This document shows, piece by piece, positions 1 through 64,000 of a stretch of 64,000 nucleotides of DNA; within the stretch, counting starts at the first letter, position 1; each line of letters opens with the position of its first letter. The notes beneath the pieces were generated by a model, which searched no databases, was not told where the DNA came from, and worked only from the letters and a program-made list of their open reading frames with translations. This stretch comes from a virus (Duplodnaviria; Heunggongvirae; Uroviricota; Caudoviricetes). The position numbers were made by a program, and so were the translations under genes. Where the stretch lies: positions 18,413-82,412 of IMG/VR virus record IMGVR_UViG_3300034102_002786. One strand, given 5' to 3'.

Positions 1-2
1 TC

Positions 3-671
3 CGTAGTTACGATTTAGAAAATCCTTATCCAGAGGAAGGTTACAGACAAATGATAGCACGCTTGGCAGATGTAAACTTTGCGCCAACACAACTTTCCGC
101 TGAAAACTTAGATGCGGAAAGAGTAAAAGGAGATATTCATATAGTTGGAAATACTGTATTGGATAATCTCCTAAAGTATGACAAAGGTAGTTATGGTGAT
201 ACTATCTTAGTAACAATGCATCGTAGAGAAAACTTTTATTGGATGGATGAATGGTTTAAGCAGATTAATCAGTTAGCAATTGATTATCCACAGTATAAAT
301 TTATACTACCAATGCATCCAAATCCAAACGTTCAAAAGCATAAGGGGTTATTGACAAACATAAATGTTGTTGAACCCCTTACGCACGATGAAACTATTAA
401 CATTCTAAAGGATTCTAAGTTAGTAATAACTGATAGTGGTGGATTGCAAGAGGAAGGGGCTTTCTTTAACAAAAAAGTAATAGTTTGTAGAAAAGTAACA
501 GAAAGACCAGAGGGGAAAGGTTCTGGGCATTTATTTGTTTGCGAAACCCCAGAAAAACTATCCGATTTATTTTGTGAATTAGAAAAAAATCCGTATATTT
601 GTAAACCTTGTCCATATGGAGATGGGAAAGCATCGGAAAAAATTTATAAAATATTAAAAGATGAATTATAA
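3..671 (+). CDS. UDP-N-acetylglucosamine 2-epimerase (non-hydrolysing), C-terminal ~220 aa; the gene continues upstream of the window
   Basis: Reading frame is open to the window edge. Motifs HRRENF and DSGGLQEE are typical of the WecB/epimerase_2 family. Confidence 0.7.
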   Translation, partial: RSYDLENPYPEEGYRQMIARLADVNFAPTQLSAENLDAERVKGDIHIVGNTVLDNLLKYDKGSYGDTILVTMHRRENFYWMDEWFKQINQLAIDYPQYKFILPMHPNPNVQKHKGLLTNINVVEPLTHDETINILKDSKLVITDSGGLQEEGAFFNKKVIVCRKVTERPEGKGSGHLFVCETPEKLSDLFCELEKNPYICKPCPYGDGKASEKIYKILKDEL

Positions 672-1848
672 AGTTACGTTTTTAAATCATGCATCGTTTT
701 CAATTGAAACAGACAATTCAATTACATTAGTTGACCCTTGGTATTTTGGTAGAATATTCAATAATAGTTGGTCTTTACTTAAAGATACTGATGATAGTAA
801 AATTGATTATTCAAAAGTAAAATATATTTCGGTATCACATGAACACCCAGACCATTTACATTGGCCTACATTAAAATACATTAAAACAAAAACTGATAAC
901 GAAATTACAATTATATTTCCTCGTAGAACTAATCCAAATGTAATGGATGAATGTAAAAAGCTTGGATACAGTTTTGCATACATTGACCATTATATTGAAA
1001 CTGAAATAGAAGAAGGGTTTACAATAACAGCATTTCCTGAAGGACATGATAGCGCATTGGTTTATAGAATTGGTGATGATGTGATTTGTAATCAGAATGA
1101 TGCTTATTTAGATGATGAAGTTCTTCCTCGAATGAAACAAATGTTTCCTAAAATTGATTTATGGTTATTCCAATTTAGTTTAGCTGGTTATTATGGTAAT
1201 AGTACCGAACCAAATGCAATTATTGAAAAAGGTACAAAATTTCATATAGATAAATTTATTAGATACCAAAATTATCTTCAACCAAAAATGAGTGTACCAT
1301 TTGCTAGTTATGTTTATTTTTGTAAGCAATACAATGACTACATAAATGATTACGCTGTTAGTTTGAATGACTTACTTCCACTTACAAAATATAAAACTCA
1401 AATACCATTTTACAATGAAGAAATATCATTAACATCAAATGAAAATAATGATACCAATATTGTTAAATGGAATGATGTTATAGCAAATTGTAGAAAAGAA
1501 ATAACTACTGTTAGTGATTTCCCAAGCGAAGATTCTATTATAAATGAACTTAATAAATTATATGATTCGGGTTATAGAATAGAAGGTCCTGGTATGGTAA
1601 TACTTGAATTTTTTGATTATAGTAAAAATTTACTTATTGATACAAAGAATAAACAATTTGTGTTTATAACTAAAGAAGAAACACCAACCCAATGGATAGC
1701 TGGTATTTTGCCCGGAGAAGAATTGATGGCTTATTTAAAAACTCCTTGGGGTGGTGATACACTAAACATAACCGGTGCTTTTATTAAAAAACATCAACAA
1801 TTATGGCACATTTTTTTAATGGCAAGAGAACATTTATACCATAGATAA
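661..1848 (+). CDS. MBL-fold metallo-hydrolase domain protein
   Basis: HEHPDH (HxHxDH) metal-binding motif near the N-terminus. Overlaps the upstream stop, as in a tightly packed operon. Confidence 0.5.
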   Translation: MNYKVTFLNHASFSIETDNSITLVDPWYFGRIFNNSWSLLKDTDDSKIDYSKVKYISVSHEHPDHLHWPTLKYIKTKTDNEITIIFPRRTNPNVMDECKKLGYSFAYIDHYIETEIEEGFTITAFPEGHDSALVYRIGDDVICNQNDAYLDDEVLPRMKQMFPKIDLWLFQFSLAGYYGNSTEPNAIIEKGTKFHIDKFIRYQNYLQPKMSVPFASYVYFCKQYNDYINDYAVSLNDLLPLTKYKTQIPFYNEEISLTSNENNDTNIVKWNDVIANCRKEITTVSDFPSEDSIINELNKLYDSGYRIEGPGMVILEFFDYSKNLLIDTKNKQFVFITKEETPTQWIAGILPGEELMAYLKTPWGGDTLNITGAFIKKHQQLWHIFLMAREHLYHR

Positions 1849-1849
1849 T

Positions 1850-2632
1850 ATGAGAAATAAACAATTTCAAAAAGAACTAACTTTTTTCTTAAATAAATTA
1901 AGAAATAACCAAAACTTTGCCTTCGTAAGATTTTCTGATGGTGAGCAATATATTCTTGATAACCAAGAATTAAAATTAGATGATAATCTTATTCAAATTG
2001 GTGAGCATAAGCAAGGTGGTTTATATAAATCGCAAGATTTTAAACACTTTGACCCAATAGAACATGCACATATTAGAGAATTATTATTAGAATCTGCGAA
2101 ACATAAACAATCAGAATACTATAAAGGAATCGGATGTGTTTGTTGTAATGGTAGAGAATATGTTGACAAACAAATTAAAATGTTTAATGGTGATTCTGAT
2201 GATTTAACTTGGGCAAATCTATGGGTTAATGGAAATTATCCAACATTTATAAGTTGGGTACTACCAGAACTTTATAATAAAAATTGTGTTATGGTTTGTC
2301 ATAAAGATGCCGATACATCCAAACTACCATTTGTTGTAAAAGATTTTAGAGTTGGTTACAATGCTATGGTAAATGATTTGCATGTAATTGATGAAATTGA
2401 TAATTGGATTACGGAAAATAAAATAGAAAATCACGTATTTCTTTTCTCAGCATCATCATTTACAAATATAGCTACTTATAAACTATATAAAAAACACCCA
2501 AATAACACCTTTATTGATATTGGTACTTGCTTAACACCATTAATGAAAATGCCAACAGAAAGAGATTATCTTCAAAGGTTTTGGTATTATAGAGGTGGTG
2601 GTGACCTTCAAAAAATATGTATATGGAATTAG
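1850..2632 (+). CDS. hypothetical protein in the glycan locus
   Basis: 260-aa ORF packed against its neighbours; no motif recognised. Confidence 0.5.
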   Translation: MRNKQFQKELTFFLNKLRNNQNFAFVRFSDGEQYILDNQELKLDDNLIQIGEHKQGGLYKSQDFKHFDPIEHAHIRELLLESAKHKQSEYYKGIGCVCCNGREYVDKQIKMFNGDSDDLTWANLWVNGNYPTFISWVLPELYNKNCVMVCHKDADTSKLPFVVKDFRVGYNAMVNDLHVIDEIDNWITENKIENHVFLFSASSFTNIATYKLYKKHPNNTFIDIGTCLTPLMKMPTERDYLQRFWYYRGGGDLQKICIWN

Positions 2633-3234
2633 TAGAATGTACGAAAGACTATTGGGAGTTTGTTAGAAAGCTTCGAATGGATGGTAGAGTAATTGATGGC
2701 TTTTTACAAACAACTCCAATTACCGAAGAACAACAGATAAAGTATATGACAGATAATTCACAACATTATCGTATTGCTTTATTAGATGGTAAGCCCGCAG
2801 GATATGTTGGTGTGATTGAAGATGATATTAGAGTATGTACCCATCCTGATTTTTTTGGAATGGGAGTTGGTAAGTTTATGATAAAATCAGCTATGGCTAT
2901 ATGGCCAACTGCATACGCTAAAGTAAAGCATGGTAATATTGCTAGTGATAAGTTATTCATTAGTTGTGGGTTTGAAGTAAGTGGTAGGGATGAAAACTTC
3001 ACATACTATAAACTAAAAAATAAAATGGTTAGCTTAAAAAGTTCAATTACACAAAAAGGAAAATATGTTTCTAAGATTCTACACTTTGTTGGTGGAGAAA
3101 AAAGAACATTTAATGGAGTTGATACTGATTCAATTAAGCAGGGACAGTTCACAAAGTTTGAAACAAAAGATGGTAGACTTGTTATGATAAATGATAAGAA
3201 TATCCTTTGTATAGAAATAATAAAAGAAGATTAA
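2617..3234 (+). CDS. GNAT-family N-acetyltransferase (putative)
   Basis: GMGVGK resembles the acetyl-CoA-binding motif A. Size and position in a sugar-modification operon fit. Confidence 0.45.
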   Translation: MYMELVECTKDYWEFVRKLRMDGRVIDGFLQTTPITEEQQIKYMTDNSQHYRIALLDGKPAGYVGVIEDDIRVCTHPDFFGMGVGKFMIKSAMAIWPTAYAKVKHGNIASDKLFISCGFEVSGRDENFTYYKLKNKMVSLKSSITQKGKYVSKILHFVGGEKRTFNGVDTDSIKQGQFTKFETKDGRLVMINDKNILCIEIIKED

Positions 3235-3235
3235 C

Positions 3236-3868
3236 ATGATTAAATTACACAACCCATACAAAATCGTAAAGATGTTTGAGGAAGAAGTGGCAGAGTACAC
3301 TGGAGCTCCTTTCGCTATTTCAATTGATAGTTGCACAAATGCACTATTCCTTATTTGTAAGTACTTAGAAGTTAAAGAGGTAACCATACCATCTAAAACT
3401 TATCTATCAGTACCACAATCAATCATCCACGCCGGTGGTGAAGTTATATTTGATAGGAGACCTGAAACAAATCATTGGGTTGGGGCTTATCAATTGAAAC
3501 CATATCCAATTTGGGATGCAGCTAAAAGATTTACTCAAGGTATGTATCAACCCGGAACTTATATGGGATTATCATTTCATATTAAAAAGTTACTTCCAAT
3601 TTGGAAAGGTGGTATGATTCTTACTGATGACCCTAAAGCAGCTGAATGGTTTAAGAGAGCAAGATATGAGGGTAGAAGTGAGAAGTATTATAAGGATGAT
3701 GATATTGAGTTCTTAGGTTGGAATATGTATATGACTCCACAACAAGCAGCACATGGATTGGCAATGATGCAAAACTTACCTTTACACAATTCGGACCAAG
3801 GTGAATTGAATGGCTATAGAGATTTAACCGAATTCACTGTTTTCAAAAATAATAAAGTTATACAATAA
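3236..3868 (+). CDS. DegT/DnrJ/EryC1/StrS-like sugar aminotransferase (short form)
   Basis: DSCTNALFL and WDAA...GGMILTDD segments resemble the PLP sugar-aminotransferase fold. The ORF is only 210 aa, so it may be truncated. Confidence 0.4.
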   Translation: MIKLHNPYKIVKMFEEEVAEYTGAPFAISIDSCTNALFLICKYLEVKEVTIPSKTYLSVPQSIIHAGGEVIFDRRPETNHWVGAYQLKPYPIWDAAKRFTQGMYQPGTYMGLSFHIKKLLPIWKGGMILTDDPKAAEWFKRARYEGRSEKYYKDDDIEFLGWNMYMTPQQAAHGLAMMQNLPLHNSDQGELNGYRDLTEFTVFKNNKVIQ

Positions 3869-4725
3869 TGATAACATTCCATAGATTAGGAGAAAATGGA
3901 AGATTAGGAAATCAATTATTTCAATATGCTGCTTTAAAGGGGTTGGCTACTAAGAATGGTTACCAAATGAAAATACCAAACCCACAAACTATGAGCTGGC
4001 ATGGTCAGATTTCTTTGTTGGATAAGTTTAATATTAATTGTGAATATTTGACTCAAGAAGATGCAAATAAATTACAAAACTTATATGAAGAACCAACTTG
4101 GCAAAAATATGACTCAAACTTCTTTAGTGTACCAGACAATACAACAATAGATGGGTATTATCAAAGTATATTTTACTTTGAACATATAGCTGAGGAAATT
4201 AAAAAAGAACTTACTCCAAAGAATGAATATTTGGATAAAGGAATGAACTATATTGATTTCTTAAAAGAGCAACATCAATGTGAAATTGTTAGTGTGCATG
4301 TTAGGAGAGGTGATAATATGACTAATGGGCAAACTGGATTGATTCAAGCGTATGAACCTGATGGAATGTATGAAACTTATTTCAAAGAAGCAAAGAAAGT
4401 ATTCGATGGAAAGAATGTAAAGTTCTTAGTATTCACCGGTGGGCAGAGATTCAATGAAGACAATAGTATTGATGTTGATTGGTGTAAACAATTCTTTGGC
4501 GAAGATGGATTTCTTTTTTCTGAAGGACAGGAACAAATTGATGATTATTGTAGAATAATGAGTTGTGACCATAATATACTATCACATGCAAGTAGTTTCG
4601 GATGGTGGGCAGCATATGTTAATCCAAACCCAAACAAAATAGTTGTAGCGCCAGAATGGTATCACCCCGATGAACCAACTTTAAAAAGGGAAAAATTTTA
4701 CCCAAAAGAATACATTTTAAAATAA
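3868..4725 (+). CDS. glycosyltransferase family 11 (alpha-1,2-fucosyltransferase-like)
   Basis: N-terminal GRLGNQLFQYA and internal HVRRGD are the GT11 signature motifs. Confidence 0.75.
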   Translation: MITFHRLGENGRLGNQLFQYAALKGLATKNGYQMKIPNPQTMSWHGQISLLDKFNINCEYLTQEDANKLQNLYEEPTWQKYDSNFFSVPDNTTIDGYYQSIFYFEHIAEEIKKELTPKNEYLDKGMNYIDFLKEQHQCEIVSVHVRRGDNMTNGQTGLIQAYEPDGMYETYFKEAKKVFDGKNVKFLVFTGGQRFNEDNSIDVDWCKQFFGEDGFLFSEGQEQIDDYCRIMSCDHNILSHASSFGWWAAYVNPNPNKIVVAPEWYHPDEPTLKREKFYPKEYILK

Positions 4726-4730
4726 AAACA

Positions 4731-5432
4731 ATGGAATTAATATTTGATATAGGATTTAACGTTGGTGAATTTACACAAACATGCTTTAACAAATTCCCAA
4801 ATTGCTCAGTAGTGGCAGTTGAAGCTAATCCGGATTTAGCGGCTAGAGTTTCAAATCATTTTTATACAAACTACAATTTTACACTTTTAAACAATTTAGT
4901 TTCCAATAAGGAAGGAGACATGGTTGATTTTTACATATCAAAATATGCAACAGGTGTATCAACGGCTTCAACAACCTTTATGGAGAATTCTAGATTTACA
5001 AAAGGAAGTAAAAATGTTGAAGCAAATTCAATTAAATGGGAAGCTCCTATTAAAATAGAATCTATAAGTTTGGATAGTATGCTTGAAAGATTTGGTATAC
5101 CCGATTTAATAAAAATTGATGTTGAGGGATATGAATTAAATGTGTTGCAGGGACTAACACAAAAAGCAAATGATATTTGTTTTGAGTGGCATGAAGAAGA
5201 AGCAGAACAATTATATAAAATATTAGACCATTTGGAAAGTTTGGGTTATGACCAATTTGGTGTCATTGGCTGGTTTGATGAAGGTGACGTATTTCCTAAA
5301 GCAACATTTTCAGATAAGGGAGACCCATATTTGGAATACCCAAAAAACTTTTACAAAAGAAGTGAATTGGAATTGGAAAAAATAATTAATTCAGAAAGAC
5401 GTATAAATTATGGTATGTTTTTCGTAAAATAA
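4731..5432 (+). CDS. FkbM-family methyltransferase
   Basis: DIGFNVGEF and IKIDVEGYELNVLQG are FkbM-domain motifs. Confidence 0.6.
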   Translation: MELIFDIGFNVGEFTQTCFNKFPNCSVVAVEANPDLAARVSNHFYTNYNFTLLNNLVSNKEGDMVDFYISKYATGVSTASTTFMENSRFTKGSKNVEANSIKWEAPIKIESISLDSMLERFGIPDLIKIDVEGYELNVLQGLTQKANDICFEWHEEEAEQLYKILDHLESLGYDQFGVIGWFDEGDVFPKATFSDKGDPYLEYPKNFYKRSELELEKIINSERRINYGMFFVK

Positions 5433-5439
5433 TAAATGA

Positions 5440-6366
5440 ATGAAAATAGTAGCAGAACATAGTGGAGAATATGGCGATGTCATAAATAGTTTTTATAATT
5501 TAGAAAGATTTGATGATAACTCTGAAACAGAAGTATTATTTCAAGGATATGCAACATCAATTAATTCAGAACTAAAAGAAAAATATAAAAACTTTAATAA
5601 ACGTACATATCTTAATTTAGAAGCACCTTGTGCATATTGTAGTACAACTAATTGTAATGATGAGCAAGAGTATTTTACACATGTATATACGTTATGTCCA
5701 TATACATGTGATTGGATGAATAAAAAAAGTTCTACAAAATTTATACCAATACCATTCCCATATGCTAAAGAATCTTTTGAATCAATTGATTACACTGCCG
5801 AAAAAACATATGATGTAATTTATATGGGTCATTTATTAGGACAGGAGCATTTTAAAATAATTGATATAATGAAAAATTACAATTATGTTCATGCATCCAT
5901 AAGCGGCTATCAGGCACCATATACACCAACCCATATTAATATTCAAAGTAAATTGAAATGGGATATACTTTCCAAAAGTAAAGTTTCAATAGCAATGAAC
6001 TTAGCACCAATTAATAATGGACATTCTGGTTTTATAACCAAATATGATGGTTGGCAAAACAACCAAGCATTTAAAGATTTGGAAAGTGGATATATACCAC
6101 AATTTAAACCAAGAGTGATAGAATCTATGGTTTGTAAAACTTTGGTTTTGGTAAAATATGACCAATGGAATGTTATAGAAAATTGGTTCACGCCAAACGA
6201 ACATTTTATATATTGGTATAACTTAGAAGACCTTTTTTATAAATTATATCACATTATTCATAACTATAAATCATATCAACCAATTGTAGATGCTGCATAT
6301 GAAAAAGTAAAGGAATACGAGATTGAAAAAATATATCAAAAAATGAAAAATTATGAATCACTTTAA
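5440..6366 (+). CDS. hypothetical protein in the glycan locus (possible glycosyltransferase)
   Basis: 308-aa ORF in operon context; no motif recognised. Confidence 0.45.
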   Translation: MKIVAEHSGEYGDVINSFYNLERFDDNSETEVLFQGYATSINSELKEKYKNFNKRTYLNLEAPCAYCSTTNCNDEQEYFTHVYTLCPYTCDWMNKKSSTKFIPIPFPYAKESFESIDYTAEKTYDVIYMGHLLGQEHFKIIDIMKNYNYVHASISGYQAPYTPTHINIQSKLKWDILSKSKVSIAMNLAPINNGHSGFITKYDGWQNNQAFKDLESGYIPQFKPRVIESMVCKTLVLVKYDQWNVIENWFTPNEHFIYWYNLEDLFYKLYHIIHNYKSYQPIVDAAYEKVKEYEIEKIYQKMKNYESL

Positions 6367-7081
6367 ATCAAAGTTTTTAGGAAATGAAATTTTACTATCA
6401 GATAAATGTAACTCTATATGGGGTGCTTCTCGTGGTGGTGAAATTTATGATGAGCAATTAATAGCAACTTTTTATAATAATATAATCTTTAACAGAGATA
6501 CCATTAATTTTTTTGATATAGGTGCTAATACTGGTAGTTTTATATTTTTACCAATACTTAATAAATCAATTAAATGCTATGCATTCGAACCAAATCCATT
6601 GGCATTTGAAGCATTAGAAGAAAATATTAAACTTAATGGTTTAGAAGATAATGTAAAACCATTCAACTTAGGAATGTGGTCAGAAAAAAAAGAATTGGAA
6701 TTAAAAGTTCCTTTAGATATGACAGATAGTGGTTTGGCAACGTTAGGAGATAACCCATCAAGATTTCAGTATGATAATAAATCTGGTGAATACAAAAACT
6801 TTAAAGTAAATTGTGAAACAATAGATGATTTAATGGAATCTTTACAATTAGAAAGTTTAGACCTTTTAAAAATTGATACGGAAGGTGCTGAACTTAACAT
6901 CTTAAAAGGTGCAGAAAAAACTTTAAGAGAATATCAACCATCAATTCTTTTGGAATATGATGACAAAAATACAACACAATTTGGATATAAAAAAGATGAT
7001 ATAGTTGAATTATTAAAATCATATGGATACTCAACATTCAAACTTATGGCATCTTCCGATTTATACGCAAGTGTTCTTTAA
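6353..7081 (+). CDS. FkbM-family methyltransferase
   Basis: FFDIGANTGSF, CYAFEPNP and LLKIDTEGAELNILKG are FkbM-domain motifs. Confidence 0.65.
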   Translation: MNHFKSKFLGNEILLSDKCNSIWGASRGGEIYDEQLIATFYNNIIFNRDTINFFDIGANTGSFIFLPILNKSIKCYAFEPNPLAFEALEENIKLNGLEDNVKPFNLGMWSEKKELELKVPLDMTDSGLATLGDNPSRFQYDNKSGEYKNFKVNCETIDDLMESLQLESLDLLKIDTEGAELNILKGAEKTLREYQPSILLEYDDKNTTQFGYKKDDIVELLKSYGYSTFKLMASSDLYASVL

Positions 7082-7092
7082 AAACAAAAATT

Positions 7093-8046
7093 ATGAATAT
7101 AGAACAATTTAAAAACAAAACAATTTTAGTTACTGGAGCTAGCGGCTTCGTAGGTAAAAATTTAGTAGAGGAACTACAAAGACAGGGTTTTACAAATCTT
7201 TTAACACCATCTTCATCCGAAGTGGATTTTACGAGAGAAAACGATGTAAGAGGATATTTTCAATTACATCAACCACAAATAGTGTTACATATAGCAGGTT
7301 TAGTTGGTGGTATTGCTGCAAACAAAGCAAGACCAGCTGAGTTCTTTTATAAGAACGCAATGATGAGTGTGTTGATTAATCATTATTCTTATGTTAATGG
7401 TGTTGAGAAGTTGGTATCATTAGCAGCCGGTTGTGGGTATCCAAAAGAAATACCTGTACCATTTTCAGAAGATGATTTTTGGAATGGATTACCTGATATG
7501 AATTCGTATGGTTATTCATTGGCTAAGAAAAACTTAGTAATTGGTGGGTGGGCATATAGAGAACAATATGGTTTCAATACAACGGTATTACTACCAGCTA
7601 ATCTTTACGGACCTTATGATAACTTCCATTTAGAAAATTCGCATGTAATTCCTGCATTGATTAGAAAGTTCATCGCAGCTAAAGAATCAAATTCACCTAC
7701 CGTTGAAGTATGGGGAACTGGTGTAGCAACAAGAGAATTCTTATATGTTGGTGATACTGTTAAAGCAATCATTGACGCTATGGCTTGTAATGAAACAGGT
7801 CCTTTCAATTTAGGAACTGGTGTTGAAACATCTATTAAAGAATTAAACGAAACTATCGCTAAGTTAGTAGGATACGAAGGTGAGATTGTTTGGGATACAA
7901 CTAGACCAGATGGGCAACCAAAGAGATTCTATGATATGAGTAAGTTCAAAGAAACATTTGGATATGTACCAAATACAACTTTGGAGGATGGTTTAAAACA
8001 AACTATTGAGTGGTATTCAAACAACAAAGAAAACGCAAGATTATAA
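7093..8046 (+). CDS. fcl: GDP-L-fucose synthase (GDP-4-keto-6-deoxymannose 3,5-epimerase/4-reductase)
   Basis: Matches Fcl/WcaG along the whole length: TGASGFVG NAD-binding motif, NLYGPYDNFHLENSHVIPALIRKF, VWGTG..REFLYVGD and RPDGQPKR. Confidence 0.9.
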   Translation: MNIEQFKNKTILVTGASGFVGKNLVEELQRQGFTNLLTPSSSEVDFTRENDVRGYFQLHQPQIVLHIAGLVGGIAANKARPAEFFYKNAMMSVLINHYSYVNGVEKLVSLAAGCGYPKEIPVPFSEDDFWNGLPDMNSYGYSLAKKNLVIGGWAYREQYGFNTTVLLPANLYGPYDNFHLENSHVIPALIRKFIAAKESNSPTVEVWGTGVATREFLYVGDTVKAIIDAMACNETGPFNLGTGVETSIKELNETIAKLVGYEGEIVWDTTRPDGQPKRFYDMSKFKETFGYVPNTTLEDGLKQTIEWYSNNKENARL

Positions 8047-8762
8047 TGTTAGAAAGATTTTTAAATGAAAACGGAAAATTCGATATTCCATCGGATGTAG
8101 AAAGCATCAGATTTGATATAGGATTGAGCTATTGTGCACCAAATTCATCATATTGGTTAAATAAAAATAAAAATACTTTTGTTATTGGAATTGAAGCTAA
8201 TAAATACGCTGTAGATTCTATTATAAGGAATGGTTTATATACTAATCAATATGGTATTGGTGTTTCGTTTCCAAATGATAACTTTTTATTATTAAATCTT
8301 GCACTTGATAACGTTGCCGAAAAAACAACAAAACCATTTTATCATATGTCTAATGATGTTGGTGTTTCATCTCTTTTGAAACCAACAAATCAATTAGATG
8401 ATTCGGTTAGAGAATTAAGTGATGTTGATGTTTATCCATTTTTTGAATTACTTGATAGAATAGATTGGGAAAGATTTGACCATATTGACATTGTTAAAAT
8501 AGATACTCAAGGAAAAGATTTAGATATAATCAAAAGTGCTGGAAAATATTTAGATAAAATAGTTTATTTAAATTGTGAAGTAAATACTTTTAATTATTAT
8601 GAAAATAACCCCAAACCAATTGAATTTGACGAATTTTTATTAGCAAATAATTTTGAAAAAATAGTAAATAATTCTTATGTTAATGGTGAGGTTGTTGATT
8701 CAACATATTTTAATAAAAAATATGAAACATTAAGAAATAAAATTGATTCATTCGTATTATGA
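8046..8762 (+). CDS. FkbM-like methyltransferase (putative)
   Basis: IDIVKIDTQGKDLDIIKSAG resembles the FkbM catalytic segment. Start set at the internal ATG, just past the fcl stop. Confidence 0.45.
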   Translation: MLERFLNENGKFDIPSDVESIRFDIGLSYCAPNSSYWLNKNKNTFVIGIEANKYAVDSIIRNGLYTNQYGIGVSFPNDNFLLLNLALDNVAEKTTKPFYHMSNDVGVSSLLKPTNQLDDSVRELSDVDVYPFFELLDRIDWERFDHIDIVKIDTQGKDLDIIKSAGKYLDKIVYLNCEVNTFNYYENNPKPIEFDEFLLANNFEKIVNNSYVNGEVVDSTYFNKKYETLRNKIDSFVL

Positions 8763-9730
8763 AAAAAATATTAGTTACGGGCGGAGCGGGATTTATAGGT
8801 TCTCATTTAGTTAAGAGATTAGTTGAAAGAGGACATGAAGTTACTGCTATTGATAATTTGGAAAGAGGTAAAGTTGATTTCGTTGAAAACATTAAACGAT
8901 TAAAATTGGTTGTATGTGATTTGACAGATTACGAAACAATGCAGCAATTCTTTGAAGATAAAGATGTGGTTATACATTTGGCATCTAAAGTTGGTGGTAT
9001 TGGTGTTTATTTGGATAATCCATATGGTGTTATGAAAACAAATATGGAGATGGATGCAAATGTTTTGAAAGCAATATTGCATTACAAAATAGATACATAT
9101 TTTTACGCATCATCGGCACACATTTATCCAAAGGAGTTACAAATGATTGCAGACTCTCCAATGATTAAAGAATCAGATGCATATCCAGCTAATCCCGAAC
9201 TAACATATGGTTGGGCAAAACTAATTGGTGAAAAATCAATTGAATCGGCAATAGTTGAAAACGATTGGTTAAAAGCAGCAATAGCAAGATTCATTGGTAT
9301 CTACGGACCAAATCAAGACTTTGGATTGGAAACTGGTTCAGTAATTCCTGTATTCTCACATAGAGCAATCAAATATCCTGAAGTACCATTTAGAGTATGG
9401 GGTACTGGTAAAGAAACTCGTTCTTATTGTTACATTGATGATGCTTTGGATTGTATTGAAAAGATGATTGAAGCAATGGATACTAAGCAATTAGTAGGTC
9501 CATACAATGTTGGTAAAGGTGAAAGATGTACGGTAGAAGATATAGCAAATACGGCTGTTGAAATAAGTGGAAAGGATATTGAAATAGAATGGGATACTGA
9601 TAAGAAAACAGTAATATGGGGACAGTGGTGTGATGTATCTAAAGCAAAAGAAGAATTAGATTGGGAAGCACAAACATCTCTGAGAGATGGGATGATAAAA
9701 GTATATAACGATATAAAACAAAGATTATGA
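8759..9730 (+). CDS. NAD-dependent sugar-nucleotide epimerase/dehydratase (SDR family)
   Basis: N-terminal VTGGAGFIGSHLV Rossmann motif and an SDR-type YxxxK region. 323 aa. Confidence 0.8.
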   Translation: MKKILVTGGAGFIGSHLVKRLVERGHEVTAIDNLERGKVDFVENIKRLKLVVCDLTDYETMQQFFEDKDVVIHLASKVGGIGVYLDNPYGVMKTNMEMDANVLKAILHYKIDTYFYASSAHIYPKELQMIADSPMIKESDAYPANPELTYGWAKLIGEKSIESAIVENDWLKAAIARFIGIYGPNQDFGLETGSVIPVFSHRAIKYPEVPFRVWGTGKETRSYCYIDDALDCIEKMIEAMDTKQLVGPYNVGKGERCTVEDIANTAVEISGKDIEIEWDTDKKTVIWGQWCDVSKAKEELDWEAQTSLRDGMIKVYNDIKQRL

Positions 9731-10662
9731 AAGTATTAATTACAGGTGGTGGGGGTTATTTAGGTTCAACCCTTACTAAACATTTATTAGAAGCAGGTTA
9801 CACTGTTACTGTGTTGGATAATTTGATGTATGGTCAATTATCACTATTACATTTATTTGGAAATCCTAAATTCCATTTTGAATTGGGGGATGTTAGAGAT
9901 AAAAAACTTTTGCAAGAATTAGTATCATTGAACGATGTTATTATTCCATTAGCAGCAATTGTAGGTATGCCGGCATGTAAAGCTAATCCAGAATTAACGG
10001 TAGCTGTGAACTATCAACAGATAGCAGATGTATTAGAAGTATTAAGAGATGACCAAAAGTTAATCTTACCAAATACCAATTCACAATATGGTTCATCGGA
10101 TTCAATCATTACTGAAGAATCGCCATTCAAACCATTATCATTATATGCAACAACTAAGTGTGATGCTGAAAACGCAATGTTAGCAAAAGGAAATGGTGTA
10201 TCGTTGAGATTGGCAACTGTGTTTGGTGTATCACCTCGTATGAGAACTGACCTTTTAGTAAATGACTTTACATATAAGAGTGTGGTAGATGGTTACTTAG
10301 TGTTATTTGAAGGACACTTTAAAAGAAACTACATACACGTTCAGGACATAGCTCGTACATTCCAATTTGTTATTGAAAATTATGAGAAGTGTAAGGGGCA
10401 AGCATTTAATGTTGGATTATCAACCGCTAACTTATCTAAATTAGAATTAGCAGAAAAAATTAAATCACATATCCCATCATTAGTAATTAAGCAAGATGAT
10501 TTCAAAGAAGATTTTGATAAAAGAAACTATATCGTATCAAATGAGAAATTAGAAGCGTTAGGATGGAAACCAATTTATGATTTGGATTATGGAATCAAAC
10601 AATTGATACAGGCTTACAAATTGGTAGTTAAGAAAAATAATCAAAATTTTACAAATTTATAA
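9727..10662 (+). CDS. NAD-dependent sugar-nucleotide epimerase/reductase (SDR family)
   Basis: ITGGGGYLGSTLT Rossmann motif. 311 aa. Confidence 0.7.
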   Translation: MKVLITGGGGYLGSTLTKHLLEAGYTVTVLDNLMYGQLSLLHLFGNPKFHFELGDVRDKKLLQELVSLNDVIIPLAAIVGMPACKANPELTVAVNYQQIADVLEVLRDDQKLILPNTNSQYGSSDSIITEESPFKPLSLYATTKCDAENAMLAKGNGVSLRLATVFGVSPRMRTDLLVNDFTYKSVVDGYLVLFEGHFKRNYIHVQDIARTFQFVIENYEKCKGQAFNVGLSTANLSKLELAEKIKSHIPSLVIKQDDFKEDFDKRNYIVSNEKLEALGWKPIYDLDYGIKQLIQAYKLVVKKNNQNFTNL

Positions 10663-10663
10663 T

Positions 10664-11068
10664 ATGACAGAAAGAAAGTATTTACCTACATTAAGTGAAT
10701 TAGTTGACCGTTTAAGTATCGTTCAATTAAAAGAAGTATTCATTACCGAACATAAAGAAGAATACGCGGAAGAAATAAAAGCAATTGTGCATGATATTCA
10801 ATTGTATTTGGATGAAAGTAAAGAACCAATTACAGCTGAAACAATCAGAGCGATTATAGTTTTATCACAAATGAACTTACATATTTGGCATAACGAATCA
10901 AATTATCGTAAGGGAATTAAAGATGGTAATAATTTAGAATTAACACATGGATTAAATGGAATCCGTAATGTTGCTAAAAACAAAATTCAAGAAGTAATGG
11001 GTGGTAGAAAAGATTATAAGATTGATTGCTTAGCAGCAGAATTTAAAGATTGGGAAATTAGTTGGTAG
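10664..11068 (+). CDS. hypothetical protein
   Basis: 134-aa ORF in operon context. Confidence 0.5.
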   Translation: MTERKYLPTLSELVDRLSIVQLKEVFITEHKEEYAEEIKAIVHDIQLYLDESKEPITAETIRAIIVLSQMNLHIWHNESNYRKGIKDGNNLELTHGLNGIRNVAKNKIQEVMGGRKDYKIDCLAAEFKDWEISW

Positions 11069-11069
11069 T

Positions 11070-11828
11070 ATGAAAATATTAGTTATAGGAGATAGTTGTA
11101 AAGATGTATTCATTTATGGTAAAGCAAATAGACTTTGCCCTGAAGCTCCTGTACCTGTATTCATTCCACAAAGAAAGACTGAAACAGGTGGTATGGCAGC
11201 TAACGTATATGAAAATATAGAATCATTGGGTGTTGAAGTTGATTTAGTTACGAATTCGGAAGTTATTACTAAAACAAGATATGTTGAGGAAAAAACAAAC
11301 CATCAAATCATTAGAGTAGATTCTGATTCGGCCAAATCAAAAAGAGTAGAAGGACTAGAATATATTCCTTTTGAAAATTATTGCGCAGTTATTATATCAG
11401 ATTACAATAAAGGATTTTTAGAGTATGATGATATTGAGTATATTTGTTCAAAGCATGATATTGTATTCATTGATACTAAAAAGATTATTAATGAAAAAAT
11501 GTTAGGAGCTAGGTTCATTAAAATAAATGAGCATGAGTATGAAAACAATATCGCAGCTGGACAATACTTCAAAGAATTCTACGATAAATTAATTGTAACT
11601 ATGAGTGGAAAGGGATGTAAGTATATGGATAAAGAATACAATGTGGCAGAAGTTGAAGTTAGAGATAATAGTGGCGCCGGAGATTCATTTATTTCTGCAT
11701 TGGTAATTCAATATTGTAGAACAAATGATATTCAAAGTGCAATAATTTATGGTAATGAATGTGCCACAATAGCAGTTCAACATAAAGGAGTTACTAAAGT
11801 TGGTAAACATTTAAAAGCACTTCCATGA
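11070..11828 (+). CDS. PfkB-family sugar kinase resembling HldE domain I (heptose-7-phosphate kinase-like)
   Basis: ILVIGDSCKDVFIYGKANRLCPEAPVPVF and TGGMAANV match the RfaE/HldE kinase-domain pattern. A C-terminal GAGD anion-hole motif is present. Confidence 0.6.
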   Translation: MKILVIGDSCKDVFIYGKANRLCPEAPVPVFIPQRKTETGGMAANVYENIESLGVEVDLVTNSEVITKTRYVEEKTNHQIIRVDSDSAKSKRVEGLEYIPFENYCAVIISDYNKGFLEYDDIEYICSKHDIVFIDTKKIINEKMLGARFIKINEHEYENNIAAGQYFKEFYDKLIVTMSGKGCKYMDKEYNVAEVEVRDNSGAGDSFISALVIQYCRTNDIQSAIIYGNECATIAVQHKGVTKVGKHLKALP

Positions 11829-13201
11829 CAAAATTAATAATATTTGATTTGGATGGTGTATTGGTTGAAGCAAAACAAATACATTACGATACGCTTAATC
11901 AGGCTCTTAGAGAAACTGAAATCGTAACAGGTAATGAATATGTTATTACCGAAGCTGAGCATCTTTCAATTTATGATGGATTAAAGACAACCCAAAAATT
12001 AGAACTACTTACAAAAAATAAAGGACTACATCCTGAGTTTTATGACAATATTTGGTTTAGAAAACAACACCTAACAATTCAGGCAATATCACAATTGCAA
12101 ACAAATCATATATTGGTTTATCTATTTAATGAGTTGAGGGAAAGGGGGTATCAGCTCGCATGTTGCTCAAACTCAATTAGGCGCTCGGTATTGGTAATGC
12201 TTTCAAAGATAGGTCTTATTGAGTATATGGACTTAATCCTCTCCAATGAGGATGTAAAGAACTCTAAACCGCATCCTGAAATGTATTGGAAGGCTATGAG
12301 TATGATGGGTGTATTGCCGGAAGAAACCCTAATTGTAGAAGATTCTCCACATGGGTTATTGGCAGCAAGTAGAAGTAGAGCAAGTGTATTAAGAGTAGAT
12401 AACCCGCATGATTTGACATTGGAAAAAATAACAAACAAATTAAACGAAAAGAAAAGTATGAGTACACCAAAATGGCAAGGTGGTAAGATGAATGTATTAA
12501 TTCCAATGGCAGGAGCAGGAAGTAGATTTCAACAGGCAGGTTATACATTTCCAAAACCACTAATTGATGTGGAAGGTAAACCAATGATTCAGGTTGTAGT
12601 GGATAACTTAAATATAGAAGCTACATACATTTATGTAGTACAAAAAGAACATAGAGAAAAGTATAATTTAGATACTCTCCTAAACTTAATCACTCCTAAT
12701 TGTAAGATTGTAGAAGTTGATGGTTTGACTGAGGGAGCTGCTTGTACAACCCTATTAGCAAAAGAATATATTGATAACGATGCTCCATTGGTTATGGCAA
12801 ACTCTGACCAATTTGTAGAGTGGGATTCAAATGAGTTTATGTATAAGATGATTGAACAAAAAGTTGATGGTGGTATTGTTACTTTTAAAGCAACACATCC
12901 AAAATGGTCATTCGCTAAAGTAGATGACTATGGATATGTAACAGAAGTTGCGGAGAAGAATCCAATTTCAGATATAGCAACTGTTGGTGTTTATTATTGG
13001 GCTAAAGGTTCTGACTATGTTAAATATGCGGAACAAATGATTGATAAGAACATCAGAACTAACAACGAATTTTATACTTGTCCAACATTTAATGAAGCAA
13101 TTGAAGATGGTAAGAAAGTAAAAACATTTAACATTGAAAAAATGTGGGGATTGGGAACACCTGAGGATTTAAAATATTACTTAGAAAATTATAACAAATA
13201 A
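11825..13201 (+). CDS. bifunctional protein: HAD-family phosphatase/mutase domain fused to a sugar-1-phosphate nucleotidylyltransferase domain
   Basis: N-terminal IIFDLDGVLVEA is the HAD motif I. The C-terminal half begins MNVLIPMAGAGSRFQ..PKPLIDVEGKPMIQ, a nucleotidyltransferase G-x-G-x-R signature. Confidence 0.6.
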   Translation: MTKLIIFDLDGVLVEAKQIHYDTLNQALRETEIVTGNEYVITEAEHLSIYDGLKTTQKLELLTKNKGLHPEFYDNIWFRKQHLTIQAISQLQTNHILVYLFNELRERGYQLACCSNSIRRSVLVMLSKIGLIEYMDLILSNEDVKNSKPHPEMYWKAMSMMGVLPEETLIVEDSPHGLLAASRSRASVLRVDNPHDLTLEKITNKLNEKKSMSTPKWQGGKMNVLIPMAGAGSRFQQAGYTFPKPLIDVEGKPMIQVVVDNLNIEATYIYVVQKEHREKYNLDTLLNLITPNCKIVEVDGLTEGAACTTLLAKEYIDNDAPLVMANSDQFVEWDSNEFMYKMIEQKVDGGIVTFKATHPKWSFAKVDDYGYVTEVAEKNPISDIATVGVYYWAKGSDYVKYAEQMIDKNIRTNNEFYTCPTFNEAIEDGKKVKTFNIEKMWGLGTPEDLKYYLENYNK

Positions 13202-14427
13202 TGGCACAATATCAACGTATAACATTTATTATACCTTGCCGAAATAATTTAAAATATTTAAAGCAAGCAGTTAATAGTATTGAAGATTGTTATGGGGATA
13301 CTCATAACATAGTAATATTAGATGATGCTTCTAATGATGGAACTTGGGAATGGGTAAACAACCTAAATAAACCATACATTAAAACATATAGGAATGGTTC
13401 TGATAATAGAGTAGGACATACTGTACTTTATGATATTGGTATTAGATTAGCCGAAACTCCGGTAGTAACTATATTACATTCGGATATGATTGTAACTCAA
13501 AACTATGTTGGGAATATGCTAAAACATTTAAAACCAATGAGCGTAGTTTCAGCAACTCGTATTGAACCACCATTACATCCACCTGGTCCTGAAAAGTATG
13601 TAATGGATTTTGGTATGGAGCCGGAATCATTTGATAATGGTGCATTCCAAAAGTTCGTTTATGAAACCGAATATGTGATGGAAGATAAAACAACAAAAGG
13701 TATCTTTGCACCTTGGATGTTATATAAAGAAGATTTTGTTTGTATTGGTGGACATGACCTTTTATTCGCACCAATGGAGTTGGAAGATTCTGATATATTC
13801 AATAGATTTCATTTACAGCAATATGAGTTAATACAAAGTAGAGATGCTTTTGTATATCATATGACTTGTAGAGGTTCACGTTTCAAAGATGGCATTGAAA
13901 TAGAAAAGGTAATTGATTTACCAGATGGAACAAAATGGTATAAACCAAAAGATTCTGAAGAATATACAAAACTTCGTCAAAACAAATTTAGAGAATGGTG
14001 GAGAAAATGGCATACTGATGTTTTACATGATGAACTTATGATGCCAATTGTACCAAACAGATACGATACCTCATTTGTAGTTCATAATTGTACACCTTAT
14101 TTGTTAGGTGTTTTAGAACCTTGGTGTGACCATATTTACGTTGATTGTGATTTTTCTGCTTATATAGCAAACGAAGAAAATCAATCAATGTTCAAAATAT
14201 CAGAAAAGGTTCATAACATAGGAGATTTGATGAGAGGTGATGTACAAATATTGTTTGATGGCTCTAAATTAAAAAATGAACACTATGGGCAGTTTATAAA
14301 AAACATACCATTTATAATTCAACAAACGGATTCAATTGGTAGTTTTGAATGGGATATATTCCAAATACATATACTTAATTTAAGGACAAAAGATATGGTC
14401 CCACCATTTTTCAAAAACGTATTTTAA
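13201..14427 (+). CDS. glycosyltransferase family 2
   Basis: ITFIIPCRNN...ILDDASNDGT is the GT-A fold signature. Confidence 0.65.
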   Translation: MAQYQRITFIIPCRNNLKYLKQAVNSIEDCYGDTHNIVILDDASNDGTWEWVNNLNKPYIKTYRNGSDNRVGHTVLYDIGIRLAETPVVTILHSDMIVTQNYVGNMLKHLKPMSVVSATRIEPPLHPPGPEKYVMDFGMEPESFDNGAFQKFVYETEYVMEDKTTKGIFAPWMLYKEDFVCIGGHDLLFAPMELEDSDIFNRFHLQQYELIQSRDAFVYHMTCRGSRFKDGIEIEKVIDLPDGTKWYKPKDSEEYTKLRQNKFREWWRKWHTDVLHDELMMPIVPNRYDTSFVVHNCTPYLLGVLEPWCDHIYVDCDFSAYIANEENQSMFKISEKVHNIGDLMRGDVQILFDGSKLKNEHYGQFIKNIPFIIQQTDSIGSFEWDIFQIHILNLRTKDMVPPFFKNVF

Positions 14428-14428
14428 T

Positions 14429-15277
14429 ATGAATATAATTGTAACAGGAGGAGTTGGTTTTGTTGGAACTAATTTAGTAAAAAGGTTAAAAGAAGAAGGG
14501 CACAAAGTAATTGTAATAGATGATTATTCTGTTGGAGTGGTTGATAATCAAATTGAAGGAGTAAGATACCTTCCTATGAATGTAGAGCAAATTGATTTTA
14601 TCAAAGGCGATGAAGTTGATTTATGCTTTCACTTAGCAGCATTAAGTAGAATACAACCATCATTTGAAACTCCATCGGATTTCTTTAGAGTAAACGTAAG
14701 TGGTACTGAAGCTGTATGTGATTGGGCTAGAAAGTGGAATGTAAAAGTAGTATATAGTGGTTCATCTTCACAATGGCATGACCCATTTCAATCACCTTAC
14801 GCAATGTATAAAAAGTTAGGTGAGGATGTATGTAAGATGTATCGTAAAGTATTTGGAACTAACATTGAGATTGCAAGATTTTATAATGTGTATGGTCCAT
14901 ACGAAATTACTGATGGTAAGTGGGCAGCTGTAATTGGTAAGTGGAGAGGTCAATGTATAACACAAAAAGCAATAACTATTGTTGGTGACGGTAAACAACG
15001 TAGAGATTTCACTCATATTGATGATATTGTTGATGGATTAATTAAAATAGGATTTGGAACTGAAACACATGAAGATGCATGGGAGTTGGGAACTGGTTTT
15101 AACTATTCACTTAATGAGGTTGCTGATATGTTTGTTAAAAAGTTTGGCGTTGATAAAGTTTATATGCCTAACCAAAAAGGTAATTATAGAGAAACTTGTA
15201 GAGAAAATAACGATGCTTTGGAGAGATTAAATTGGAAACCAACCGATAAATTAAAAGATTATATAAATTCATTATGA
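14429..15277 (+). CDS. NAD-dependent epimerase/dehydratase (short SDR)
   Basis: IVTGGVGFVGTNLV Rossmann motif. Confidence 0.7.
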   Translation: MNIIVTGGVGFVGTNLVKRLKEEGHKVIVIDDYSVGVVDNQIEGVRYLPMNVEQIDFIKGDEVDLCFHLAALSRIQPSFETPSDFFRVNVSGTEAVCDWARKWNVKVVYSGSSSQWHDPFQSPYAMYKKLGEDVCKMYRKVFGTNIEIARFYNVYGPYEITDGKWAAVIGKWRGQCITQKAITIVGDGKQRRDFTHIDDIVDGLIKIGFGTETHEDAWELGTGFNYSLNEVADMFVKKFGVDKVYMPNQKGNYRETCRENNDALERLNWKPTDKLKDYINSL

Positions 15278-16176
15278 AAAAAAGAACCCTAATTTGTATC
15301 CATGTAATGCCATCCGAAATGGAAATGTTTGAAAGACTTATGATTCAAATGCATAAAGCCTTTAAATATCTTAATAACGATGATGATGTTACAATTAAAG
15401 CCACACTAAACCTAAATCCAAAATTAACAGATTGGGATAATAGCGAATACAAACAATCATATTTTGTAGCCAGATTTGGTGTTCTTTTTAATGGATTAAA
15501 AAATATAAATGAAATTATATTAGATACATCTTGTTGGGGAACTACACAACAAAAGAGAGAAAGTTATAAATTGGATTATGACCAATTTATATTTTGTGAT
15601 ACTGATATTCTGTTTCACGAACATATGTTACGATACCAATTGGATGTATCTTACAAATTAGATGGTATTTATTTATTATCTCCATCTTTACCAAAATGGT
15701 GGGATACTAGTTGGGACTACTTAACACATTCTGAATATTTAGATAAACCATTTGGATATGCAATAGATTCAAAAGAAGTTATTGAAAATACATACAATCA
15801 AAAAATTAATTTTATAAGTGCAAAGCAAATTCCAACACTTAAATTTGGATGTGGAATGCATACTTTATATTCTAAATCATTTTGGGAATTAGTAGATATT
15901 CCGGAATCATTTGGGGGATATGGGCCTGAAGATACATATGGGATGGAAGCCGGAAAGATAGCAATAAAATTAGGATACAATGTACAACAATTTGTATTAG
16001 ATGGGGTTTATATAACAGAGGATTATATTAATAGGGTACCTGAATTTGCTGATAAAATAAAACCAATAGATAAGAAAAAGGAGTTTTATGATAGGGCCTA
16101 TGATATAGCAAGACAAGAAATTTCAACATTCGCTACAAAATTAATTCAAAAAAATCAACCTAATCTTCAAATCTAA
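15274..16176 (+). CDS. hypothetical protein (last gene of the glycan operon)
   Basis: 300-aa ORF; no motif recognised. Confidence 0.5.
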   Translation: MKKRTLICIHVMPSEMEMFERLMIQMHKAFKYLNNDDDVTIKATLNLNPKLTDWDNSEYKQSYFVARFGVLFNGLKNINEIILDTSCWGTTQQKRESYKLDYDQFIFCDTDILFHEHMLRYQLDVSYKLDGIYLLSPSLPKWWDTSWDYLTHSEYLDKPFGYAIDSKEVIENTYNQKINFISAKQIPTLKFGCGMHTLYSKSFWELVDIPESFGGYGPEDTYGMEAGKIAIKLGYNVQQFVLDGVYITEDYINRVPEFADKIKPIDKKKEFYDRAYDIARQEISTFATKLIQKNQPNLQI

Positions 16177-16202
16177 TATTTATTATCGTAAAATTAGATG
16201 AA

Positions 16203-16529
16203 ATGAATATAAAAGAGCAAATTAGAGCTATAATAAGAGAAAACTTCATAAAAGAGATGGGTATTAACGATACTCACCTTAAAGCTATTATGAAATACTA
16301 TGATAGAGGTACTCCATCTACAAAGAAGCAAGTAGCTATTGTAGTAACTGGAAAGAAAACATCAAATAGAGGTCAGATTCTAAATGACCTTATGGATATG
16401 GACTACCATGAAATTTTGGATACCGAAAAGAGATTGAAGTATGTAAAAGAATACTTCGATAAGAAAGGACAAGAAAGAGTTGCAGCAGCGTTACCTCAAA
16501 CTGAAGAAGAACCACAAAAAGACATCTAA
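16203..16529 (+). CDS. hypothetical protein
   Basis: 108-aa ORF. Confidence 0.45.
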   Translation: MNIKEQIRAIIRENFIKEMGINDTHLKAIMKYYDRGTPSTKKQVAIVVTGKKTSNRGQILNDLMDMDYHEILDTEKRLKYVKEYFDKKGQERVAAALPQTEEEPQKDI

Positions 16530-16841
16530 ATGGAAAACATATATTCGGTATTAATAACGGCAATCACAGTATTAAGTGGAACAACCGCATTTCGTTACTA
16601 TGAAAAGAGAGCAATGCGTAAGGAGAAAGATGATGAGTTTATCAGACATGATTGCAAAGACCGTATTACTAAATTAGAAGCACTTCTCGCCGCATCTTCC
16701 AGAGAGAAGGATGAATTACGAAAGATGGTTTTGGATATGACAGCTAAAGTAGCTGAATTGAGTGTTAAAGTGGAATTCCTTACCAAAGAGAATGATAAAT
16801 TAGTAAAGACTCCAAGAAACAAAAAATTATTAAACGGATAA
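16530..16841 (+). CDS. hypothetical protein with N-terminal transmembrane helix and coiled coil
   Basis: 103-aa ORF; hydrophobic N-terminus followed by a heptad-like region. Confidence 0.45.
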   Translation: MENIYSVLITAITVLSGTTAFRYYEKRAMRKEKDDEFIRHDCKDRITKLEALLAASSREKDELRKMVLDMTAKVAELSVKVEFLTKENDKLVKTPRNKKLLNG

Positions 16842-16844
16842 GAA

Positions 16845-17135
16845 ATGGCAAATGTATCACTTAAATCATTATTAGTAGAAGTATCTAATCCTAAATTGGA
16901 AAAGATAGTAAAACAAACTTTAGGTAGTAAAGTTCGTCTTGAGCACTTTAAGGATAAAATGTGGATTGTAGCTCCGGGTGATTTTTATTCTAAGACCAGA
17001 TTAAATCAAATGGTAGATGATTTAATTGAAGCTATACCAGCAGCAATGTTAGCAGCTCCCGTTGGTGATAGAGGACCTATACGATTAGGTACTGGTGGAG
17101 CTACTGAAGGATTTATTGTAATTAAATTAAAATAA
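16845..17135 (+). CDS. hypothetical protein
   Basis: 96-aa ORF. Confidence 0.45.
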   Translation: MANVSLKSLLVEVSNPKLEKIVKQTLGSKVRLEHFKDKMWIVAPGDFYSKTRLNQMVDDLIEAIPAAMLAAPVGDRGPIRLGTGGATEGFIVIKLK

Positions 17136-17144
17136 TAGGTTTTA

Positions 17145-17876
17145 ATGCCAATCTCAAGAACTTTATTTACTGAAGATAAGAAGTTAAGGGTATTTGATTT
17201 TGATGATACACTTGTCAAAACATCTTCTTTTATATATGTAACTCATAAAGATGGTAAGAAATCAAAATTAAGTCCTGGTCAATATGCTGTTTACAAAGAA
17301 AGACCTGGTGATGTATTTGATTATGCCGATTTTCAAAAGGTATCAAATCCAAAGTTAATTAAAGGGTATTTTGAATTATTAAAAAGAATGTCTGCATCTG
17401 ATAGCGGTAGAACTATTTACATTCTTACTGCTAGGAGTGCATATAAACCTGTTTATGACTTTATTAGAGATTTAGGAATTCGTAATTTAAATGTTGTTGC
17501 TTTAGGTGATGCTGATCCTGAAAAGAAAGCAGACTGGATTGAAGCAAAAGTAAGGGATGAGAAGTATGATGATGTTTTCTTTGTAGATGATTCAATTAAA
17601 AATGTTGAGGCAGTACGAAAAAGATTAAAAAAGTACCCAAACATAAAACAAAAGATTCAGCATGTAAAATCAAAAGAAGAATCTCAACCTAAAGTATTTA
17701 ATCCAATATCACAAAATTGGCATTCTTTTATGCAGAAATCACAAAAAGAAAAAGATACGATTTTAAATAAAAGAATTAAAAATCCTGAAACAAACAAAGA
17801 TATAAAAATTGCATCTGCTTTACGTTATGATAAAGACTCCAAAGTTTATAAAGCAGCTATACAACAAATTAAATAA
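17145..17876 (+). CDS. HAD-like phosphatase (putative, PNK-phosphatase-like)
   Basis: VFDFDDTLV is a DxDxT HAD motif I near the N-terminus. Confidence 0.4.
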   Translation: MPISRTLFTEDKKLRVFDFDDTLVKTSSFIYVTHKDGKKSKLSPGQYAVYKERPGDVFDYADFQKVSNPKLIKGYFELLKRMSASDSGRTIYILTARSAYKPVYDFIRDLGIRNLNVVALGDADPEKKADWIEAKVRDEKYDDVFFVDDSIKNVEAVRKRLKKYPNIKQKIQHVKSKEESQPKVFNPISQNWHSFMQKSQKEKDTILNKRIKNPETNKDIKIASALRYDKDSKVYKAAIQQIK

Positions 17877-17879
17877 TAT

Positions 17880-18152
17880 ATGGGAGTATCAATAGTTATA
17901 GTGGACTGTACAAAGCAGGACATAAATAAGGCTCTTAAAGAATTCAAAAGAAAGGTTATTAAGTCTGGGCATATAATAGAATTAAAAAACCGAAAGGAAT
18001 ACACTAAGCCCACAACTCAAAAGAGAGAAGAAAAACAAAAGGCTATTCGTAGAAATCAAAGAGAAGTAATTTTGGACAAAATTGCTATCGGAACACTTTC
18101 TGAATCAGCATTGGGAACTAAGAAGAAGAAAAGGGGATTTTCTCAAGATTAA
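17880..18152 (+). CDS. hypothetical protein
   Basis: 90-aa basic ORF. Confidence 0.45.
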   Translation: MGVSIVIVDCTKQDINKALKEFKRKVIKSGHIIELKNRKEYTKPTTQKREEKQKAIRRNQREVILDKIAIGTLSESALGTKKKKRGFSQD

Positions 18153-18218
18153 AATCATTTCTTTTAGTATTTGAATATATTTACTGTTATAACATTACAA
18201 AAATAACATAAAAGAACC

Positions 18219-20609
18219 ATGTCATTAATATTAAGAATTCCTAAAGGCTCTCCACTTACAGCTTCCGAAATGGATGCCAACTTTTCTTATCTTGAAAATT
18301 TGATAAATATTGGAACATCCGGTACTGGCGGTTCTGCTGGCTCAGGTGGCTCATCTGGTTCAAGCGGAAGTAGTGGTACAAGTGGGTCAAACGGAAGTAG
18401 TGGCTCAAGTGGCTCTAGCGGTACTAATGCAAGTGCAGGTTCATCTGGTTCATCTGGTAGTAGTGGTTTATCACAAAATGGTACTGATGGTTCAAGCGGT
18501 TCAAGCGGCTCATCGGGTAGTTCAGGAGAAAGTGGTAGTAGTGGTTCAAGCGGCTCAAGTGGTTCATCCGGTCAAAGTGGGACATCTGGTGTAAATGGAG
18601 AAAATGGTACATTCTTTGGAACTTCGGGAAGTTCTGGTTCATCTGGAGTGAATGGTGTACAAGGTTCACCTGGTTCTTCTGGTTCAAGCGGCTCAAGTGG
18701 AGAAAGTAGTTCAAGCGGTTCAAGCGGTTCAAGCGGTTCAAGCGGAATTTCGGGAGATTCTGGTACAAGTGGTGTAAATGGTACATCTGGTTCTTCTGGT
18801 AGTAGTGGATTACCTGGTTCATCAGGTTCTAGCGGCTCATCGGGTACAAATGGTTCACAAGGAAGTGATGGCTCAAGTGGGTCATCAGGTTCTAGCGGTG
18901 GTCCGGGATTGCCTGGTACTGATGGTTCAAGCGGAAGTAGTGGCTCAAGCGGTACAAGCGGCTCAAGCGGAAGTAGTGGGTCATCGGGTAGTAGCGGTAC
19001 TGATGGTGCTGGTACATCTGGCTCGAGCGGCTCAAGCGGTACAAGCGGAACTTCCGGTAATGGTTCGCCAGGAACTTCTGGCACAAGCGGTACATCTGGC
19101 ACAAGCGGCTCATCTGGTGAAAATGGTACAAGTGGCTCAAGCGGTAGTAGTGGTTCATCGGGTACAAGTTTACTTCCATTATCAGGCAGTACAAATAATG
19201 GTCTAATAACTTATTTACCGGCTGGAAGTGGAAGTGTTGAAACTAATCTTACATTTGATGCAGTAACAAATACTTTATCCGTTTATGGTAAAGCACATAT
19301 TAGTGAATTTGTAAGTGCATCTGGGGTTTATTTATCACAATCAGCAAATCCTGAAATTGTTTCTCCATCATCGTTAAGTTTGACAGCAGCAACTGTAGTA
19401 TTAATTTCATCATCATCACTTAGGTTGGCATCTTTTACAAACGCTCAAACCAATAGTTTAGTATTAGGTGAGGGACAGTTGATTTATAATTCAAGTGAAG
19501 CAAAAATTATGGGTTATACGGATTCTAAATGGAGACCGATAGCTTATGATGAAATAGTAACAGCTATTAATACATTTACAGGTTCAGCTAGAATTGAATT
19601 AAATAATATAGAATCTTACACTGCTTCATTAAAAGCAGTAGCTATTGTTTCATCATCAACTCAAATACAAAACTATGATGTATTTGCTTTAAACTCAAAT
19701 TTATATGAATCAACTGGTTCTATAAAAGGAGAAATTTCGGCAATAGAATTATATACTGCTTCATTAAAAGCAGTAGATATTGTATCTTCATCAACCCAAA
19801 TATCAAACTATTATAAATTTGCAGAAACCGCATCGGCAAACACTTTTTATGGTACTCAAACAATTAGTGGTTCATTTAACTTAACCGGTTCAATGATACA
19901 AAGTGGATTAAGCACACTAATTGGTAACACTATATTAAGTGGTAGTATTCAAATGAGTGGGTCAACCGTTCAAACTGGAGACAACACGCTAATTGGTAAT
20001 ACTGTATTAAGTGGTTCTGTTTTTGTAAGTGGTAGCACGCACTTCCAAAATTCAATAATGACCGTAACGGGTTCATCATACTTTACTGGTTCAATGTATG
20101 TTGATGGTGATTTTTACAAAAATAGACAGAAGCAGTTTAATTTCCTATCATTGGTAAATACGGGTTCGTTATTACTAACACAAAACCAATTGTATTCCGC
20201 ATCTTTTGTTAATGGAGTATCACCATTATATGTAAAAAGTGGTATGTATTTAAGTGGAAGCGCTGGCGCGAATACTTATACGAAAATAGTTTTTGAACAT
20301 ACTGGTATTTACAACTTCCAATATAGTATTCAAATGGATACTAACGATAATCAGATTGCAACCCTTCATACTTGGTTTGCAAAAAATGGAACTGATGTTG
20401 AGTATTCTAACTCCGTATTTGGTGTAGCTAATAACGGATATAGTATTGGTTCAATGAATTTAATATATACTATGGAATCTGGTAGTTATATGGAGTTACG
20501 ATATGCAACTTCGGATACTAATTTAGAATTAGCAAGTGTTAGTAGTTCATTGGTTCCTGTTAGACCTATAGCGCCAGCCATCATAGCAACTGTAACACAA
20601 GTAGCATAA
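18219..20609 (+). CDS. collagen-like repeat fibre protein (putative tail or virion fibre), with an N-terminal attachment-like domain, ~300 aa of G-S/T-S triplets and a C-terminal globular domain
   Basis: 796-aa ORF. The N-terminus SLILRIPKGSPLTASEMDANFSYLENL resembles conserved phage fibre N-termini. Residues ~30-310 are uninterrupted Gly-X-Y triplets in which X and Y are almost only Ser, Thr, Asn, Asp or Glu. Confidence 0.75.
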   Translation: MSLILRIPKGSPLTASEMDANFSYLENLINIGTSGTGGSAGSGGSSGSSGSSGTSGSNGSSGSSGSSGTNASAGSSGSSGSSGLSQNGTDGSSGSSGSSGSSGESGSSGSSGSSGSSGQSGTSGVNGENGTFFGTSGSSGSSGVNGVQGSPGSSGSSGSSGESSSSGSSGSSGSSGISGDSGTSGVNGTSGSSGSSGLPGSSGSSGSSGTNGSQGSDGSSGSSGSSGGPGLPGTDGSSGSSGSSGTSGSSGSSGSSGSSGTDGAGTSGSSGSSGTSGTSGNGSPGTSGTSGTSGTSGSSGENGTSGSSGSSGSSGTSLLPLSGSTNNGLITYLPAGSGSVETNLTFDAVTNTLSVYGKAHISEFVSASGVYLSQSANPEIVSPSSLSLTAATVVLISSSSLRLASFTNAQTNSLVLGEGQLIYNSSEAKIMGYTDSKWRPIAYDEIVTAINTFTGSARIELNNIESYTASLKAVAIVSSSTQIQNYDVFALNSNLYESTGSIKGEISAIELYTASLKAVDIVSSSTQISNYYKFAETASANTFYGTQTISGSFNLTGSMIQSGLSTLIGNTILSGSIQMSGSTVQTGDNTLIGNTVLSGSVFVSGSTHFQNSIMTVTGSSYFTGSMYVDGDFYKNRQKQFNFLSLVNTGSLLLTQNQLYSASFVNGVSPLYVKSGMYLSGSAGANTYTKIVFEHTGIYNFQYSIQMDTNDNQIATLHTWFAKNGTDVEYSNSVFGVANNGYSIGSMNLIYTMESGSYMELRYATSDTNLELASVSSSLVPVRPIAPAIIATVTQVA
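18300..19200 (+). repeat. coding low-complexity repeat (GGN-AGY-AGY)n encoding (Gly-Ser-Ser)n
   Basis: Repeated ggttcaagcggctcaagtgg-type units. The repeat creates spurious ORFs in all six frames of the track. Confidence 0.85.
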
Positions 20610-20656
20610 TTTATTTTAAATTATTTTAAAATAAAATACTTATGTAAAACAAAGTT

Positions 20657-21073
20657 ATGATATATTGGTTTACGGGGCAGCCGGGTACGGGCAAAACAAT
20701 ACAAGCAAACAAACTTAAAGAACTTCTCCAAACGGAAAAACGTAATTGGAGAAAGGATGTCTTTCATATTGATAACGATACGTTTGATATAAATGAAGCA
20801 CAAATAATTTCAGCCTTTTTAAATAATAATAATTGTGATGTTGTAGTTTCTATCACATCGCCTGATTTAAAACAAAGAGAGGAATTCAAAAATAAATGCG
20901 GTGATGGTATAGTAGAGATATATGTACATGCTAATAAGAAAAAATTGAAAGATAGAATGTGCGAATACGAACAACCGCAAGAAAACTTTTTTGATATGGA
21001 TACAACATCAGATAATGCAGTACAATCATTTACTAAATTAGTTCATTATTTGAGAGAAAACCAAAAGATATGA
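20657..21073 (+). CDS. P-loop NTPase, putative nucleotide/nucleoside kinase
   Basis: Walker A GQPGTGKT at the N-terminus; 138 aa. Confidence 0.5.
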   Translation: MIYWFTGQPGTGKTIQANKLKELLQTEKRNWRKDVFHIDNDTFDINEAQIISAFLNNNNCDVVVSITSPDLKQREEFKNKCGDGIVEIYVHANKKKLKDRMCEYEQPQENFFDMDTTSDNAVQSFTKLVHYLRENQKI

Positions 21074-21330
21074 ACAAAATAGAAGAAATATTTAGGGCTT
21101 GGAAAATATCATATAATCCAAATGAATGGGAAAGCGGATTGGCTATTGCTAGAATGGAAATTTGTGATAAATGCGATTCTAAAAAAGATAATCCATATAT
21201 TCATTGTGGAGAGTGTGGGTGTATGCTAAGTAAAAAAATATATACGCCTGTTATGGGTGGTTGTCCAAGAGGAAAATGGATTTCGGTAGAAATTGAATTT
21301 GAAAATAAAAAAAATAATCCGAAAAAATAA
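21070..21330 (+). CDS. Cys-rich small protein (putative zinc-binding)
   Basis: CDKCDS...CGECGC...GGCPRG cysteine clusters. Confidence 0.45.
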   Translation: MNKIEEIFRAWKISYNPNEWESGLAIARMEICDKCDSKKDNPYIHCGECGCMLSKKIYTPVMGGCPRGKWISVEIEFENKKNNPKK

Positions 21331-21378
21331 AATTGATATACTTATATAAAGAAAGCAAATAAGTCTATCAAAATTGTT

Positions 21379-21942
21379 ATGGAAGAGCAAAAAGAATTTA
21401 GGGAATTTCCTAACTTTGACCCTACAAAGAATTTATCATTGGCACCCCAACGAAGAACAAAGAGGGGATTGGGTGCTAGACCTTTATTAGAAAGTGAAAT
21501 AAAGGATATACAAAAAAAAGCCCGTTCGGCGGCTGAAGCAGCAAAATTATTAGGGGTATCATATAATACCTATAAAAAATACGCAAGAGAATATGGTGTA
21601 TTTGAGGACCTTAAAAATCCACACGGATTGGGTATAAGAAAAGGAACTCAAACCCAGGGTGGATTTCATGCATTGGACGATATTATAGCTGGTAAGTATC
21701 CAAAGTATCCTGTATGGAAACTTAAAAAAAGATTACTACTTAGTGGCTATGTTGAAGAAAAATGTTCAAATTGTGGATTTGAAGAAAGGAGAATAACAGA
21801 CCATAGAGTTCCATTAGTTTTAGACTTTTTAGATGGTAACAAAAAGAATCATCAATACGATAATTTAAGAATGTTGTGTTTCAATTGTTCGTTCTTAATA
21901 AATGGAAACCTTTCTGGACCTAAAAAAGAATATGAATATTAA
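21379..21942 (+). CDS. HNH homing-endonuclease-like protein with N-terminal helix-turn-helix
   Basis: C-terminal CSNCG...DHRVPLVL...NHQYDNLRMLCFNC is an HNH motif; AAKLLGVSYNTYKKYAREYG is HTH-like. Confidence 0.6.
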   Translation: MEEQKEFREFPNFDPTKNLSLAPQRRTKRGLGARPLLESEIKDIQKKARSAAEAAKLLGVSYNTYKKYAREYGVFEDLKNPHGLGIRKGTQTQGGFHALDDIIAGKYPKYPVWKLKKRLLLSGYVEEKCSNCGFEERRITDHRVPLVLDFLDGNKKNHQYDNLRMLCFNCSFLINGNLSGPKKEYEY

Positions 21943-21974
21943 TTTGGAAAATTCAGAAAAAAGTAGTATATTTG
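21943..21974 (+). promoter_or_regulatory. Bacteroidetes-type promoter (-33 TTTG, 20-nt spacer, -7 TATATTTG)
   Basis: aaTTTGgaaaattcagaaaaaagtagTATATTTGtaat, ~30 nt upstream of the ATG at 22001. Confidence 0.55.
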
Positions 21975-22000
21975 TAATTAAACATTAAAAACATAAAATT

Positions 22001-22222
22001 ATGGCAAAGTATTTTGAAGTTACAGTAACAGTACAACATGAGGTAGATGGCGGTAAAGGTGGTACAAAAATCAAAAAAGTGAAAGAAAACTATTTGGTTG
22101 ATGCTATGACCGTTACGGAAGCTGAAGCTAGGGTAGTTAAAGAATTCGAAAAAGCAGGTATTCAATTAGACTATGAAGTATCTGCGGCTAAAGAATCTAA
22201 AATCTTACAAGTTATTAAATAA
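22001..22222 (+). CDS. hypothetical protein
   Basis: 73-aa ORF downstream of a promoter motif. Confidence 0.45.
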   Translation: MAKYFEVTVTVQHEVDGGKGGTKIKKVKENYLVDAMTVTEAEARVVKEFEKAGIQLDYEVSAAKESKILQVIK

Positions 22223-22479
22223 TGGCTTTTGAAACTAAAATAGAAGAAGTTAAAGAAGTAGTATTAAGGAGAGTACCACCGGGTGATAGATGGCAGCCGG
22301 TAGACTCTCCTTCTACCATTTTAGAATCTCTAACCGATGGGTTGGAGTATCATTTTCAACAAACCGGACAAACGGATTTCTTCCTATCAGCTCGTAAAGG
22401 GACGGTAGAAGTAATCTATAAAGAGGAAATAAAGGTTGAGAAACCTGTTAAAAGATACTCTTTATACGATGAGGATTAA
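22222..22479 (+). CDS. hypothetical protein
   Basis: 85-aa ORF. Confidence 0.45.
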   Translation: MAFETKIEEVKEVVLRRVPPGDRWQPVDSPSTILESLTDGLEYHFQQTGQTDFFLSARKGTVEVIYKEEIKVEKPVKRYSLYDED

Positions 22480-22531
22480 GTTTGTTTACAAAAAAACTAT
22501 ATATTTATAGATAAACCTTAAAACAAAAATT

Positions 22532-22780
22532 ATGGGAACATTTTTAATTATTTTGGCAGTTCTTGCAATCGGTGGTACATTCGCATACTTCGGTATGAAG
22601 TCTGGAAAGATTGAAGATAAGAACAACAATAACATTCCAGATACTATCGAAGAAAAAATCGAAGAAGTTAAGGAAGTTGCAGTTAAAGTAAAGAAAGTAG
22701 CTGATAAGGCTAAAAAAGTTGCTAAGACTATTGTTGTTGAAAAGAAAAAGCCAGCAGCAAAGAAGAAGACTAGTAAGTAA
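22532..22780 (+). CDS. small membrane-anchored Lys-rich protein
   Basis: N-terminal TM helix followed by a KK-rich tail. Confidence 0.45.
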   Translation: MGTFLIILAVLAIGGTFAYFGMKSGKIEDKNNNNIPDTIEEKIEEVKEVAVKVKKVADKAKKVAKTIVVEKKKPAAKKKTSK

Positions 22781-22783
22781 TCA

Positions 22784-23578
22784 ATGAAAAAGCTTATATC
22801 CGAACTATCTACTATCCAAAAAGAGCTAAAGGAAATCAGAACAAACTTATTCGTAGATATTATCACCGAAGGAGTTGATGATCCTGGTATCCTTAAATGT
22901 ATCTTTTTGGCTGGTGGACCGGGTAGCGGTAAATCCTACACGGCAAAGGAAATCTTTGGTGTTGGTAGGGGAGAAATGGATTCGGTATCGGCAGGTGGAT
23001 TGAAGATAATCAATTCAGACACCGCATTTGAACAAGCTCTCAAAAAAAGAGGAATCAATCCAAAAGATTTAGCAGACATCGAAAAGAATGACCCTAACTT
23101 CTGGGCTTTTATAGCTGGGGAGACTGGTGATTCTATTCGTAATAAGGCTAAAGAGGTTACTAAGAAACAACAAGAATTTTACGAAGCAGGACGTTTAGGA
23201 ATGATAATTGACGGAACGGGAGATGAAGTTCTTAAAATCCGTAACAAAAAAGACAAAGCCGAAAAGCTTGGATATGATTGTTATATGGTATTCGTAAACA
23301 CTTCGTTGGAAGTTGCATTAAAAAGAAATGCTGAAAGAAGCAGAAGCCTACCTGAATCGTTGGTAAAAGACGTTTGGAGAAAGTGCCAAGAGAATATGGG
23401 TAAGTTTCAGGGAATATTCCACAACAATTTTATCATAGTAGATAATACGGAATACCATCCAGTTTCTAAATCAGTACAAAAGCAAGTTGATTCTTTCCTT
23501 AGAAAACCAATTGAAAACCCAATAGGAAAAAAATGGATATTGGGTGCAAGAGCTCTAAAGAAAGTTAGAAGCAAATAA
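22784..23578 (+). CDS. polynucleotide-kinase-like P-loop kinase (T4 Pnk kinase-domain-like)
   Basis: CIFLAGGPGSGKSYTAKEIFG...IINSDTAFEQ parallels T4 Pnk IILTIGCPGSGKSTWAREF...IISDTNLNPE. No fused phosphatase domain. Confidence 0.5.
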   Translation: MKKLISELSTIQKELKEIRTNLFVDIITEGVDDPGILKCIFLAGGPGSGKSYTAKEIFGVGRGEMDSVSAGGLKIINSDTAFEQALKKRGINPKDLADIEKNDPNFWAFIAGETGDSIRNKAKEVTKKQQEFYEAGRLGMIIDGTGDEVLKIRNKKDKAEKLGYDCYMVFVNTSLEVALKRNAERSRSLPESLVKDVWRKCQENMGKFQGIFHNNFIIVDNTEYHPVSKSVQKQVDSFLRKPIENPIGKKWILGARALKKVRSK

Positions 23579-23618
23579 TAGGTTACGTTACAAATTTACG
23601 TTAAAATTGTAACAACAA

Positions 23619-23744
23619 ATGGCTAAATCAGTAGGTTCGGCAAACAAAGTATCTTTTGGTAAAAGAAAGAGTAATCCAAAAGGAAAAAAATCGTATGGTC
23701 CTAAAGCACAAGCACCTAAAAAGTATAGAGGACAGGGTAGATAA
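23619..23744 (+). CDS. small basic protein (41 aa)
   Basis: Hand-translated ORF MAKSVGSANKVSFGKRKSNPKGKKSYGPKAQAPKKYRGQGR; below the ORF-track cutoff. Confidence 0.3.
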   Translation: MAKSVGSANKVSFGKRKSNPKGKKSYGPKAQAPKKYRGQGR

Positions 23745-23753
23745 AATGGGTTT

Positions 23754-23915
23754 ATGAAAAACGGAAAAGCTTACTTGAAAAAGTTTGTGTATAACGAAAT
23801 TGATGAAGAAGAATTATACATAAAAGATAAAAGCAAAGTTAAGAAACAAAAACCAAAGAAGAAGGACTCAAAACCAATTAAAGGTAAAAAGAGTTATTCT
23901 GATGATTGGGATTAA
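23754..23915 (+). CDS. small Lys-rich protein (53 aa)
   Basis: Hand-translated ORF MKNGKAYLKKFVYNEIDEEELYIKDKSKVKKQKPKKKDSKPIKGKKSYSDDWD. Confidence 0.3.
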   Translation: MKNGKAYLKKFVYNEIDEEELYIKDKSKVKKQKPKKKDSKPIKGKKSYSDDWD

Positions 23916-24337
23916 TATATAGAGTTATGAATAAATGGTTATGGAGAGCGCTCGGCTTACTTTTTGTAGGTTGTGCATACATAGGAGCTATTGTACCAGG
24001 CGTACCTATGACAACTTTTGTGGTACTAGCTGCATGGGCATTCGCTAAAAGTTCGCCAGCATTAAATCATTGGTTGCATACGCACCCAACATTCTCACCA
24101 CATCTTATCAGATGGGAAACTAAAAGAATATATCCAACAAAGGTTAAGTATATTATGCTTCTTTGTTGTTTGGTGAGCTATACATTTCTATTATTTACAT
24201 TACATAAAGTGGGAGCACTGATTGGGATAGCATTATTTATGTTATTTTGGTTAGTATGGGCTTGGAGATTTCCCGGTTCAGAAGAAGAATATGAGCGTAG
24301 AGTAAAAGCCGGTAAAAAAATTGGCTGGACAAAATAA
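23906..24337 (+). CDS. DUF454/YbaN-like inner-membrane protein
   Basis: Pattern W..LG..FVGCAYIGAIVPGVPMTTFVVLAAWAFAKSSP is typical of the YbaN family; 3-4 TM helices. Confidence 0.55.
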   Translation: MGLIYRVMNKWLWRALGLLFVGCAYIGAIVPGVPMTTFVVLAAWAFAKSSPALNHWLHTHPTFSPHLIRWETKRIYPTKVKYIMLLCCLVSYTFLLFTLHKVGALIGIALFMLFWLVWAWRFPGSEEEYERRVKAGKKIGWTK

Positions 24338-24357
24338 CATAATGTATAGTTATACGA

Positions 24358-25125
24358 ATGGAAGATGTTACTATTATTGTTCAAGGTAGAATTTCACAAG
24401 AAGCCTATGATTTTTGGTTAGAAAATTATAAGCAATATAAAGTTATTATTTCTACATGGGTTGATAATCAAATTAATTTTTTGAACATTCACGATAACTT
24501 TAGAATAATTTTATCACAAATACCATTACTATCTGGTGACCAAAATTTGAATTATCAATTAATATCCACAATTAATGCCTTAGAGTGTGTTACAACAAAA
24601 TATGTAATAAAAATAAGGGGTGATGAATATTGGTCAAATTTAGAAAATATTGTAAATACCATAAAGAAAAATGAAGATAAGATATATACATCATCCGTAT
24701 TTTTTAGACATTGGTCATTTGCAGAATATCACGTATCGGACCATTTGATGGCGGGAACAAAAGAAAATATGTCATTAATGTTTAAAGAAACTAAACATAA
24801 TTTTGATAATGGTAAGTTAAATGTTTCCAAATGGATAATAGATGGTAAATTTTGGAAGTGGGGTAATACGCATTCTCCTGAAGAGCGATTAACAAAATCT
24901 TATTTAAATGCAAAACACCCTAATAAATTTGAAAAAATTGATGGTAGAATTTTAATGAAAGAAAATTTTGATATTCTAAATATTGATGTATTAAAACCAT
25001 ATAAGATAAAAGCAAATTGTTTCAAAGTAGAATGGAGAGATAATTTTATACCAGAAAGAAATTATAGTATTTCCACAATTGACCAACTATTTAGTGATGA
25101 GCCTTATAAAATTCCAAATAAATGA
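24358..25125 (+). CDS. member 1 of a three-gene paralog family (with 25571 and 34483), function unknown
   Basis: Shares N-terminal IIVQG...ISTW and internal NYQLISTIN motifs with the proteins at 34483 and 25571. Confidence 0.5.
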   Translation: MEDVTIIVQGRISQEAYDFWLENYKQYKVIISTWVDNQINFLNIHDNFRIILSQIPLLSGDQNLNYQLISTINALECVTTKYVIKIRGDEYWSNLENIVNTIKKNEDKIYTSSVFFRHWSFAEYHVSDHLMAGTKENMSLMFKETKHNFDNGKLNVSKWIIDGKFWKWGNTHSPEERLTKSYLNAKHPNKFEKIDGRILMKENFDILNIDVLKPYKIKANCFKVEWRDNFIPERNYSISTIDQLFSDEPYKIPNK

Positions 25126-25574
25126 TATACATATCACATAGAGGAAATGTAAACGGAAGGGTAACAGATGCCGAAAATAAACCTGAATATATAGATGAAG
25201 CAATTACATTAGGATATGATGTTGAAATTGATGTTTGGTATGTTGATGGTAAATGGTCGTTAGGACACGATGAGCCACAATACGAAATAGATTTTGATTG
25301 GATGGATGATAGAAGTGATAGGTTGTGGATTCATTGTAAGAATAAACACGCAGTTGAATATTTTGCAGAAAATGATTATGAAGCCGCTAATATCAATTGG
25401 TTTTGGCATGAAGAAGATACAATGACATTGACATCATTTAATTATGTTTGGGTATATCCTGGTAAACAGCCAATTAAAAAAAGTATAGCAGTAATGCCCG
25501 AAATAAATAATGATGATGTTTCAAAGTGTAGTGGAATATGTTCAGATTACATTCAAAAATATAAAGAGCAATGA
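25122..25574 (+). CDS. hypothetical protein
   Basis: 150-aa ORF. Confidence 0.45.
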   Translation: MIYISHRGNVNGRVTDAENKPEYIDEAITLGYDVEIDVWYVDGKWSLGHDEPQYEIDFDWMDDRSDRLWIHCKNKHAVEYFAENDYEAANINWFWHEEDTMTLTSFNYVWVYPGKQPIKKSIAVMPEINNDDVSKCSGICSDYIQKYKEQ

Positions 25575-26386
25575 AAATAGCATTATGTTTTTCGGGTCAT
25601 ATGAGAGACCTAAATGAAACAAAAACTTTTTGGACTGAACTTATTGAAAAATATAAGATGGATGTATATGCTTCATTTTGGGATGAAGAAAATGAAGATA
25701 AAGGTGATACTATAAATAATTTTCTAAAAATATATACACCAAAAAAATGGGAAGTTGAAAGATATGATGTTTTTAAAGAAACAACATTAGATATTGCTTC
25801 TATGTATGTCGACCCACCATCCTTTTTCAATGATGGTTTAAAAAAAGCAGCAAAAGAATTTAGACAAATATCAATGTACTATAAAATATGGAGAGCTAAT
25901 ATGCTATCCAAACATATAGGAATTGAATATGATTTGGTAATAAGAGCAAGAACAGACATTGTATTGGATGATAATTTTGAAATTAGATATAATCAAATGC
26001 TGAATATCCCTATGGGTAGAATTAAAGCACAAATGTGGCCCGATTCGGCAAGTATTACTGATATATTTGCGTATGGTACACCAAAAATTATGGATTACTA
26101 CGCATTTGTATTTTTAAAAGCAATGGAATATCAGCAGGCTGGACATTATATGATTCCTGCAGAACATTTACTACACGTTCACTTTAAAAAGATTCATATT
26201 CAAATAAGAAGCTTTCCAAATTATCTATTGATTACAAGAGTTTGGAAAGATTCACCACATGAATATTATAACAACTACGTTTCCCCAGCGGAAGAAACTA
26301 TTGAATGTAGTGATGAAAAGGAACTAAATGTTAATCCAGCCGGCACATTTGTAAAAGATGTAAAAAAAGAGTTCAAAGTAGATTAG
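25571..26386 (+). CDS. member 2 of the paralog family
   Basis: MKIALCFSGHMRD...ASFWDEENE parallels VTIIVQGRIS...ISTWVDNQ and VVIQGTYEN...WSTWNY. Confidence 0.45.
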   Translation: MKIALCFSGHMRDLNETKTFWTELIEKYKMDVYASFWDEENEDKGDTINNFLKIYTPKKWEVERYDVFKETTLDIASMYVDPPSFFNDGLKKAAKEFRQISMYYKIWRANMLSKHIGIEYDLVIRARTDIVLDDNFEIRYNQMLNIPMGRIKAQMWPDSASITDIFAYGTPKIMDYYAFVFLKAMEYQQAGHYMIPAEHLLHVHFKKIHIQIRSFPNYLLITRVWKDSPHEYYNNYVSPAEETIECSDEKELNVNPAGTFVKDVKKEFKVD

Positions 26387-26418
26387 TTTTTCGTTTAGTT
26401 TAATATCATTATATTTAA

Positions 26419-26604
26419 ATGAAAAATATTAGCACTATGAATATTGAAAATAAAGTAAAACAGGTGATTGATATGCTAGAAGATGCTATGTCCTTTGAAG
26501 ATTGGCGTAGGGTAGAAGATGCCCACAAAGAACTGACATTCCTTTTTGAAGAAATTGAGTCATCTTTTCCTATGGATGGGTATGATGATGAGGAATTGGA
26601 TTAA
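26419..26604 (+). CDS. hypothetical acidic protein
   Basis: 61-aa ORF. Confidence 0.4.
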   Translation: MKNISTMNIENKVKQVIDMLEDAMSFEDWRRVEDAHKELTFLFEEIESSFPMDGYDDEELD

Positions 26605-26624
26605 GCATAACTGGTTGATTTTCA

Positions 26625-26635
26625 ATCACTTATAA
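26625..26635. promoter_or_regulatory. operator-like inverted repeat TTGAtttTCAA
   Basis: One of at least 11 intergenic copies of TTGA-N3-TCAA. Confidence 0.4.
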
Positions 26636-26651
26636 AAAAGATTAAAAAAGA

Positions 26652-26690
26652 TTTTGCTATATCAGGAAATCTTCGTATATTTGGGTATAA
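26652..26690 (+). promoter_or_regulatory. Bacteroidetes-type promoter (-7 TATATTTG at 26675-26682)
   Basis: gaTTTTGctatatcaggaaatcttcgTATATTTGggtat, upstream of the ATG at 26714. Confidence 0.55.
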
Positions 26691-26713
26691 TTAATCAACA
26701 AAACCCCTTTTAT

Positions 26714-28930
26714 ATGAGTTGGTATTCCGATTTTAAGACAGGTACAAAAGACCACTTAGTTAGTGGCAAATCCAAAAAAAGTAAATCATATAGTTCTTAT
26801 GGTAAATCCTCTTGGTGGATGGACGATTGGGATGTGGATTACCACTCTCCAGTTTATAGTACATACACTACAAAAGAGATTGCTACTAAGAACCTATATA
26901 AGTTGGCAGCTCATCGTAGAGCAATCGCTAACTTCGTATCTATTGTAACAGGTCAATCTATTCCTGTTAAGTTTTCAACTAAAGGCGATTCCTATACTGA
27001 TGGTAAGGTAGTAACTATTTCGGCTAACATAGCTGAACCGAAGGAGTTTGACCCGGCCGTAGGTTTGGCATTGCATGAAGGTTCACACATCAAACTTTCC
27101 AATTTCCAATTATTGAGAGATTTGGATTCGGCAATACATCGTATTGTTGGTAGTGAAGAATACAAACGATTGGATGAAGTTTCTAAAGCTAAAGGTATTC
27201 AATACTTTACAGGTATTGTGAAAGACTTACTTAACTATGTAGAAGATAGAAGGATTGATAACTTCATCTACAAATCAGCACCCGGTTATAGAGATTATTA
27301 TCGTTCAATGTATGATAAGTTTTTCAATGACCCTGCTATTGATAAGGGTATGAAATCTGATGAGTTCACCGAAGAAACGTTTGAGGCTTATATGTTCCGA
27401 TTGATTAACCTACATTCTAAATTCAGTAGGTTAGATGCCCTTAAACAATTACGTTCTATCGCTTCGGTAATTCAACTTAATCAAATCAGTAGGTTGAGAA
27501 CAACTGAAGATGCACTTAAAGTTGCTATTGAAGTTTACTCAATAATTGTGGAAGCTATTGAACCACTTAATCAGCAACAACAACAAAACGGAATTGGACA
27601 AGGTAGTGGTAATGGGCAAGCAGGTGAGGGTGAGCAAGAAGCGGGTGAAGATGATATTGATGTTCAAATGAGTGATGATGATGGTGATGATAAAAGTGGT
27701 GATACCAATGGTGATTCGGATATGAGTGGTGATTCTAATGAACCTGCTGAAGATGGTAAAGGTATGACCGGTAAGATTAGTGTTAAAGTTGGTAAAGGTG
27801 GTAAACCTTCCGATAAACCTGCTGATGGTAGATTATCACAAAGACAGATGGACATCATTCGTAAGAAGATTGAGAAACAAAAAGAGTTCTTACGTGGTAA
27901 CATTAAGAAATCTAAAATGTCTCAATCTGAATCCAAACAACTTCAATCAATTGAGGAAGCTGGCGCAGAGATGAAAGTAGTAGCACAGGATTATTATGGT
28001 ACTTCTTCTTCGTTCAAAGGTATTGAATGTGTTGTGGTTAAGAAGATGACTCGTAGCTTAATGGAGCAAGATAACTTCCCACTTACAACCAAAAGATGGA
28101 GTAGTACCGAAGATACTATGTATGAGCAGCACGCTAAAGAAGTGTTAGAAGGTATTCGTATTGGTACTTTATTGGGTAAGAAAATGCAAGTTAGAGGTGA
28201 GAGTAGAGAAACGATTTTCAATCGCCAGCTTGTAGGTAAGATGGATAAACGAATGGTATCTTCTTTGGGGTATGGTAATGAGCATGTGTTCTTTACTAGA
28301 GAGATTGATATGTTCAAAAAAGCTAACCTACATATTTCAGTAGATGCCTCTGGTTCAATGAGTGGTTCTAAGTGGAATAAAACTATGACTAATATTGTGG
28401 CATTGGCTAAGGCAGTTGATATGATTCCTAACCTTAACATTCAAATTAGTTTCCGTACAACAACTGGTGAGTTACCTTATATTGTATTGGCTTATGATAG
28501 TAGAGTGGATAAGTTTATGAAGGTTAAGCAGTTGTTTGGTTATTTACATCCAAACGGAACTACGCCTGAAGGTTTGTGTTTCGAAGCAATTTCAAAACAA
28601 ATGGTAGGTAGTAATGGCGAAGTTGATTCATACTTCTTAAACATATCAGATGGTGAACCTTACTTCCATGGCAAGGGTATGAGTTATAGTGGTAGTAATG
28701 CAGCTAAACACACTCGTAAGATGATGAAATCTATTGAGAGTATGGGTATCAAAGTATTGAGTTACTTTGTGGCAGATAATGGTTACGATATGGATGAAAC
28801 CACAAATAGTTCAGCTCGTATATTCAAAGAGTGTTATGGACCTTCAGCTAGTTATATTAATGTAACTAATGTAAACGAAGTGGCCCGTACAATGAACAAA
28901 TTGTTTATGAGTAAACCACAAAATTCATAA
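26714..28930 (+). CDS. CobT-like protein with C-terminal von Willebrand factor A (vWA) domain
   Basis: MIDAS motif DASGSMSGSKW in the C-terminal third. Start moved to the ATG downstream of the promoter, because the track's TTG start lies inside it. Paired with the downstream AAA_5 ATPase. Confidence 0.65.
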   Translation: MSWYSDFKTGTKDHLVSGKSKKSKSYSSYGKSSWWMDDWDVDYHSPVYSTYTTKEIATKNLYKLAAHRRAIANFVSIVTGQSIPVKFSTKGDSYTDGKVVTISANIAEPKEFDPAVGLALHEGSHIKLSNFQLLRDLDSAIHRIVGSEEYKRLDEVSKAKGIQYFTGIVKDLLNYVEDRRIDNFIYKSAPGYRDYYRSMYDKFFNDPAIDKGMKSDEFTEETFEAYMFRLINLHSKFSRLDALKQLRSIASVIQLNQISRLRTTEDALKVAIEVYSIIVEAIEPLNQQQQQNGIGQGSGNGQAGEGEQEAGEDDIDVQMSDDDGDDKSGDTNGDSDMSGDSNEPAEDGKGMTGKISVKVGKGGKPSDKPADGRLSQRQMDIIRKKIEKQKEFLRGNIKKSKMSQSESKQLQSIEEAGAEMKVVAQDYYGTSSSFKGIECVVVKKMTRSLMEQDNFPLTTKRWSSTEDTMYEQHAKEVLEGIRIGTLLGKKMQVRGESRETIFNRQLVGKMDKRMVSSLGYGNEHVFFTREIDMFKKANLHISVDASGSMSGSKWNKTMTNIVALAKAVDMIPNLNIQISFRTTTGELPYIVLAYDSRVDKFMKVKQLFGYLHPNGTTPEGLCFEAISKQMVGSNGEVDSYFLNISDGEPYFHGKGMSYSGSNAAKHTRKMMKSIESMGIKVLSYFVADNGYDMDETTNSSARIFKECYGPSASYINVTNVNEVARTMNKLFMSKPQNS

Positions 28931-28934
28931 CTAA

Positions 28935-28983
28935 TTGATTATCAATGAGTTAGCAAAAATACAGCTAACTCATTGATTTTCAA
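28935..28983. promoter_or_regulatory. two operator-like sites (TTGAttaTCAA at 28935-28945 and TTGAtttTCAA at 28973-28983)
   Basis: Same TTGA-N3-TCAA motif; the sites flank a 14-bp perfect hairpin. Confidence 0.4.
28941..28980 (+). terminator. hairpin terminator candidate after the vWA gene
   Basis: ATCAATGAGTTAGC-aaaaataca-GCTAACTCATTGAT is a perfect 14-bp stem followed by TTTT. Confidence 0.45.
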
Positions 28984-29014
28984 CCATTTGTAATCTCAAA
29001 AAATAATTAAAAAA

Positions 29015-29055
29015 ACATTTGGTAGTTTCAGGTATTTTTCGTATCTTTACGAAGT
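29015..29055 (+). promoter_or_regulatory. Bacteroidetes-type promoter (-33 TTTG at 29018-29021, -7 TATCTTTA at 29042-29049)
   Basis: aaacaTTTGgtagtttcaggtatttttcgTATCTTTAcgaag is nearly identical to the tRNA-array promoters. Confidence 0.55.
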
Positions 29056-29105
29056 AAGATTGATAAGAAATAACAATTATTATTTATATTTAAAACCCCT
29101 TAATT

Positions 29106-30311
29106 ATGGCAAAGTCTAATGTAGACAAAGTGAGTAAAGTAATCTTCAAAGTAGTGAAGGTAGGCTCACATTTCAAACTAGCAAATACTGCTGGTAAAAT
29201 TGTAGGTACTAACGGAATTAGTACTGGTACTCGTAAGAAAGCTTTCGAAGCTGGTAAAGCACTTCGTAAAGTAGTTGGTAGTGGTGGTAAGATTCAATAC
29301 CGCTTAACCGATATGGCTGAATTTGATAACTTAGTTGCTCCATTGAAAAGCAACGCCGAAGTTAATGTTGAGAAATTGGATAATCATAAAGAGATTACCG
29401 ATTTTATCCATAACGAATCGGTTAAACTTAAACCTGAAGGATTGGTTATTTCAGACCTTAAATGGAAATACCTTATTCGTTCAGCTGTGAGAGCTAAAAA
29501 TATTATGATGACTGGACCTGCTGGTTGTGGTAAGACATTAGCAGCTAAAGCATTAACTAAAGGTTTAAAGAGACCTGATTTCTATTTCAACTTAGGTGCT
29601 ACGCAAGATGCTAGAGCAACGTTGATTGGTAACACGCACTTTGATTCTAAGAAAGGTACTTTCTTCGCTGAATCCGCTTTCGTAAAAGCAATCACCACTC
29701 CAAACGCTGTTATCCTATTGGATGAGTTGAGTAGAGCACATCCTGATGCTTGGAATATTCTTATGACAGTGTTGGATTTGGGACAACGTTACCTTCGTTT
29801 GGATGAAGCTGTTGATTCACCAATTGTAAATGTGGCTGAAGGTGTTACCTTTATCGCTACGGCTAACATTGGTGGTGAATATACATCAACGCGTGTTCTT
29901 GACCGTGCTATCTTAGACCGTTTCACTACAATTGAAATGGATGTATTGAACGATACGCAGGAGTTTGACTTGTTAAAGTATATGTATCCAGCTGTTAATG
30001 ATGATGATTTGAAAGCAGTAGCTGAAATCGCTCACCATACTAGAGAAATAGCTAAAGGTGGTGATGGTAAATTATCAACTGGTGTATCAACTCGTGCTAG
30101 TGTAGAAACTGCTGGACTTATCTATGATGGATTCAGTTTGTTCGAAGCAGCTGAGATTAGTATGTTCCCCTTCTTCAGTAATGATGGTGGTGTGGATAGT
30201 GAACGTACCTATGTTAAGCAGTTGGTACAAAAGTATGTAAAGGATGAGAAAGCTGATGAGGCTTTATTCACCGAACCAACCGAAGATGATAGTGAAAAAA
30301 TTGTTTGGTAA
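29106..30311 (+). CDS. CobS-like AAA+ ATPase (MoxR/CbbQ/AAA_5 family)
   Basis: Walker A MMTGPAGCGKT and Walker B VILLDELSRAHPD...NILMTVLD. Confidence 0.75.
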   Translation: MAKSNVDKVSKVIFKVVKVGSHFKLANTAGKIVGTNGISTGTRKKAFEAGKALRKVVGSGGKIQYRLTDMAEFDNLVAPLKSNAEVNVEKLDNHKEITDFIHNESVKLKPEGLVISDLKWKYLIRSAVRAKNIMMTGPAGCGKTLAAKALTKGLKRPDFYFNLGATQDARATLIGNTHFDSKKGTFFAESAFVKAITTPNAVILLDELSRAHPDAWNILMTVLDLGQRYLRLDEAVDSPIVNVAEGVTFIATANIGGEYTSTRVLDRAILDRFTTIEMDVLNDTQEFDLLKYMYPAVNDDDLKAVAEIAHHTREIAKGGDGKLSTGVSTRASVETAGLIYDGFSLFEAAEISMFPFFSNDGGVDSERTYVKQLVQKYVKDEKADEALFTEPTEDDSEKIVW

Positions 30312-30403
30312 TTTAAGGGGTTAAATCCAAACATAAGGTGGGTGACTTCGGTCATCCACCATTTTTTGTAAACAAACATTTTTTTAATGGTCATTCATAG
30401 TAT

Positions 30404-31030
30404 ATGTTAAAGAAAGCAAACGAAAACGAAGTAATTGATTCCTTTGAGAAGAAGAAAAGGATTAGAGATGCGGCTAAATACTATGGCCTGTTTTTAGAAT
30501 CATTAGGATTTGATTATGAGGCTGACCCACAAACGGTAGAAACTCCTTTGAGGGTAGCTAAAGCTTGGGTAGAGGATTTGGTTAAAGGGAGTATGACACA
30601 TGCACCAAATATAACTGTATTTCCAAATGAGGAAGGTTATGATGGTATAGTAATTCAGACTGGTATTAAGGTGAACTCAATGTGCGCTCACCATAACTTA
30701 CCTTTCTATGGATATGCAGCTGTAGCTTATCTGCCCGAAAAGAATGTAATAGGATTGAGTAAGTTGAATAGAGTTGTAGATTGGTTTAGTAGAAGGCCAC
30801 AAATGCAGGAATCGCTTACACAACAAATACACAAATACCTTAGTGATAAATTGGAATGTGAGCATGTGGCGGTATCAATCAGCGGACATCACCTTTGTTG
30901 TGGTATGAGAGGTGTACAACATCCTGATTCCTTAATGACTACCAATAAATTTAGTGGTAGGTTTTTGGAAAAGGATAATTTGGTGAGAGAAGAATTTATG
31001 AACGCTATAAAAATGAATAAACTTAATTAA
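30404..31030 (+). CDS. folE: GTP cyclohydrolase I
   Basis: SMCAHHNLPFYG catalytic motif (CEHH-type) and GLSKLNRVVDWFSRRPQMQE. Confidence 0.85.
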   Translation: MLKKANENEVIDSFEKKKRIRDAAKYYGLFLESLGFDYEADPQTVETPLRVAKAWVEDLVKGSMTHAPNITVFPNEEGYDGIVIQTGIKVNSMCAHHNLPFYGYAAVAYLPEKNVIGLSKLNRVVDWFSRRPQMQESLTQQIHKYLSDKLECEHVAVSISGHHLCCGMRGVQHPDSLMTTNKFSGRFLEKDNLVREEFMNAIKMNKLN

Positions 31031-31031
31031 T

Positions 31032-31202
31032 ATGAGTAAGGATACAACAAAAGACTGGATGGATAAGTTAGTGAAGAACTATCGCATACCAGAGGAAGCA
31101 CCAAAGGAAAATAAAGAACCTGCAAGGTTATTAAAAGAGTCCCAACTTCGTATCATTATGGAGAGGGATAAAAAAGATTTAGTAAACAAAAAAAATAAAT
31201 AA
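31032..31202 (+). CDS. small hypothetical protein (56 aa)
   Basis: Hand-translated MSKDTTKDWMDKLVKNYRIPEE...; packed between folE and the next gene. Confidence 0.3.
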   Translation: MSKDTTKDWMDKLVKNYRIPEEAPKENKEPARLLKESQLRIIMERDKKDLVNKKNK

Positions 31203-31203
31203 A

Positions 31204-31548
31204 ATGATAAATTTTTTAAAAAAGTACAAAGAACAAATCTTTAATGTGATTACCATATTTTTGATTTTAGAATTCGCAATTTATCCCGGTCTTACAACTG
31301 CTAATACATTTTCAAATATAATGGCAGGTATTGGATTATTGCTATTAATTATTTGGGGTGGTTTGGCACTTTATTCTTATGTAACATCTGATAAAGGTGG
31401 GATAGTTGATAAAGAGGAATTGAAGGAAGCTGAACAAATGGTTAAAGAAAACCCAAAGAAAAGAAATCCTAAACAATTTGATGGTGTTAAGAGTGATGAA
31501 CCTTTTGTAAAGACTAGAAAAAAATCAGTAACTAAAAAAACAAAGTAA
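31204..31548 (+). CDS. membrane protein (two TM helices)
   Basis: Hydrophobic N-terminal half. Confidence 0.45.
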   Translation: MINFLKKYKEQIFNVITIFLILEFAIYPGLTTANTFSNIMAGIGLLLLIIWGGLALYSYVTSDKGGIVDKEELKEAEQMVKENPKKRNPKQFDGVKSDEPFVKTRKKSVTKKTK

Positions 31549-31549
31549 T

Positions 31550-32473
31550 ATGGAATCAATGAGTGAAAGATTTGCACGTTTGGAAAGAGAACGTGACGAA
31601 GAACTTAAACAATATAAATTAGAACAACAATTAAAAATTAAAAAGATGACAAAAATTATTGGTGGTAGTGTTATAGGATTATTCCTAATGGTATTCCTTT
31701 TCAAATCTTGTGAAAGAATTGATGCAGGACATGTGGGTGTTAAAGTAAACCTTTATGGTGATAACAAAGGTGTAAGTGATGTGACTGAAGTAACTGGTAT
31801 GGTATTCTATAATCCAATTACGCATAGCATCTATGAGTTCCCAACGTTTATTCAACACAAAGAATATACAGGTGATAATTCATTCGTAGTAAATAGTAAA
31901 GATGGTAGTGAGTTCCATGTATCACCAATCATTAACTATTCAGTAAAGAGAGAGAAAGTTCCGGCAATCTTCGCTAAATATCGTAGAAGTTTGGACCAAA
32001 TAGAAGAAGGTTTTTTAAAGACAGCTGTATTTGATGCCTTCCGTTTGGCAACTAACGTTTATACTGCTGATGAATTAATTAGTAATAGACAGAAGTTTGA
32101 AATAGAAGTTCGTAGAATATTAGAAGGACAGTTATTAGCAGAAGGATTTGTAGTTAATCAATTCACATCTAACTTAGTATATCCCGAAACATTCAAAACA
32201 GCTATTGAAGCTAAGAATAACGCAGTACAATCGGCATTGATGGCTGAGAATAAAGTTAAGCAAGCAGAAGCTGAAGCTAAGATTAAAGTAGCAACTGCAG
32301 AAGGTAATGCACAGGCACTAATTACTTCCGCTAAAGCTGAAGCTGAAGCAAATAGGATGAAACAGCAAACATTGACACCGTTACTTATTCAATTGGAATA
32401 TGTACAAAAATGGGATGGTAAATTGCCGGTATATGGCGAAGTTCCACAATTGTTCAGAAACATCCAAAAATAA
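31550..32473 (+). CDS. SPFH/band-7 (prohibitin/HflKC-like) domain protein
   Basis: N-terminal TM helix, an SPFH-like core (HVGVKVNLYG...) and a C-terminal Ala/Glu-rich coiled coil. Confidence 0.55.
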   Translation: MESMSERFARLERERDEELKQYKLEQQLKIKKMTKIIGGSVIGLFLMVFLFKSCERIDAGHVGVKVNLYGDNKGVSDVTEVTGMVFYNPITHSIYEFPTFIQHKEYTGDNSFVVNSKDGSEFHVSPIINYSVKREKVPAIFAKYRRSLDQIEEGFLKTAVFDAFRLATNVYTADELISNRQKFEIEVRRILEGQLLAEGFVVNQFTSNLVYPETFKTAIEAKNNAVQSALMAENKVKQAEAEAKIKVATAEGNAQALITSAKAEAEANRMKQQTLTPLLIQLEYVQKWDGKLPVYGEVPQLFRNIQK

Positions 32474-32483
32474 ATTTTTAGAG

Positions 32484-32510
32484 AAAGTCTTGGTAATTCC
32501 AAGACTTTTT
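32484..32510 (+). terminator. rho-independent terminator overlapping the next promoter
   Basis: AAGTCTTGG-taatt-CCAAGACTT is a 9-bp perfect stem followed by TTTTT. Confidence 0.6.
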
Positions 32511-32522
32511 CGTATATTTGTA
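32489..32522 (+). promoter_or_regulatory. Bacteroidetes-type promoter (-7 TATATTTG at 32513-32520)
   Basis: The -33 TTGG lies in the terminator stem, 20 nt upstream of TATATTTG. Confidence 0.5.
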
Positions 32523-32533
32523 TAGTTAATTAA

Positions 32534-32830
32534 TTGTTCAACCTTAAAAGGCATAAAATGAAAACCTTTAAAGATTTAGATTTTAAACCACACCCAAATA
32601 CAGGGCATCTTGGTGGGGTTCAGGCTCGTATCACATTTGATAATGGATATGGTGCATCAATTGTTCAAACCGAATTTAGTTATGGTGGTAAGGATGGTTT
32701 GTATGAGTTAGCAGTGTTCGGTAAGAATGGACATATTACATACGATACTCCAATTACAAATGATGTGTTGGGTTATCTGAAAGCAGAAGAAGTATCTAAA
32801 ATTATGGAACAAATTCAATTGTTGAAATAA
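32534..32830 (+). CDS. hypothetical protein
   Basis: 98-aa ORF downstream of the promoter. Confidence 0.5.
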   Translation: MFNLKRHKMKTFKDLDFKPHPNTGHLGGVQARITFDNGYGASIVQTEFSYGGKDGLYELAVFGKNGHITYDTPITNDVLGYLKAEEVSKIMEQIQLLK

Positions 32831-33255
32831 TGCAACCAACAAAGTATCCCGAAGCAGCAGCATTTGTACCCGGTAGAAGAAAATATTGTAGACGAAAAGT
32901 AAAGGATATGCGATTTGAAATGGCTACACGTAAATCCGGCAGAGATGGTATAAGTGATTCTCAATTCCAACACATATTAGGTAAGTTGCAGGCAGCTGGT
33001 CACTTAAAGATTGAAGGGTTTACTAACTTCAATGTTACTAAAGAAGTTTTTGAACCTATGGCGAATGTGCCGGGTAGTGGTGGACATGTTGATAAATACA
33101 CAATCAGTTTTAAGAGTAGTATGGGTGAGAATATGAAAGGTAATAGACCTCATTTAAAAGGATACTTAACTTCGGCATCTGATAATGATAAAGAGTATAA
33201 GTTAAAGGGATGGTTCAATGAAGATGGGACTATTCGATTGTTAATAACAAATTAA
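32830..33255 (+). CDS. hypothetical protein
   Basis: 141-aa ORF. Confidence 0.5.
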   Translation: MQPTKYPEAAAFVPGRRKYCRRKVKDMRFEMATRKSGRDGISDSQFQHILGKLQAAGHLKIEGFTNFNVTKEVFEPMANVPGSGGHVDKYTISFKSSMGENMKGNRPHLKGYLTSASDNDKEYKLKGWFNEDGTIRLLITN

Positions 33256-33259
33256 TTAT

Positions 33260-33751
33260 ATGGGATATAATCCATTTAGATGGTGGACTAAAGGTAGACC
33301 AAACAAACCACTTAAAGCAGATACTCCATTGTTGTTAAAGATAAGGAATGGTGACTTTGATTATTCGTATATGTTCAATGAAGCTAAAGGGATGAGAGAA
33401 ACTGCTACCAAAGCTTATGAACAAACATATAAGAACTATGGTGGAACTGACCAAAAGAATAGGGAACAGGCTGCATTGGAAGCCAGTAGAATGAAAAGAG
33501 TGAAAGCTATTAAGTTGGAGTTGGAAGCAGCTAGAGATGAGGAAATCATATTATGGAAGTTGAGGACGGAATTAAAGAAGGAATTTGGAAAGGATTTGTG
33601 GGATAAAGCTATGGAAAGACAAAGAGGAAAAGGTACATTAGAGGATTTGTATGAATGGTATAGGAAAAACAGCAAAGTGAAAAATCCGCAATCTATACAG
33701 GATATTCAGTTGAGGAAACCGAATACCAAAGGGTTGGAATATTTATTCTAA
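33260..33751 (+). CDS. hypothetical protein
   Basis: 163-aa ORF. Confidence 0.5.
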   Translation: MGYNPFRWWTKGRPNKPLKADTPLLLKIRNGDFDYSYMFNEAKGMRETATKAYEQTYKNYGGTDQKNREQAALEASRMKRVKAIKLELEAARDEEIILWKLRTELKKEFGKDLWDKAMERQRGKGTLEDLYEWYRKNSKVKNPQSIQDIQLRKPNTKGLEYLF

Positions 33752-33767
33752 CAAAAGATACCGTACT

Positions 33768-33962
33768 ATGAACAACTTAATCAAATTACAGTCCTTAAAT
33801 GTATGGGCTGACGAAACTGGAGTTTATCAATCAAATGATGATGGAACGCCAAATGTAGAAGATAAAAAATTATATAGTGATATAAATCCGGAGTGGTTTC
33901 AAAACTTATCTTCGGAAGATAAAGAGCAAATTTCAATTATTATTAAAAACAAAAACAACTAA
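33768..33962 (+). CDS. hypothetical protein
   Basis: 64-aa ORF. Confidence 0.4.
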   Translation: MNNLIKLQSLNVWADETGVYQSNDDGTPNVEDKKLYSDINPEWFQNLSSEDKEQISIIIKNKNN

Positions 33963-33971
33963 AAAACAGTT

Positions 33972-34247
33972 ATGGAAATCGTAAAGAGCAGATTCGGACA
34001 TGAGAGAAGTATTGAAAGAATCAATCTAAACAAAGTTAGAGTGTTAGGAGAATCGCAGTTTGTTCGTAAATCTCAAAATAAGAATGGGGATATGACCCTA
34101 TTTGATTTTGAAGGTGGACCGGCTTACACTTTAGGTGGTAAGTTAAACTTCGAAAAAATGTTGTGGAAGATTAGAGGCATTGAACCAAAGGATAGTGGGT
34201 ACAAAGACCTTTATGAGGTTATACTATATATAGACCCAATTTATTAA
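33972..34247 (+). CDS. hypothetical protein
   Basis: 91-aa ORF. Confidence 0.45.
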   Translation: MEIVKSRFGHERSIERINLNKVRVLGESQFVRKSQNKNGDMTLFDFEGGPAYTLGGKLNFEKMLWKIRGIEPKDSGYKDLYEVILYIDPIY

Positions 34248-34249
34248 TT

Positions 34250-34438
34250 ATGGAATTAGAACCATTACAACAAATTCAGATAGATAAGTTAAATGAACTT
34301 ATAGCATCTCAATCATTACAACCAACGCCGGAGCAATTAGGAAGAAAAGTATTTAATGCCCAAACAGGTGAATTACAATTATATGTAGATAATGGTAATG
34401 GTGGTGTAAGATTGGCATCGGTGAATTTGTTCGAATAA
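34250..34438 (+). CDS. hypothetical protein
   Basis: 62-aa ORF. Confidence 0.4.
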   Translation: MELEPLQQIQIDKLNELIASQSLQPTPEQLGRKVFNAQTGELQLYVDNGNGGVRLASVNLFE

Positions 34439-34482
34439 CGAATCCGAAGGATGAGTCGTTATGGAAAATTTCTTGATAGTTT

Positions 34483-35139
34483 ATGCCAAGACCAAATAAA
34501 TGTGTTGTTATCCAAGGAACGTATGAAAATAAAGAATCCGTAAAGAAAATAAGGAATTCTTTTTTACTATCCGGTGATTACCAAATCATTTGGTCAACTT
34601 GGAATTATATACCTAAAGATTGGTTTTATCCAAGTGAGATTGTAATTCAAAATAATCCACCATCTCACTCCGGACACGCCAACTACAATTACCAAAAGAT
34701 TTCTACAATCAATGGTATGATGAAAGCAATGGAGTTGGGATATAAAAGGGCTATAAAGTGGAGAAGTGATATGATACCAACCAATCCATTTAAATTATAT
34801 GAATTGTTTGGTGATGGGTTAAACATATATTTTTGGGTTAATTCTGAAATGGGATATGTGGCTGATTTTGTATTTGAGGGTGAATGTGAAGATATTATAA
34901 AAATATTTTCGCCGGAAGACGGACATAAAGAGAAATTAATTTTTCCGGAACATTCTATAACCCGTCAAATTTATAGGAATGAATTAAATTTTAAAACACA
35001 AACGTTTGGGCAGAATTTAACAAATGAAAATGATATATTTTGGATAAAACGAAATTATCATTTATCAGAGAATAAAAACCACCCATCTTTGTATTTTACT
35101 AGGATACCATTAAATTGGAAAGCGTATCCATTAATTTAA
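34483..35139 (+). CDS. member 3 of the paralog family (with 24358 and 25571)
   Basis: VVIQGTYENKE...IIWSTWNY and NYNYQKISTINGM match IIVQGRISQE...ISTWVDNQ and NLNYQLISTINAL of the 24358 protein. Confidence 0.5.
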   Translation: MPRPNKCVVIQGTYENKESVKKIRNSFLLSGDYQIIWSTWNYIPKDWFYPSEIVIQNNPPSHSGHANYNYQKISTINGMMKAMELGYKRAIKWRSDMIPTNPFKLYELFGDGLNIYFWVNSEMGYVADFVFEGECEDIIKIFSPEDGHKEKLIFPEHSITRQIYRNELNFKTQTFGQNLTNENDIFWIKRNYHLSENKNHPSLYFTRIPLNWKAYPLI

Positions 35140-35261
35140 ACTTTCCAATATTTAAGGGTATGAAACTTATACTCTTAAAATTAGAAGCAACATTCATAGC
35201 ATTCGGCCTTGCTATGTATGAGTATTGGAAAAATCAAAGGCCGTATTAAAAACTAAAAATT

Positions 35262-35660
35262 ATGGCATACGGAGAAAAGGTCATTGACCATTATCAAAAC
35301 CCCCGTAATGTTGGTACGTTGGATAAGAGTAAACCAACGGTGGGGACTGGGTTAGTTGGGGCGCCCGAATGTGGTGATGTAATGAGGCTCCAAATCCAAA
35401 TCGAAGATGGTATCATAACGGATGCCAAATTCAAAACTTTCGGATGTGGCTCGGCAATCGCAGCCAGTTCCTTAGCAACTGAATGGTTAAAGGGAAAGAG
35501 TGTAGATGAGGCGGCTAAGTTGGATAATATGGATTTAGTTGAGGAATTATCTCTACCACCTGTAAAGATACATTGTTCGGTATTGGCGCAGGATGCAGTT
35601 CAAGCCGCTATCAATGATTACCGAACAAAAAACGGATTAGAACCAATTAAATTTGATTAA
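35262..35660 (+). CDS. iscU: Fe-S cluster assembly scaffold IscU/NifU-like
   Basis: Full-length match to IscU: NPRNVG, GAPECGDVMRLQI, FKTFGCGSAIASSS and LPPVKIHCSVLA. Confidence 0.9.
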   Translation: MAYGEKVIDHYQNPRNVGTLDKSKPTVGTGLVGAPECGDVMRLQIQIEDGIITDAKFKTFGCGSAIAASSLATEWLKGKSVDEAAKLDNMDLVEELSLPPVKIHCSVLAQDAVQAAINDYRTKNGLEPIKFD

Positions 35661-35970
35661 TATGAAAAAGTTATTGAACTGGTTAAGGAGTATATTCGGC
35701 CAAAAAGTAGGTGCTGAGTTACACATTTATTCTATTAAGTGGGAGAAACCTTTGGATGGAACGCAGATTAGGGCGGTTATTAATACGATGATAAATTATT
35801 TCCCACCTAATTGTAAACCGAGTAGTATAACCACAACATCATCATCTACATCTTTTAATTTTTATTCAACCTGCCTAAGTGGACAGCAATTAAAAGATAT
35901 TGGTGAAAAGGCTGTAAGTGGGGCTAAGGTTCAATCGGTTTGGTTAGATGGAACTCAAATTTTACCATAA
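35653..35970 (+). CDS. hypothetical protein
   Basis: 105-aa ORF. Confidence 0.45.
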   Translation: MINMKKLLNWLRSIFGQKVGAELHIYSIKWEKPLDGTQIRAVINTMINYFPPNCKPSSITTTSSSTSFNFYSTCLSGQQLKDIGEKAVSGAKVQSVWLDGTQILP

Positions 35971-36167
35971 TGGAAGATAAGATAGAAATAAACGATGGAC
36001 ACTATTTGGAGTTATTAGATAGATTACACGTTATAATGTGTAACTTAAATGACCATTGTTTGGAACACCCATTGGCTCAATCTGATGAAGAAATAAAATT
36101 CAAAATAGAATACGCATTAGGACAAGTCTGGGATGCGTATCAAATGGTTGGAAGTAAAACAAAATAA
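35970..36167 (+). CDS. hypothetical protein
   Basis: Start moved to the internal ATG after the upstream stop. Confidence 0.4.
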   Translation: MEDKIEINDGHYLELLDRLHVIMCNLNDHCLEHPLAQSDEEIKFKIEYALGQVWDAYQMVGSKTK

Positions 36168-36168
36168 T

Positions 36169-36348
36169 ATGAAAAAATTATTTAGAAGTACAACAGATAG
36201 TAGAATAGGTGGAGTGTGTGGTGGTATCGCCGAATATACAAATAGTGACCCAACAATTTGGAGATTACTTTTTTTGGCATTAATATGTGCTCCATTCCCT
36301 ATGATTTTTATGTACTGTTTGGCGTGGATTATTATACCTAAAAAATAA
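36169..36348 (+). CDS. PspC-domain membrane protein
   Basis: RSTTDSRIGGVCGGIAEYTNSDPTIWRLLF followed by a TM helix is the PspC domain signature. Start at the internal ATG. Confidence 0.7.
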   Translation: MKKLFRSTTDSRIGGVCGGIAEYTNSDPTIWRLLFLALICAPFPMIFMYCLAWIIIPKK

Positions 36349-36352
36349 AATT

Positions 36353-36622
36353 ATGAAAGAGTTTATTGCAAAGTATCAGAAAGCAATTGTAGGAACGGGA
36401 GCCGTATCGGTACTCCTTATATGTTTCTTACAACAAAAGGAATTAAGTAAGTTAAGAGCTGAAGTTAAAGTACAAACAGCAGCTGCTGACTCACTTCATA
36501 ATGAAAACTTCCCTTGCCAAATTGAGTTAGGTAGATACCAAATTGCGTATCAAATCCTATTGGAAAGAAATCCAAAAGCGGCCAAAGAGTATGGTGATAT
36601 AATATCTGAAGAAACTGAATAA
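36353..36622 (+). CDS. hypothetical membrane-anchored protein
   Basis: 89-aa ORF with an N-terminal TM helix. Confidence 0.45.
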
Positions 36623-36624
36623 TT

Positions 36625-36954
36625 ATGGTAACACTACAACCTAAAGCATTAGAACACATAATCCAATTAATGAAGGAAGGTGGTTTAACGTCTGATACTC
36701 ATAACTTACGAGTTGGTATCAAAGGTGGTGGATGTAGTGGGTTATCTTATACAATGGATTTCGATGATAAGATAGAACCTACTGATGAAGTGGTAGAGGC
36801 TGATGGATTGAAAGTAGTAATTGATAGAAAGAGTTTACTATATCTTTATGGTACTCAATTGACATATTCAGATGGATTAAATGGTAAAGGATTTCAATGG
36901 GAGAATCCAAACGCATCTCGAACTTGTGGATGTGGTGAATCGTTTTCACTATGA
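36625..36954 (+). CDS. iscA: Fe-S cluster insertion/carrier protein, IscA/ErpA/HesB family
   Basis: GGGCSGLSY and the C-terminal [14 protein letters not shown] are the HesB signatures. Confidence 0.9.
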
Positions 36955-37315
36955 TGAAGTTCTTTCTCAAATTAGCAACTATACTTTTGTTATTGGGAGT
37001 TATAATTTTTGTAATACCATTGGCTATATTTATTAATATAGTAATGCTATTGGATTCATATATTACCCAAATATATCGTTATTATAAAAGAAAAAGATAA
37101 TTATTAGTAAAAATTTTAATATGTCATTAACTAAGAAACAAAAGAAAGTAAGAAGGCGTAATCAGTTAGCAAAAAAGACCCGTAAAATGTTGTTTAAAAA
37201 GGGGTTATTTGGAAAAAAATGCTAATCTAATATAAGAATACTCAAAGACTTGCATGCCATGCGGGAGACACCCTTAAAATTGCTCTAAAAGCGTTTTAAG
37301 ACCCACTTTAACCCA

Positions 37316-37351
37316 TTGAAAATCAACTGATTATAACTCGTTGAAAATCAA
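37316..37351. promoter_or_regulatory. two operator-like sites (TTGAaaaTCAA at 37316-37326 and 37341-37351) in a larger inverted repeat
   Basis: aacCCATTGAAAATCAActgattataactcgTTGAAAATCAATGGGtt. Confidence 0.45.
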
Positions 37352-37359
37352 TGGGTTAT

Positions 37360-37400
37360 TTATTTGATTTATTCCAAAAAAATTCGTATATTTGTATATT
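37360..37400 (+). promoter_or_regulatory. Bacteroidetes-type promoter (-33 TTTG at 37363-37366, -7 TATATTTG at 37387-37394)
   Basis: 20-nt spacer; sits immediately downstream of the operator pair. Confidence 0.55.
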
Positions 37401-37410
37401 ATAAAAAGTT

Positions 37411-37935
37411 ATGAGACGTAAAATTATATTCATAGATGTAGATGGCCCATTGGCTTGGGCAACTTGGAATGATGGCAAGGTTACTATCAAAGGTGGACCG
37501 GAAGACTTTACAATACCATACCCTTGGGTTAAAGAAGATTGTGAAGCACTACAAAAAATATGCGATGAAACAAACGCTGAGTTAGTACTTAGTTCAGATT
37601 GGAAAAAACATTTCACATTCAATCAGATGAAACACATTTTCTGGCACTATGGAATTACCGCACATTTGGTTGATATAACCACACATCAGGACTTATGGCA
37701 CAAAATGAGTAGACCATCCATAGACCACGAAAGAGCATTAGAAGTTGCTAAGTGGGCTAAAGATAATAAGATAACAAATTGGATTGCTATTGATGACCTT
37801 CGTTTAGGTGAGCAATTCAAATGGTTATCACCCAAAGTTCCAATGTGGAGGCATGTGGCAGTTGATGGTGATTGGGGGCAAGGTGGTAGATTGCGAGATA
37901 AGGTAGAAGAATGTATAACAAAACTAAACCGATAA
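37411..37935 (+). CDS. HAD-like hydrolase (putative nucleotidase/phosphatase)
   Basis: IIFIDVDGPLA is HAD motif I. Confidence 0.4.
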   Translation: MRRKIIFIDVDGPLAWATWNDGKVTIKGGPEDFTIPYPWVKEDCEALQKICDETNAELVLSSDWKKHFTFNQMKHIFWHYGITAHLVDITTHQDLWHKMSRPSIDHERALEVAKWAKDNKITNWIAIDDLRLGEQFKWLSPKVPMWRHVAVDGDWGQGGRLRDKVEECITKLNR

Positions 37936-37937
37936 AA

Positions 37938-39209
37938 ATGAGTAAAAGAGAACAAATATTAGAAAAGGAAAGACAACTTATTAAACTGTTGGAAAGTGAT
38001 ATTATGGTTGATGATGATACACCAGAAGAACTATTAGAAGCAATTAGAGAAGCTTATGATAATGATGAAATTGTAAGTGAGAGAGGCACCAGTCTTGGTG
38101 ATGTAACAACTGGACAACCATATCGTTTGAGTGATGTAGATGATTTTCCATTTGGTACATATATTCAAAACCAAACGGGAAAGATTATCACAAAGCACTT
38201 CCGAATCAGCGATGATTATCAGATTAAGCAAGCACCATTCTTTACGGCAGTTAAAGAAATGGGGTTCACTAGAATTTATGTTAGAGAATTCTATGGACAT
38301 AATAACTATGGTGCTAGTGAAGTATGGGAAAAGAGAAATGGTGGGGTAACTACTCTAATCAATATCTCAAATGTAATTCGTAAATGGAATGGTAAGGTTA
38401 AGAAATCATTCAAAGATAGTATTGGAGTAGATGTTCAGGTATATTCGAATGATGAATCGGAAATATATACCAAATTAGTTGAAAGAATTATCGGATTGGG
38501 TAAGAAACGAAAGCATGAAAGTAATAACATTGCTTTAGTTATTCAAACCCCAAGAGGATATGATACAACTTCGTTTGAATTACCTGACCAAAAGTTAGAT
38601 ATTGAATTGGGATATGGAAAAGGATTCAAACCAATTCACGAAAAGATTATCAACACACTTAACCAAAAGAATGGTAAAGGATTGGTACTCTTACACGGTA
38701 CGCCGGGTACGGGAAAGACTCACTACCTAAAGTATATAGCAAGTAAGATTAAGGATAAGAGAGTTTTATTCATCCCACCTTATTTAGCAGACTTCATTAC
38801 ATCACCTGAGATGACACCATTCCTAATTCAGAATAGTAATTCAATCCTATTCATTGAAGATGCGGAGAGAGTAATTACGGATAGAAACAATGGTGGGGCA
38901 AATGGGGTATCTAATATCCTTAATATTACCGATGGTATCCTAAGTGATATTCTAAAGATTCAGATTGTTGCAACATTCAATATGGATAAAGCTAAGATTG
39001 ATTCGGCATTACTTCGTAAAGGTAGATTGATTGCAGAACATAAGTTCGATGCATTACCTATTGATGATGCTAACAATCTATTGAAACACTTAGGTAAAGA
39101 TTATGTGACAACCAAACCAATGACACTAACTGAAATATATAACATAGGAGAGGAAGAATACAAATCAGAAGATAAGTATTCACCAATCGGATTCAATAAT
39201 AGATATTAA
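37938..39209 (+). CDS. AAA+ family ATPase
   Basis: Walker A LHGTPGTGKTH and Walker B ILFIEDAE. Start set at the ATG after the upstream stop. Confidence 0.7.
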   Translation: MSKREQILEKERQLIKLLESDIMVDDDTPEELLEAIREAYDNDEIVSERGTSLGDVTTGQPYRLSDVDDFPFGTYIQNQTGKIITKHFRISDDYQIKQAPFFTAVKEMGFTRIYVREFYGHNNYGASEVWEKRNGGVTTLINISNVIRKWNGKVKKSFKDSIGVDVQVYSNDESEIYTKLVERIIGLGKKRKHESNNIALVIQTPRGYDTTSFELPDQKLDIELGYGKGFKPIHEKIINTLNQKNGKGLVLLHGTPGTGKTHYLKYIASKIKDKRVLFIPPYLADFITSPEMTPFLIQNSNSILFIEDAERVITDRNNGGANGVSNILNITDGILSDILKIQIVATFNMDKAKIDSALLRKGRLIAEHKFDALPIDDANNLLKHLGKDYVTTKPMTLTEIYNIGEEEYKSEDKYSPIGFNNRY

Positions 39210-39210
39210 T

Positions 39211-39420
39211 ATGAAAGGTTATTACGCTATATATAATCATCGTTCAAACCAATGGCTTTCTCAAGGTGGTACTTGGATGGAAGATACCGATACCTACAAA
39301 GACGTAAATAATGTAAGAAAATTTTCAACACTATCTGATGCGGAATTCTATTTGGTAGGTGGTAGTGTGTATAAGAATGATTATAAAGATTTTTTCACAA
39401 TTCGTAAAATATATTTTTAA
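39211..39420 (+). CDS. hypothetical protein
   Basis: 69-aa ORF. Confidence 0.4.
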   Translation: MKGYYAIYNHRSNQWLSQGGTWMEDTDTYKDVNNVRKFSTLSDAEFYLVGGSVYKNDYKDFFTIRKIYF

Positions 39421-40163
39421 TGTTTGATAAATCAAAACTAATAATATTGGTTACTGGTACAAATATAGAACCTTACGATAAAAATTGGAAGGAATCTGAA
39501 AGAACTTGGATACCCGAATTAAGAAAATTAGGATATAACATAAAGATTTCGATTGGTGTCCCTAGTTTATCAAATTATTATCTTTTAGATAACGATAAAA
39601 TTTATTTTAAAACATATGATACTAAGGATGGTTTGGTTGATAAAAGTATTAAGCTGCCAATAAAATGGATACTTGCAGAAACAAAATATCAATACTATAT
39701 GAGAATTGATTCAGATTCTTTTGTAGCCCCATTAAGATTTGAAAAAATGTTAAATGAAAATTTTATCAAATATGGTGATGTTGATTATATGGGATGTTCT
39801 ATTCCGGTAGATATGTGGTGGGATAAACCACCTATGAGATTCCATATAATGAAAAAAGGAATTTATGCAAGTGGAGCTGCATATTTTCTTTCTAAAAAAG
39901 CTATGATATTGGCAGATAGGGATATGAGAATAGATGATGATAAGGAATTACAATGGGATGATTTGGTTTTGGGGAGAGCTATGTGGGAAAACAATATACC
40001 ACTTTTGCATGATGGTAGAATTTTACTACACTCAAAATATTATATGGGATTTCAATACCCTAACAACGAAGTACCCGATATATCAATACCAAATTCATAT
40101 TTAGCAATTCAACACTATATGAACGGGCATATGGATGAGGCAAAAAATAAATTAGGATTTTAA
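39420..40163 (+). CDS. DxD-motif glycosyltransferase-like protein, paralog A (fringe/beta3GalT-like?)
   Basis: About 50 percent identical to the 41043 product: LVTGTNIEPYDKNWKE vs MVTGTTIEPWDQNWKE, RIDSDSFVAP in both, and the C-terminal LAIQHYMNGHMDEA in both. Confidence 0.45.
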   Translation: MFDKSKLIILVTGTNIEPYDKNWKESERTWIPELRKLGYNIKISIGVPSLSNYYLLDNDKIYFKTYDTKDGLVDKSIKLPIKWILAETKYQYYMRIDSDSFVAPLRFEKMLNENFIKYGDVDYMGCSIPVDMWWDKPPMRFHIMKKGIYASGAAYFLSKKAMILADRDMRIDDDKELQWDDLVLGRAMWENNIPLLHDGRILLHSKYYMGFQYPNNEVPDISIPNSYLAIQHYMNGHMDEAKNKLGF

Positions 40164-40173
40164 AACAAAAAAT

Positions 40174-40545
40174 ATGAACACAATTAAACAATATGGATTA
40201 GCAATACTTTGCGTTATATTTGGAACTATTGCTTTCCTAAACTATGCCCGATTCAAAGGTAGAGAATTGGAGATAGAACAATTAAGTAGAGATAATGAAA
40301 ATCTAAGACAACATATAATTACCTTAGATGAAAAAATAACCTTATTGGATAGTTATCCATACGAACATTCAGAAATAAAAAAAGAAAACAATGACAGAGT
40401 TACTGATTTTCCTAAACATAATGATTTTGGAAATTGTACTAAGTATAGACAATGCGGCTGTACTTGCGGCGATGGTAAAGGAGTTACCAAAAGACCAGCA
40501 AAAAAAGGCGCTGACTTACGGGATAGCGGGAGCATACCTTTTTAG
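40174..40545 (+). CDS. hypothetical small membrane protein; its 3' part overlaps terC in another frame
   Basis: N-terminal TM helix plus coiled coil up to ~40390; the remainder is probably frame-overlap read-through. Confidence 0.25.
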   Translation: MNTIKQYGLAILCVIFGTIAFLNYARFKGRELEIEQLSRDNENLRQHIITLDEKITLLDSYPYEHSEIKKENNDRVTDFPKHNDFGNCTKYRQCGCTCGDGKGVTKRPAKKGADLRDSGSIPF

Positions 40546-41041
40546 AGGATTAGCTTTACTATTCGCATCCGTTCTTATCAAATTGGTATGGTTGAAAGTA
40601 GCAGGTGGATTGTATCTTATGTACTTAGCATATAAAGCCCTATCTTCAAAAGTTGAGCAGGGTGGTGAGAGTAAGATGACAATTAAGATACCATTTCTAT
40701 CAGCACTTTGGTCTACTATCGTAGCAATTGAGATGATGGATTTAGTATTCAGTATTGATAATGTATTTGCCGCTGTAGCATTCACACCTAACTTATGGTT
40801 GATATGTGGTGGGGTATTCATTGGTATCCTTGCTATGAGATTTGCAACAACAAAGTTTGTGAAAGTGTTAGAGAAAAATCCTATATTGGAGAGAGTAGCA
40901 TATTGGGTAATTGGAGCATTGGGATTGAAGTTAGTATCATCATATTGGTTGCATGATTTGAATACTGAAAGCATAGATGCAGTATTCTCAATCTTAACTT
41001 TATTAGCGTTTATTATACCTTTAATTTTGAAGAAAAAATAA
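40391..41041 (+). CDS. TerC-family integral membrane protein
   Basis: LEIVLSIDNAAVLA and a second SIDNVFAAVA repeat are the TerC signature; multiple TM helices. Confidence 0.7.
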   Translation: MTELLIFLNIMILEIVLSIDNAAVLAAMVKELPKDQQKKALTYGIAGAYLFRGLALLFASVLIKLVWLKVAGGLYLMYLAYKALSSKVEQGGESKMTIKIPFLSALWSTIVAIEMMDLVFSIDNVFAAVAFTPNLWLICGGVFIGILAMRFATTKFVKVLEKNPILERVAYWVIGALGLKLVSSYWLHDLNTESIDAVFSILTLLAFIIPLILKKK

Positions 41042-41042
41042 T

Positions 41043-41801
41043 ATGGCTTTTGATATATCTAAAATGGTAATTATGGTAACCGGCACAACAATTGAGCCGT
41101 GGGACCAAAATTGGAAAGAATGTAGAAGGACTTGGGTAACTTCTTTGAGAAATATGGGATACCATGTTTACATAGCAATTGGTAACCCTGATTTGGAACA
41201 TTACTATAAAATAGAAGAAGATATAATTTGGTTTAAAGCAGATGATACAAAGTTGGGCTTATATGATAAATCAATTAGGTTACCAATAAAATGGATATTA
41301 GAAGAAACAGGATATGAATACTATTTCAGAATTGATTCAGATTCATTCGTTGCTCCTAAGAGATTTCATAATATGCTTATTCAAAATTTTAATGAAATAT
41401 CAAATATTGATTATATGGGTTGTTGTCATCCGAATGATGGTTGGAATCCATTTCATATTAATAGATACTATGTGTTAAAAAGCGGATATATAGCTAGTGG
41501 GTGTGGATATTTGGTTAGTAAAAAAGCAATGGAAATTGCACAAAGAGATATGAGAATAGTTGAAGACCCTTTGGATTGTACAATTGATGATTGGGTTTTG
41601 GGTAGAGCGATGTATGAAAACGGAATTTATCTATTGCATGATTCAAGAATATTATTTGAATCAAAGTATAAATCATTGGCATTAGACCCATATAACATAG
41701 GATTACCAGATATAGCTGAGCCGGAATCGCATTTGGCAATACAACATTATATGAATGGTCATATGGATGAAGCATTTGAAAAATTAGGATATAAAATATA
41801 A
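41043..41801 (+). CDS. DxD-motif glycosyltransferase-like protein, paralog B
   Basis: See 39420; the two paralogs flank terC. Confidence 0.45.
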   Translation: MAFDISKMVIMVTGTTIEPWDQNWKECRRTWVTSLRNMGYHVYIAIGNPDLEHYYKIEEDIIWFKADDTKLGLYDKSIRLPIKWILEETGYEYYFRIDSDSFVAPKRFHNMLIQNFNEISNIDYMGCCHPNDGWNPFHINRYYVLKSGYIASGCGYLVSKKAMEIAQRDMRIVEDPLDCTIDDWVLGRAMYENGIYLLHDSRILFESKYKSLALDPYNIGLPDIAEPESHLAIQHYMNGHMDEAFEKLGYKI

Positions 41802-41804
41802 GTT

Positions 41805-42050
41805 ATGCACAACCCCTTTTGTTACATCGGTTGCCACAACTGGGAATACCGAAAAGAAAAACATCCAGTTACAAATCACCCAATGGGTCTACCAACTATT
41901 AGAGTAGTAGTAAGAGAATGTAAATGGTGTGGGCATAGAGAGCATCATTCCCTTCCTAGAGTTGGAAAGAAATTTACTCTATGGAAATCATTTGATGATA
42001 TAAAGAGGGATGAATGTATAGATATTAAAAGAGTTAGAGATGAAATTTAG
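41805..42050 (+). CDS. small Cys/His-rich protein
   Basis: CYIGCHNW...CKWCGHREHH. Confidence 0.4.
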   Translation: MHNPFCYIGCHNWEYRKEKHPVTNHPMGLPTIRVVVRECKWCGHREHHSLPRVGKKFTLWKSFDDIKRDECIDIKRVRDEI

Positions 42051-42399
42051 AACGAGAAAATTAATAAAGCCCGGTGACCTAAATGCTAGAGGCACACTAT
42101 TTGGCGGACAGGTATTGAAGTGGATAGATGAAGAAGCATCCATATTTACAATATGCCAATTAGGTGAGCGAAGTATTGTTACAAAGGCAATGAGTGAAAT
42201 CAACTTTGTGGCATCTGCAAAAACTGGTGACATTATTGAGATAGGATGCGAGTTAGTACAATTTGGTACAACATCAGTTACAATTTCATGCGAAGTTCGA
42301 AATAAAGATACTAAGCAAACTATCATTAAAATTGATAAGATTGTATTTGTTGCGGTAGATGAAAACGGAAGACCAAAACCACATGGTATAATAAAATGA
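42040..42399 (+). CDS. hotdog-fold acyl-CoA thioesterase (YciA-like)
   Basis: GDLNARGTLFGGQVLKWIDEEASI matches the hotdog thioesterase core. Confidence 0.8.
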   Translation: MKFRTRKLIKPGDLNARGTLFGGQVLKWIDEEASIFTICQLGERSIVTKAMSEINFVASAKTGDIIEIGCELVQFGTTSVTISCEVRNKDTKQTIIKIDKIVFVAVDENGRPKPHGIIK

Positions 42400-42941
42400 G
42401 TAAATGGATTTGCCAATACTGCGGACAAGATACATCTGATGTAGATTATGATTACTTAGTTGGTAATAATCATTTAGCATGTATATTACTGGCTAATGAT
42501 GATAAAGGTGTGAAGATAGAAAATTGGAATAAGTTAGATAATAAAGTATTTGAGATAGCTGGAGTTCCTATGAGAGTATCCGGAACTCAAATATTAGAAT
42601 CACGTTATACCATTGATGTATATGAAATGGTGGATGGTGACCAGTTTGTGAGAGTAGATTTGTGGGCTGATAATATGGAACTGAGCGTTAAGATATTTCC
42701 GCCTAAACAATTTACAACAATACCAATTCATTTGGAAAGGTATGTAGTAAAGGAACACCTAAAAGACCCAACCATTTTTTTAAGTACTGTTGAGAGTTTA
42801 GTAATAACTGATACAGAGGTGAAGAATTTTCTAACATTTCTTAGGGATAGGCTTAATTCCAAAAATGGTAAAACCGGTATTGTAAGTCATGTCATTAATA
42901 ATGGTAGTACAATGACATTTGGTTCAGCAAGTCTTTGGTAA
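42396..42941 (+). CDS. hypothetical protein
   Basis: 181-aa ORF. Confidence 0.5.
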   Translation: MSKWICQYCGQDTSDVDYDYLVGNNHLACILLANDDKGVKIENWNKLDNKVFEIAGVPMRVSGTQILESRYTIDVYEMVDGDQFVRVDLWADNMELSVKIFPPKQFTTIPIHLERYVVKEHLKDPTIFLSTVESLVITDTEVKNFLTFLRDRLNSKNGKTGIVSHVINNGSTMTFGSASLW

Positions 42942-42968
42942 TCTCAGGAATTTTTCGTATATTTGTAA
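42931..42968 (+). promoter_or_regulatory. Bacteroidetes-type promoter (-33 TTTG at 42934-42937, -7 TATATTTG at 42958-42965)
   Basis: gtcTTTGgtaatctcaggaatttttcgTATATTTGtaaaATG. Confidence 0.55.
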
Positions 42969-42969
42969 A

Positions 42970-43320
42970 ATGAATTTTATAGTTGAATTTTGTAAGGGTG
43001 CGTTATATGGATTGGTGGCCCAAATTATTACTTTTGTACAATTACAAGGTAATATTAAATGGGGATTATTATCCAAATATCCAATATTGACGCTTTTAAC
43101 ATCAATACCAATGGCTTACCTATTTATGAAATCGGTAGAGCATTTTGTTGTTGCTTATAATGGTGAAATATGGCCTAGTAGATTAATAGGATTTGCAATA
43201 GGTATAATTGTATTTGCTATAATGAGTATCTTAATGTTTAAAGAACCAATAACTATGAAAACGTTTGTGTGTTTGATGTTGGCATGTTGCATATTGGGAG
43301 TTCAAATTTTTTGGAAATGA
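42970..43320 (+). CDS. membrane protein (3-4 TM helices)
   Basis: Start moved to the ATG at 42970 just downstream of the promoter; hydrophobic throughout. Confidence 0.45.
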   Translation: MNFIVEFCKGALYGLVAQIITFVQLQGNIKWGLLSKYPILTLLTSIPMAYLFMKSVEHFVVAYNGEIWPSRLIGFAIGIIVFAIMSILMFKEPITMKTFVCLMLACCILGVQIFWK

Positions 43321-43559
43321 TAATTAATATCTTACCGGATGAGTTAGAGCCGGAATTTGTAAATAGTTGGAAGATGGGACTCTTAAGAGAACCCTCTATT
43401 GATTATGCTACAAATGCCATACATTGTTTGTTTGAAGGTAATGATGTAATCGTTTTTAGATTTGATAAATATGGTTGGATAAATGATAATAGATACAACA
43501 CATATTTTGTATCAGCTGGAAATGCTGGTATAACAATACGAATAGAAAAAACTTTATAA
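43317..43559 (+). CDS. hypothetical protein
   Basis: Start at the internal ATG, with ATGA overlap on the upstream stop. Confidence 0.35.
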   Translation: MIINILPDELEPEFVNSWKMGLLREPSIDYATNAIHCLFEGNDVIVFRFDKYGWINDNRYNTYFVSAGNAGITIRIEKTL

Positions 43560-43591
43560 AAACCCAACTTTTTTAATTAAAATTAATATAT

Positions 43592-43753
43592 ATGAGTGGA
43601 TATACAATTTTCGGAATCATTTTAGTGGTAGTATCACTTTGGATGGCCTATGAAATTTGGAGAGCACCTTTAATGCAAGAGACAGAAGATGGTGGACTTC
43701 GAACAATAAGACCAACAAAGAAGTTAAGTGACTTATTTAAAAAGAAAAAGTAA
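43592..43753 (+). CDS. small membrane protein (53 aa)
   Basis: Hand-translated MSGYTIFGIILVVVSLWMAYEIW... Confidence 0.3.
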   Translation: MSGYTIFGIILVVVSLWMAYEIWRAPLMQETEDGGLRTIRPTKKLSDLFKKKK

Positions 43754-43754
43754 T

Positions 43755-44321
43755 ATGAAAGTACAAATTACAGATTCTTTTACTAAATCACTTAAAAGAC
43801 TAATATGGCATCAGCATTGGTTATACCGAACCTATGCCACCTTCCGATATGATATTCCACTCTTTGTAAAGAATGTGTGGAGATTCAGAAGGGAGTTATG
43901 GGACCATCAATGGTGGGATTATCGTTACACTTTGAATATGATGGAACGTTCTCTTATCATAATGGAAAAGGGAATGGGTACGAAGGGAATGGAAGTGAGC
44001 GAGACTAGAGAACCAAAAGTGAAATCTATGAGAAGGGCTTTGGAGTTACTTCGTAATAATAGAGAAGATAACTTTGTAGAAAGAGCTGAAGCTGAATTAG
44101 GTCCTATTACTAGATGGGATTGGGAATTGGATGAGGAAGGTGTAATGATTGATAGAGATACACCGGAACAAAAAGAACATAATCGTAACGTATTCAAAAG
44201 AGCACGTGAGATTGAAGATAGTGAGTGGAAAGAATTGTGGGAAATTTTTAAAGGCACTAAGAACTCAAAGAAGTACGGTAAAAATTATGATGGTACTGAT
44301 ATGAGAGCTTGGTGGGATTAA
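43755..44321 (+). CDS. hypothetical protein (Trp-rich)
   Basis: Start at the ATG after the upstream stop. Confidence 0.5.
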   Translation: MKVQITDSFTKSLKRLIWHQHWLYRTYATFRYDIPLFVKNVWRFRRELWDHQWWDYRYTLNMMERSLIIMEKGMGTKGMEVSETREPKVKSMRRALELLRNNREDNFVERAEAELGPITRWDWELDEEGVMIDRDTPEQKEHNRNVFKRAREIEDSEWKELWEIFKGTKNSKKYGKNYDGTDMRAWWD

Positions 44322-44348
44322 GCAAGGAAAAAACAAAAACAATAATAT

Positions 44349-44558
44349 ATGGTAACTTTGGGCTTAGTTACATTTATTGTTCTTTCTTGCGGTTTGTTAG
44401 CGTGGAGATGGGTAAGGGGTATTGACTACATGAAAGAAAATCATCCTGATTACAAAGGAGAAGATTTTCTGAATTGGGACAATGATGCTGATGTAACCAA
44501 AATTGCTGGTAGGGATGGATGGGATGATAATCTCGTTCACACCGAAGGTGATTTCTAA
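44349..44558 (+). CDS. hypothetical protein
   Basis: 69-aa ORF with an N-terminal TM helix. Confidence 0.4.
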   Translation: MVTLGLVTFIVLSCGLLAWRWVRGIDYMKENHPDYKGEDFLNWDNDADVTKIAGRDGWDDNLVHTEGDF

Positions 44559-44569
44559 GAGTAGACAGT

Positions 44570-44845
44570 ATGATGGAAACAATCGGATTTATTGGTAGCA
44601 TACTTTTAGCAGTATGTGGTATTCCAGAAGTGGTTCGCACTATTAAAGATAACAAATGTCATTTAGGATGGAACTTTTTGTTACTTTGGTTTGGTGGCGA
44701 ACTTTTCATGCTTACATATATTATACCAATGAAAGACCTTCCATTATTATTAAACTATGTATTCAATACGGCATTAGTAGGAATAATGCTATTTTATAAA
44801 ATCAAAAACACAAAATATGTTACCATTAAAAGAAGCAATCGCTGA
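44570..44845 (+). CDS. membrane protein
   Basis: 91-aa ORF with 2-3 TM helices. Confidence 0.45.
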   Translation: MMETIGFIGSILLAVCGIPEVVRTIKDNKCHLGWNFLLLWFGGELFMLTYIIPMKDLPLLLNYVFNTALVGIMLFYKIKNTKYVTIKRSNR

Positions 44846-45362
44846 GAAGCATTCGTTAGCAGAAAAAATGACATTCAATCAAAGAATGTTAAACGGAGAA
44901 TTGAGTAAAGAAGAATATATCGCATATCTTTGCCAACAATTAGGAATATTCGATGCGATAGAAAGAGGTAGAACACTACCACACCCATCCCTTAACAGAG
45001 TTGATAATATCTTAAAAGATATTCAAGAACTGATGGAAATTGGCGATGATGCTGGGTTGGAAATTGACCTTTTAGATTCAACTGAAAAATATTTTTTATA
45101 TATTAAATCATTATCGGATGAAGAAATACTTCCGCACATTTATCTTAACTACTTAGCCCTAATGTTTGGTGGGCAGATGATGAAATCAAAAGTTCCTGGT
45201 AATGGTAAGATGTATGAGTTCGATGGTGATATGAGGGAAGTTGCTGGAAGTATTAGAGCAATTCAAAAAGATGAATGGGCAGACGAAGCAAACAAAGCAT
45301 TAGATTACAATATAGCTATTTTTGATGAACTACAACGAATATCTGAATCAGCTGGCGAATAA
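44817..45362 (+). CDS. heme oxygenase
   Basis: LKEAIAEKHSLAEKMTFNQRMLNGELSKEEYIAYLCQQLGIFDAIE follows the heme-oxygenase proximal-helix pattern (K.H...E....L.G.....Y...L.Q.Y.I..A.E). Confidence 0.7.
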   Translation: MLPLKEAIAEKHSLAEKMTFNQRMLNGELSKEEYIAYLCQQLGIFDAIERGRTLPHPSLNRVDNILKDIQELMEIGDDAGLEIDLLDSTEKYFLYIKSLSDEEILPHIYLNYLALMFGGQMMKSKVPGNGKMYEFDGDMREVAGSIRAIQKDEWADEANKALDYNIAIFDELQRISESAGE

Positions 45363-45954
45363 GTTTCAACAAATGGTGTTAGCTGCACCTAAAGTTGGGA
45401 CTGTATTTACCGAAGACTTTGGATGGGTTAATCATCGTTACGAATCTTCCACATTTCGTTTGGCCCATATCGAAAGGTATTGGGATAAGAATATAGAAGT
45501 ACTTCACTTTACTACCTTTCCACACAAATGGAGTCCAGAACCTATATTTGGGTTTGATGTAATTTGTACTGAAAACAAAGTAACAGGATGTTATATGGAT
45601 TTGAGTCCGGGTCTGAAGGATTACCCATTTGATAATGGTATTGATTTTAAGGATAGGAAACCATTACCTGAATGGGCTACTGTATTTTCTGATAAGTTTA
45701 TAATGTTGAAGCCGGAAAGTAATGAAGAATTTATTCGTTTTTGTGATTGGGTGTTGGACAGATATGATTGGTATCTTAATTCTATCTTATGGATGGAAAA
45801 GAAAGTAGAAGATATTAATAGTGTAATAGAGAAGCAGAATATTTATTGTCAAATACAGGCAACAAACCCTCGAACATTTTCAGCATTAAAAGCTAAGATT
45901 GGTGAGGAAAAAGCTCGTTATTTTATGGAAAACATACTATTCCCAAAAATATGA
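45322..45954 (+). CDS. ferredoxin-dependent bilin reductase (PcyA/PebS/PcyX-like)
   Basis: LAHIERYWDKNIEVLHFTTFPHKWSPEPIFGFDVICTENKVTGCYMDLSP matches the FDBR core (AHVERY..K.DVLH.V.FP....LPIFG.D.V......S.AI.DLSP). Overlaps the heme-oxygenase gene by 41 nt; alternative start ATG at 45373. Confidence 0.7.
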   Translation: MMNYNEYLNQLANKFQQMVLAAPKVGTVFTEDFGWVNHRYESSTFRLAHIERYWDKNIEVLHFTTFPHKWSPEPIFGFDVICTENKVTGCYMDLSPGLKDYPFDNGIDFKDRKPLPEWATVFSDKFIMLKPESNEEFIRFCDWVLDRYDWYLNSILWMEKKVEDINSVIEKQNIYCQIQATNPRTFSALKAKIGEEKARYFMENILFPKI

Positions 45955-46316
45955 CACCAAAAAAAATATACATAGATTTTGGAACTCCCATAGAAGAATG
46001 GGCTGATAATAACAAAGGAGTAATTATGGATTCCATATATTCCAATGTATTTGATTTTGTAGAATCCGAAGAAGATGATAGAGTAGTACTTCAGGTATCA
46101 CCAAAGATACCACAAAGAAGAAGACCGGCGGCACTTAAAGAACCACCTATTAATGTGGATTTTATCATATCGAAGGACGATATTGATTTAACACTACGAA
46201 AGATGATGGAATATTATATTGAGGTGGAAGAATATGAAAGGTGTGCTGAAATCCAAAAGCTACAAAACGGAGAAAAAAAACCCAAAAAGAAAAGTAAAAA
46301 AGAGGCTTACTGGTAA
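45951..46316 (+). CDS. hypothetical protein
   Basis: 121-aa ORF with a Lys-rich C-terminus. Confidence 0.45.
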   Translation: MTPKKIYIDFGTPIEEWADNNKGVIMDSIYSNVFDFVESEEDDRVVLQVSPKIPQRRRPAALKEPPINVDFIISKDDIDLTLRKMMEYYIEVEEYERCAEIQKLQNGEKKPKKKSKKEAYW

Positions 46317-46343
46317 AAACTATATTTATACAAAAAATAAATA

Positions 46344-46799
46344 ATGTTCGTACCAAATCATTTGCATCTATTGGTAAAGGGATACTTAAAATCCCCACCA
46401 CAAACAGAAAAAGTGTTAAACATATGGTTTACACAATTGGTTGACAACGTAGGAATGAAAGTTGTTGCAGGTCCTACATCGGTTTATGTTAATGAACCGG
46501 GCAACGAAGGGATAACGGGAACGGTAACATTAGCAACATCGCATGCATCTATTCACGTTTGGGATAACGAAAATCCGGCTATGTTTCAATTTGATATTTA
46601 TAGTTGTTCGGATTTTAAACCAAAAGATGTACTAAACCATATAGATGATTGGTTTGGATTAACTGAAGCACATTGGCAGTTTATAGATAGAAACGGTAAA
46701 GATTTTAAAGTGATTGATTCGGGTCATTTTAAAAAGAGTGTTGTAAGAAAAATTACCGATGTATTTAAAACGAAAAAAGTAGTTGATGAACTTGGATGA
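46344..46799 (+). CDS. speD: S-adenosylmethionine decarboxylase proenzyme (SpeH/class 1 AdoMetDC)
   Basis: GPTSVYVNEPGNEGITGTVTLATSHASIHVWDNE carries the pyruvoyl-forming Ser region typical of small AdoMetDC. Confidence 0.7.
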   Translation: MFVPNHLHLLVKGYLKSPPQTEKVLNIWFTQLVDNVGMKVVAGPTSVYVNEPGNEGITGTVTLATSHASIHVWDNENPAMFQFDIYSCSDFKPKDVLNHIDDWFGLTEAHWQFIDRNGKDFKVIDSGHFKKSVVRKITDVFKTKKVVDELG

Positions 46800-47430
46800 T
46801 ATTAAATATGGTAATACAACTAAAGAACAGGAGCAGAAGGTAAGAGAAGACCGTTCCGGTATCATCAAAGACTGCGAAGAAACTGGTATCATCAAAGATG
46901 TATTAGAAAATCATCCATTTCCCAAAAATTCATCCGAAGAAACTAAAAACGAGTTAGATTATTTGTTAAGAATTACAAAAGAAGCATCCGAAGAAGATTT
47001 AAAATTTTGTAAGTTAATAGAAACCAATCACTATGATTTCTTTGTTATAGTTGGAAAAAAGCTGGGATTAGATGTTAGCAAGGAAGAAATACTAAAATGG
47101 GTTGGTGATGTGGACCCGATTCTATTTTACCTTAAAGATAAGTTCAATAGACCAAGGCCATATCAATTGGCAAAGGAACTAAACTTACCACTTTATCCAA
47201 TAACCGCATCTGATGCAAATTCAGCAGCATATCCATCTGGTCATACTTTAGATTTTTTAGTAATATTATATCATTTTGGAAAAATGAAGCCGGAAATTGC
47301 GGATGAAGTAGATGACTTTTATCATCAAATAAAAAGAGTAAGAGAATTGAGTGGATTACATTATCCATCTGATAGAAAAGTATCTGAATATTTATTTAAG
47401 CAGTTAGTTAAGAATAAATTAATAAAATAA
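46783..47430 (+). CDS. PAP2-superfamily phosphatase
   Basis: KDKFNRPRP, PSGH and SGLHYPSD are PAP2 motifs 1-3. Confidence 0.7.
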   Translation: MMNLDDIKYGNTTKEQEQKVREDRSGIIKDCEETGIIKDVLENHPFPKNSSEETKNELDYLLRITKEASEEDLKFCKLIETNHYDFFVIVGKKLGLDVSKEEILKWVGDVDPILFYLKDKFNRPRPYQLAKELNLPLYPITASDANSAAYPSGHTLDFLVILYHFGKMKPEIADEVDDFYHQIKRVRELSGLHYPSDRKVSEYLFKQLVKNKLIK

Positions 47431-47469
47431 GTTACAAACCTTAACGAAAGAAACCATATATGGACGACG

Positions 47470-47718
47470 GTGACAGTGAAAAAAACAATCAAAAAATTAG
47501 AAAACAAAGAGAGCAGATTGATGCTCTATCGCGATACATCATTGATGCTGGCAATGTTTTTTCTACCTTTGGGGTACGATGCACTGTTCAAGCTATTGAT
47601 GGATATAACAGGCTCATATTGGGGAGCAGACGTGGTCTTTTACTCAATTTCAGGCTGCTTTTGGTTGGCATATATATTGTTTACCAAACGTTTAAATAAA
47701 TTTGGAAAATCCGAATAA
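47470..47718 (+). CDS. small membrane protein
   Basis: 82-aa ORF; an alternative-frame ORF at 47460..47699 also exists. Confidence 0.35.
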   Translation: MTVKKTIKKLENKESRLMLYRDTSLMLAMFFLPLGYDALFKLLMDITGSYWGADVVFYSISGCFWLAYILFTKRLNKFGKSE

Positions 47719-47735
47719 ATTTAGTATCTTTGTAT
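47701..47735 (+). promoter_or_regulatory. Bacteroidetes-type promoter (-33 TTTG at 47701-47704, -7 TATCTTTG at 47725-47732)
   Basis: TTTGgaaaatccgaataaatttagTATCTTTGtatag. Confidence 0.55.
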
Positions 47736-47737
47736 AG

Positions 47738-47971
47738 ATGGAAATCAACGAAAACATATTAAAACTTAAACTTAAAGAATCCGAATTAAAGGAAGAATTA
47801 GCAAGTGCTGAAGCTCACATACCTGTAAATAATATGGGTAAATGGGCTCGTCAAACTAAAATTGACCGTATTTCGGAAAGACTAAAGAAGGTGCAAGAAA
47901 AAATCCATTTTCACGATTCTATATATTTATCTAATGAAATATACAATGAATGGAAAAAGGATGTAAAGTAG
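47738..47971 (+). CDS. hypothetical coiled-coil protein
   Basis: 77-aa ORF. Confidence 0.4.
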   Translation: MEINENILKLKLKESELKEELASAEAHIPVNNMGKWARQTKIDRISERLKKVQEKIHFHDSIYLSNEIYNEWKKDVK

Positions 47972-48636
47972 TACGTTTGGATGAAGCTTCTTTAGGTAGA
48001 GTTCTCCAACACATTCAGGGCAAAAAGAGTGTGAAAAATTGGGGTATGCTTACCGCATATAGATATTCTAATACTCCAAACCAAAATAAAAAACTTAATA
48101 AAGAATTAGAAGCTGAATTAAGGCAGATGGGGCATGGATTCTTTAAAGTAGAAGGTCATTGGGTTGAGTGCCAGGATGGTAACCTATCATACGAAGATTG
48201 TCCGAAGAACTTACTAAAAGATGCTATCGAAGAATCACTTTTCGTTCCAAATATTTCAGCAAAAGATATTCACAACTTAGGTAAAAAATACGGACAGGAT
48301 GCGGTTATCTTTGGTGGTGAACAAACTAAAGGAAACGCAACTCTTATATTCAAAGATGGTAAGGTAGAAAATATTGGTAAGTTTTCTCCTGATAAAATAC
48401 AACAAGCTTATTCAAAACTAAAAGGCGGAAAAACTTTTGTATTTAAGCCAGAAGAACCTAAAGTTTCTGATGATGAAACAAAGTTAATGCATTTATTACC
48501 AAAAGATATTTTAGACAAAACTATTAAAAATCCAGCAACAGGAAATATGATTAAAGTTAAATCAGCTTTAGCATACGATGAGAAACACCCTGTATTTAAG
48601 GCAGCTCAAACATTTGTTGCACAATCTAAAAAATAA
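47950..48636 (+). CDS. hypothetical protein
   Basis: 228-aa ORF. Confidence 0.5.
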   Translation: MEKGCKVVRLDEASLGRVLQHIQGKKSVKNWGMLTAYRYSNTPNQNKKLNKELEAELRQMGHGFFKVEGHWVECQDGNLSYEDCPKNLLKDAIEESLFVPNISAKDIHNLGKKYGQDAVIFGGEQTKGNATLIFKDGKVENIGKFSPDKIQQAYSKLKGGKTFVFKPEEPKVSDDETKLMHLLPKDILDKTIKNPATGNMIKVKSALAYDEKHPVFKAAQTFVAQSKK

Positions 48637-48637
48637 A

Positions 48638-48672
48638 TTTGGCGGATTCGTATCTTTTTAGTATATTTGTAT
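48638..48672 (+). promoter_or_regulatory. Bacteroidetes-type promoter (-7 TATATTTG at 48662-48669)
   Basis: aaTTTGgcggattcgtatctttttagTATATTTGtat. Confidence 0.45.
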
Positions 48673-48748
48673 ATACTTATTAATTCTATGTGTATAACTC
48701 ATTGATTCTGAGGCATTTATGAAAGTTATCCACATTTAGAAAAAAAGA

Positions 48749-48782
48749 TTTGGTAGTTTGAAAAATTATTTGTATCTTTACA
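48749..48782 (+). promoter_or_regulatory. tandem promoter copy P1 (-33 TTTG at 48749-48752, -7 TATCTTTA at 48773-48780), immediately upstream of the first tRNA
   Basis: aaaaaagaTTTGgtagtttgaaaaattatttgTATCTTTAcaaagtt. Confidence 0.6.
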
Positions 48783-48806
48783 AAGTTCTTTTAAATAATA
48801 TAATAT

Positions 48807-48878
48807 TGTGGGGTAGAGCAGAGGTAGCTCGCAAGGCTCATAACCTTGAGGCCGTTGGTTCGAATCCTTCCCCCGCAA
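48807..48878 (+). tRNA. tRNA-Met-like (anticodon CAT), copy 1; the T-stem has two T-T mismatches
   Basis: Acceptor TGTGGGG/CCCCGCA, D-stem GAGC/GCTC, anticodon stem CAAGG/CCTTG with loop CTCATAA, T-loop TTCGAAT. The acceptor is identical to the tRNA at 52002. Confidence 0.55.
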
Positions 48879-48887
48879 CAAAAAAGA

Positions 48888-48921
48888 TTTGGTAGTTTGA
48901 AAAAATTATCGTATCTTTACA
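48888..48921 (+). promoter_or_regulatory. tandem promoter copy P2
   Basis: aaaaagaTTTGgtagtttgaaaaaattatcgTATCTTTAcaaagtt. Confidence 0.55.
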
Positions 48922-49040
48922 AAGTTAAGGTTGAAGCCATCAACTAATAAAACCGATTGAGTGACTCGTTAAACATTAGTTTCGTTAGAGTGAAAAGAAA
49001 CTACAAAGCCGGATACTTTAACTAACTAATTAAAAAAAGA

Positions 49041-49074
49041 TTTGGTAGTTTGAAAAAATTATCGTATCTTTACT
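49041..49074 (+). promoter_or_regulatory. tandem promoter copy P3
   Basis: aaaaagaTTTGgtagtttgaaaaaattatcgTATCTTTActaagatt. Confidence 0.55.
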
Positions 49075-49140
49075 AAGATTCAAAAATAAAGTAGTTGATT
49101 GGTTCGCCAGAAAACAAAATTGAGAATCTTTAAAAAAAGT

Positions 49141-49174
49141 TTTGGAAAATTGAAAAAGATTTCGTATCTTTACT
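49141..49174 (+). promoter_or_regulatory. tandem promoter copy P4
   Basis: TTTGgaaaattgaaaaagatttcgTATCTTTActctgttc. Confidence 0.5.
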
Positions 49175-50368
49175 CTGTTCTTAAAACAAAAGTTCTTTAA
49201 CATATTGAAGATACTACACATAGTAACCTTGTGTTACATAGTGTACGATGGCCGCCTATGGTCATTAAATAAACTACGAAAGTAGGATAAAGTGAATCAT
49301 TTGGTTAAATGATTTGCGGTTTGTAATCCGTTTAGGGTTATGAGCTTGAGTAGGCAAGTGAGATATTACTTGGGCTTTGTATGTGAGGGTAACACTGTAG
49401 CAGAAGAGTTTGGGTAACTGGGGGTATGTAGAACCTTCGGTTGAGTTCGGAAGAACAATAAGAATAACTCATAGAATTATTGTAAGACATAGAAAGCTAA
49501 TCCCTTTTTACTATTGCGTGATTCAATACCAAAGTGGTCTTGATAATCAAGCTATCCGAAAGGACGTAAGATAAGACTGTGTACGCGTGGTGGCGTTACT
49601 ATCCTTTAATGTGGGACACCAATCCCTATTAATGAAGATGACTTGAAGTATGGCGTTGAGATAACGCATTGGGTAGTTTAGTATTCTCTCGTTCAAAAGA
49701 TGGGGGAGCTGGTGATGGACCGCTACCTGAATCAATCTACAAACCAAAACTTTATATTTTCAATTTAGGTTTGAAAAACTATAATTAAACATAAAGCATA
49801 AGTGTCCATCAGTTGTGACCGAAAGGTGCATACATAGTTGGGAGTTGTTCCCAGCCATAAACGCCCGCAAGGTGGTTATGATTTTTACGAAAAGCTTATA
49901 GACCCGCAAGGTTGAATCAGTTCGGCAGGATTGAATAAGGGGAGTAGTAAGAGAGTAAGTTACAACTTTAAGAGTGGTTATACTTTACTAACCTGCATTG
50001 ACTGGTACATCTCAAAAGGGTGTGGAAACGAAAGGAATCAAAATAATCTTTCTAAAGCTAGTTATCCCAACGTGTATTCTCAACGTTTTTACTTTCTCAA
50101 TGGTTGTATATTGGTTCGATTCCAATAGAGAGAGCAAATTCATCCTGTAAGATGAATTATCGTGGTCTTTCTTTTACATAATGTTCACCTATTGAGAATA
50201 AAGAGTTATGTAGACCTAAAAGAACAAAACTAATGTAGACAGTATAGGCTGGTTTTTGTAAGTTTGACTGTTAATCCCTTATCAAATAGGGCTAAACGAA
50301 AATGGTTGACACGATAGATACCTGTGGTTAGGCAAGCGCTCGGAAAGTTCCCACCTTACAAAAAAACT

Positions 50369-50440
50369 TTCCATTTATGCGGTGTAAGTGTTACGGTAGC
50401 ACATTTCACATTCCAGTGAAAAGGAGAGGTTCAATTCCTT
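50369..50440 (+). ncRNA. tRNA-like element (pseudo-tRNA) with a 6-nt anticodon loop
   Basis: Acceptor TGCGGTG/CACCGCT (6 of 7 bp), T-arm AGAGG-TTCAATT-CCTTT, anticodon stem TTCAC/GTGAA with loop ATTCCA. Confidence 0.2.
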
Positions 50441-50505
50441 TCACCGCTCTACTAACAACTGAAAAGTTGTTCGTTTCATATCTTAATTTTTATTACAACT
50501 TAGAT

Positions 50506-50530
50506 GGGGGTGCTTCGGCATCCCCTATTT
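50506..50530 (+). terminator. rho-independent terminator with a UUCG tetraloop
   Basis: GGGGGTGC-TTCG-GCATCCCC is an 8-bp stem followed by TATTT. Confidence 0.55.
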
Positions 50531-50776
50531 AAGCCTGATGAAACTAACAACAATTCGGAAAAAATTATTTATATATACTTATTAATATAACAAAGTGATG
50601 AAAACTTTAACACTACATACAAATTGTTCGCAACCTACATTGAGAAATGAGTGGGCAGGCATTCGTATGTTTAGTACGATTAGTAATCCGGCAAACTTAG
50701 GCAAGGTGGATTATATTTGTACACAGTTAGAGGAAGCATCAGGTTGGTAATAGATTATACTTAAAACAACATAGAA

Positions 50777-50816
50777 AGACCTCTAACTGAATCAAATCGG
50801 TTAGAGGTTTTTTCGT
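50777..50816 (+). terminator. rho-independent terminator
   Basis: AGACCTCTAAC-(12-nt loop)-GTTAGAGGTTT followed by TTTTT; ends 6 nt before tRNA-Asn. Confidence 0.6.
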
Positions 50817-50821
50817 TTTAA

Positions 50822-50893
50822 GCTCCTTTGGCGCAGCGGTAGCGCAGCAGACTGTTAATCTGTTGGTCCTTGGTTCGAATCCAAGAGGGAGCG
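50822..50893 (+). tRNA. tRNA-Asn (GTT)
   Basis: Acceptor GCTCCTT/AGGGAGC, D GCGC/GCGC, anticodon loop CTGTTAA, T-arm CTTGG-TTCGAAT-CCAAG. Confidence 0.85.
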
Positions 50894-50926
50894 CAGTATA
50901 TGTTCTTTGACATATTGGGATAAGTT

Positions 50927-51001
50927 GGAAGTTTAGCTCAGCTGGTTTAGAGCATCACGTTTACACCGTGAGGGTCATAGGTTCGAATCCTGTAACTTCC
51001 A
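50927..51001 (+). tRNA. tRNA-Val (TAC)
   Basis: Acceptor GGAAGTT/AACTTCC, D GCTC/GAGC, anticodon arm TCACG-TTTACAC-CGTGA, T-loop TTCGAAT. Confidence 0.85.
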
Positions 51002-51106
51002 CAACATGTTCCATACACATTCCTACAATCTCTCAGTTGAAAGCTGTTGTAGGATTGAGTGAGTAGCACGATAGGGCTATCAAATGTGAGTTATATGGAA
51101 CGCCAT

Positions 51107-51188
51107 TGGGGTATCGCATAGTGGCAATTGCGGCTGACTGTAAATCAGCTCTCATTTGAGTTCGGCGGTTCGAGTCCGTCTACCCCAA
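51107..51188 (+). tRNA. tRNA-Tyr (GTA), class II with a long variable arm
   Basis: Acceptor TGGGGTA/TACCCCA, anticodon arm GCTGA-CTGTAAA-TCAGC, 14-nt variable arm, T-arm GGCGG-TTCGAGT-CCGTC. Confidence 0.8.
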
Positions 51189-51192
51189 CACC

Positions 51193-51265
51193 GGTGATGA
51201 AGCTAACTAGGTAGAAGCGAAAGACTGAAAATCTTTAGGAAGTGGTTCGATACCACTCATTACCA
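51193..51265 (+). tRNA. tRNA-Phe (GAA)
   Basis: Acceptor GGTGATG/CATTACC, anticodon arm AAAGA-CTGAAAA-TCTTT, T-arm AGTGG-TTCGATA-CCACT. Confidence 0.8.
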
Positions 51266-51287
51266 CTTAACAATTAAAAAAACAATT

Positions 51288-51497
51288 ATGGCAGATTTTA
51301 ATCATGGAGTTGGTACATTAATAAAAGAGTTGGTGACACCAAAAGGAAAAATTGAAATGGGTAGTAAAGGAATAGTAACTGCGTATCTACCAGAAGATGG
51401 TAAGTTCGCAGTAGATTTTGGAAATGGACAATGGATAACATTTGATAAAATATCATTGGACGAATATTGTAAAATAGAATTAGAAGATAACAATTAA
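51288..51497 (+). CDS. hypothetical protein embedded in the tRNA array
   Basis: 69-aa ORF between tRNA-Phe and tRNA-Lys. Confidence 0.4.
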   Translation: MADFNHGVGTLIKELVTPKGKIEMGSKGIVTAYLPEDGKFAVDFGNGQWITFDKISLDEYCKIELEDNN

Positions 51498-51537
51498 AAA
51501 CAAATACTATGGAAAGTGACAAGTATGACAAAAGTCA

Positions 51538-51611
51538 GACCTCTTAGCTCAGTTGGTTAGAGCACTATACTTTTAATATAGGAGTCAATGGTTCGAATCC
51601 ATTAGGGGTCA
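51538..51611 (+). tRNA. tRNA-Lys (TTT)
   Basis: Acceptor GACCTCT/AGGGGTC, D GCTC/GAGC, anticodon arm CTATA-CTTTTAA-TATAG, T-arm AATGG-TTCGAAT-CCATT. Confidence 0.85.
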
Positions 51612-51686
51612 CAAAAAGTTCCGAACTTAATATTGAGTTAAAATAATGATGTACACATTATACGATAGGATGGAAACCTATCACAT

Positions 51687-51760
51687 TGGAGTATAGCTCA
51701 GTTGGTTAGAGCGCTAATCTGATACGTTAGATGCCGCAGGTTCGAATCCCGCTACTCCAA
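51687..51760 (+). tRNA. tRNA-Ile (GAT)
   Basis: Acceptor TGGAGTA/TACTCCA, D GCTC/GAGC, anticodon arm CTAAT-CTGATAC-GTTAG, T-loop TTCGAAT (one A-C mismatch in the T-stem). Confidence 0.75.
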
Positions 51761-51765
51761 CACAC

Positions 51766-51836
51766 ATGGGTATAGTGAAATGGTATCATGCCGGTCTCCA
51801 AAACCGTTGTTGTGGGTTCGAATCCTACTACCCGTG
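51766..51836 (+). tRNA. tRNA-Trp (CCA)
   Basis: Acceptor ATGGGTA/TACCCGT, D GTGA/TCAT, anticodon loop CTCCAAA, T-arm GTGGG-TTCGAAT-CCTAC. Confidence 0.7.
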
Positions 51837-51841
51837 CAATT

Positions 51842-51914
51842 GGCTCTTTAGTGAAATGGATTATCACACAACGCTACGGACGTTGGGTTAAAGGTTCGAA
51901 TCCTTTAGGGGCTA
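51842..51914 (+). tRNA. tRNA-Arg (ACG)
   Basis: Acceptor GGCTCTT/AGGGGCT (three G-U pairs), D GTGA/TCAC, anticodon arm CAACG-CTACGGA-CGTTG, T-arm AAAGG-TTCGAAT-CCTTT. Confidence 0.7.
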
Positions 51915-51922
51915 CATAATAA

Positions 51923-51993
51923 GGCGAGTTGTTAGAGTGGTGATATGAAGTTCTGCAAAAACTTTTACACAGGTTCGAATCCTGTACTCGCCT
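51923..51993 (+). tRNA. tRNA-Cys (GCA)
   Basis: Acceptor GGCGAGT/ACTCGCC, anticodon arm AAGTT-CTGCAAA-AACTT, T-arm ACAGG-TTCGAAT-CCTGT; the D-arm pairs weakly. Confidence 0.75.
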
Positions 51994-52001
51994 CTTGATA
52001 T

Positions 52002-52073
52002 TGTGGGGAGATTAGGTAATCCGTTTGGTCTCATAAGCCAGATATTCAGGTTCAATTCCTGGCCCCGCAACCA
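52002..52073 (+). tRNA. tRNA-Met-like (CAT), copy 2, with a reduced D-arm and an encoded 3' CCA
   Basis: Acceptor TGTGGGG/CCCCGCA, anticodon loop CTCATAA, T-arm TCAGG-TTCAATT-CCTGG, ends A-CCA. Candidate initiator or Ile-lysidine tRNA. Confidence 0.55.
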
Positions 52074-52076
52074 AAT

Positions 52077-52151
52077 GGTGTTTGAAGCATTAAGGTGATG
52101 CGCTAGTTTGTGGAGCTAGATAAGACGGTTCGATACCGTCCTTACACCCCA
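52077..52151 (+). tRNA. tRNA-His (GTG) with the extra 5' G(-1) and an encoded CCA
   Basis: G-1 plus acceptor GTGTTTG/CTTACAC (two T-T mismatches), D GCAT/ATGC, anticodon arm CTAGT-TTGTGGA-GCTAG, T-arm GACGG-TTCGATA-CCGTC, discriminator C. Confidence 0.65.
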
Positions 52152-52153
52152 AC

Positions 52154-52243
52154 GGAGAGTTGCCTGAGTGGCCGAAAGGGCCGGTTTGCTAAACCGTTGT
52201 ACGGAGTTAATCTGTACCGAGAGTTCGAATCTCTCACTCTCCG
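52154..52243 (+). tRNA. tRNA-Ser (GCT), class II
   Basis: Acceptor GGAGAGT/ACTCTCC, anticodon loop TTGCTAA, long variable arm TGTACGGAGTTAATCTGTACC, T-arm GAGAG-TTCGAAT-CTCTC. Confidence 0.8.
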
Positions 52244-52252
52244 CATAAATAA

Positions 52253-52286
52253 TTTGGATAATTGAAAAATTATTCGTATATTTGTA
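52253..52286 (+). promoter_or_regulatory. Bacteroidetes-type promoter inside the array (-33 TTTG at 52253-52256, -7 TATATTTG at 52277-52284)
   Basis: aaTTTGgataattgaaaaattattcgTATATTTGtataac. Confidence 0.55.
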
Positions 52287-52306
52287 TAACTTAAAACATA
52301 AAAGAG

Positions 52307-52735
52307 ATGAACGTAAAACAGGCTTTAAAAGCAAAGAACAAACTTACCACTCAAATCAAAGCGTTATATGAAATCGCTAAGAATCATAACTCAATTGAGG
52401 AAGGTAACCTGCGTAGATATTCCGTAAATGGAGTATTGAATGAAGCAGAAGAATTGACCAAAGAGTTGGTTGATTTAAAAACTAAAATCCATCAGGCTAA
52501 CCAACCTGTATATGGTAAGATTTTCCTAATGGCAGAGCTAAAAGGAAAGGTAAAGCAACTTAAAGGAATGAGTTGTGAAGAAGGTAAAGTAACCGAAAGA
52601 TTTGGTTCAATCCAATCGGTGAAAGAAGTAGAAATTAATATCGCTCAAAAAGACCAAATGATAAAAGATTTGGAAAATCAAATTGAGGGATTGCAGGATG
52701 AGTTGGATGTGTATAACGCAACTACAACCATCTAA
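52307..52735 (+). CDS. hypothetical coiled-coil protein embedded in the tRNA array
   Basis: 142-aa ORF downstream of the internal promoter. Confidence 0.5.
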   Translation: MNVKQALKAKNKLTTQIKALYEIAKNHNSIEEGNLRRYSVNGVLNEAEELTKELVDLKTKIHQANQPVYGKIFLMAELKGKVKQLKGMSCEEGKVTERFGSIQSVKEVEINIAQKDQMIKDLENQIEGLQDELDVYNATTTI

Positions 52736-52947
52736 TAAAAAATTGGGAAGATGTGAGTGATGAAATTTGTTTTTATTATTATCTTGCAAATCTGACGCAT
52801 TGCCAATCAGTATTAAACGATGATGATTAAATAATTTCAACTCTCAAATCTTGATAGAGTCAACATTCGCGCAATGTCAACACACTCAAAACTCTTATTA
52901 ATTGGTAATCATATTAACTTATTGATTCACCACATCAACCCATCTAT

Positions 52948-53019
52948 GCTCGGTTCGTCTAACGGTTAGGACACCACCCTTTCACGGTGGTGATACGGGT
53001 TCGATTCCCGTACCGAGTA
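52948..53019 (+). tRNA. tRNA-Glu (TTC)
   Basis: Acceptor GCTCGGT/ACCGAGT, D GTCT/GGAC, anticodon arm CCACC-CTTTCAC-GGTGG, T-arm ACGGG-TTCGATT-CCCGT; resembles bacterial tRNA-Glu throughout. Confidence 0.85.
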
Positions 53020-53113
53020 CAATAGCATACATCACAATCAGTCAAGCCGTATTTAGCTGTTAGTGTATGTTAGATAAGAGAAAGAAACGGCTGGGACATT
53101 CTCTTATCAAAAC

Positions 53114-53185
53114 GCTTCCAAAGCATTGCAGGCGATGCGCTTGACTTGTAATCAAGATAATTCGGTTCGATTCCGGATGGAAGCT
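53114..53185 (+). tRNA. tRNA-Thr (TGT)
   Basis: Acceptor GCTTCCA/TGGAAGC, D GCAT/ATGC, anticodon arm CTTGA-CTTGTAA-TCAAG, T-arm TTCGG-TTCGATT-CCGGA. Confidence 0.85.
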
Positions 53186-53260
53186 CAAACTAATTCATTG
53201 AGGTGTTTGTCAACCAGTGCATGACATGGATGGTGCGGATAAAGGTGAATTAGTGATTAA

Positions 53261-53334
53261 GGATTGTTGGTGAAGTTGGTTATCATGCCACCCTGTCACG
53301 GTGGAGTTCACGGGTTCGAGTCCCGTACAATCCG
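53261..53334 (+). tRNA. tRNA-Asp (GTC)
   Basis: Acceptor GGATTGT/ACAATCC, D GTGA/TCAT, anticodon arm CCACC-CTGTCAC-GGTGG, T-arm ACGGG-TTCGAGT-CCCGT. Confidence 0.85.
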
Positions 53335-53582
53335 CAAAAGGTATAATTAGATTGTATATGCAATTAGCTCGGCAATCTTTAACACCTGCAGATGTGAGGT
53401 GATTATACTTTTAAGTTGTTTCATACACTTAACACACCTAGTAACAAGGTAAGGCACATAGAGTTACATAGAGGCATGGAGTAATTACCCAACGCCACAT
53501 TCGGACTACAAATGTAGATTAGGTTCAGACGTTGTAGAGAAAGAGATGTTAAGAGTAAACTTGCAAGTTGAAACAACTGTTT

Positions 53583-53659
53583 GGTTCGGTAGCTCAGTTG
53601 GATAGAGCAACAGCCTTCTAAGCTGTGGGTCAAAGGTTCGAATCCTTTCCGAATCACCA
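53583..53659 (+). tRNA. tRNA-Arg (TCT) with an encoded CCA
   Basis: Acceptor GGTTCGG/CCGAATC, D GCTC/GAGC, anticodon arm ACAGC-CTTCTAA-GCTGT, T-arm AAAGG-TTCGAAT-CCTTT, then A-CCA. Confidence 0.85.
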
Positions 53660-53674
53660 AATAAAAAGTAAGAC

Positions 53675-54121
53675 ATGAAAAATGTAACTTTAGTAACATG
53701 CTTCTTTTTGTTATTCATTCCGCATAATATAAATAACTCTGAAAGGAGTGAGGAAGAAGTTGTGGATGAAATAATAGAAAAGAAAAAGTTACCTTATGAT
53801 TTAGTGACCGTAACAACGTACACTGTATCTAAAGGTGAAACCGATTCAACTCCATTAATTACCGCAAGTGGTTACAAATTGGATAGCCTTAATCCAAAGA
53901 AACAAAAGGTAATAGCAATAAGCAGAGACCTGAAACGAAAGTATAAGTTTGGACAAAAAGTAAGAGTGAAGGGTGCTGGTAAATTAGATGGTGTATATAC
54001 CGTCAGAGATTTAATGGCGAAGAGATGGACAAAAAAGATTGATATATTAATTAACCCAGATGATAAAGGAACAAAAATCAGAAAGGTTAAGTTATATAAT
54101 GTAGCAAACATAGGGAATTAG
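53675..54121 (+). CDS. secreted 3D-domain protein (MltA/YocH-like cell-wall-binding or lytic fold)
   Basis: N-terminal signal-like segment, then VTVTTYTVSKGETDSTPLITASGYKL...VRVKGAGKLDGVYTVRD, which follows the 3D-domain pattern (TAYT..E.D..P.TASG). Its 3' end overlaps tRNA-Pro by 10 nt. Confidence 0.6.
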   Translation: MKNVTLVTCFFLLFIPHNINNSERSEEEVVDEIIEKKKLPYDLVTVTTYTVSKGETDSTPLITASGYKLDSLNPKKQKVIAISRDLKRKYKFGQKVRVKGAGKLDGVYTVRDLMAKRWTKKIDILINPDDKGTKIRKVKLYNVANIGN

Positions 54122-54185
54122 CGTAGCCCGGTATCGCGCTTGGTTTGGGACCAAGAGGTCGTCAGTTCGAATCTGGCATTCCCTA
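54112..54185 (+). tRNA. tRNA-Pro (TGG)
   Basis: Acceptor AGGGAAT/ATTCCCT, anticodon arm CTTGG-TTTGGGA-CCAAG, T-arm GTCAG-TTCGAAT-CTGGC. Confidence 0.8.
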
Positions 54186-54218
54186 CGAAAAGATTTGGAT
54201 AAGTGAAATATAAAATAA

Positions 54219-54446
54219 ATGGCAAAGTATATTAAAACCGCATTCATACGAGATTTAGAAATCAAATTGCAAAATGAAGAAATTTCATATGGTAAAGCGA
54301 TTGAACTTATTCAAGAAGAAGTTATTGAAAATTATAAAAAAGATAATACCTTATTGAAAAAAATAAAAAGATTATTAGGTGAGGTTTGGCTAGGATTTAA
54401 GATAGCTGAAGGAAACCGAAATAAATCTCAATGGGGTAAATTTTAA
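54219..54446 (+). CDS. hypothetical protein embedded in the tRNA array
   Basis: 75-aa ORF. Confidence 0.4.
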   Translation: MAKYIKTAFIRDLEIKLQNEEISYGKAIELIQEEVIENYKKDNTLLKKIKRLLGEVWLGFKIAEGNRNKSQWGKF

Positions 54447-54447
54447 A

Positions 54448-54482
54448 TTAGGATAATTAAAATATTATTCGTATCTTTGTAT
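54448..54482 (+). promoter_or_regulatory. promoter inside the array (-7 TATCTTTG at 54472-54479; degenerate -33)
   Basis: ggataattaaaatattattcgTATCTTTGtatag. Confidence 0.45.
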
Positions 54483-54504
54483 AGTTATTTGAAATAGTAT
54501 CGCC

Positions 54505-54590
54505 GCCGAGGTGATGGAATGGTAGACATGAAAGACTTAAAATCTTTTGAGCAGAAATAGCTCGTGTGGGTTCGACTCCCATCCTCGGTA
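54505..54590 (+). tRNA. tRNA-Leu (TAA), class II
   Basis: Acceptor GCCGAGG/CCTCGGT, D-arm TG-ATGG-AATGGTAG-ACAT, anticodon arm AAAGA-CTTAAAA-TCTTT, 18-nt variable arm, T-arm GTGGG-TTCGACT-CCCAT. Confidence 0.8.
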
Positions 54591-54600
54591 CGTTCAATTA

Positions 54601-54674
54601 GGGGAAGTAGCTCAGTTGGCTAGAGCATCTGCCTTGCACGCAGAGGGTCATGGGTTCGACTCCCTTCTTCTCCA
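54601..54674 (+). tRNA. tRNA-Ala (TGC) with the G3:U70 identity pair
   Basis: Acceptor GGGGAAG/CTTCTCC (G3-T70 wobble), D GCTC/GAGC, anticodon arm TCTGC-CTTGCAC-GCAGA, T-loop TTCGACT. Confidence 0.8.
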
Positions 54675-54678
54675 CATC

Positions 54679-54752
54679 GGACCTATAGCTCATTCGGTTA
54701 GAGCAACTGACTCATAATCAGTAGGTGCTTGGTTCGATTCCAAGTGGGTCCA
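54679..54752 (+). tRNA. tRNA-Met (CAT), copy 3, canonical elongator-like
   Basis: Acceptor GGACCTA/TGGGTCC, D GCTC/GAGC, anticodon arm ACTGA-CTCATAA-TCAGT, T-arm CTTGG-TTCGATT-CCAAG. Confidence 0.85.
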
Positions 54753-54760
54753 CAAAAATT

Positions 54761-54833
54761 GCGGAAGTAGCTCATTCGGTAGAGCACAACCTTGCCAAGG
54801 TTGGGGTGGCCAGTTCGAGCCTGGTCTTCCGCT
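54761..54833 (+). tRNA. tRNA-Gly (GCC)
   Basis: Acceptor GCGGAAG/CTTCCGC, D GCTC/GAGC, anticodon arm CAACC-TTGCCAA-GGTTG, T-arm GCCAG-TTCGAGC-CTGGT. Confidence 0.85.
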
Positions 54834-54893
54834 CAAAAGGACTTTAATGGTTGAAGTACAAAACCGAAGTAGGTTAGTCCCACCTACACAAAA

Positions 54894-54966
54894 GCGAGAG
54901 TAGCTCATTTGGTAGAGCGGTAGCCTTCCAAGCTTCAGGTGGCCAGTTCGAGCCTGGTCTCTCGCT
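54894..54966 (+). tRNA. tRNA-Gly (TCC)
   Basis: Acceptor GCGAGAG/CTCTCGC, D GCTC/GAGC, anticodon loop CTTCCAA (one mismatch in the stem), T-arm GCCAG-TTCGAGC-CTGGT. Confidence 0.75.
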
Positions 54967-55025
54967 CAAGTGGGCCTGTTAGTATTAGGCCGCAAGAAGA
55001 ATAGATGTTTTTCAATTACTACAAA

Positions 55026-55053
55026 CTCAAGCATTAATTTGCTTGGGTTTTAT
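55026..55053 (+). terminator. hairpin plus T-tract (weak terminator or attenuator) before tRNA-Gln
   Basis: CTCAAGCA-ttaatt-TGCTTGGG followed by TTTTATT. Confidence 0.35.
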
Positions 55054-55125
55054 TGCCCGATGATGTAATGGTTAGCATCACAGATTTTGATTCTGTTCGT
55101 ATTGGTTCGAGTCCAGTTCGGGTAA
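55054..55125 (+). tRNA. tRNA-Gln (TTG)
   Basis: Acceptor TGCCCGA/TCGGGTA, anticodon arm ACAGA-TTTTGAT-TCTGT, T-arm ATTGG-TTCGAGT-CCAGT. The track's TTG-start ORF at 55053 overlaps this tRNA and is rejected. Confidence 0.75.
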
Positions 55126-55136
55126 CAAAAAATATT

Positions 55137-55598
55137 ATGAAATATAAAATTTCATTTGAAGATATAAATAAAATAAAAGAGGTTTACAAAAATGGTAATG
55201 ATACTAGATATGTACCTAGCAATTCAGATGATATAAATAGTCCATATTTCATAAAAAGTGAAAGATTTTTTTGTGATTTAAAAAATGATGAATTACTAGA
55301 TATTATAAAAAATAATATACCAATAGATGATGTTAATGAATGTATAACATCAATTCATTATATAAATTACAAAAAAGGTGAAGGGGCAAAAGAACATAGT
55401 GATATTGGTGCATCTAATAAAACTTTTATTTTCATTCTAAACGATGAATTTGAAGGTGGTGAATTTCATTTGGATAAAAATTATGTTCCATTAGTGAAAG
55501 GAGATATAATAGCTTTTAATGGAAATCAGCTACACTTAGTTAAACCAATTAAAAAAGGAAATAGAGAGGTTTTAGTTGTCTTTCTAAAAAATAAATAA
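55137..55598 (+). CDS. 2OG-Fe(II) oxygenase superfamily protein (prolyl-4-hydroxylase/PKHD-like)
   Basis: HSD...H facial triad candidates (EHSDIG, then LHLVKP) and a C-terminal RE.LVVF strand. Start set at the ATG after tRNA-Gln. Confidence 0.65.
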   Translation: MKYKISFEDINKIKEVYKNGNDTRYVPSNSDDINSPYFIKSERFFCDLKNDELLDIIKNNIPIDDVNECITSIHYINYKKGEGAKEHSDIGASNKTFIFILNDEFEGGEFHLDKNYVPLVKGDIIAFNGNQLHLVKPIKKGNREVLVVFLKNK

Positions 55599-55625
55599 AA
55601 ATTTTAATAATTAAAAACAAATGTT

Positions 55626-55889
55626 ATGGGATTATTTTGGACGTATTATGTAATTTGTTTCATCTATTGTCTTGTAATGTCAATACGAAAATGGAATAGA
55701 GATGTAAGAGCAGGTGGTTTAGGTATATCACCTGGTTTAGATTCTTTGGCTCTATTGATTATGTGTTGGATATTAGCACCAGTAGATATATTCTTAACTT
55801 GGGTTAGGGTATATAAAGAAGCAGAAGAAGCAAGAAGAAATCAAAGTACTTTAGATACTAAAGACTTTAAAGATGAAAAAGTATTCTAA
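55626..55889 (+). CDS. small membrane protein
   Basis: 87-aa ORF with two TM helices. Confidence 0.45.
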   Translation: MGLFWTYYVICFIYCLVMSIRKWNRDVRAGGLGISPGLDSLALLIMCWILAPVDIFLTWVRVYKEAEEARRNQSTLDTKDFKDEKVF

Positions 55890-55906
55890 TTATTAGAGTA
55901 CTAAAC

Positions 55907-55991
55907 AGAGAGTTGGCCGAGTGGTTGATGGCGGCAGTCTTGAAAACTGTTTTACTGAAAGGTAACGGGGGTTCGAATCCCTCACTCTCTG
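55907..55991 (+). tRNA. tRNA-Ser (TGA), class II
   Basis: Acceptor AGAGAGT/ACTCTCT, 3-bp D-stem GCC/GGC, anticodon arm GCAGT-CTTGAAA-ACTGT, 16-nt variable arm, T-arm GGGGG-TTCGAAT-CCCTC. Confidence 0.8.
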
Positions 55992-55996
55992 CACAT

Positions 55997-56143
55997 TGTA
56001 AGGTGTTGGAATTGGCAGACAAGCCCTCCTGTCTCGGGGGTGGTGAGCACGAAATAGGTTAGTAATATGGGGTAGACCACCATCCTGCAGGAATGTGTTA
56101 CTAACTGAATCGCACTATGGTGGTTCGAATCCATCTCTTACAG
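55997..56143 (+). tRNA. 147-nt tRNA-like gene (Leu-like D-arm) carrying a ~78-nt insertion between the anticodon-arm region and the T-arm; anticodon unresolved; possibly intron-containing or disrupted
   Basis: Acceptor TGTAAGG/TCTTACA (7 bp), D-arm TG-TTGG-AATTGGCAG-ACAA is almost identical to the adjacent tRNA-Leu genes, candidate anticodon arm CCCTC-CTGTCTC-GGGGG, T-arm GGTGG-TTCGAAT-CCATC. The insert 56041-56118 contains a 9-bp hairpin GGTTAGTAA...TTACTAACT and the palindrome TCCTGCAGGA. Confidence 0.4.
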
Positions 56144-56148
56144 CAAAG

Positions 56149-56230
56149 GCCCCGTTGATGGAATTGGTAGACATGCCAGACTTAGGATCTGGTGCTGAGA
56201 AGCATAAGAGTTCGAGTCTCTTATGGGGCA
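56149..56230 (+). tRNA. tRNA-Leu (TAG), class II
   Basis: Acceptor GCCCCGT/ATGGGGC, D-arm TG-ATGG-AATTGGTAG-ACAT, anticodon arm CCAGA-CTTAGGA-TCTGG, 13-nt variable arm, T-arm AAGAG-TTCGAGT-CTCTT. Confidence 0.8.
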
Positions 56231-56246
56231 CTCAAAAACAAAATTT

Positions 56247-56702
56247 ATGAAGTACAAAAAGCTTTATGGTAGAGAAGAATTTGAACTTATCCCTTATGTT
56301 AAAAACTATTTTGAAAACAATGAAAATATTGAACTTCTTATCGGATGTGATTCGCAAAACTTTGCCGATAAAACAATATATGCCGTTGTTGTGGCTTTGT
56401 ACCATAACGGAAAAGGAGCTCATGTACTTTATAGAAGATGGAAAGCAGATAGAGAACCAACCCGTTCAGTAAGATTATTAAACGAAGTTTGGTATGCAAT
56501 TGAAGCAGCTGAATATTTAAGAGAAGCTGGTATTCCAAAACCAAAGTGGATTGATATTGATTTGAATCCAGATCCACGCTTTAAATCAAATGAAGTGTTC
56601 AGACAAGCAGTTGGTATGGTAGAAGGTATGGGGTATGAAGTACGATATAAAACATTAGGTCCAATTGCAACTTATGCAGCTGACCACTTAGTAAAAATAT
56701 AA
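56247..56702 (+). CDS. hypothetical protein
   Basis: Start moved to the ATG at 56247, because the track start at 56223 lies inside tRNA-Leu. Confidence 0.5.
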   Translation: MKYKKLYGREEFELIPYVKNYFENNENIELLIGCDSQNFADKTIYAVVVALYHNGKGAHVLYRRWKADREPTRSVRLLNEVWYAIEAAEYLREAGIPKPKWIDIDLNPDPRFKSNEVFRQAVGMVEGMGYEVRYKTLGPIATYAADHLVKI

Positions 56703-56703
56703 T

Positions 56704-57303
56704 ATGAGTTACTCATCTGTTCAAGACTTATTTATTAGTATTCCTCAAAAAGTATTACTTGTTGGAAACGGTGATATTAAAAATATGGGAAGTATAATAG
56801 ATAGTTATGAATATGTAATTCGTTTCAATGATTTCCAATTGGATGGACATGAAGAAAATGCAGGTACTAAAATATCTGCATTATCTTTGCATTGCAGTGA
56901 CTTTTCTCACAAACATACAAAGTATTTAGAAAAAAATTATATAAAGTATAGTGGTAGTGTTCCTATATTTACAACATCACCAAAGTATCCAAACAGCAAA
57001 GATGATATAATACATATACAATCTGGAACTAAACTATTGGATGTATCACTTCCTTTGATGATTAGCCCAACATTTAGACTTTCATCGGGAGGAACTTTAG
57101 CATTAAATTTATCTTTGTTCTTTAATAAAGAAGTACATTTAGTTGGGTTTAATTTTTTCTTAAAATCAGGTCATTACTACGATAAAGATTTTACAAACGA
57201 AGAATTTTGGAAAAAAATTATGGGAACTGATGTTGTTGAACATGATGGTGAGTTTGAAAAAAGAATACTAACTAATTTTAAGAACATTCACATAATTGAT
57301 TAA
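56704..57303 (+). CDS. sialyltransferase-like glycosyltransferase (GT29/GT42-like sialyl-motif L)
   Basis: VLLVGNGDIKNMGSIIDSYEYVIRFNDFQLDGHEENAGTKIS follows the sialyl-motif L pattern (V.GNG..L.....ID..D.V.R.N...). Confidence 0.5.
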   Translation: MSYSSVQDLFISIPQKVLLVGNGDIKNMGSIIDSYEYVIRFNDFQLDGHEENAGTKISALSLHCSDFSHKHTKYLEKNYIKYSGSVPIFTTSPKYPNSKDDIIHIQSGTKLLDVSLPLMISPTFRLSSGGTLALNLSLFFNKEVHLVGFNFFLKSGHYYDKDFTNEEFWKKIMGTDVVEHDGEFEKRILTNFKNIHIID

Positions 57304-58597
57304 TATGAAAATAGTTGCGTTTTTACCTGTAAAGGGAACAAGTTCAAGAATAGAAAACAAAAATATAAAATTGTTGGATGGTAAACCACTATTCTTACAT
57401 ACATTAGAAAAACTTTTACAATGTGATATTATAGACGAAGTTTATTTAGATACTGAATCCAATGAGGTAATTGGTATGGCATCTCATTTAAATCATTTTG
57501 TATTAAAGAGAGACCATTCTTTGGCTGATAATAAAACCGATGGTAATAAATTATTTATGAATGAAGTTAGGCAAGTGGATGCCGATATATACATTCAGAT
57601 TTTATGTACATCACCTTTTATAGAAACCAATACAATTAAATTAGCAATAAATCAAATAGTACATTCCAAATATGATTCGGCTGTTTTAGTTAGAGATGAA
57701 AAATTATATACGTGGACAGATGGTAAGCCTGTGTATGATATAAACAATATACCTAACAGTGTTGATTTGGAAAGTACAACAATTGAAACTATGGGATTAT
57801 ACATAGTAAAAAAAGAATGTGCTATACAAACTCAAAGAAGAATAGGTGATAATCCATTTTTAGTTAAAGCAAGTATAATCGAAGCCATTGATGTTAATTG
57901 GCCTGAAGATTTTGAATTGGCAAATCTTATAGCAGCTGGTTTGAGAGAGAAAGATAGAATCTTATTGGATAACCTAAAAAGTCAATTGAATAGTTCGATG
58001 CTATCGGATTTGTTAGATGATTTGGGATATTCAACTATAATAAACGGATTACAACCAAACATAATTGATGCTAAGATTTTTGGTAGAGCTAAAACTTTGA
58101 AGATACGAAAGTTAAAAGAAGGTGATAGTTACAAAGGAATATACAATGCATTACATAGTTATAATACAATAGTACCAAATGATGTTATAATTGTTGAAAA
58201 CGAAATATCAGATTACGCATACTTTGGTGAACTAAATGCTAACTTAGGAATACGTTCTGGTGCGGTTGGTGCAATTGTTGGTGGGGTTACTAGAGATTCA
58301 GCTGATGTAAAGAAATTAGGGTTTCCTGTATTTGCTAAAGGTAATAAATGTATTGATGTTAGAAGGCGTGCAACTTTGGATGGAATAAATGTTCCAATAC
58401 AAATAGAAGGTGTTAGGATACTACCCGGTGATTTAGTATTTGCTGATAACGAAGGTATTGTTGTTATACCAAAAGAAATTGAGAAAAAATTATTGGCTAT
58501 GGCTATGGAAGTTTGTATGAAAGAAAAAAGTGTATTGTTGGATATAGCTAATGGTATAGGAGTTGATGAACTTGTAAAACGAAATGGAGAATTCTAA
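57296..58597 (+). CDS. fusion of a CMP-N-acylneuraminate (or CMP-nonulosonate/KDO) cytidylyltransferase domain with a C-terminal RraA-family domain
   Basis: The N-terminal KIVAFLPVKGTSSRIENKNIKLLDGKPLF is the NeuA/KdsB signature. The C-terminal GIRSGAVGAIVGGVTRDSADVKKLGFPVFAKG...GDLVFADNEGIVVIPKE is the RraA/MenG-like fold. Confidence 0.7.
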   Translation: MINMKIVAFLPVKGTSSRIENKNIKLLDGKPLFLHTLEKLLQCDIIDEVYLDTESNEVIGMASHLNHFVLKRDHSLADNKTDGNKLFMNEVRQVDADIYIQILCTSPFIETNTIKLAINQIVHSKYDSAVLVRDEKLYTWTDGKPVYDINNIPNSVDLESTTIETMGLYIVKKECAIQTQRRIGDNPFLVKASIIEAIDVNWPEDFELANLIAAGLREKDRILLDNLKSQLNSSMLSDLLDDLGYSTIINGLQPNIIDAKIFGRAKTLKIRKLKEGDSYKGIYNALHSYNTIVPNDVIIVENEISDYAYFGELNANLGIRSGAVGAIVGGVTRDSADVKKLGFPVFAKGNKCIDVRRRATLDGINVPIQIEGVRILPGDLVFADNEGIVVIPKEIEKKLLAMAMEVCMKEKSVLLDIANGIGVDELVKRNGEF

Positions 58598-59020
58598 ATG
58601 GATATTACTAAAGAAGTTATAAATCATTTGGCTAATAATATAAAAACCGAAATAGCAGTTTCACCTTTAGACGGTGTTGGTGTATTTGCCATCAAAGATA
58701 TTAAGAAAGGTGAAGATGTGTTTCCAATTTGGGAAGGTGAAACTGGAATTTATGTTGTACCTAATAGTGATTTGGATAAAATACCAAAATCGGTGCAACA
58801 TTTACTTCACAAATATTTTATCAACGAAGAATGTGGATATAAGATAATACGATTATTCAAAGGATTAAATTTCTTATTCCACGGATTCAGTTATTGTAAT
58901 TCAGCACACCCTAATATAGAAAATGTAAACATTGATATAAATGGGATAGCACTACGAGATATAAAAGCAGGCGAAGAAATTTTAGAATGGTACACAGAGA
59001 ATATAAACTTAGAAAATTAA
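58598..59020 (+). CDS. SET-domain protein (putative protein-lysine methyltransferase)
   Basis: HGFSYCNSAHPN (resembling NHSC.PN) followed by IALRDIKAGEEILEWY is the SET C-terminal signature. Confidence 0.5.
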   Translation: MDITKEVINHLANNIKTEIAVSPLDGVGVFAIKDIKKGEDVFPIWEGETGIYVVPNSDLDKIPKSVQHLLHKYFINEECGYKIIRLFKGLNFLFHGFSYCNSAHPNIENVNIDINGIALRDIKAGEEILEWYTENINLEN

Positions 59021-59061
59021 AAATTAAGATATGTATATATAAACATTAAAACTTAAAAGTT

Positions 59062-59406
59062 ATGGGAACACAACATGTGCCGTTACAAATTGATGAAAAC
59101 AACAATGTAACAAAAGTAGGACACGATATGGGTGGTTCGTATGAATACACCACAATTAAAGATAACGAACAATTTGATAATTGCGTAATTTGTGGAAAAA
59201 CTACGGTGTATAGAACACAGCAACATATTGATACTAGAATCGGATATGTTGAAGGCGTTGGACAACTTTGTGGAAATTGTTATACGGGTGGTTCACCTTC
59301 AGGCAGAGAAATGATTACAATACCAAAACATTGGGTATTGGGGACACCAAATGACCAAGAATTGGGTAAAAAAGTTAGGGCCTATTATTGGGAAAATTAC
59401 GGATAA
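59062..59406 (+). CDS. hypothetical Cys-rich protein
   Basis: CVICG...CGNCYTGG. Confidence 0.45.
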   Translation: MGTQHVPLQIDENNNVTKVGHDMGGSYEYTTIKDNEQFDNCVICGKTTVYRTQQHIDTRIGYVEGVGQLCGNCYTGGSPSGREMITIPKHWVLGTPNDQELGKKVRAYYWENYG

Positions 59407-59585
59407 TCATAACTCATTGATTTTCAACAACTTATAACTCATTGATTTTCAATGGGTTATTTTTTGTCAAAAACTTTTTTATTGATAATCAACACGTTAG
59501 AATTTGTGAGACAAAAATAATCACTAAAATATTTGTTTAATTCAAATACAATTACTACCTTTACTATGTAATAAAACTTAAAAAT
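59407..59585 (+). repeat. duplicated ~180-bp intergenic regulatory module, copy A (three TTGA-N3-TCAA sites plus a conserved promoter-proximal block)
   Basis: Roughly 80-85 percent identical by eye to 63781-63972: cattgattttcaa (twice), ttattgaNaatcaacacgttag, ctaaaatatttg, tttactatgtaataaaacttaaaaat(t)atg. Confidence 0.7.
59417..59492. promoter_or_regulatory. three operator-like sites (59417-59427, 59442-59452, 59482-59492)
   Basis: TTGAtttTCAA twice and TTGAtaaTCAA; the first two extend to CATTGA-N3-TCAA(tg). Confidence 0.5.
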
Positions 59586-60062
59586 ATGAAGGTCAATTTA
59601 GGAATTGTGGTAGCATCCCACTTAAACGATGCGATGATTGAAGTAAATTTCAATACGGAATTGGCAACCAAACGTATGAAGTTTGTAAAAGCTCTTACTT
59701 TCCATAATCAGAATTTGGAATTGGGTGTAACCGATGAGTATTTGAATTGGTTATGGTCTGAATTGGATAACGGTAATTGGGGTGGTGAATATGATAATTC
59801 AACTAATTATTCAATTGTAAAAAACGAAGGTAATATCAGAAACTATTATTTAGAAGCTTTCCCAACCGATGAATTGGGTATTGAAATTAATCCTGAAGCT
59901 ACCTTTGCTGGTTTACAAAAAGTTTTGGATAACTTTGAAGATGTTTATGAATACATTGGCGTTGGTGATAGTTTGGTAAGAGAGCGTGTATTCGATAAAT
60001 TGGCAATAACAATGGGTGTAGAATATGATGTAATTTATTCACAATGGTTATTGTCCGCTTAA
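59586..60062 (+). CDS. hypothetical protein
   Basis: 158-aa ORF downstream of module A. Confidence 0.5.
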   Translation: MKVNLGIVVASHLNDAMIEVNFNTELATKRMKFVKALTFHNQNLELGVTDEYLNWLWSELDNGNWGGEYDNSTNYSIVKNEGNIRNYYLEAFPTDELGIEINPEATFAGLQKVLDNFEDVYEYIGVGDSLVRERVFDKLAITMGVEYDVIYSQWLLSA

Positions 60063-60086
60063 TTAATCAATTAAATAAAAATAAAT

Positions 60087-60365
60087 ATGAACAAGTTAGT
60101 TTTTAAAGTTAATGAGAAGGCTTGTATAGCTTTCCTTAAAAAGTATCCTTTGGTATGTAACCTTATGGAGAATTCCAATGGTAAAGATTTAATGTCCGCT
60201 TATAAGAAGTTCTTAAAGTTAAAGGAAATGAATGAATCTAAGTTGGGTGGTAGAGCTGAATGTATAGGTTCGGTTTCATTTGGTACTAAGACATTCTATA
60301 AATACGATTGGGATGCTTGTAGTGGATGGGCTGAAGTTTTTCAATTTTATAAAAATAAAAAATAA
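60087..60365 (+). CDS. hypothetical protein
   Basis: 92-aa ORF. Confidence 0.45.
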   Translation: MNKLVFKVNEKACIAFLKKYPLVCNLMENSNGKDLMSAYKKFLKLKEMNESKLGGRAECIGSVSFGTKTFYKYDWDACSGWAEVFQFYKNKK

Positions 60366-60369
60366 GAAT

Positions 60370-60582
60370 ATGAATAAAGTAAATGATTTAAAACAAGTTA
60401 TTGGGAAAGATGTTTCTCAAAACTTTTCACCAACTTGTAGAGCAAGATTGGTTAAAGTAAATAAAGTGAATTCAACATTTGAATCAGTTCCATCGCCATA
60501 CGATAAGTTCCCTAAGCCGGAGTTTGTTGGAGTTAAGTACAAAGTACCTAATTGGATTGCATGGAATAGTTTCTTTTATTAA
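60370..60582 (+). CDS. hypothetical protein
   Basis: Start at the internal ATG after the upstream stop. Confidence 0.4.
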   Translation: MNKVNDLKQVIGKDVSQNFSPTCRARLVKVNKVNSTFESVPSPYDKFPKPEFVGVKYKVPNWIAWNSFFY

Positions 60583-60602
60583 TAAAATTAAAAATTAAGT
60601 AT

Positions 60603-61244
60603 ATGATTTATAAAACAAATCAGCCGGCTATATTTACGGCACAAACGTATGGTACTAAAACTACCGTAGAGATTGACCATTGTGACTTGGACTTGGATGA
60701 AGTTATGGATGCTTTCCAAACACTTATCAAAGGTATGGGGTATCACAACGATGCTTTCAAACAATGGATATTGGAAAGAGCAGAAGAGTATAGAGAAGAT
60801 GAAACGCCCCAATATGATAGTGCCGGATTTTCTTATAACAATAGATTAGATTCTACATTGAAAAATGTATTAGGTGATGCCAATCCATTGGTAGATGAAA
60901 TTCGTTCACACTATGTAAGTAACGAAGAAGCTGATGAAGATTATCGTTCAACATTGTTGCAGGATTCTCAAAGATATGAAGATTCAAAAAAATTCAATGG
61001 TATTACACAAAAGTTATTGGATTATGTAGATAGGAGAGGTGCAGTATCTTATACTGAATTACATACTTATTACAAAATTCATTCTGGTTCGAATAGTTTC
61101 TCACACATATTGGCTAATTTGAGAATACCTTATAAGAATCGTAAAACACAAAGGTACTTAGCTAAAGAGGGTAAACGTTATTCAGATGCTAAGTATGTGA
61201 TTAAGGTAGCTAATCCATCAAATTGGGTAGAAGTAGATTATTAA
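60603..61244 (+). CDS. hypothetical protein
   Basis: 213-aa ORF. Confidence 0.5.
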   Translation: MIYKTNQPAIFTAQTYGTKTTVEIDHCDLDLDEVMDAFQTLIKGMGYHNDAFKQWILERAEEYREDETPQYDSAGFSYNNRLDSTLKNVLGDANPLVDEIRSHYVSNEEADEDYRSTLLQDSQRYEDSKKFNGITQKLLDYVDRRGAVSYTELHTYYKIHSGSNSFSHILANLRIPYKNRKTQRYLAKEGKRYSDAKYVIKVANPSNWVEVDY

Positions 61245-61262
61245 TAAATAAAAATTAAAGTT

Positions 61263-61517
61263 ATGGATATTAGAGAAAAATATAGAGAGCGAGCTATTCA
61301 ATTCGCTAAAGAGTGGAATGAAGAAAATGTAAGTGACCATATTTTTGATATTATGGTTTCTATTATGGCCACAAGAGATAAATCATCTTACGCAGGTGGT
61401 GGATTTGTTGAAGCAGTTGTAGCTAACAATTTGTATTTGGCTATGAGTAGAGCCGATTCCGATTGTAGAAAGAACATATTCTTATTAACAATGTGTAACG
61501 CTAATTGTTACGCTTAA
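61263..61517 (+). CDS. hypothetical protein
   Basis: 84-aa ORF. Confidence 0.45.
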   Translation: MDIREKYRERAIQFAKEWNEENVSDHIFDIMVSIMATRDKSSYAGGGFVEAVVANNLYLAMSRADSDCRKNIFLLTMCNANCYA

Positions 61518-61547
61518 AAACTAATTGTAAAACCTAAAAATTAAATT

Positions 61548-61790
61548 ATGGCAAGTATTGACATTGATATTGAAGAAATCATATATTCGATGACTAGTTG
61601 GGAAAAACAGGAATTAGCAGATGAACTTTATGATGATGGGTATGTTCCAAAACAAATGGGTGGAGTGCATCCTGATGATGTACCAACAGGTGACTTTGAT
61701 AAAGAAGTGAGTAAACTTATTGGTAATAGTTGGAGATTATCAAAAGAAGATGAAGAAACGATTTTACGAATCGCAAATAAATTAATCTAA
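61548..61790 (+). CDS. hypothetical protein
   Basis: 80-aa ORF. Confidence 0.45.
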   Translation: MASIDIDIEEIIYSMTSWEKQELADELYDDGYVPKQMGGVHPDDVPTGDFDKEVSKLIGNSWRLSKEDEETILRIANKLI

Positions 61791-62006
61791 ATGAAAGCAA
61801 TAGAAGCATTTTTAATTGTAATTGGATTGTTGTTATTATCAGCAATCATTTTGGCGTTTCCAACAATGTTCCTTTGGAATTGGTTAATGCCTAGAATTTT
61901 TGGTGTAACACAAATTACCTTATACGAAGCTATGGGTATTAATTTTCTTACACACATTCTTTTCAAATCAAACGTAACTATTAAAAGAGATGGCAATGAA
62001 AACTAA
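61791..62006 (+). CDS. small membrane protein
   Basis: 71-aa ORF with two TM helices. Confidence 0.4.
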   Translation: MKAIEAFLIVIGLLLLSAIILAFPTMFLWNWLMPRIFGVTQITLYEAMGINFLTHILFKSNVTIKRDGNEN

Positions 62007-62169
62007 TATTACAATAGAAGAACAAATGGATATTGAATTGATATTGGAAGAAGCAGGTGCTTGGGGACTTCGTTATGAAGTTGAAGAAACTGCTAAAAAA
62101 TATCACCATGAAGATGGACATCCTATTGTAGATGCGTATCATTTCGCTTACGAAGATTGGATTAAATAA
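61990..62169 (+). CDS. small acidic hypothetical protein (59 aa)
   Basis: Hand-translated MAMKTNITIEEQMDIELILEEAGAWGLRYEVEE... Confidence 0.3.
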   Translation: MAMKTNITIEEQMDIELILEEAGAWGLRYEVEETAKKYHHEDGHPIVDAYHFAYEDWIK

Positions 62170-62175
62170 TAAACT

Positions 62176-62484
62176 ATGTTAGTAGAAAATTGGGATAAAC
62201 TTTATGGTGAGAATTTATTCACACCTGATACAATGTATGGATTTGATAAAGATACAATGACTATAGCACCCGATGCACAAGTTGTTCGTATAGCTCCGAT
62301 GAGTGGTAAGGGTAATACTCCTTTCACTATTGTTGTAACCAAAGCCCAAAATCGTATCAAATGCGGAATCTACATTGATAGGCAATGGAATCCAATTGAG
62401 ATATTTGAAATGAGCAAATTGGATTTGAAAACAATAGATACGTTCAAAAAATTATTATCCTACAAAATAGCAAATCATGAATAA
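62176..62484 (+). CDS. hypothetical protein
   Basis: 102-aa ORF. Confidence 0.45.
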   Translation: MLVENWDKLYGENLFTPDTMYGFDKDTMTIAPDAQVVRIAPMSGKGNTPFTIVVTKAQNRIKCGIYIDRQWNPIEIFEMSKLDLKTIDTFKKLLSYKIANHE

Positions 62485-62845
62485 AAAAGAAGTAGAGAGA
62501 TTGGCTGAAATCTATTTAGATAGAACAATAGAACTTTTGGGTGAAAGTAAATACCATCCACATGCACCGTATTTAGTTGTAGAATACAGTCCGAATTCGG
62601 AAGGTATTGATAACGATTGGCATGGTGAATATGATGATGAAGAAAACGAAATTATAATCTATTCAAAAAATATAACATCAAAGAGTGATTTGGCAAAAAC
62701 AATAGTACACGAATACACTCATTATTTACAAGACCCAAAATGGATGGCACGATATTATAGTATGGGATATAAGTATCATAATCACCCATACGAAAAACAG
62801 GCATTTATAATGGAAGAACTAAATTGGTTTAAGATATGCAAATAG
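62477..62845 (+). CDS. hypothetical protein with an HExxH motif (possible SprT/WLM-like metallopeptidase)
   Basis: IVHEYTHYLQ. Confidence 0.3.
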   Translation: MNKKEVERLAEIYLDRTIELLGESKYHPHAPYLVVEYSPNSEGIDNDWHGEYDDEENEIIIYSKNITSKSDLAKTIVHEYTHYLQDPKWMARYYSMGYKYHNHPYEKQAFIMEELNWFKICK

Positions 62846-63054
62846 AAATGATAAATGCAAATAATAGTGTGTGGGTAATAAAAAGAAAATTTAAAGCAGA
62901 TAGTTGGTTTGTTCAGGGATTATTCTCTAATAAATTTACAGCTCAAGAAGCTTGTGAAGCATATCACGTTGAAAAACTATTGAGAGGACCGGATGATACA
63001 CACTATTTAGTAAACGAAGTACCTGAAGCTGAAATTGTAAACGATACTATTTAG
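62836..63054 (+). CDS. hypothetical protein
   Basis: 72-aa ORF. Confidence 0.4.
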   Translation: MQIEMINANNSVWVIKRKFKADSWFVQGLFSNKFTAQEACEAYHVEKLLRGPDDTHYLVNEVPEAEIVNDTI

Positions 63055-63058
63055 AACT

Positions 63059-63385
63059 ATGAAGTATGACCCACAAAATGAGTTGACTGATGAACAACTG
63101 AAAGAATTATCCGAAGATGATTTCTTTGAGTATTTGGATACCAAAGCAGCTTACTTAAAAGAGTTCACAGTTCCATTAGACCAATACCACACTAAGAAAT
63201 ATGCATCTGTGGCAGCCGGTGGTAATCTTTCAACTAAACAATTGAGAGAGGCTAAGAAGATTGGTAGGGAAGGTGAATGGGTTCGTAACGAGAAGATAAG
63301 AGATGCTGCTAAAAACATTACTGCCAAAGTTCCTGATTTGTATGTTAAACATCACAAAACTGACCGCTCACAATGGTTTGAATAA
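63059..63385 (+). CDS. hypothetical protein
   Basis: 108-aa ORF. Confidence 0.45.
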   Translation: MKYDPQNELTDEQLKELSEDDFFEYLDTKAAYLKEFTVPLDQYHTKKYASVAAGGNLSTKQLREAKKIGREGEWVRNEKIRDAAKNITAKVPDLYVKHHKTDRSQWFE

Positions 63386-63395
63386 TTAATAAGTT

Positions 63396-63626
63396 ATGAA
63401 AGAATTAGACCTTCACGGATTATTACATCACCAAGTTAGAGATGAAGTTGAGAACTTTGTTTTACTTAACGCCAAAGAACTACCTATCAGAATCATAATA
63501 GGTAATTCTATCCGAATGAAAAACCTTACTGAAAACATTTTATATAAACATAAATTTGAATGGTATATCCCAGCGCATAACGCCGGTGAAATTATTGTTA
63601 CCTTTGATAAAGATTATAAACTATAA
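63396..63626 (+). CDS. Smr-domain protein (small MutS-related nuclease domain)
   Basis: ELDLHGLLHHQVRDEVENFVL...IRIIIGNS follows the Smr pattern (LDLHG...A...FL.....IIHGKG). Confidence 0.6.
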   Translation: MKELDLHGLLHHQVRDEVENFVLLNAKELPIRIIIGNSIRMKNLTENILYKHKFEWYIPAHNAGEIIVTFDKDYKL

Positions 63627-63629
63627 CCT

Positions 63630-63797
63630 ATGGGCAAGTTTTATGAAAATTTGGATGACCTTAATAAGTTAATTAAGAAGCTTGAAAAAAGAGATGAAGT
63701 ATCTATATTCTTATTAAGAGCAATAGCTTACGCTAAGGATAACCCAAACTTATCAGTTCACGAAATAATAAAGAACACTAAGGACGAAAGATTCTAA
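63630..63797 (+). CDS. small hypothetical protein (55 aa)
   Basis: Hand-translated MGKFYENLDDLNKLIKKLEKRDEVSIFLLRAIAYAKDNPNLSVHEIIKNTKDERF. Confidence 0.3.
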   Translation: MGKFYENLDDLNKLIKKLEKRDEVSIFLLRAIAYAKDNPNLSVHEIIKNTKDERF

Positions 63798-63972
63798 CCC
63801 ATTGATTTTCAATGACTTATGTAACTTATTGATTTTCAATGAATTATATTAGTTAAAAAATTCTTTATTGAGAATCAACACGTTAGCATTTAGACCCCAA
63901 AAATAACCCCTAAAATATTTGGATATATCGTGCCGTTTTTGTACATTTACTATGTAATAAAACTTAAAAATT
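63781..63972 (+). repeat. duplicated ~180-bp intergenic regulatory module, copy B
   Basis: See copy A at 59407-59585. Confidence 0.7.
63802..63878. promoter_or_regulatory. three operator-like sites (63802-63812, 63829-63839, 63868-63878)
   Basis: TTGAtttTCAA twice and TTGAgaaTCAA. Confidence 0.5.
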
Positions 63973-64000
63973 ATGGCTACGAGCAATTTCCACAACGTAA
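63973..64000 (+). CDS. 5' end of a gene continuing past the window (MATSNFHNV...)
   Basis: ATG immediately after module B in the aaaattATGG context; open to the window end. Confidence 0.3.

Follow-up and report, generated by a model that had tools for sequence, protein, structure and literature searches.

An IscU scaffold gene and an A-type Fe-S carrier (ATC) gene, encoded by a virus in a 64,000-nucleotide stretch of DNA (IMG/VR record IMGVR_UViG_3300034102_002786, positions 18,413 to 82,412; hereafter the window), probably constitute an auxiliary metabolic module: the iscU-iscA genes of Bacteroidota, captured by a virus and boosting the supply of Fe-S clusters by use of the host's IscS. The features of the module and its flanks are listed in Table 1. 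Judged by their sequences, the two genes are well supported as full-length, canonical Fe-S assembly genes that are encoded by the virus itself.

Table 1. Features of the Fe-S assembly module and its flanks (window coordinates)
Feature	Coordinates	Strand	Basis or remark
Promoter-like element GTATATTTGTA (Bacteroidota -7 type, TAnnTTTG)	32512..32522	+	Exact copy
IscU Fe-S cluster assembly scaffold, 132 aa	35262..35660	+	TIGR01999, NifU_N, phrog_8429
orf102, small ORF, no assigned function	35662..35970	+	Called as a gene in identical-strain contigs
orf65, small ORF, no assigned function	35970..36167	+	Called as a gene in identical-strain contigs
Small membrane protein with a PspC domain, 71 aa (59 aa from ATG 36169)	36133..36348	+	Pfam PspC
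orf89, small protein	36353..36622	+	Hydrophobic N-terminal stretch, read off the sequence
A-type Fe-S carrier (IscA/HesB family), 109 aa	36625..36954	+	TIGR00049, Fe-S_biosyn, phrog_17776
orf49, possible small hydrophobic protein	36951..37100	+	ORF list; ATGA overlap with carrier stop codon
Terminator-like hairpin and T-run	37333..37359	+	First such site downstream of the module
Next promoter-like element GTATATTTGTA	37386..37396	+	14 nt ahead of HAD gene start

The scaffold and carrier genes

The first-pass annotation had placed the pair exactly, both ORFs lying on the + strand, and had called the proteins full length and highly canonical, a description borne out by profile scores above cutoff and by the presence of all cluster ligands. 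IscU scores 208.9 bits against NCBIfam TIGR01999 (cutoff, 192.4; residues 3 to 124 of 132) and 172 bits against Pfam NifU_N (E = 7e-51), and its best relative of solved structure is 1q48 (E = 1.8e-58). The ligands C37, D39, C62, H104, and C105, the counterparts of C37, D39, C63, H105, and C106 of E. coli IscU, show no variation across 82 viral and 80 cellular copies. The HscA chaperone recognition motif LPPVK (residues 98 to 102) is likewise 100% conserved in the 82 viral copies, and no fixed difference separates viral from cellular copies.

The carrier exceeds the cutoffs of TIGR00049 (115.4 versus 58.8 bits) and Pfam Fe-S_biosyn (66.5 versus 26.3), and its relatives of solved structure (1nwb, 2apn, and 1r94) match at ~1e-22. 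Its scores do not reach the equivalog cutoffs of IscA (TIGR02011, 96.8 versus 150.6), ErpA (NF010147, 101.9 versus 117), or SufA (TIGR01997, 90.3 versus 136.2), indicating a generic A-type carrier rather than a proven IscA orthologue. The earlier label of IscA/HesB carrier is thus sound as to the A-type family but not as to the IscA equivalog, and only the synteny seen with iscU in Bacteroidota speaks for the name IscA. Residues C37 and C101-G-C103, which make up the C-X(n)-C-G-C motif, vary in none of 70 viral and 79 cellular copies.

Relatives of this IscU occur in more than 586 IMG/VR contigs, and 80 viral loci were compared. At least 71 of these 80 loci have a carrier gene downstream of IscU, and in six of the nine exceptions the contig ends within 1.3 kb of IscU. 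The identical IscU protein, together with its gene neighborhood, is present in 38 collection blocks, which include independent assemblies of several origins (among the samples with this protein are JGI 3300042361, 3300042383, and 3300044970 and ENA ERZ27272090). Of cellular IscU proteins, the best 80 matches are 77 to 84% identical and nearly all from Bacteroidota, figures that refer to the matches listed by a GTDB search for exact 8-mer peptide patterns of the query and are biased toward close relatives; Bacteroidota carriers are 51 to 61% identical to that of the window. In the cellular loci, IscA directly follows IscU in 79 of 80 cases and IscS lies upstream in 79 of 80 (order iscS-iscU-iscA), whereas the IscS cysteine desulfurase is found in none of the 80 viral loci and nowhere in the window. 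The missing iscS is a feature of context rather than of sequence, so the viral protein is still an IscU, one that would rely on host IscS.

In neighbor-joining trees, built without support values from sequence sets picked by similarity to the query, 77 of 82 viral IscU proteins fall in a single clade and the viral carriers fall in two. Synonymous sites are saturated among viral copies, and dN/dS is 0.03 to 0.07 for IscU and 0.09 to 0.2 for the carrier, indicating strong purifying selection on both. Maintenance of the pair by purifying selection within the viral clade is supported by these estimates from sequence comparison. The pair accordingly has the marks of auxiliary metabolic genes (AMGs), with viral genes on both sides, 77 to 84% identity to Bacteroidota IscU, dN/dS of 0.03 to 0.2, and clades of its own.

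The slot between iscU and the carrier gene

The two genes had been described as bracketing a PspC-domain gene. A PspC-domain ORF does lie between them, but as one of four small ORFs (orf102, orf65, PspC, and orf89) rather than alone. It scores 80.7 bits against Pfam PF04024 (cutoff, 25) and misses the full-length PspC equivalogs (TIGR02978, 45 versus 104; NF007973, 24 versus 136), which marks it as a predicted stand-alone domain protein of 59 to 71 aa. PspC in this slot is peculiar to the window and, among the 80 viral loci, to the three nearest to it (L008 to L010; 56% identity), with dN/dS of ~0.33. Because it is confined to these genomes and the slot is variable, the bracketing is incidental, and the functional IscU–PspC–carrier link that it implied is not borne out.

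The other small ORFs differ in their distribution. Neither orf102 nor orf65 has a Pfam or PHROG match or any homologue in the 80 related viral loci; from sequence comparison, both are classed as lineage-specific inserts that separate IscU from the carrier. Relatives of orf89, which has no Pfam or PHROG match, are present in 23 of the 80 viral loci, in ~15 of them between IscU and the carrier and sometimes as two paralogues; with dN/dS of ~0.3, it represents a small viral family recurring beside the module. Beyond the carrier, one related locus (L061), which also encodes an FdxA-like ferredoxin, has a 58-aa hydrophobic ORF directly after the carrier, placed like orf49.

The pair is directly adjacent in 27 of 72 loci, and the other viral gaps are filled by ferredoxin, bS21, the orf89 family, and glycosyltransferases. 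A 4Fe-4S FdxA-like ferredoxin lies between the two genes in 28 of 80 viral loci, as opposed to 0 of 80 cellular loci, and IscU is present in 60 of 78 ferredoxin loci. No ferredoxin was found in the window, and the contigs of its closest relatives are not among the best 80 of 96 ferredoxin matches, so that a ferredoxin is likely absent from them as well.

The six ORFs from IscU through the carrier are tightly packed, with no terminator-like site within 35262-36954, and we infer that this six-gene block is cotranscribed. The GTATATTTGTA motif has 15 matches in the window at up to 1 mismatch, versus 4.0 expected (~4-fold; 0 of 100 shuffles reach 15), and its 7 exact copies are all on the + strand. 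The copy upstream of the module, itself preceded by a hairpin and T-run, is proposed to be where transcription of the unit containing the module would begin.

Genome, host, and neighboring genes

The virus is a large tailed phage, apparently from fresh water, that probably infects Bacteroidota. The host assignment is indirect; besides the cellular IscU matches, the signals that agree with it are the absence of a Shine-Dalgarno signal (3 of 79 window genes versus 7 expected), the TAnnTTTG-type promoter motif, the bS21 gene, which is on the + strand and adjoins a collagen-repeat gene, and the published profile of Bacteroidetes bS21 phages (PMC9723584). A scan of the window for sigma-70 promoters gave 14 sites versus 16.5 expected. 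Related contigs reach 298 kb, one complete relative (IMGVR_UViG_3300034104_003795) being 274 kb long, and the GC content is ~32%. The genes of the window lie on a single strand with a median intergenic gap of 4 nt and 17 overlaps; 27 tRNAs and a GOLLD RNA are situated downstream of the IscU–carrier module, and genes for a T4-like clamp loader, a dUTPase, and a PD-(D/E)XK nuclease are just upstream of the window. No capsid or terminase gene is present in the 64-kb window or in the 10 kb beyond it on each side.

An origin from giant eukaryotic viruses (NCLDV) was entertained on account of the GT29, GT11, SET, and collagen domains, the lack of a Shine-Dalgarno signal, and a GVMAG label on one related contig. 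It is ruled out by the 4-nt gaps, the 17 overlaps, the single-strand gene arrangement, the bacterial-type tRNA array, the T4-like clamp loader, the Bacteroidota-type promoter motifs, and the bS21 gene. A cyanophage or pelagiphage host, brought to mind by the heme oxygenase (HO) and FDBR genes and by a match to the Kyanoviridae phage C48C1, is not favored, since the best cellular matches are to Bacteroidota and the AAA_5 protein is unlike typical cyanophage CobS records.

The first-pass annotation had grouped the pair with HO, FDBR, 2OG-Fe(II) oxygenase, and CobS/T-like genes as signs of a virus that reprograms host iron and cofactor metabolism. The genes for HO (44817-45362) and FDBR (45322-45954) are confirmed, as is, weakly, that for the 2OG-Fe(II) oxygenase (55128-55589; 28.7 bits versus a cutoff of 27). 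The CobS/T-like label fails: the product of 29106-30311 is an AAA_5/AAA_2/CbbQ_C ATPase that matches no CobS model and whose best NCBIfam match, GvpN, reaches 52.7 against a cutoff of 266.8. The 758-aa ORF upstream of it has no Pfam or NCBIfam match, and the CobS/T candidate matched only 29 records in the phage collection, at 56% or less. Just 5 of 80 loci, all belonging to the lineage of the window, have HO, FDBR, and TerC at a distance of 10 kb or less from IscU, and 2OG oxygenases contain mononuclear iron, not Fe-S clusters. Given this lineage-bound distribution, the lack of a match to a cobaltochelatase model, and an oxygenase that does not use Fe-S clusters, the case for a coordinated suite of iron and cofactor genes is weak; reprogramming of host iron and cofactor metabolism is a plausible hypothesis. 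Other neighbors (SPFH, PspC, and a YkoY-type TerC) have membrane- or metal-homeostasis functions. No desulfurase, additional scaffold or carrier, ferredoxin, or Trx/Grx motif turned up when the window was searched for them, nor is there a radical-SAM or CxxCxxCxxxC motif, or any recognizable Fe-S client, among its real ORFs.

Proposed Fe-S supply during infection and comparison with known systems

Under the favored explanation, an ancestor of these low-GC freshwater tailed phages would have captured iscU and iscA from an iscS-iscU-iscA operon of Bacteroidota, and the pair would have been retained since. The phage would produce additional IscU scaffold and A-type carrier during infection, and sulfur for the viral IscU would be supplied by host IscS, a dependence that follows from the lack of a viral cysteine desulfurase; the conserved LPPVK suggests reliance on chaperones of the HscA/HscB type in hosts that possess them. 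The likely result would be a greater capacity for building Fe-S clusters and delivering them to apo-proteins at a time when the host's own genes are silenced. Host enzymes needed by the phage are candidate clients, as are phage Fe-S proteins such as the ferredoxin of its relatives, and the four intervening ORFs, PspC included, would be lineage-specific cargo of a variable slot with no part in the mechanism. If IscS is the limiting step, more scaffold would not necessarily bring more flux unless desulfurase were added too. The E. coli Isc pathway is reported to be protective against phage lambda (PMC3296357), and more IscU would therefore not be automatically favorable to a phage.

The alternatives differ in what they take the pair to be for. 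One possibility, which we consider rather doubtful, is that viral iscU-iscA forms the core of a kit with which the phage makes its own ferredoxin, the ferredoxin slot having been overwritten in this lineage. The matured phage ferredoxin would power ferredoxin-dependent phage enzymes, such as HO and the bilin reductase, in nonphotosynthetic Bacteroidota hosts; in the window, membrane-protein cargo (PspC and orf89) would have taken the slot, with the ferredoxin relocated or supplied by the host. It is unlikely that the pair instead rebuilds or protects the clusters of host respiratory and central enzymes rather than those of phage-encoded proteins, keeping up energy through the long latent period of a jumbo phage under the oxidative stress or iron scarcity of a sunlit oligotrophic lake. 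The absence of phage Fe-S clients from the window, the nearby SPFH, PspC, and YkoY-type TerC genes, and a peroxiredoxin near the NifU-like gene of the related phage C48C1 all fit such a role, as does the delivery of clusters by A-type carriers and IscU under aerobic or stress conditions in model bacteria (PMC11327457). This role departs from the favored explanation in its client set only, a distinction that sequence cannot draw, but the in-module ferredoxin argues that phage-encoded clients exist, at least in the relatives that carry it.

Less probable still is a diversion of sulfur flux, in which viral IscU competes for host IscS and drains persulfide from TusA-type tRNA thiolation, thiamine, and molybdenum cofactor, altering host or phage translation, more clusters not being the goal. 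Without a viral IscS, the viral IscU must engage that of the host, and the window encodes tRNA-Lys(UUU), tRNA-Glu(UUC), and tRNA-Gln(UUG), the carriers of 2-thiouridine in model bacteria. IscU and TusA are reported to compete for binding to E. coli IscS (PMC11302665), and the 2-thiouridine tRNA pathway is reported to be important for lambda infection (PMC3296357); the direction reported in E. coli, with Isc protective and thiolation favoring the phage, is however opposite to the phage's interest. A pure competitor, moreover, needs no cluster ligands, LPPVK, or coconserved carrier, all of which are invariant and strongly selected, and the in-module ferredoxin of many relatives points to cluster delivery. 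That IscU, PspC, and the carrier act as a single unit, for example in membrane-tethered Fe-S assembly, is very improbable: the tight packing of the six ORFs and the conservation of PspC in three relatives would suit it, but just 4 of 81 genomes have PspC in the slot, adjacent pairs and unrelated cargo occur elsewhere, and cellular iscU-iscA (80 loci) is never accompanied by PspC, so that the comparative data largely refute it. There is next to no chance that the genes are host DNA brought in by an assembly chimera, a misbinned contig, or a recent passenger. Most database "phage" matches to IscU or IscA are indeed host DNA deposited as phage ("Acinetobacter phage MD-2021a" is an iscRSUA-hscBA-fdx chromosome segment), but recurrence of the neighborhood in independent assemblies, phage genes on both sides, a GC content of 26 to 36% in the viral loci, the lack of IscS, distinct viral clades, saturated synonymous sites, and low dN/dS refute this for practical purposes.

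Many enzymes of respiration, DNA synthesis, and cofactor synthesis require Fe-S clusters, and a widespread scaffold-and-carrier cassette that relies on the host desulfurase marks steps that may limit Fe-S supply in infection. Bacteroidota-type iscU-iscA also offers a host-linked marker for abundant, uncultured large lake phages.

Among known phages, C48C1 (OQ984149, Kyanoviridae), a 156-kb myophage, encodes a 70% identical IscU-type protein (phrog_8429) annotated as a NifU-like AMG, but no A-type carrier gene adjoins it, and in the neighbor-joining tree the protein is placed apart from the main viral IscU clade. The huge bS21 phages of freshwater Bacteroidetes (Chen et al. 2022, ISME Commun, PMC9723584) resemble the window's virus in genome size class, GC content (~32%), abundance of tRNAs, presence of bS21, and prediction of a Bacteroidetes host. 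Their bS21 gene belongs to the structural module and is read from the reverse strand, whereas that of the window is on the + strand beside the collagen-repeat gene; Fe-S genes go unmentioned in that report, and the window has neither a TerL nor a capsid gene. The ISC operon of Bacteroidota (e.g., Ferruginibacter paludis, L104) shares gene order, ligands, and LPPVK with the window and differs in having iscS, which the virus lacks, and the viral copies form clades of their own. Cellular iscU-iscA gaps span 31 to 743 nt and hold no relative of the window genes tested, whereas the viral slot accepts foreign genes. The IscU-ferredoxin-IscA cassette of related IMG/VR contigs matches the window's in clades, order, and phage group, except that the window and its closest relatives have orf102, orf65, PspC, and orf89 where that cassette has an FdxA-like ferredoxin.

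IscU and A-type carrier AMGs were described in marine environmental viral genomes by Nishimura et al. (2017, mSphere, PMC5332604), who cite earlier reports of sufA and iscU from the Pacific Ocean Virome, and a reading in terms of Fe-S supply is also given in PMC7678222. Such AMGs being already published, the present pair is a well-documented further example rather than a new phenomenon, and its value lies in being better characterized as to origin, conservation, selection, the variable slot, and the ferredoxin link. The marine AMGs (PMC5332604) belong to the same two families, occur in large T4-like tailed phages for which a desulfurase is not reported, and were likewise taken to supply or recycle Fe-S clusters during infection. 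Marine IscU, however, clusters with gammaproteobacterial (SAR86) homologues, whereas the window's nearest cellular relatives are Bacteroidota. The marine set comprises only 6 and 14 genomes, as opposed to more than 586 contigs, apparently from freshwater lakes, in the window's group, which differs from it further in preserving the host-operon order iscU-iscA as a cassette.

The IscU-carrier pair and its viral relatives

The first-pass annotation had described an IscU scaffold and an IscA/HesB carrier bracketing a PspC-domain gene, and the pair itself is borne out by the ORF list, profile scores, and solved relatives. IscU scores 208.9 bits against the NCBIfam iscU equivalog cutoff of 192.4 and matches Pfam NifU_N with an E value of 7e-51; among solved structures, it is nearest to bacterial and mitochondrial IscU proteins (1q48, E 1.8e-58; human ISCU, E about 5e-56). 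The A-type Fe-S carrier ("the carrier") reaches 115.4 bits on TIGR00049 (cutoff, 58.8), falls under the NCBIfam equivalog cutoffs of IscA, ErpA, and SufA alike, and has IscA-type proteins as its nearest solved structures (E about 1e-22). The genes from IscU to the carrier form a tightly packed run on the plus strand. The PspC-domain ORF (80.7 bits on the Pfam PspC domain, far under the NCBIfam full-length PspC equivalog cutoff) does lie inside the pair, but four small ORFs, not PspC alone, separate its members. A small hydrophobic ORF (window:36951-37100, +) overlaps the carrier stop codon (ATGA), another is placed likewise in L061, a related IMG/VR locus (L061:11553-11729), and public gene predictions call neither.

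Features of the window and of related viral loci
Feature	Position	Strand	Basis or detail
Glycan-biosynthesis (sugar/glycosyltransferase) cluster, large	1-16176 and 56704-58597	+
bS21 gene	17880-18152	+	Pfam 43.3 bits; TIGR00030 38.3 (cutoff 28.95)
SPFH/Band 7 protein	31550-32473	+
IscU, 132 aa	35262-35660	+	ORF list; TIGR01999 and NifU_N
orf102	35662-35970	+	ORF list
orf65	35970-36167	+	ORF list
PspC-domain ORF	36133-36348 (alternative start 36169)	+	Pfam PspC
orf89	36353-36622	+	ORF list
A-type carrier, 109 aa	36625-36954	+	TIGR00049
YkoY-family TerC, putative metal transporter family	40391-41041	+	208 bits (cutoff 138.5)
Heme oxygenase (HO) and FDBR pair	44817-45954	+	FDBR nearest model PcyA, under cutoff
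27 tRNA genes, nearly all amino acids, three tRNA-Met(CAT)	48807-56231	+
GOLLD RNA, full length, within tRNA array	49669-50086	+	Rfam RF02032, 295.9 bits (gathering score 150), E 1e-83
Exact GTATATTTGTA copies	593, 21966, 32512, 37386, 42957, 48661, 52276	+
Slot ferredoxin examples	L058:10395-10739, L061:10422-10730		26 other viral loci likewise

Public assemblies contain the exact IscU protein, with unchanged neighbors, in 38 blocks, and relatives with 79-96% identity occur in at least 586 IMG/VR contigs. Among the best 80 of these viral loci (G+C content, 26-36%), 71 encode the carrier downstream of IscU, and in 6 of the other 9 the sequence stops within 1.3 kb of IscU; IscS was found neither in the 80 loci nor in the window. 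In neighbor-joining trees of sequences picked by similarity and carrying no support values, 77 of 82 viral IscU proteins group in a single clade free of cellular sequences, and the viral carriers fall into two such clades. Every ligand residue and the LPPVK motif are invariant among viral copies, and no fixed substitutions separate viral from cellular copies. In pairwise comparisons with viral relatives (dS from 0.4 up to saturation), IscU has a dN/dS of 0.03-0.07 and the carrier one of 0.09-0.2. Judged by sequence, both genes are functional and have long resided in viruses, and they do not stem from host contamination.

Most database "phage" matches to IscU or IscA are host DNA, as in the "Acinetobacter phage MD-2021a" record, a chromosome segment carrying iscRSUA-hscBA-fdx (iscR-iscS-iscU-iscA-hscB-hscA-fdx). 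What are evidently bacterial chromosome fragments deposited as phage (CAKLQH020000011.1, CAKLQF020000009.1, and several "Listeria," "Staphylococcus," and "Salmonella" phage records) raise the apparent phage match count for both proteins.

The slot and the neighboring genes

The space between the two genes (the slot) varies in content and length. IscU and the carrier are adjacent (gap of at most 32 nt) in 27 of the 72 viral loci having both, and the remaining gaps span 195-5,315 nt with varied cargo. The commonest insert is an FdxA-like 4Fe-4S dicluster ferredoxin of 102-114 aa, which adjoins IscU in 28 of 80 viral loci, as opposed to 0 of 80 cellular loci. Among 78 listed viral ferredoxin loci, IscU is present in 60 (directly upstream in 55) and the carrier in 54 (directly downstream in 46). 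This ferredoxin is absent from the window, in which no CxxCxxCxxxC, radical-SAM, or Trx/Grx motif occurs in real ORFs and no Fe-S client was identified. The gap holds a bS21 gene in three relatives (L011, L012, and L061 [L061:10730-10918]); orf89 has relatives in 23 of the 80 loci, often inside the gap, and with them makes up a small viral family whose N terminus is hydrophobic, and orf102 and orf65 have no homologues in the 80 loci. Apart from the window, only its three nearest relatives have PspC in the slot (56% identity), and the comparison across viral loci thus makes the bracketing incidental. What the viruses conserve is an IscU-(variable slot)-carrier unit, the slot often containing an Fe-S client.

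No terminator-like hairpin lies within 35262-36954. The first one downstream (37333-37359) precedes a promoter-like element at 37386, and the next such element upstream, at 32512, itself follows a hairpin. This layout suggests that the module belongs to a predicted transcription unit some 4.6 kb long (32534 to about 37100).

A coordinated reprogramming of host iron and cofactor metabolism, as previously proposed, is not demonstrated. The HO and FDBR genes are real, but among the 80 viral loci only the window's lineage has them less than 10 kb from IscU; the 2OG-Fe(II) oxygenase matches its model marginally (28.7 bits; cutoff, 27); and the supposed CobS/T gene (29106-30311, +) encodes an AAA_5/CbbQ_C (MoxR-type) ATPase matching no CobS/cobaltochelatase model, with Microcystis phage Mel-JY01 (56%) and a 484-kb huge phage as best phage relatives. 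Heme oxygenases and FDBRs (ferredoxin-dependent bilin reductases) both use reduced ferredoxin, which could conceivably tie them indirectly to Fe-S supply. The likely host of the phage encoding HO and FDBR is a non-photosynthetic member of the Bacteroidota. Three plus-strand genes of membrane-homeostasis type (SPFH/Band 7, PspC-domain, and YkoY-family TerC) lie within 10 kb.

Kind of genome, origin, and host

We identify the genome as that of a large tailed phage to which no cultured phage is closely related. The window has about 32% G+C, with essentially all genes on a single strand, and encodes GTP cyclohydrolase I; its glycan cluster specifies UDP-GlcNAc 2-epimerase, several NAD epimerases/dehydratases, a DegT aminotransferase, three FkbM methyltransferases, GT2, GT11 fucosyltransferase-like, and GT29 sialyltransferase-like enzymes, and a CMP-sugar cytidylyltransferase fused to an RraA-like domain. 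Just upstream, identical-strain contigs carry a dUTPase, a clamp loader, and a PD-(D/E)XK nuclease. The clamp loader has matches in 2,769 phage records at no more than 44% identity (huge phages, PA5oct-like jumbo phages, and cyanomyophages), and related IMG/VR contigs reach 274-298 kb. A giant virus was considered on account of eukaryote-flavored domains (GT29, GT11, SET, and collagen) and one GVMAG-labeled relative and was rejected on the median intergenic gap of 4 nt, 17 start/stop overlaps, and phage replication genes.

A 796-aa protein with collagen triple-helix repeats (window:18219-20609, +; 111 bits) may be a tail fiber, since its C-terminal ~120 aa resemble small freshwater phage proteins. 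Also encoded are an S-adenosylmethionine decarboxylase, a SAM lyase family protein, and a SET-domain protein (window:46344-46799, 47950-48636, and 58598-59020, +). One odd tRNA call (50378-50449), with a two-base "tc" anticodon, was not recovered by Rfam.

A GGAG-type motif precedes 3 of 79 genes (about 7 expected by chance), pointing to a host without Shine-Dalgarno initiation. The element GTATATTTGTA, which conforms to the Bacteroidota -7 promoter consensus TAnnTTTG, occurs 15 times with at most one mismatch (4.0 expected; none of 100 shuffles reached 15). The 7 exact copies all occupy the coding strand; several sit a short way before a start codon, and terminator-like hairpins precede two. 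When GTDB was scanned at one genome per species with exact query peptide patterns, a method biased to close relatives, the best 80 cellular IscU matches (77-84% identity) are almost exclusively Bacteroidota, among them Ferruginibacter, Sediminibacterium, other Chitinophagaceae, Sphingobacteriales, and Flavobacteriales, and include isolates with contigs of hundreds of kilobases or more; Acinetobacter IscU shows 71% identity. The carrier directly follows IscU in 79 of these 80 loci and a cysteine desulfurase lies upstream in 79, as in the iscS-iscU-iscA operon of Ferruginibacter paludis. Bacteroidota are the likely source of the module genes and the likely host.

Role of the module and known systems

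In the reading that we consider probable, the phage would make additional scaffold and carrier while infecting, host IscS would partner both, and Fe-S cluster assembly and delivery capacity would rise; the clients could be host enzymes needed by the phage, phage Fe-S proteins, or both. That the window itself shows no client is a main point against this reading. Alternatively, viral IscU might compete for IscS and redirect sulfur flux, a decoy role that is quite improbable: the retained ligands and LPPVK, the co-conserved carrier, and the ferredoxin embedded in relatives favor genuine cluster assembly and transfer. An emphasis of the pair on stress repair has some possibility, if a small one. 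A PspC-linked functional unit is very improbable, given so narrow a distribution of PspC in the slot, and an artifact is scarcely credible beside the viral clades, low dN/dS, invariant ligands, and constant neighbors in 38 blocks.

Viral IscU and A-type carrier genes are already known, and the module is a further example. Both families are in PHROGs, and comparable genes have been noted in Baikal, OM43, and HMO-2011-type phages. Marine environmental viral genomes, T4-like, carry IscU (6 genomes) and A-type carrier (14 genomes) genes, and the same paper cites sufA and iscU from earlier viromes (PMC5332604). The interpretation offered there is the same as ours, whereas the affinity of the marine genes is gammaproteobacterial/SAR86 and that of the module Bacteroidota. 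The window phage shares the profile of freshwater Bacteroidetes-infecting bS21 phages (293-331 kb, 31-33.7% G+C, 5-25 tRNAs; PMC9723584). To these systems our analysis adds the Bacteroidota origin and likely host of the module, the retention of host operon order, minus iscS, across a very large group of freshwater phages, and a variable slot with a virus-specific IscU-ferredoxin-carrier arrangement among relatives.

Follow-up and report, generated by a model that had tools for sequence, protein, structure and literature searches.

The PhiHemO-PhiPcyX cassette was reportedly described in uncultured marine phages by Ledermann et al. (in 2016 and 2018), with a structure of PcyX deposited as PDB 5OWG. 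The locus analyzed here is carried by a 64-kb stretch of phage DNA (hereafter the window) and shows the same organization, i.e. hemO and an FDBR gene paired in a phage-borne cassette that encodes a short heme oxygenase (HO) besides a ferredoxin-dependent bilin reductase (FDBR). Like PcyX, the window FDBR is a member of the PcyA/PcyX lineage, with equivalents of His88 and Asp105. However, the two reductases share ~30% identity, the window protein is ~35 residues shorter, and it has a Glu where PcyX, which makes phycoerythrobilin, has an Asp.

A second related system is found in Pelagibacter phage Mosig EXVC030M (MT647606), a cultured phage that infects a non-photosynthetic heterotroph and whose genes 54 and 53 form an overlapping hemO-FDBR pair as in the window (HO of 188 aa). 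The window proteins are 31% (FDBR) and 30% (HO) identical to those of Mosig. Unlike the window phage, Mosig is a SAR11 myovirus of the T4-like kind that uses Shine-Dalgarno sites (47.5%), and its FDBR, unlike the window FDBR, is of the PcyX type (Asp). Its pair is located within the structural module, beside genes encoding a ferrochelatase and 2OG-Fe(II) oxygenases. The freshwater phage CB_2, whose predicted host is the alphaproteobacterium Methylocystis, carries a vHemO/vPcyA cassette associated with a viral 5-aminolevulinate synthase; its reductase is a true PcyA that makes phycocyanobilin and lacks the Asp of PcyX, and the purpose of the cassette was left open, an iron-supply idea being raised (Nat Commun 2024, PMC11480375). 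Judging from this published description, CB_2 and the window have in common a phage FDBR and a predicted non-cyanobacterial host, whereas no alaS corresponding to the viral synthase of CB_2 was seen in the window. The ho1, pcyA and pebS genes of cyanophages (pcyA of P-RSM4, pebS of P-SSM2) and cyanobacterial PcyA (PDB 2D1E, 2G18) belong to the same enzyme families as the window pair. The window FDBR has the PcyA triad, and PcyA is its best structural match, but sequence identities with the cyanophage and cyanobacterial enzymes are limited to 23-33%. Furthermore, the pcyA gene of P-RSM4 has no adjacent HO gene, unlike the window pair, and cyanophage hosts have phycobilisomes that use the bilin product.

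The earlier note on this DNA had presented the locus as a cyanophage pair that occurs in a phage of a non-photosynthetic host. The host signals described below support this view, but the contrast itself is not new, since Mosig, the PcyX phages and CB_2 already provide hemO-FDBR cassettes in phages of non-photosynthetic hosts; its novelty had been overstated. What is new is the host, most likely a Bacteroidota, and the compact FDBR/HO lineage. Our literature search retrieved no report on this lineage or on Bacteroidota phages carrying hemO/FDBR.

The gene pair and its two enzymes

The overlapping HO and FDBR genes that had been proposed at 44817-45954 are upheld by Pfam, by searches against solved structures and by high-confidence AlphaFold models (Table 1). 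The FDBR ORF, which stops at 45954, has two possible starts, 45322 (210 aa) and 45325 (209 aa); the ATG at 45325 was retained because homologues keep the N-terminus MNYxEYLN. The overlap of the two genes likely reflects translational coupling. Overlaps are also present in relatives (35, 38 and 26 nt in the related loci L010, L011 and L012, respectively, and 14 nt in Mosig), and natural fusion proteins were found in the wider family in both orders, FDBR-HO and HO-FDBR. The HO gene is located directly 5′ of the FDBR gene in 43 of the 44 related IMG/VR loci, the 44th (L045) beginning within the FDBR gene so that the upstream position lies outside the contig, and also in three further metagenome loci.

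Table 1. Coordinates of the HO-FDBR genes and of the features surrounding them in the window.
Feature	Position	Strand	Basis
Heme oxygenase (HO), compact HO-1 type, 181 aa	44817..45362	+	Pfam PF01126
Ferredoxin-dependent bilin reductase (FDBR), compact PcyA-like, 209 aa	45325..45954	+	Pfam PF05996
Overlap of HO 3′ end and FDBR 5′ end, 38 nt, different frames	45325..45362	+	sequence read
ORF of 121 aa, no assigned function; C-terminal EEYERCAE motif and basic tail	45951..46316	+	
Bacteroidota-type promoter TTTGG-N20-TATATTTG, nearest one 5′ of HO-FDBR	42934..42965	+	pattern match
Next Bacteroidota-type promoter 3′ of the pair	47701..47732	+	pattern match

The 121-aa ORF and the FDBR gene share 4 nt (ATGA) at the FDBR stop. 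The product of this ORF has no Pfam or PHROG match. Thirteen related viral loci encode homologues of it directly or closely 3′ of FDBR, even where the FDBR is just 44-45% identical; it is a tentative member of the functional unit. The promoter nearest to the pair is located in an intergenic gap, 5 nt 5′ of the ORF starting at 42970, and no terminator-like site above chance was detected between the promoters at 42934 and 47701. We infer that the HO-FDBR transcription unit extends from 42970 to 47699, a 4.7-kb same-strand block bounded by these two promoters.

The recurrent neighbours of the pair in related loci are ordinary large-phage genes (GroES/GroEL, ThyA, ThyX, sigma factor, homing endonuclease); beyond these, the related loci harbour just small ORFs without assigned function near the pair, and no conserved bilin-binding candidate. 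No bilin-binding protein or bilin lyase was seen in the 64-kb window, and a Cys-motif scan of this window and of 47 related loci revealed no ferredoxin. In L010, a gene encoding a true CpeT bilin-lyase homologue lies directly 5′ of the pair. A 188-aa ORF located 5′ of the window pair (43755-44321) was considered as a CpeT-like protein by comparison with L010 and was rejected, the two showing no similarity (E 0.16) and the ORF matching no Pfam family.

The product of the first gene is confirmed, from its sequence and its model, as a canonical compact heme oxygenase. It matches the Pfam Heme_oxygenase family (E 3.9e-14, 53.4 bits for a cut-off of 23) and, among solved structures searched by sequence, human HO-2, Synechocystis HO-1 and HmuO. 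Its AlphaFold model (pLDDT 88.1) adopts the all-helical HO fold, with a TM-score of 0.82 to Synechocystis HO-1 (1WE1) and of ~0.8 to HmuO and to human HO-1/2. His12 (EKHSLAE) aligns with the region of the proximal heme-ligand His of human HO-2; this residue and Gly118-Gly119 of the distal helix (MFGGQMM) are invariant in an alignment of 20 sequences including the Mosig HO. The predicted reaction is the conversion of heme to biliverdin IXalpha, Fe2+ and CO.

The second protein matches the Pfam Fe_bilin_red family (E 1e-20, 74.9 bits for a cut-off of 31). Its best match by sequence among solved structures is PcyX (5OWG, E 7.5e-19), followed by PcyA (~3e-14). Its AlphaFold model (pLDDT 93.9) shows an alpha/beta/alpha sandwich fold, and the 46 top matches in a structural search with this model are FDBRs, followed by red chlorophyll catabolite reductase (RCCR). 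The TM-scores reach 0.83-0.86 with PcyA crystal structures, compared to 0.70 with PcyX and ~0.64 with PebS (15% identity), the structurally least similar of the FDBRs. In HMMER and MAFFT alignments, Glu50, His61 and Asp78 align with Glu76, His88 and Asp105 of PcyA (Synechocystis numbering), and His48, Glu50, His61 and Asp78 are invariant across 40 family members. The residue tally, which covered 125 sequences, indicates that the equivalent of Glu76 is a Glu in 37 of the 39 full-length cluster representatives with an E-value better than 1e-18 and a Gln in the remainder, whereas this position varies (D/S/N/Q/K) in the PcyX group.

The FDBR had been described as PcyA/PebS/PcyX-like, and clustering with the PcyX or PebS clade had been put forward as a check. 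The assignment to the PcyA/PcyX lineage was retained; by its residues, the FDBR falls in neither of these two clades. Three candidate identities were rejected on residues: (i) PcyX, which is defined by an Asp at the Glu76 position of PcyA (PMC13446030, PMC11480375), as found in 5OWG and Mosig, since the window FDBR has a Glu; (ii) PebS, of the PebA/PebS lineage, which has Ala/Asn/Asp at positions 76/88/105 plus Asp206 and thus no counterpart of the PcyA Glu and His (PMC13446030), since the window FDBR has Glu/His/Asp; and (iii) the pre-PcyA enzymes of heterotrophic bacteria (Pre-1/2/3), which lack the equivalents of His88 (replaced by Asn or Thr) and of Glu76 (PMC10151467, PMC13446030), since His61 and Glu50 are both present and invariant. 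In a neighbour-joining tree (200 bootstraps), the FDBR grouped apart with other compact FDBRs of the Glu type, but support was as low as 2-16% for the deep splits that set this group off from PcyX and PcyA. Judged by its residues, the FDBR is thus a member of a compact FDBR set that has the PcyA triad and is neither PcyX nor PebS.

Proposed function of the cassette

Our preferred reading, to which we give a probability of about 0.6, is that the pair functions as an auxiliary-metabolic cassette of a Bacteroidota jumbo phage and converts heme to biliverdin and then, most likely, to phycocyanobilin, the bilin itself being selected. Regarding enzyme activity, identity of the bilin, electron donor and benefit to the phage, we infer the following scheme. 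The two overlapping genes would be transcribed from a host-type promoter and probably translationally coupled. The compact HO would open host heme, giving biliverdin IXalpha and freeing Fe2+ and CO, and the compact PcyA-type FDBR would then carry out a four-electron reduction of biliverdin, with phycocyanobilin as the most likely product. A host ferredoxin would supply these electrons; near the pair itself, no ferredoxin gene was seen. The released iron could be a concurrent gain for the phage Fe-S assembly genes IscU and IscA. We favor selection of the bilin itself, beyond the need to keep HO turning over, because the Glu of the PcyA vinyl-reduction step is invariant in the lineage.

Biliverdin release limits HO turnover. 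The pair could serve iron salvage alone: HO would be selected because it frees heme iron for phage Fe-S and iron enzymes, whereas FDBR would just strip biliverdin from it and the bilin would be waste. Several observations fit this explanation, which we regard as possible but somewhat unlikely. A Bacteroidota host would be devoid of phycobiliproteins, no bilin acceptor was seen in the 64-kb window, IscU and IscA-like genes are located in the same window, 8-9.5 kb 5′ of the pair, and the HO/FDBR fusions are consistent with a hand-off of the product. Furthermore, the Mosig pair adjoins genes encoding the ferrochelatase and four 2OG-Fe(II) oxygenases, and iron supply has already been proposed in the literature (PMC11480375). 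However, a biliverdin sink would need no equivalent of Glu76, yet all 40 aligned sequences of the lineage have this residue and it is largely retained in the closest representatives, compared to the variable position of the PcyX group. Besides, the CpeT encoded in L010 indicates that the bilin is put to use, at least in that phage.

The FDBR could work like PcyX and yield phycoerythrobilin, or make some other bilin (a two-electron product or phytochromobilin). PcyX is its best solved relative by sequence; a Pro occupies the position of PcyA Asp220, as in PcyX, so the active site is a mosaic; and the protein is ~35 residues shorter than the characterised enzymes. Moreover, the pre-PcyA enzymes show that products in this lineage are hard to call from sequence (PMC13446030). 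We nevertheless consider these products unlikely, since the position that decides on reduction of the D-ring vinyl group carries Glu and not the PcyX-specific Asp, the CB_2 phage enzyme that likewise lacks this Asp is a true PcyA (PMC11480375), and the model superposes best on PcyA. Phycocyanobilin, and not phycoerythrobilin, is therefore the predicted product, because the full PcyA triad is kept and PcyA is the best structural match.

A more specific role is conceivable, although we see it as speculative and rather improbable: in non-phototrophic Bacteroidota infected by this widespread jumbo phage group, phycocyanobilin made by the phage would be a functional ligand instead of a by-product, for example by re-chromophorylating a host bacteriophytochrome or by loading a bilin-binding protein of the phage that has escaped recognition. 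Among Bacteroidota, Flavobacteriaceae and Sphingobacteria are known to have phytochromes (PMC4422448). If true, the phage would interfere with light or redox sensing, or take advantage of it, in the course of infection.

The phage and its host

The assignment of the element to a phage stands. The DNA encodes a tail fibre and 27 tRNAs, a clamp loader and a dUTPase are encoded upstream, all genes are on one strand, and relatives occur on IMG/VR contigs of up to 310 kb, one relative being the 274-kb IMGVR_UViG_3300034104_003795. The exact HO protein is also encoded on a contig of 278,432 bp, which gives a phage size of at least 278 kb; going by these features, the element is a jumbo phage. Searches of 25 neighbouring proteins by tblastn against phage isolates gave scattered matches (Xanthomonas jumbo phages, Flavobacterium phage immuto, pelagiphages, crAss-like and Lak phages); the phage has no close relative in culture. 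No relative of the FDBR was found in 185,579 species genomes, either by a scan with the single protein or by a scan with a 22-sequence alignment, and these genomes therefore provide neither a cellular source nor a prophage clue to the host.

The Bacteroidetes-type promoters reported by the earlier note were recovered in larger number than expected. The motif TTTG-N17-21-TAnnTTTG occurs 15 times, compared to 3.9 +/- 2.0 in shuffled sequences (0 of 100 shuffles reach 15), with a strand split of 12:3 in favor of the gene strand. The promoters are of the TTTG-N19-20-TAnnTTTG type, and in sequence and spacing this -33 TTTG/-7 TAnnTTTG motif matches the Bacteroidota consensus. An extended form, TTTGG...cgTATATTTGTA, which the promoter at 42934 shares with eight other sites, is present in nine copies, all located in intergenic gaps; six of them precede a called ORF by 5-38 nt, whereas the rest are located ahead of the RNA-gene region or farther from the next ORF. 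Sigma-70-type sites are not enriched in the region (23 found, 31.3 expected). Shine-Dalgarno cores precede 4 of the 103 genes of the window (3.9%), a frequency close to that of Flavobacterium phage immuto (3/67, 4.5%) and much lower than those of cyanophage P-RSM4 (13/54, 24%) and pelagiphage Mosig (29/61). Among the related loci, 26 of 47 are also devoid of Shine-Dalgarno sites. The view that the regulatory signals are Bacteroidota-like and not cyanobacterial is thus borne out by both promoters and Shine-Dalgarno use. Five proteins are common to the window phage and immuto, a DUF4494 protein is present in both, and the best phage homologues of an SPFH protein are found in crAss-like and Lak phages. 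In immuto, used as a positive control, the promoter motif was not found in 40 kb (0 copies). Therefore, not all flavobacterial phages have the motif, and it could belong to a phage-specific sigma factor. Taken together, these sequence signals make a non-photosynthetic Bacteroidota the most likely host.

Cyanobacteria also use Shine-Dalgarno sites sparingly, and a cyanobacterial host, to which the pair would supply phycobilins for phycobilisomes while the promoter motif would be phage-specific, has some points in its favor. Nearly all FDBR records from phage isolates (24/25) are cyanophage genes, a Microcystis phage shares a large vWA protein (32% identity), and the related locus L010 encodes CpeT. 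We consider such a host very improbable: the Shine-Dalgarno use is that of a Flavobacterium phage and far under that of P-RSM4, the -33/-7 motif fits the Bacteroidota consensus, and genes for photosynthesis, such as psbA, hli or petE, were not found in ~85 kb with Pfam annotation. Moreover, the CpeT-bearing L010 comes from a different kind of phage (44% GC, Shine-Dalgarno sites used at 59%, motif absent). Finally, that HO and FDBR are decaying remnants without activity is scarcely credible, since their unusually short size (181 and 209 aa) is typical of the large families to which they belong, with over 1000 (HO) and over 340 (FDBR) metagenomic members, their catalytic residues are invariant, both models are complete and confident, and the exact proteins recur in many samples.

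Bilin genes in phages of non-photosynthetic bacteria

The presence of bilin genes in phages of non-photosynthetic bacteria is a puzzle that was raised for the PcyX phages, Mosig and CB_2, and to which the window phage would add a third host phylum. The compact 181-aa HO and 209-aa FDBR, as well as the natural fusions, may serve as minimal bilin-making parts in heterologous hosts. Furthermore, compared to SAR11 or methanotrophs, flavobacteria can be grown and manipulated with much less difficulty, and a phage isolate would open the question to experiment. Overall, the pair is found throughout a large lineage, seen just in viral and metagenomic sequences, in which the PcyA-type active site does not vary. 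This constancy speaks for selection that acts on the product and not on iron release alone.

Organization of the heme oxygenase-bilin reductase gene pair

The earlier note had described overlapping genes for a heme oxygenase (HO) and a ferredoxin-dependent bilin reductase (FDBR). ORF calls and Pfam place both exactly at its coordinates, and profile searches support both assignments with scores above the cut-offs (see the table). Since FDBR homologues keep the N-terminus MNYxEYLN, the start of this gene was reset within the called ORF. The two genes share 38 nt, read in different frames, and the ORF downstream of FDBR begins at 45951, in an ATGA overlap with the FDBR stop. PHROGs groups FDBR with phage "ferredoxin oxidoreductase" auxiliary genes. 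The pair would be transcribed within a same-strand block between two Bacteroidota-type promoters. This putative unit also includes a SpeD-like gene, and a gene encoding a SAM lyase-family protein lies just past it, a few genes away from the SpeD-like ORF.

Main features of the window
Feature	Position (nt)	Strand	Remarks
Glycan-biosynthesis island	1-16176		about 7 kb more upstream (L057)
DUF4494 protein	22001-22222		41% identity to immuto
758-aa protein	26654-28930		matches unannotated PHROG 1576
CobS/MoxR-like AAA ATPase	29106-30311		PHROG "porphyrin biosynthesis"
GTP cyclohydrolase I (FolE)	30404-31030		43% identity to immuto
SPFH/Band_7 protein	31550-32473
IscU	35262-35660		NifU_N, E 7e-51; Fe-S cluster assembly
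IscA/HesB-like	36625-36954		Fe-S_biosyn; Fe-S cluster assembly; PspC-domain ORF between it and IscU
Paralogous ORFs	39420-40163 / 41043-41801		247 / 252 aa; N-termini alike; no family assignment
TerC-family membrane protein	40391-41041		between the paralogous ORFs
4HBT acyl-CoA thioesterase	42040-42399
Promoter upstream of the pair's block	42934-42965		Bacteroidota-type
Heme oxygenase	44817-45362	+	181 aa; Pfam Heme_oxygenase 53.4 bits, cut-off 23
FDBR	45322-45954 (start reset to ATG 45325)	+	209 aa; Pfam Fe_bilin_red 74.9 bits, cut-off 31
SpeD-like S-adenosylmethionine decarboxylase	46344-46799		33-35% identity to pelagiphage copies
Promoter downstream of the pair's block	47701-47732		Bacteroidota-type
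SAM lyase-family protein	47950-48636
Promoter ~1 kb upstream of GOLLD	48638-48669		Bacteroidota-type
tRNA array	48807-56231	+	27 genes; nearly all amino acids; three tRNA-Met
GOLLD RNA (Rfam RF02032), full-length	49669-50086	+	295.9 bits, gathering score 150; E 1e-83; model positions 1-416
tRNA call	50378-50449		abnormal 2-base anticodon
Promoter copy inside tRNA array	52253-52284		near-match at 54472

By phmmer against PDB sequences, HO matches human HO-2, Synechocystis HO-1 and Corynebacterium HmuO. Neither its proximal His12 (EKHSLAE) nor its distal-helix Gly118-Gly119 (MFGGQMM) varies among the aligned HOs, that of the Pelagibacter phage Mosig being one of them. Its AlphaFold model, computed from 26 homologues (mean pLDDT 88.1), superposes on Synechocystis HO-1 (TM 0.82) as well as on HmuO and human HO-1/2. 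This HO has over 1000 metagenomic matches, all 177-194 aa long, and its shortness is therefore typical of its family.

Among 47 related loci from viral or metagenomic contigs, HO is directly upstream of FDBR in every one whose sequence covers that position (the sequence of L045 begins within the FDBR gene). Metagenomic proteins in which the two are naturally fused, as FDBR-HO (P0262 and P0286; 380 and 399 aa) or as HO-FDBR (P0292; 504 aa), support a functional hand-off from one enzyme to the other. Another fusion from the wider FDBR family, P0257 (410 aa), joins FDBR to a methyltransferase. On a 217.7-kb viral contig (L010, JGI 3300043325; 44% GC) that uses Shine-Dalgarno sites and is devoid of the Bacteroidota promoter motif, a bona fide CpeT/CpcT bilin-lyase homologue (8936-9502; Pfam E 3.9e-30; 26-28% identity to cyanophage CpeT) is directly upstream of HO-FDBR. 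Elsewhere, the genes that recur beside the pair are those commonly found in large phages, along with small ORFs of unknown function, and no ferredoxin gene was found near the pair in the window or any related locus examined.

Class and predicted product of the bilin reductase

The solved structure nearest to FDBR by sequence is the phage PcyX 5OWG (E 7.5e-19), followed by cyanobacterial PcyA (about 3e-14). Its structural model, of very high confidence (pLDDT 93.9, pTM 0.90), superposes best on PcyA structures (TM 0.83-0.86) and more weakly on PebA (0.74), PcyX (0.70), PebB (0.70), HY2 (0.68) and PebS (about 0.64). In the HMMER alignment, HIE, LH and FD of FDBR correspond to Glu76, His88 and Asp105 of Synechocystis PcyA, whereas PcyX carries an Asp at the Glu76 position. 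PcyA enzymes conserve Glu76, a requirement for reducing the D-ring vinyl group; PcyX, with its Asp, produces phycoerythrobilin, both Glu76 and His88 are missing from pre-PcyA enzymes, and PebS has Ala/Asn/Asp at the three positions (PMC13446030, PMC10151467). The catalytic residues of the window FDBR thus fit PcyA, with the caveat of a Pro at the Asp220 position as in PcyX, and not PcyX, PebS or pre-PcyA, which argues for phycocyanobilin as its predicted product. The FDBR of the freshwater phage CB_2, likewise devoid of the PcyX Asp, has been reported as a true PcyA (PMC11480375).

These residues (Glu50, His61 and Asp78 in the 209-aa numbering) are invariant across a 40-sequence alignment, with identities down to 31%. 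Searched exhaustively, 1.84 billion cluster representatives yielded 238 clusters at E <= 1e-3 (17 at E <= 1e-30). An alignment of 125 sequences (the query, four references and 121 full-length representatives) contains 82 with Glu/His/Asp. Among the full-length representatives, 39 score better than E 1e-18, of which 37 share this triad and two have Gln. FDBRs with Asp, Ser, Asn, Gln or Lys variants cluster with PcyX and the FDBR of Mosig. The earlier note had considered the PcyX and PebS clades for this enzyme; its residues fit neither. A neighbour-joining tree separates cyanobacterial and cyanophage PcyA, the PcyX group, and compact Glu-type enzymes including the query, but its deep splits have bootstraps of only 2-16% and a sister-group claim is therefore withheld.

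Phage genome content and probable host

Every ORF of at least 200 aa in the window is on one strand. Phage-type content includes a collagen-like tail fibre, the tRNA genes and the SAM lyase, and a dUTPase, a clamp loader and a PD-(D/E)XK nuclease are encoded immediately upstream of the window. An identical HO was found on a 278,432-bp contig, and the identical FDBR recurs across many samples. Relatives are carried by 44 IMG/VR viral contigs (the largest of 310 kb); a scan of 185,579 species genomes found none of the FDBR.

Several other features deserve mention. The GOLLD RNA lies just upstream of tRNA genes of the array. The glycan island, of ~23 kb in total, is unusually large for a phage and encodes glycosyltransferases, three NAD-dependent epimerase/dehydratases, a DegT aminotransferase, methyltransferases, a fucosyltransferase-like GT11, a sugar kinase and a nucleotidyltransferase. 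The best match (42%) of the 758-aa protein/AAA ATPase pair is the same gene pair in the 484-kb uncultured huge phage LR756508; the 758-aa protein by itself also matches Microcystis phage Mel-JY01. The 4HBT thioesterase shares 62% identity with Xanthomonas jumbo phage XacN1 and 55% with Stenotrophomonas jumbo phages, which points to gene exchange among jumbo phages across host phyla.

The Bacteroidetes-type promoters noticed earlier were borne out: the pattern TTTG-N17-21-TAnnTTTG occurs 15 times in the window (12 on the gene strand) versus 3.9 +/- 2.0 in shuffles. Its extended form (TTTGG, 19-20 nt spacer, cgTAT[A/C]TTTGTA) has nine copies, all in intergenic gaps: for six of them a called ORF begins 5-38 nt downstream, and the rest precede the GOLLD/tRNA region or lie farther from the next ORF. 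Sigma-70-type sites near the pair are fewer than expected by chance. A Shine-Dalgarno core precedes only 4/103 window genes, below background, similarly to Flavobacterium phage immuto (3/67) and unlike cyanophage P-RSM4 (13/54) and Mosig (29/61), all counted by the same procedure. The closest phage homologues of the SPFH/Band_7 protein (40-48% identity) all belong to Bacteroidota phages, crAss-like (Bacteroides) or Lak megaphages (Prevotella), and five window proteins are common to immuto. The FolE and DUF4494 genes of immuto adjoin each other inside its 7-deazaguanine DNA-modification region; no further genes of this pathway were seen in the window. The promoter motif was not found in 40 kb of immuto itself, so it may instead be read by a phage-specific sigma factor. 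Taken together, promoters, Shine-Dalgarno scarcity, SPFH homologues and immuto-shared proteins make a Bacteroidota host likely (probability of about 0.8).

The related loci are split: 26 of the 47 are devoid of Shine-Dalgarno sites (14/503 genes) and have 31 motif copies on the gene strand, whereas eight use such sites (66/150 genes) and have a single copy. The lineage thus spans hosts, most members resembling the window phage.

Putative role of the pair

Beyond the identities, folds, catalytic residues, coupling and regulatory context established for the two genes, we propose that HO would break down host heme into Fe2+, CO and biliverdin, which FDBR would reduce to phycocyanobilin using host reductant. 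The phage may profit through iron salvage from heme: IscU and IscA-like genes are present in the window, the HO-FDBR pair of Mosig also has iron-related neighbours, and an iron-supply role has already been proposed for phage hemO-FDBR. Alternatively, the bilin itself may be under selection, as suggested by the invariant PcyA-type Glu and by the CpeT homologue of one relative. Phytochromes occur in Flavobacteriaceae and Sphingobacteria (PMC4422448); a host phytochrome is, speculatively, a candidate bilin acceptor.

As an auxiliary unit of phages, the hemO-FDBR cassette is well established, also among those that infect non-photosynthetic bacteria (PcyX phages, Mosig and CB_2). In the literature searched, no paper linking it to Bacteroidota phages was found. 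What is apparently new is the probable host phylum, together with a compact HO/FDBR lineage that has a PcyA-type active site and appears to be confined to viruses.

Follow-up and report, generated by a model that had tools for sequence, protein, structure and literature searches.

Five predicted host-type promoters in a row, each heading a non-coding RNA gene, at the GOLLD locus of a probable Bacteroidota phage

The 64,000-nucleotide stretch of DNA analysed here (the window) carries five promoters of apparent host sigma-A type, P0 to P4 (48638-49173), which all point in the same direction and each seem to head a small non-coding RNA gene of their own, with GOLLD as the product of the last. We consider this arrangement, together with the read-through, processing and Nus mechanism proposed below, to be quite likely, and extend the same degree of confidence to the joint proposition that the source is a large phage of a Bacteroidota host. 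The promoters themselves look like ordinary Bacteroidota promoters for the housekeeping sigma factor. Of greater interest are the RNA behind P2, here called unit A, and the resemblance of the GOLLD locus to an rRNA operon, with its tandem promoters, A-tracts, boxA-like leader and tRNA-like ends. More tentatively, with doubt slightly outweighing belief, we propose that unit A represents an undescribed phage-specific structured RNA class with its own promoter, forming with the boxA-like leaders an rRNA-operon-like, Nus-protected unit of non-coding RNAs directed against or towards the translation machinery of the host. That the window is a segment of a phage genome is indicated by its single gene direction, its GC content of 32%, its 27 tRNA genes and its phage-type PHROG matches.

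A repeat search of the window returns a direct-repeat family with copies at 48738-48798, 48877-48937, 49030-49090 and 49130-49190, spaced 139, 153 and 100 nt from start to start. The family is real and not a product of chance: TTTG-N20-TATCTTTAC, with at most one mismatch, is matched six times in the window where 0.34 matches are expected, and 0 of 100 shuffles reach six. The matches at 48749, 48888, 49041, 49141 and 29018 are exact, while the sixth is a weaker site. The sequence-only reading, an earlier note on this DNA, had described four near-identical tandem units and a remote copy at 29015, and these are indeed present, the latter as the exact match at 29018; the 34 nt it gave for the unit fall short of the roughly 43 nt that are conserved, made up of an A-tract with TTTGG, a 19-nt spacer and then CGTATCTTTAC. 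It had missed P0, a fifth and more divergent member of the family brought out by a looser pattern and by matrix scans, which lies at 48638-48669, directly past the stop of ORF 47950-48636.

The reading of these units as promoters also stands up well. About 20 nt is the proper distance between the -33 TTTG and the -7 box in the Bacteroidota sigma-A consensus, and exactly 20 nt separate the two in each of P0-P4. The -7 box has been described as TAnnTTTG, at -12 to -5, in Flavobacterium psychrophilum (PMC9723704); it reads TATATTTG in P0 and TATCTTTA in P1-P4, the latter agreeing at seven of eight positions and replacing the final G by A. The very high expression earlier suggested as a possibility for the stack is not borne out. 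With A in place of the final consensus G, P1-P4 are no nearer the consensus than other promoters of the window. A position matrix built from 12 window sites and run over both strands at a threshold of at least 12 bits gives 17 matches on the + strand and none on the - strand, the best shuffled score being 3.2; all long ORFs of the window lie on the + strand as well, so that 17 of 17 sites are on the coding strand. The high scores of P0 (42.8 bits), P2 (52.5), P3 (51.9) and P4 (45.9) are circular, the matrix having been built partly from these same sites. Outside the stack most matrix sites lie a few tens of nucleotides before an ORF start or a tRNA, as do those at 52253 (before ORF 52307) and 54448 (before tRNA-Leu, 54505), both on the + strand; the remote copy (29018-29049, + strand, 51.4 bits) is 56 nt upstream of an AAA-ATPase gene (29106-30311, PHROGs). 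A scan with the sigma-70 consensus, which is unsuited to this host, found 45 sites against 36 expected, and showed no enrichment.

A Bacteroidota host, earlier guessed to be a member of the Flavobacteriia, fits the scarcity of Shine-Dalgarno sequences, whose core precedes 3 of 59 ORFs against a background of 9%, as well as the rrn-leader motif discussed below; the regions upstream of the ORFs are A-rich, as in Bacteroidota. Among the genes directly upstream of the RNA locus (44817-48636, mapped from the gene calls of one related contig) are those for a heme oxygenase, a ferredoxin-dependent bilin reductase, an S-adenosylmethionine decarboxylase and a SAM-lyase-like protein. As a set, such auxiliary genes are unusual in an apparent Bacteroidota phage.

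All features of the locus described here are on the + strand, and transcription starts are predicted at five bases past the -7 box. P0 (48638-48669, TTTGG...TATATTTG) has its predicted start at about 48674 and a positional orthologue in L074/L077, the L-numbers denoting related phage loci or contigs that were compared with the window. It is followed by a non-coding unit of about 70 nt (48674-48737) that contains a hairpin and is conserved in L074 and L069. In eight other related loci a tmRNA with its own promoter is found just upstream of tRNA-Met; the window has no tmRNA, and P0 occupies the corresponding position. A palindrome, AACTCATTGA-N3-TCAATGAGTT (TCATTGA-N3-TCAATGA), recurs beside promoters, past gene ends and after unit A, in the window at 28941-28990 and 48694-48712 (in degenerate form in the P0 unit) and also in L058, L069 and L074. 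No U-tract follows it, and it might serve as an operator, form a hairpin for RNA processing or mark a site of recombination.

P1 (48738-48781) comprises an A-tract, the -33 TTTG at 48749-48752 and the -7 box TATCTTTA at 48773-48780, with a predicted start at G48785. This base is also the first of a boxA-like element, GTTCTTTTAAATA (48785-48797), which ends 10 nt before a tRNA-Met gene with a CAT anticodon (48807-48879; ARAGORN, and 59.9 bits with the Rfam tRNA model), so that P1 does precede tRNA-Met in position, as had been claimed. In the window the first pair of this tRNA is U1-A72 and its anticodon stem is AAGG/CCTT. The orthologues at the same position in relatives show C1xA72 and GGG/CCC, hallmarks of an initiator, from which the copy in the window may have drifted away. 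Two further tRNAs with CAT anticodons are located at 52002 and 54679.

P2 (48877-48920; -33 at 48888-48891, -7 at 48912-48919) is predicted to start at G48924, which is the first base of unit A (48924-49022) and lies one base before its outer stem. Unit A folds into an outer stem pairing 48925-48931 with 49015-49021, an inner hairpin with the invariant loop CUAAUAAAACCGA, a variable hairpin and the invariant segment AAAGCCGGAUA. Its core, TTGAAGCCANCANCTAATAAAACCGA, is found in 53 contigs of uncultivated phages in IMG/VR. Among the 33 distinct sequences aligned, six pairs of the 7-bp outer stem show compensatory changes, and in the 5-bp inner stem both variable pairs switch among A-U, U-A and G-C/C-G with zero mismatches, bringing the total to eight pairs; the inner helix was missed by RNAalifold, proposed by eye and then confirmed by pair counting. 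Paired cells make up 98.9% of the alignment at these positions, sliding the partners by 1-3 columns lowers this to 33-37%, and the covariation score is reached by 0 of 500 shuffles. The G-U pairs fit the + strand. A covariance model of unit A has a single match in the window (82.3 bits) and recovers four further loci that the exact core pattern does not match.

About 40 invariant unpaired nucleotides thus accompany two covarying helices, a pattern typical of ligand-binding, protein-binding or catalytic RNAs. In single-sequence folding neither unit A (z-score -0.5) nor unit E (described below; -1.0) exceeds shuffled sequence in stability, and the segments downstream of P0, P2, P3 and P4, with values from -0.5 to -1.0, give no evidence for or against a structure. 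No match to either unit was found in Rfam 15, permissive filters included, the hits being at chance level only (E>1 and at most 21 bits, against gathering thresholds of at least 45); unit A was found in none of 185,579 species genomes and none of 50,697 phage genomes deposited in GenBank, and literature searches with its sequence strings returned unrelated papers only. Its neighbours are tmRNA, tRNA-Met and GOLLD, and in some contigs SSB-like and UvsX-like genes, between which it lies with no tRNAs nearby. We regard unit A as a good candidate for a new RNA family.

P3 (49030-49073; -33 at 49041-49044, -7 at 49065-49072) has its predicted start at G49077, within the outer stem of unit E (49077-49128), a 52-nt hairpin RNA of the form GAUUC...UUGAUUGG-loop-CCAG...GAAUC. 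A near-identical unit E stands behind a promoter in five other phages and varies in the apical loop only. Its fold is an imperfect hairpin with a weak z-score. As its sequence is too uniform to show covariation, it may be a hairpin within a leader instead of an RNA in its own right; in L069, where GOLLD has no separate promoter, unit E leads directly into the boxA-like motif and GOLLD. Three more stem-closed units occur in relatives and are absent from the window: unit B (GTGAAAGTAGTAT...GGTATCCTTAACAGG...TTCAC), unit C (GTTGTTCAGAAGTAGGAAG...GAAAATGTTCAAC) and unit D (GTTTGAAACTTATAGGTGATGAAAGATACTCGGTATTCAAAC). They lie between tRNA-Met and GOLLD, mostly behind promoters of their own, in nine related loci, and unit D stands directly 5' of the GOLLD boxA-like motif, the place that boxB takes in rrn leaders.

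The last promoter of the row, P4 (49130-49173; -33 at 49141-49144, -7 at 49165-49172, predicted start G49177), is that of GOLLD. The leader (49177-49204) has GTTCTTAAAA at the predicted start and then the boxA-like GTTCTTTAACATA (49192-49204), followed by TTGAAGA. GOLLD itself occupies 49205-50086, with a 5' domain at about 49205-49668 and the universally conserved 3' domain at 49669-50086. The long block free of ORFs downstream of P4 is identified as GOLLD by Rfam RF02032, with 295.9 bits against a gathering threshold of 150 (E=1e-83) over positions 1-416 of the 416 in the model, and the 5' domain aligns to the GOLLD loci of the huge phages LR756502 and LR745206. Of 33 distinct GOLLD loci, 29 have a promoter scoring at least 20 with the position weight matrix no more than 260 nt ahead of the 5' domain. 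The RNA has been described as a giant phage RNA that assembles as a 14-mer nanocage; it adjoins phage tRNA islands, and GOLLD env-38 is downstream of a tRNA-Met (PMC12286853). The same report makes no mention of a promoter for GOLLD. In the window too the context is rich in tRNAs, with 27 tRNA genes at 48807-56231.

At the other end of GOLLD, a tRNA or tRNA-like element begins some 10 nt or less past the 3' end in all 16 loci examined. In the window this is a minihelix (50092-50136) consisting of an acceptor stem, CTTTCTC/GAGAGAG, which covaries in three relatives, and the T arm GGTTCGATTCC. That a tRNA-like element abuts the RNA suggests that RNase P defines its 3' end. A second odd tRNA-like gene (50378-50449) is called 'tRNA-???' by ARAGORN and scores 34 bits in Rfam.

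The RNA locus has three copies of the boxA-like motif, (A/T)GTTCTTT(T)(A/G)A: one follows P1 (GTTCTTTTAAATA, 48785), one follows P4 (AGTTCTTTAACA, 49191) and one is situated between tRNA-Asn and tRNA-Val (TGTTCTTTGACA, 50901). All three fit the boxA consensus (U/C)G(C/U)UCUUUAACA. The first two fall at +1 of P1 and +16 of P4, counted from the predicted starts, and so between a promoter and a stable-RNA gene; the third (TGTTCTTTGACATA, 50901-50914) is in the same place in three relatives. The boxA of the E. coli rrn operons is UGCUCUUUAACAA (PMC2724277) and that of the Taylorella rRNA spacer is TGTTCTTTAACA (PMC2666751); the leader motif is identical to the latter at 11 of 12 positions and also matches the former. 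The motif is likewise found ahead of tRNA-Met in relatives, and GTTCTT lies 67-95 nt upstream of the anchor of the 5' domain in 30 of 33 distinct GOLLD loci. Among species genomes, GTTCTTT(G/A)A..(A)TTGA(A/G) precedes the 16S gene by 65-95 nt in at least 120 contigs, almost all of them from Bacteroidota, where the evidence is the conservation of the flanking bases only, GTTCTTT having been required by the query. In the 16S leaders listed, the conserved bases past the heptamer (G/A, A, A/C, A, T, A, T, T, G, A/G) are those of the motif at 49192-49213 in the window. The leader motif would thus appear to be a boxA of the rRNA-leader type, able to recruit NusB/NusE. Given its fixed distance to the GOLLD core, it could alternatively contribute to the folding of GOLLD or act as a signal for processing.

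A scan of the + strand called no intrinsic terminators in 48524-54645, and no matrix promoters are found between P4 and 52253, so that polymerases starting at P0-P3 should read on through GOLLD; downstream genes would then probably receive the summed transcription. A 16-bp hairpin followed by TTTTTTCGTTTT at 50775-50818, just before tRNA-Asn, escaped the terminator scan because of its wobble pairs. It is conserved in relatives with an alternative pairing partner and may curb or control the passage of polymerases into the tRNA array, perhaps stopping most transcription before it. The hairpin belongs to an element (50690-50821) that precedes tRNA-Asn in all nine loci compared and comprises TTAGGCAAGGTGGATTATATT.G, GTTAGAGGAtACtGATGTaGGATAA, a variable stretch and the long hairpin with its U-tract, which ends 2-10 nt before the tRNA. 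Positions 50725-50734 agree in sense with the hairpin's 3' arm and covary across phages with both arms (GTTAGAGG/CCTCTAAC/GTTAGGGG against GTTAAGGG/CCCTTAAC/GTTAAGGGG), which is the pattern expected of a putative antiterminator/terminator switch; the element has no match in Rfam. A conserved GGCAAGGTGGATTATATTWG box upstream of tRNA-Asn was considered as a repeated phage-specific promoter and set aside, as it occurs once in the window.

The layout is widely kept. A promoter of this type stands ahead of each of the RNA genes, namely tmRNA, tRNA-Met, unit A, units B/C/D, unit E and GOLLD, in more than 10 related loci, and 23 distinct phage loci have 3-5 stacked promoters 90-300 nt apart. The order of the five promoters in L074/L077 is identical to that of the window, L058 has an extra small ORF module, and in the huge phages LR745206 and LR756502 stacks of two or three likewise precede tRNA-like genes and GOLLD. 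Across phages the stacked promoters correspond as positional orthologues, with an identity within genomes (78%) barely above that between genomes (71%), which points to a stack that is old and maintained rather than recently duplicated and lends no support to concerted evolution as a main effect. Seven contigs with an identical upstream protein (L001-L007) are 100% identical across the locus and hence uninformative; identical contigs come from several metagenomes. Megablast of 24 kb found no close relatives among GenBank phages, the exact promoter string was not found in IMG/VR, and a search for further loci seeded with the upstream gene's protein returned none. The alignment of 48420-48810 with 50500-50830, considered as the two ends of a duplication or insertion, was unconvincing.

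It might be supposed that the promoters serve only to maximise the output of GOLLD, and of the tRNAs, in the manner of the P1-P2 pair of rrn operons, and that what lies between them is spacer without function, a remnant of promoter duplication. P2 and P3 are indeed the same in sequence across about 43 nt, the scan called no terminators from one unit to the next, GOLLD comes last and is the largest product, and in L069 and several other relatives the hairpin unit is just a part of the GOLLD leader. We nevertheless think this explanation unlikely: the segment behind P2 is conserved across 53 contigs, shows compensatory changes in both of its helices and is also found without GOLLD, between the SSB-like and UvsX-like genes, the segment behind P3 is kept nearly base for base in five other phages, and the promoters are, by the identities just given, positional orthologues and not recent duplicates. 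The sequence-only reading had weighed a promoter stack against a set of short promoter-associated RNAs, and each of these holds in part. The unique short segments that it placed after each unit exist behind P2 and P3, where they are conserved RNA genes, and P4 directly abuts the ORF-free block, that is, GOLLD; in the absence of detected terminators transcription should add up towards GOLLD. Beyond P0, that reading had overlooked the identity of GOLLD, the structured RNA after P2 and the boxA-like leaders after P1 and P4. Our reading of the row is that it consists of separate small-RNA genes, which probably act in addition, with no terminators between them, as an additive stack for GOLLD.

Slightly less probable again is the idea that the near-identical promoters are mainly substrates for recombination that shuffle small modules among phages, their activity as promoters being secondary. 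The promoter-early stem-loop (PeSL) cassettes of T4-type phages have been proposed to shuffle gene modules by recombination in this way. The modules between tRNA-Met and GOLLD are mosaic among relatives (units A-E, the small ORF of L058, a 100-nt insert in L074/L077), unit A precedes tRNA-Met in L014, a similar promoter bounds each module, and the palindrome TCATTGA-N3-TCAATGA lies next to some of the promoters; the idea presupposes promoter function, however, and homogenisation within genomes is weak. Least of all do we expect the repeats to be binding sites for a DNA-binding protein, such as the iterons of a replication origin or an operator array, and not promoters, for although five direct repeats in an AT-rich non-coding stretch might suggest it, their spacing of 100-153 nt is irregular and far above that of iterons, the motif stands ahead of a dozen ORFs elsewhere, always along the direction of transcription, and both boxes and their spacing match the host sigma-A consensus.

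Under the favoured reading of a row of small-RNA genes, we infer the following course, from initiation and promoter strength through to Nus binding and processing. Unmodified host RNA polymerase would initiate at each of P0-P4; as the predicted starts coincide with the first base of the boxA-like element (P1) or with an outer stem (P2 and P3), the 5' ends of the RNAs would be primary ends. Polymerases from the upstream promoters would read through, so that GOLLD most of all would receive the summed initiations. The individual RNAs would be freed by processing, with RNase P and RNase Z acting at tRNA-Met and at the tRNA-like helix abutting the 3' end of GOLLD. The boxA-like elements (GUUCUUUAACA and GUUCUUUAACAUAUUGAAGA in the RNA) would recruit host NusB/NusE, as in rRNA operons, and this recruitment would protect the long untranslated transcript from Rho.

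If unit A does represent a new RNA class of this kind, then, taken with the boxA-like leaders, these phages would run an rRNA-operon-like, Nus-protected unit of non-coding RNAs with the translation machinery of the host as its target. For GOLLD the locus probably indicates a route of production, by way of a host-type promoter of its own, an rRNA-style boxA leader and a 3' tRNA-like element, and the promoter, the boxA and the processing site offer handles for the study of its expression.

The locus can be compared with several known systems. With Bacteroidota sigma-A promoters in general P0-P4 share both boxes, the 20-nt gap, the A-rich upstream tract, the restriction to the transcribed strand and the position ahead of genes; they differ in the final A of the -7 box of P1-P4 and in their spacer, GGTAGTTTGAAAAAATTATCG, whose conservation within the genome and among related phages far exceeds that of promoter spacers in general. 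The tRNA cluster of phage T4 includes two small stable RNAs, C and D, which are located among the tRNA genes and co-expressed with them. The predicted small RNAs of the window are likewise encoded among phage tRNA genes; their sequences and the host phylum are unrelated to those of T4, and each has its own promoter. The GOLLD of the window is no different as an RNA from that of RF02032, and the phage setting, the tRNA island and the upstream tRNA-Met are all shared; what the window adds to the GOLLD described earlier (PMC12286853) is a promoter of its own, a boxA-like leader and a 3' tRNA-like element. In the suggested role of RNase P in setting its 3' end at a tRNA-like element GOLLD resembles MALAT1, with its mascRNA.

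A parallel in design is the control region of a bacterial rRNA operon, with its P1-P2 promoter pair, UP element, boxB-boxA leader and Nus antitermination. There too, tandem promoters with A-tracts precede long untranslated stable RNAs, and a sequence matching boxA, here GTTCTTTAACA, follows the start; several relatives have unit D or E as a hairpin just 5' of the boxA-like motif, as boxB is in rrn. In contrast to an rRNA operon, the unit is encoded by a phage, has five promoters rather than two with separate RNA genes in between, and yields, as far as its sequence tells, GOLLD, tRNAs and small RNAs in place of rRNA.
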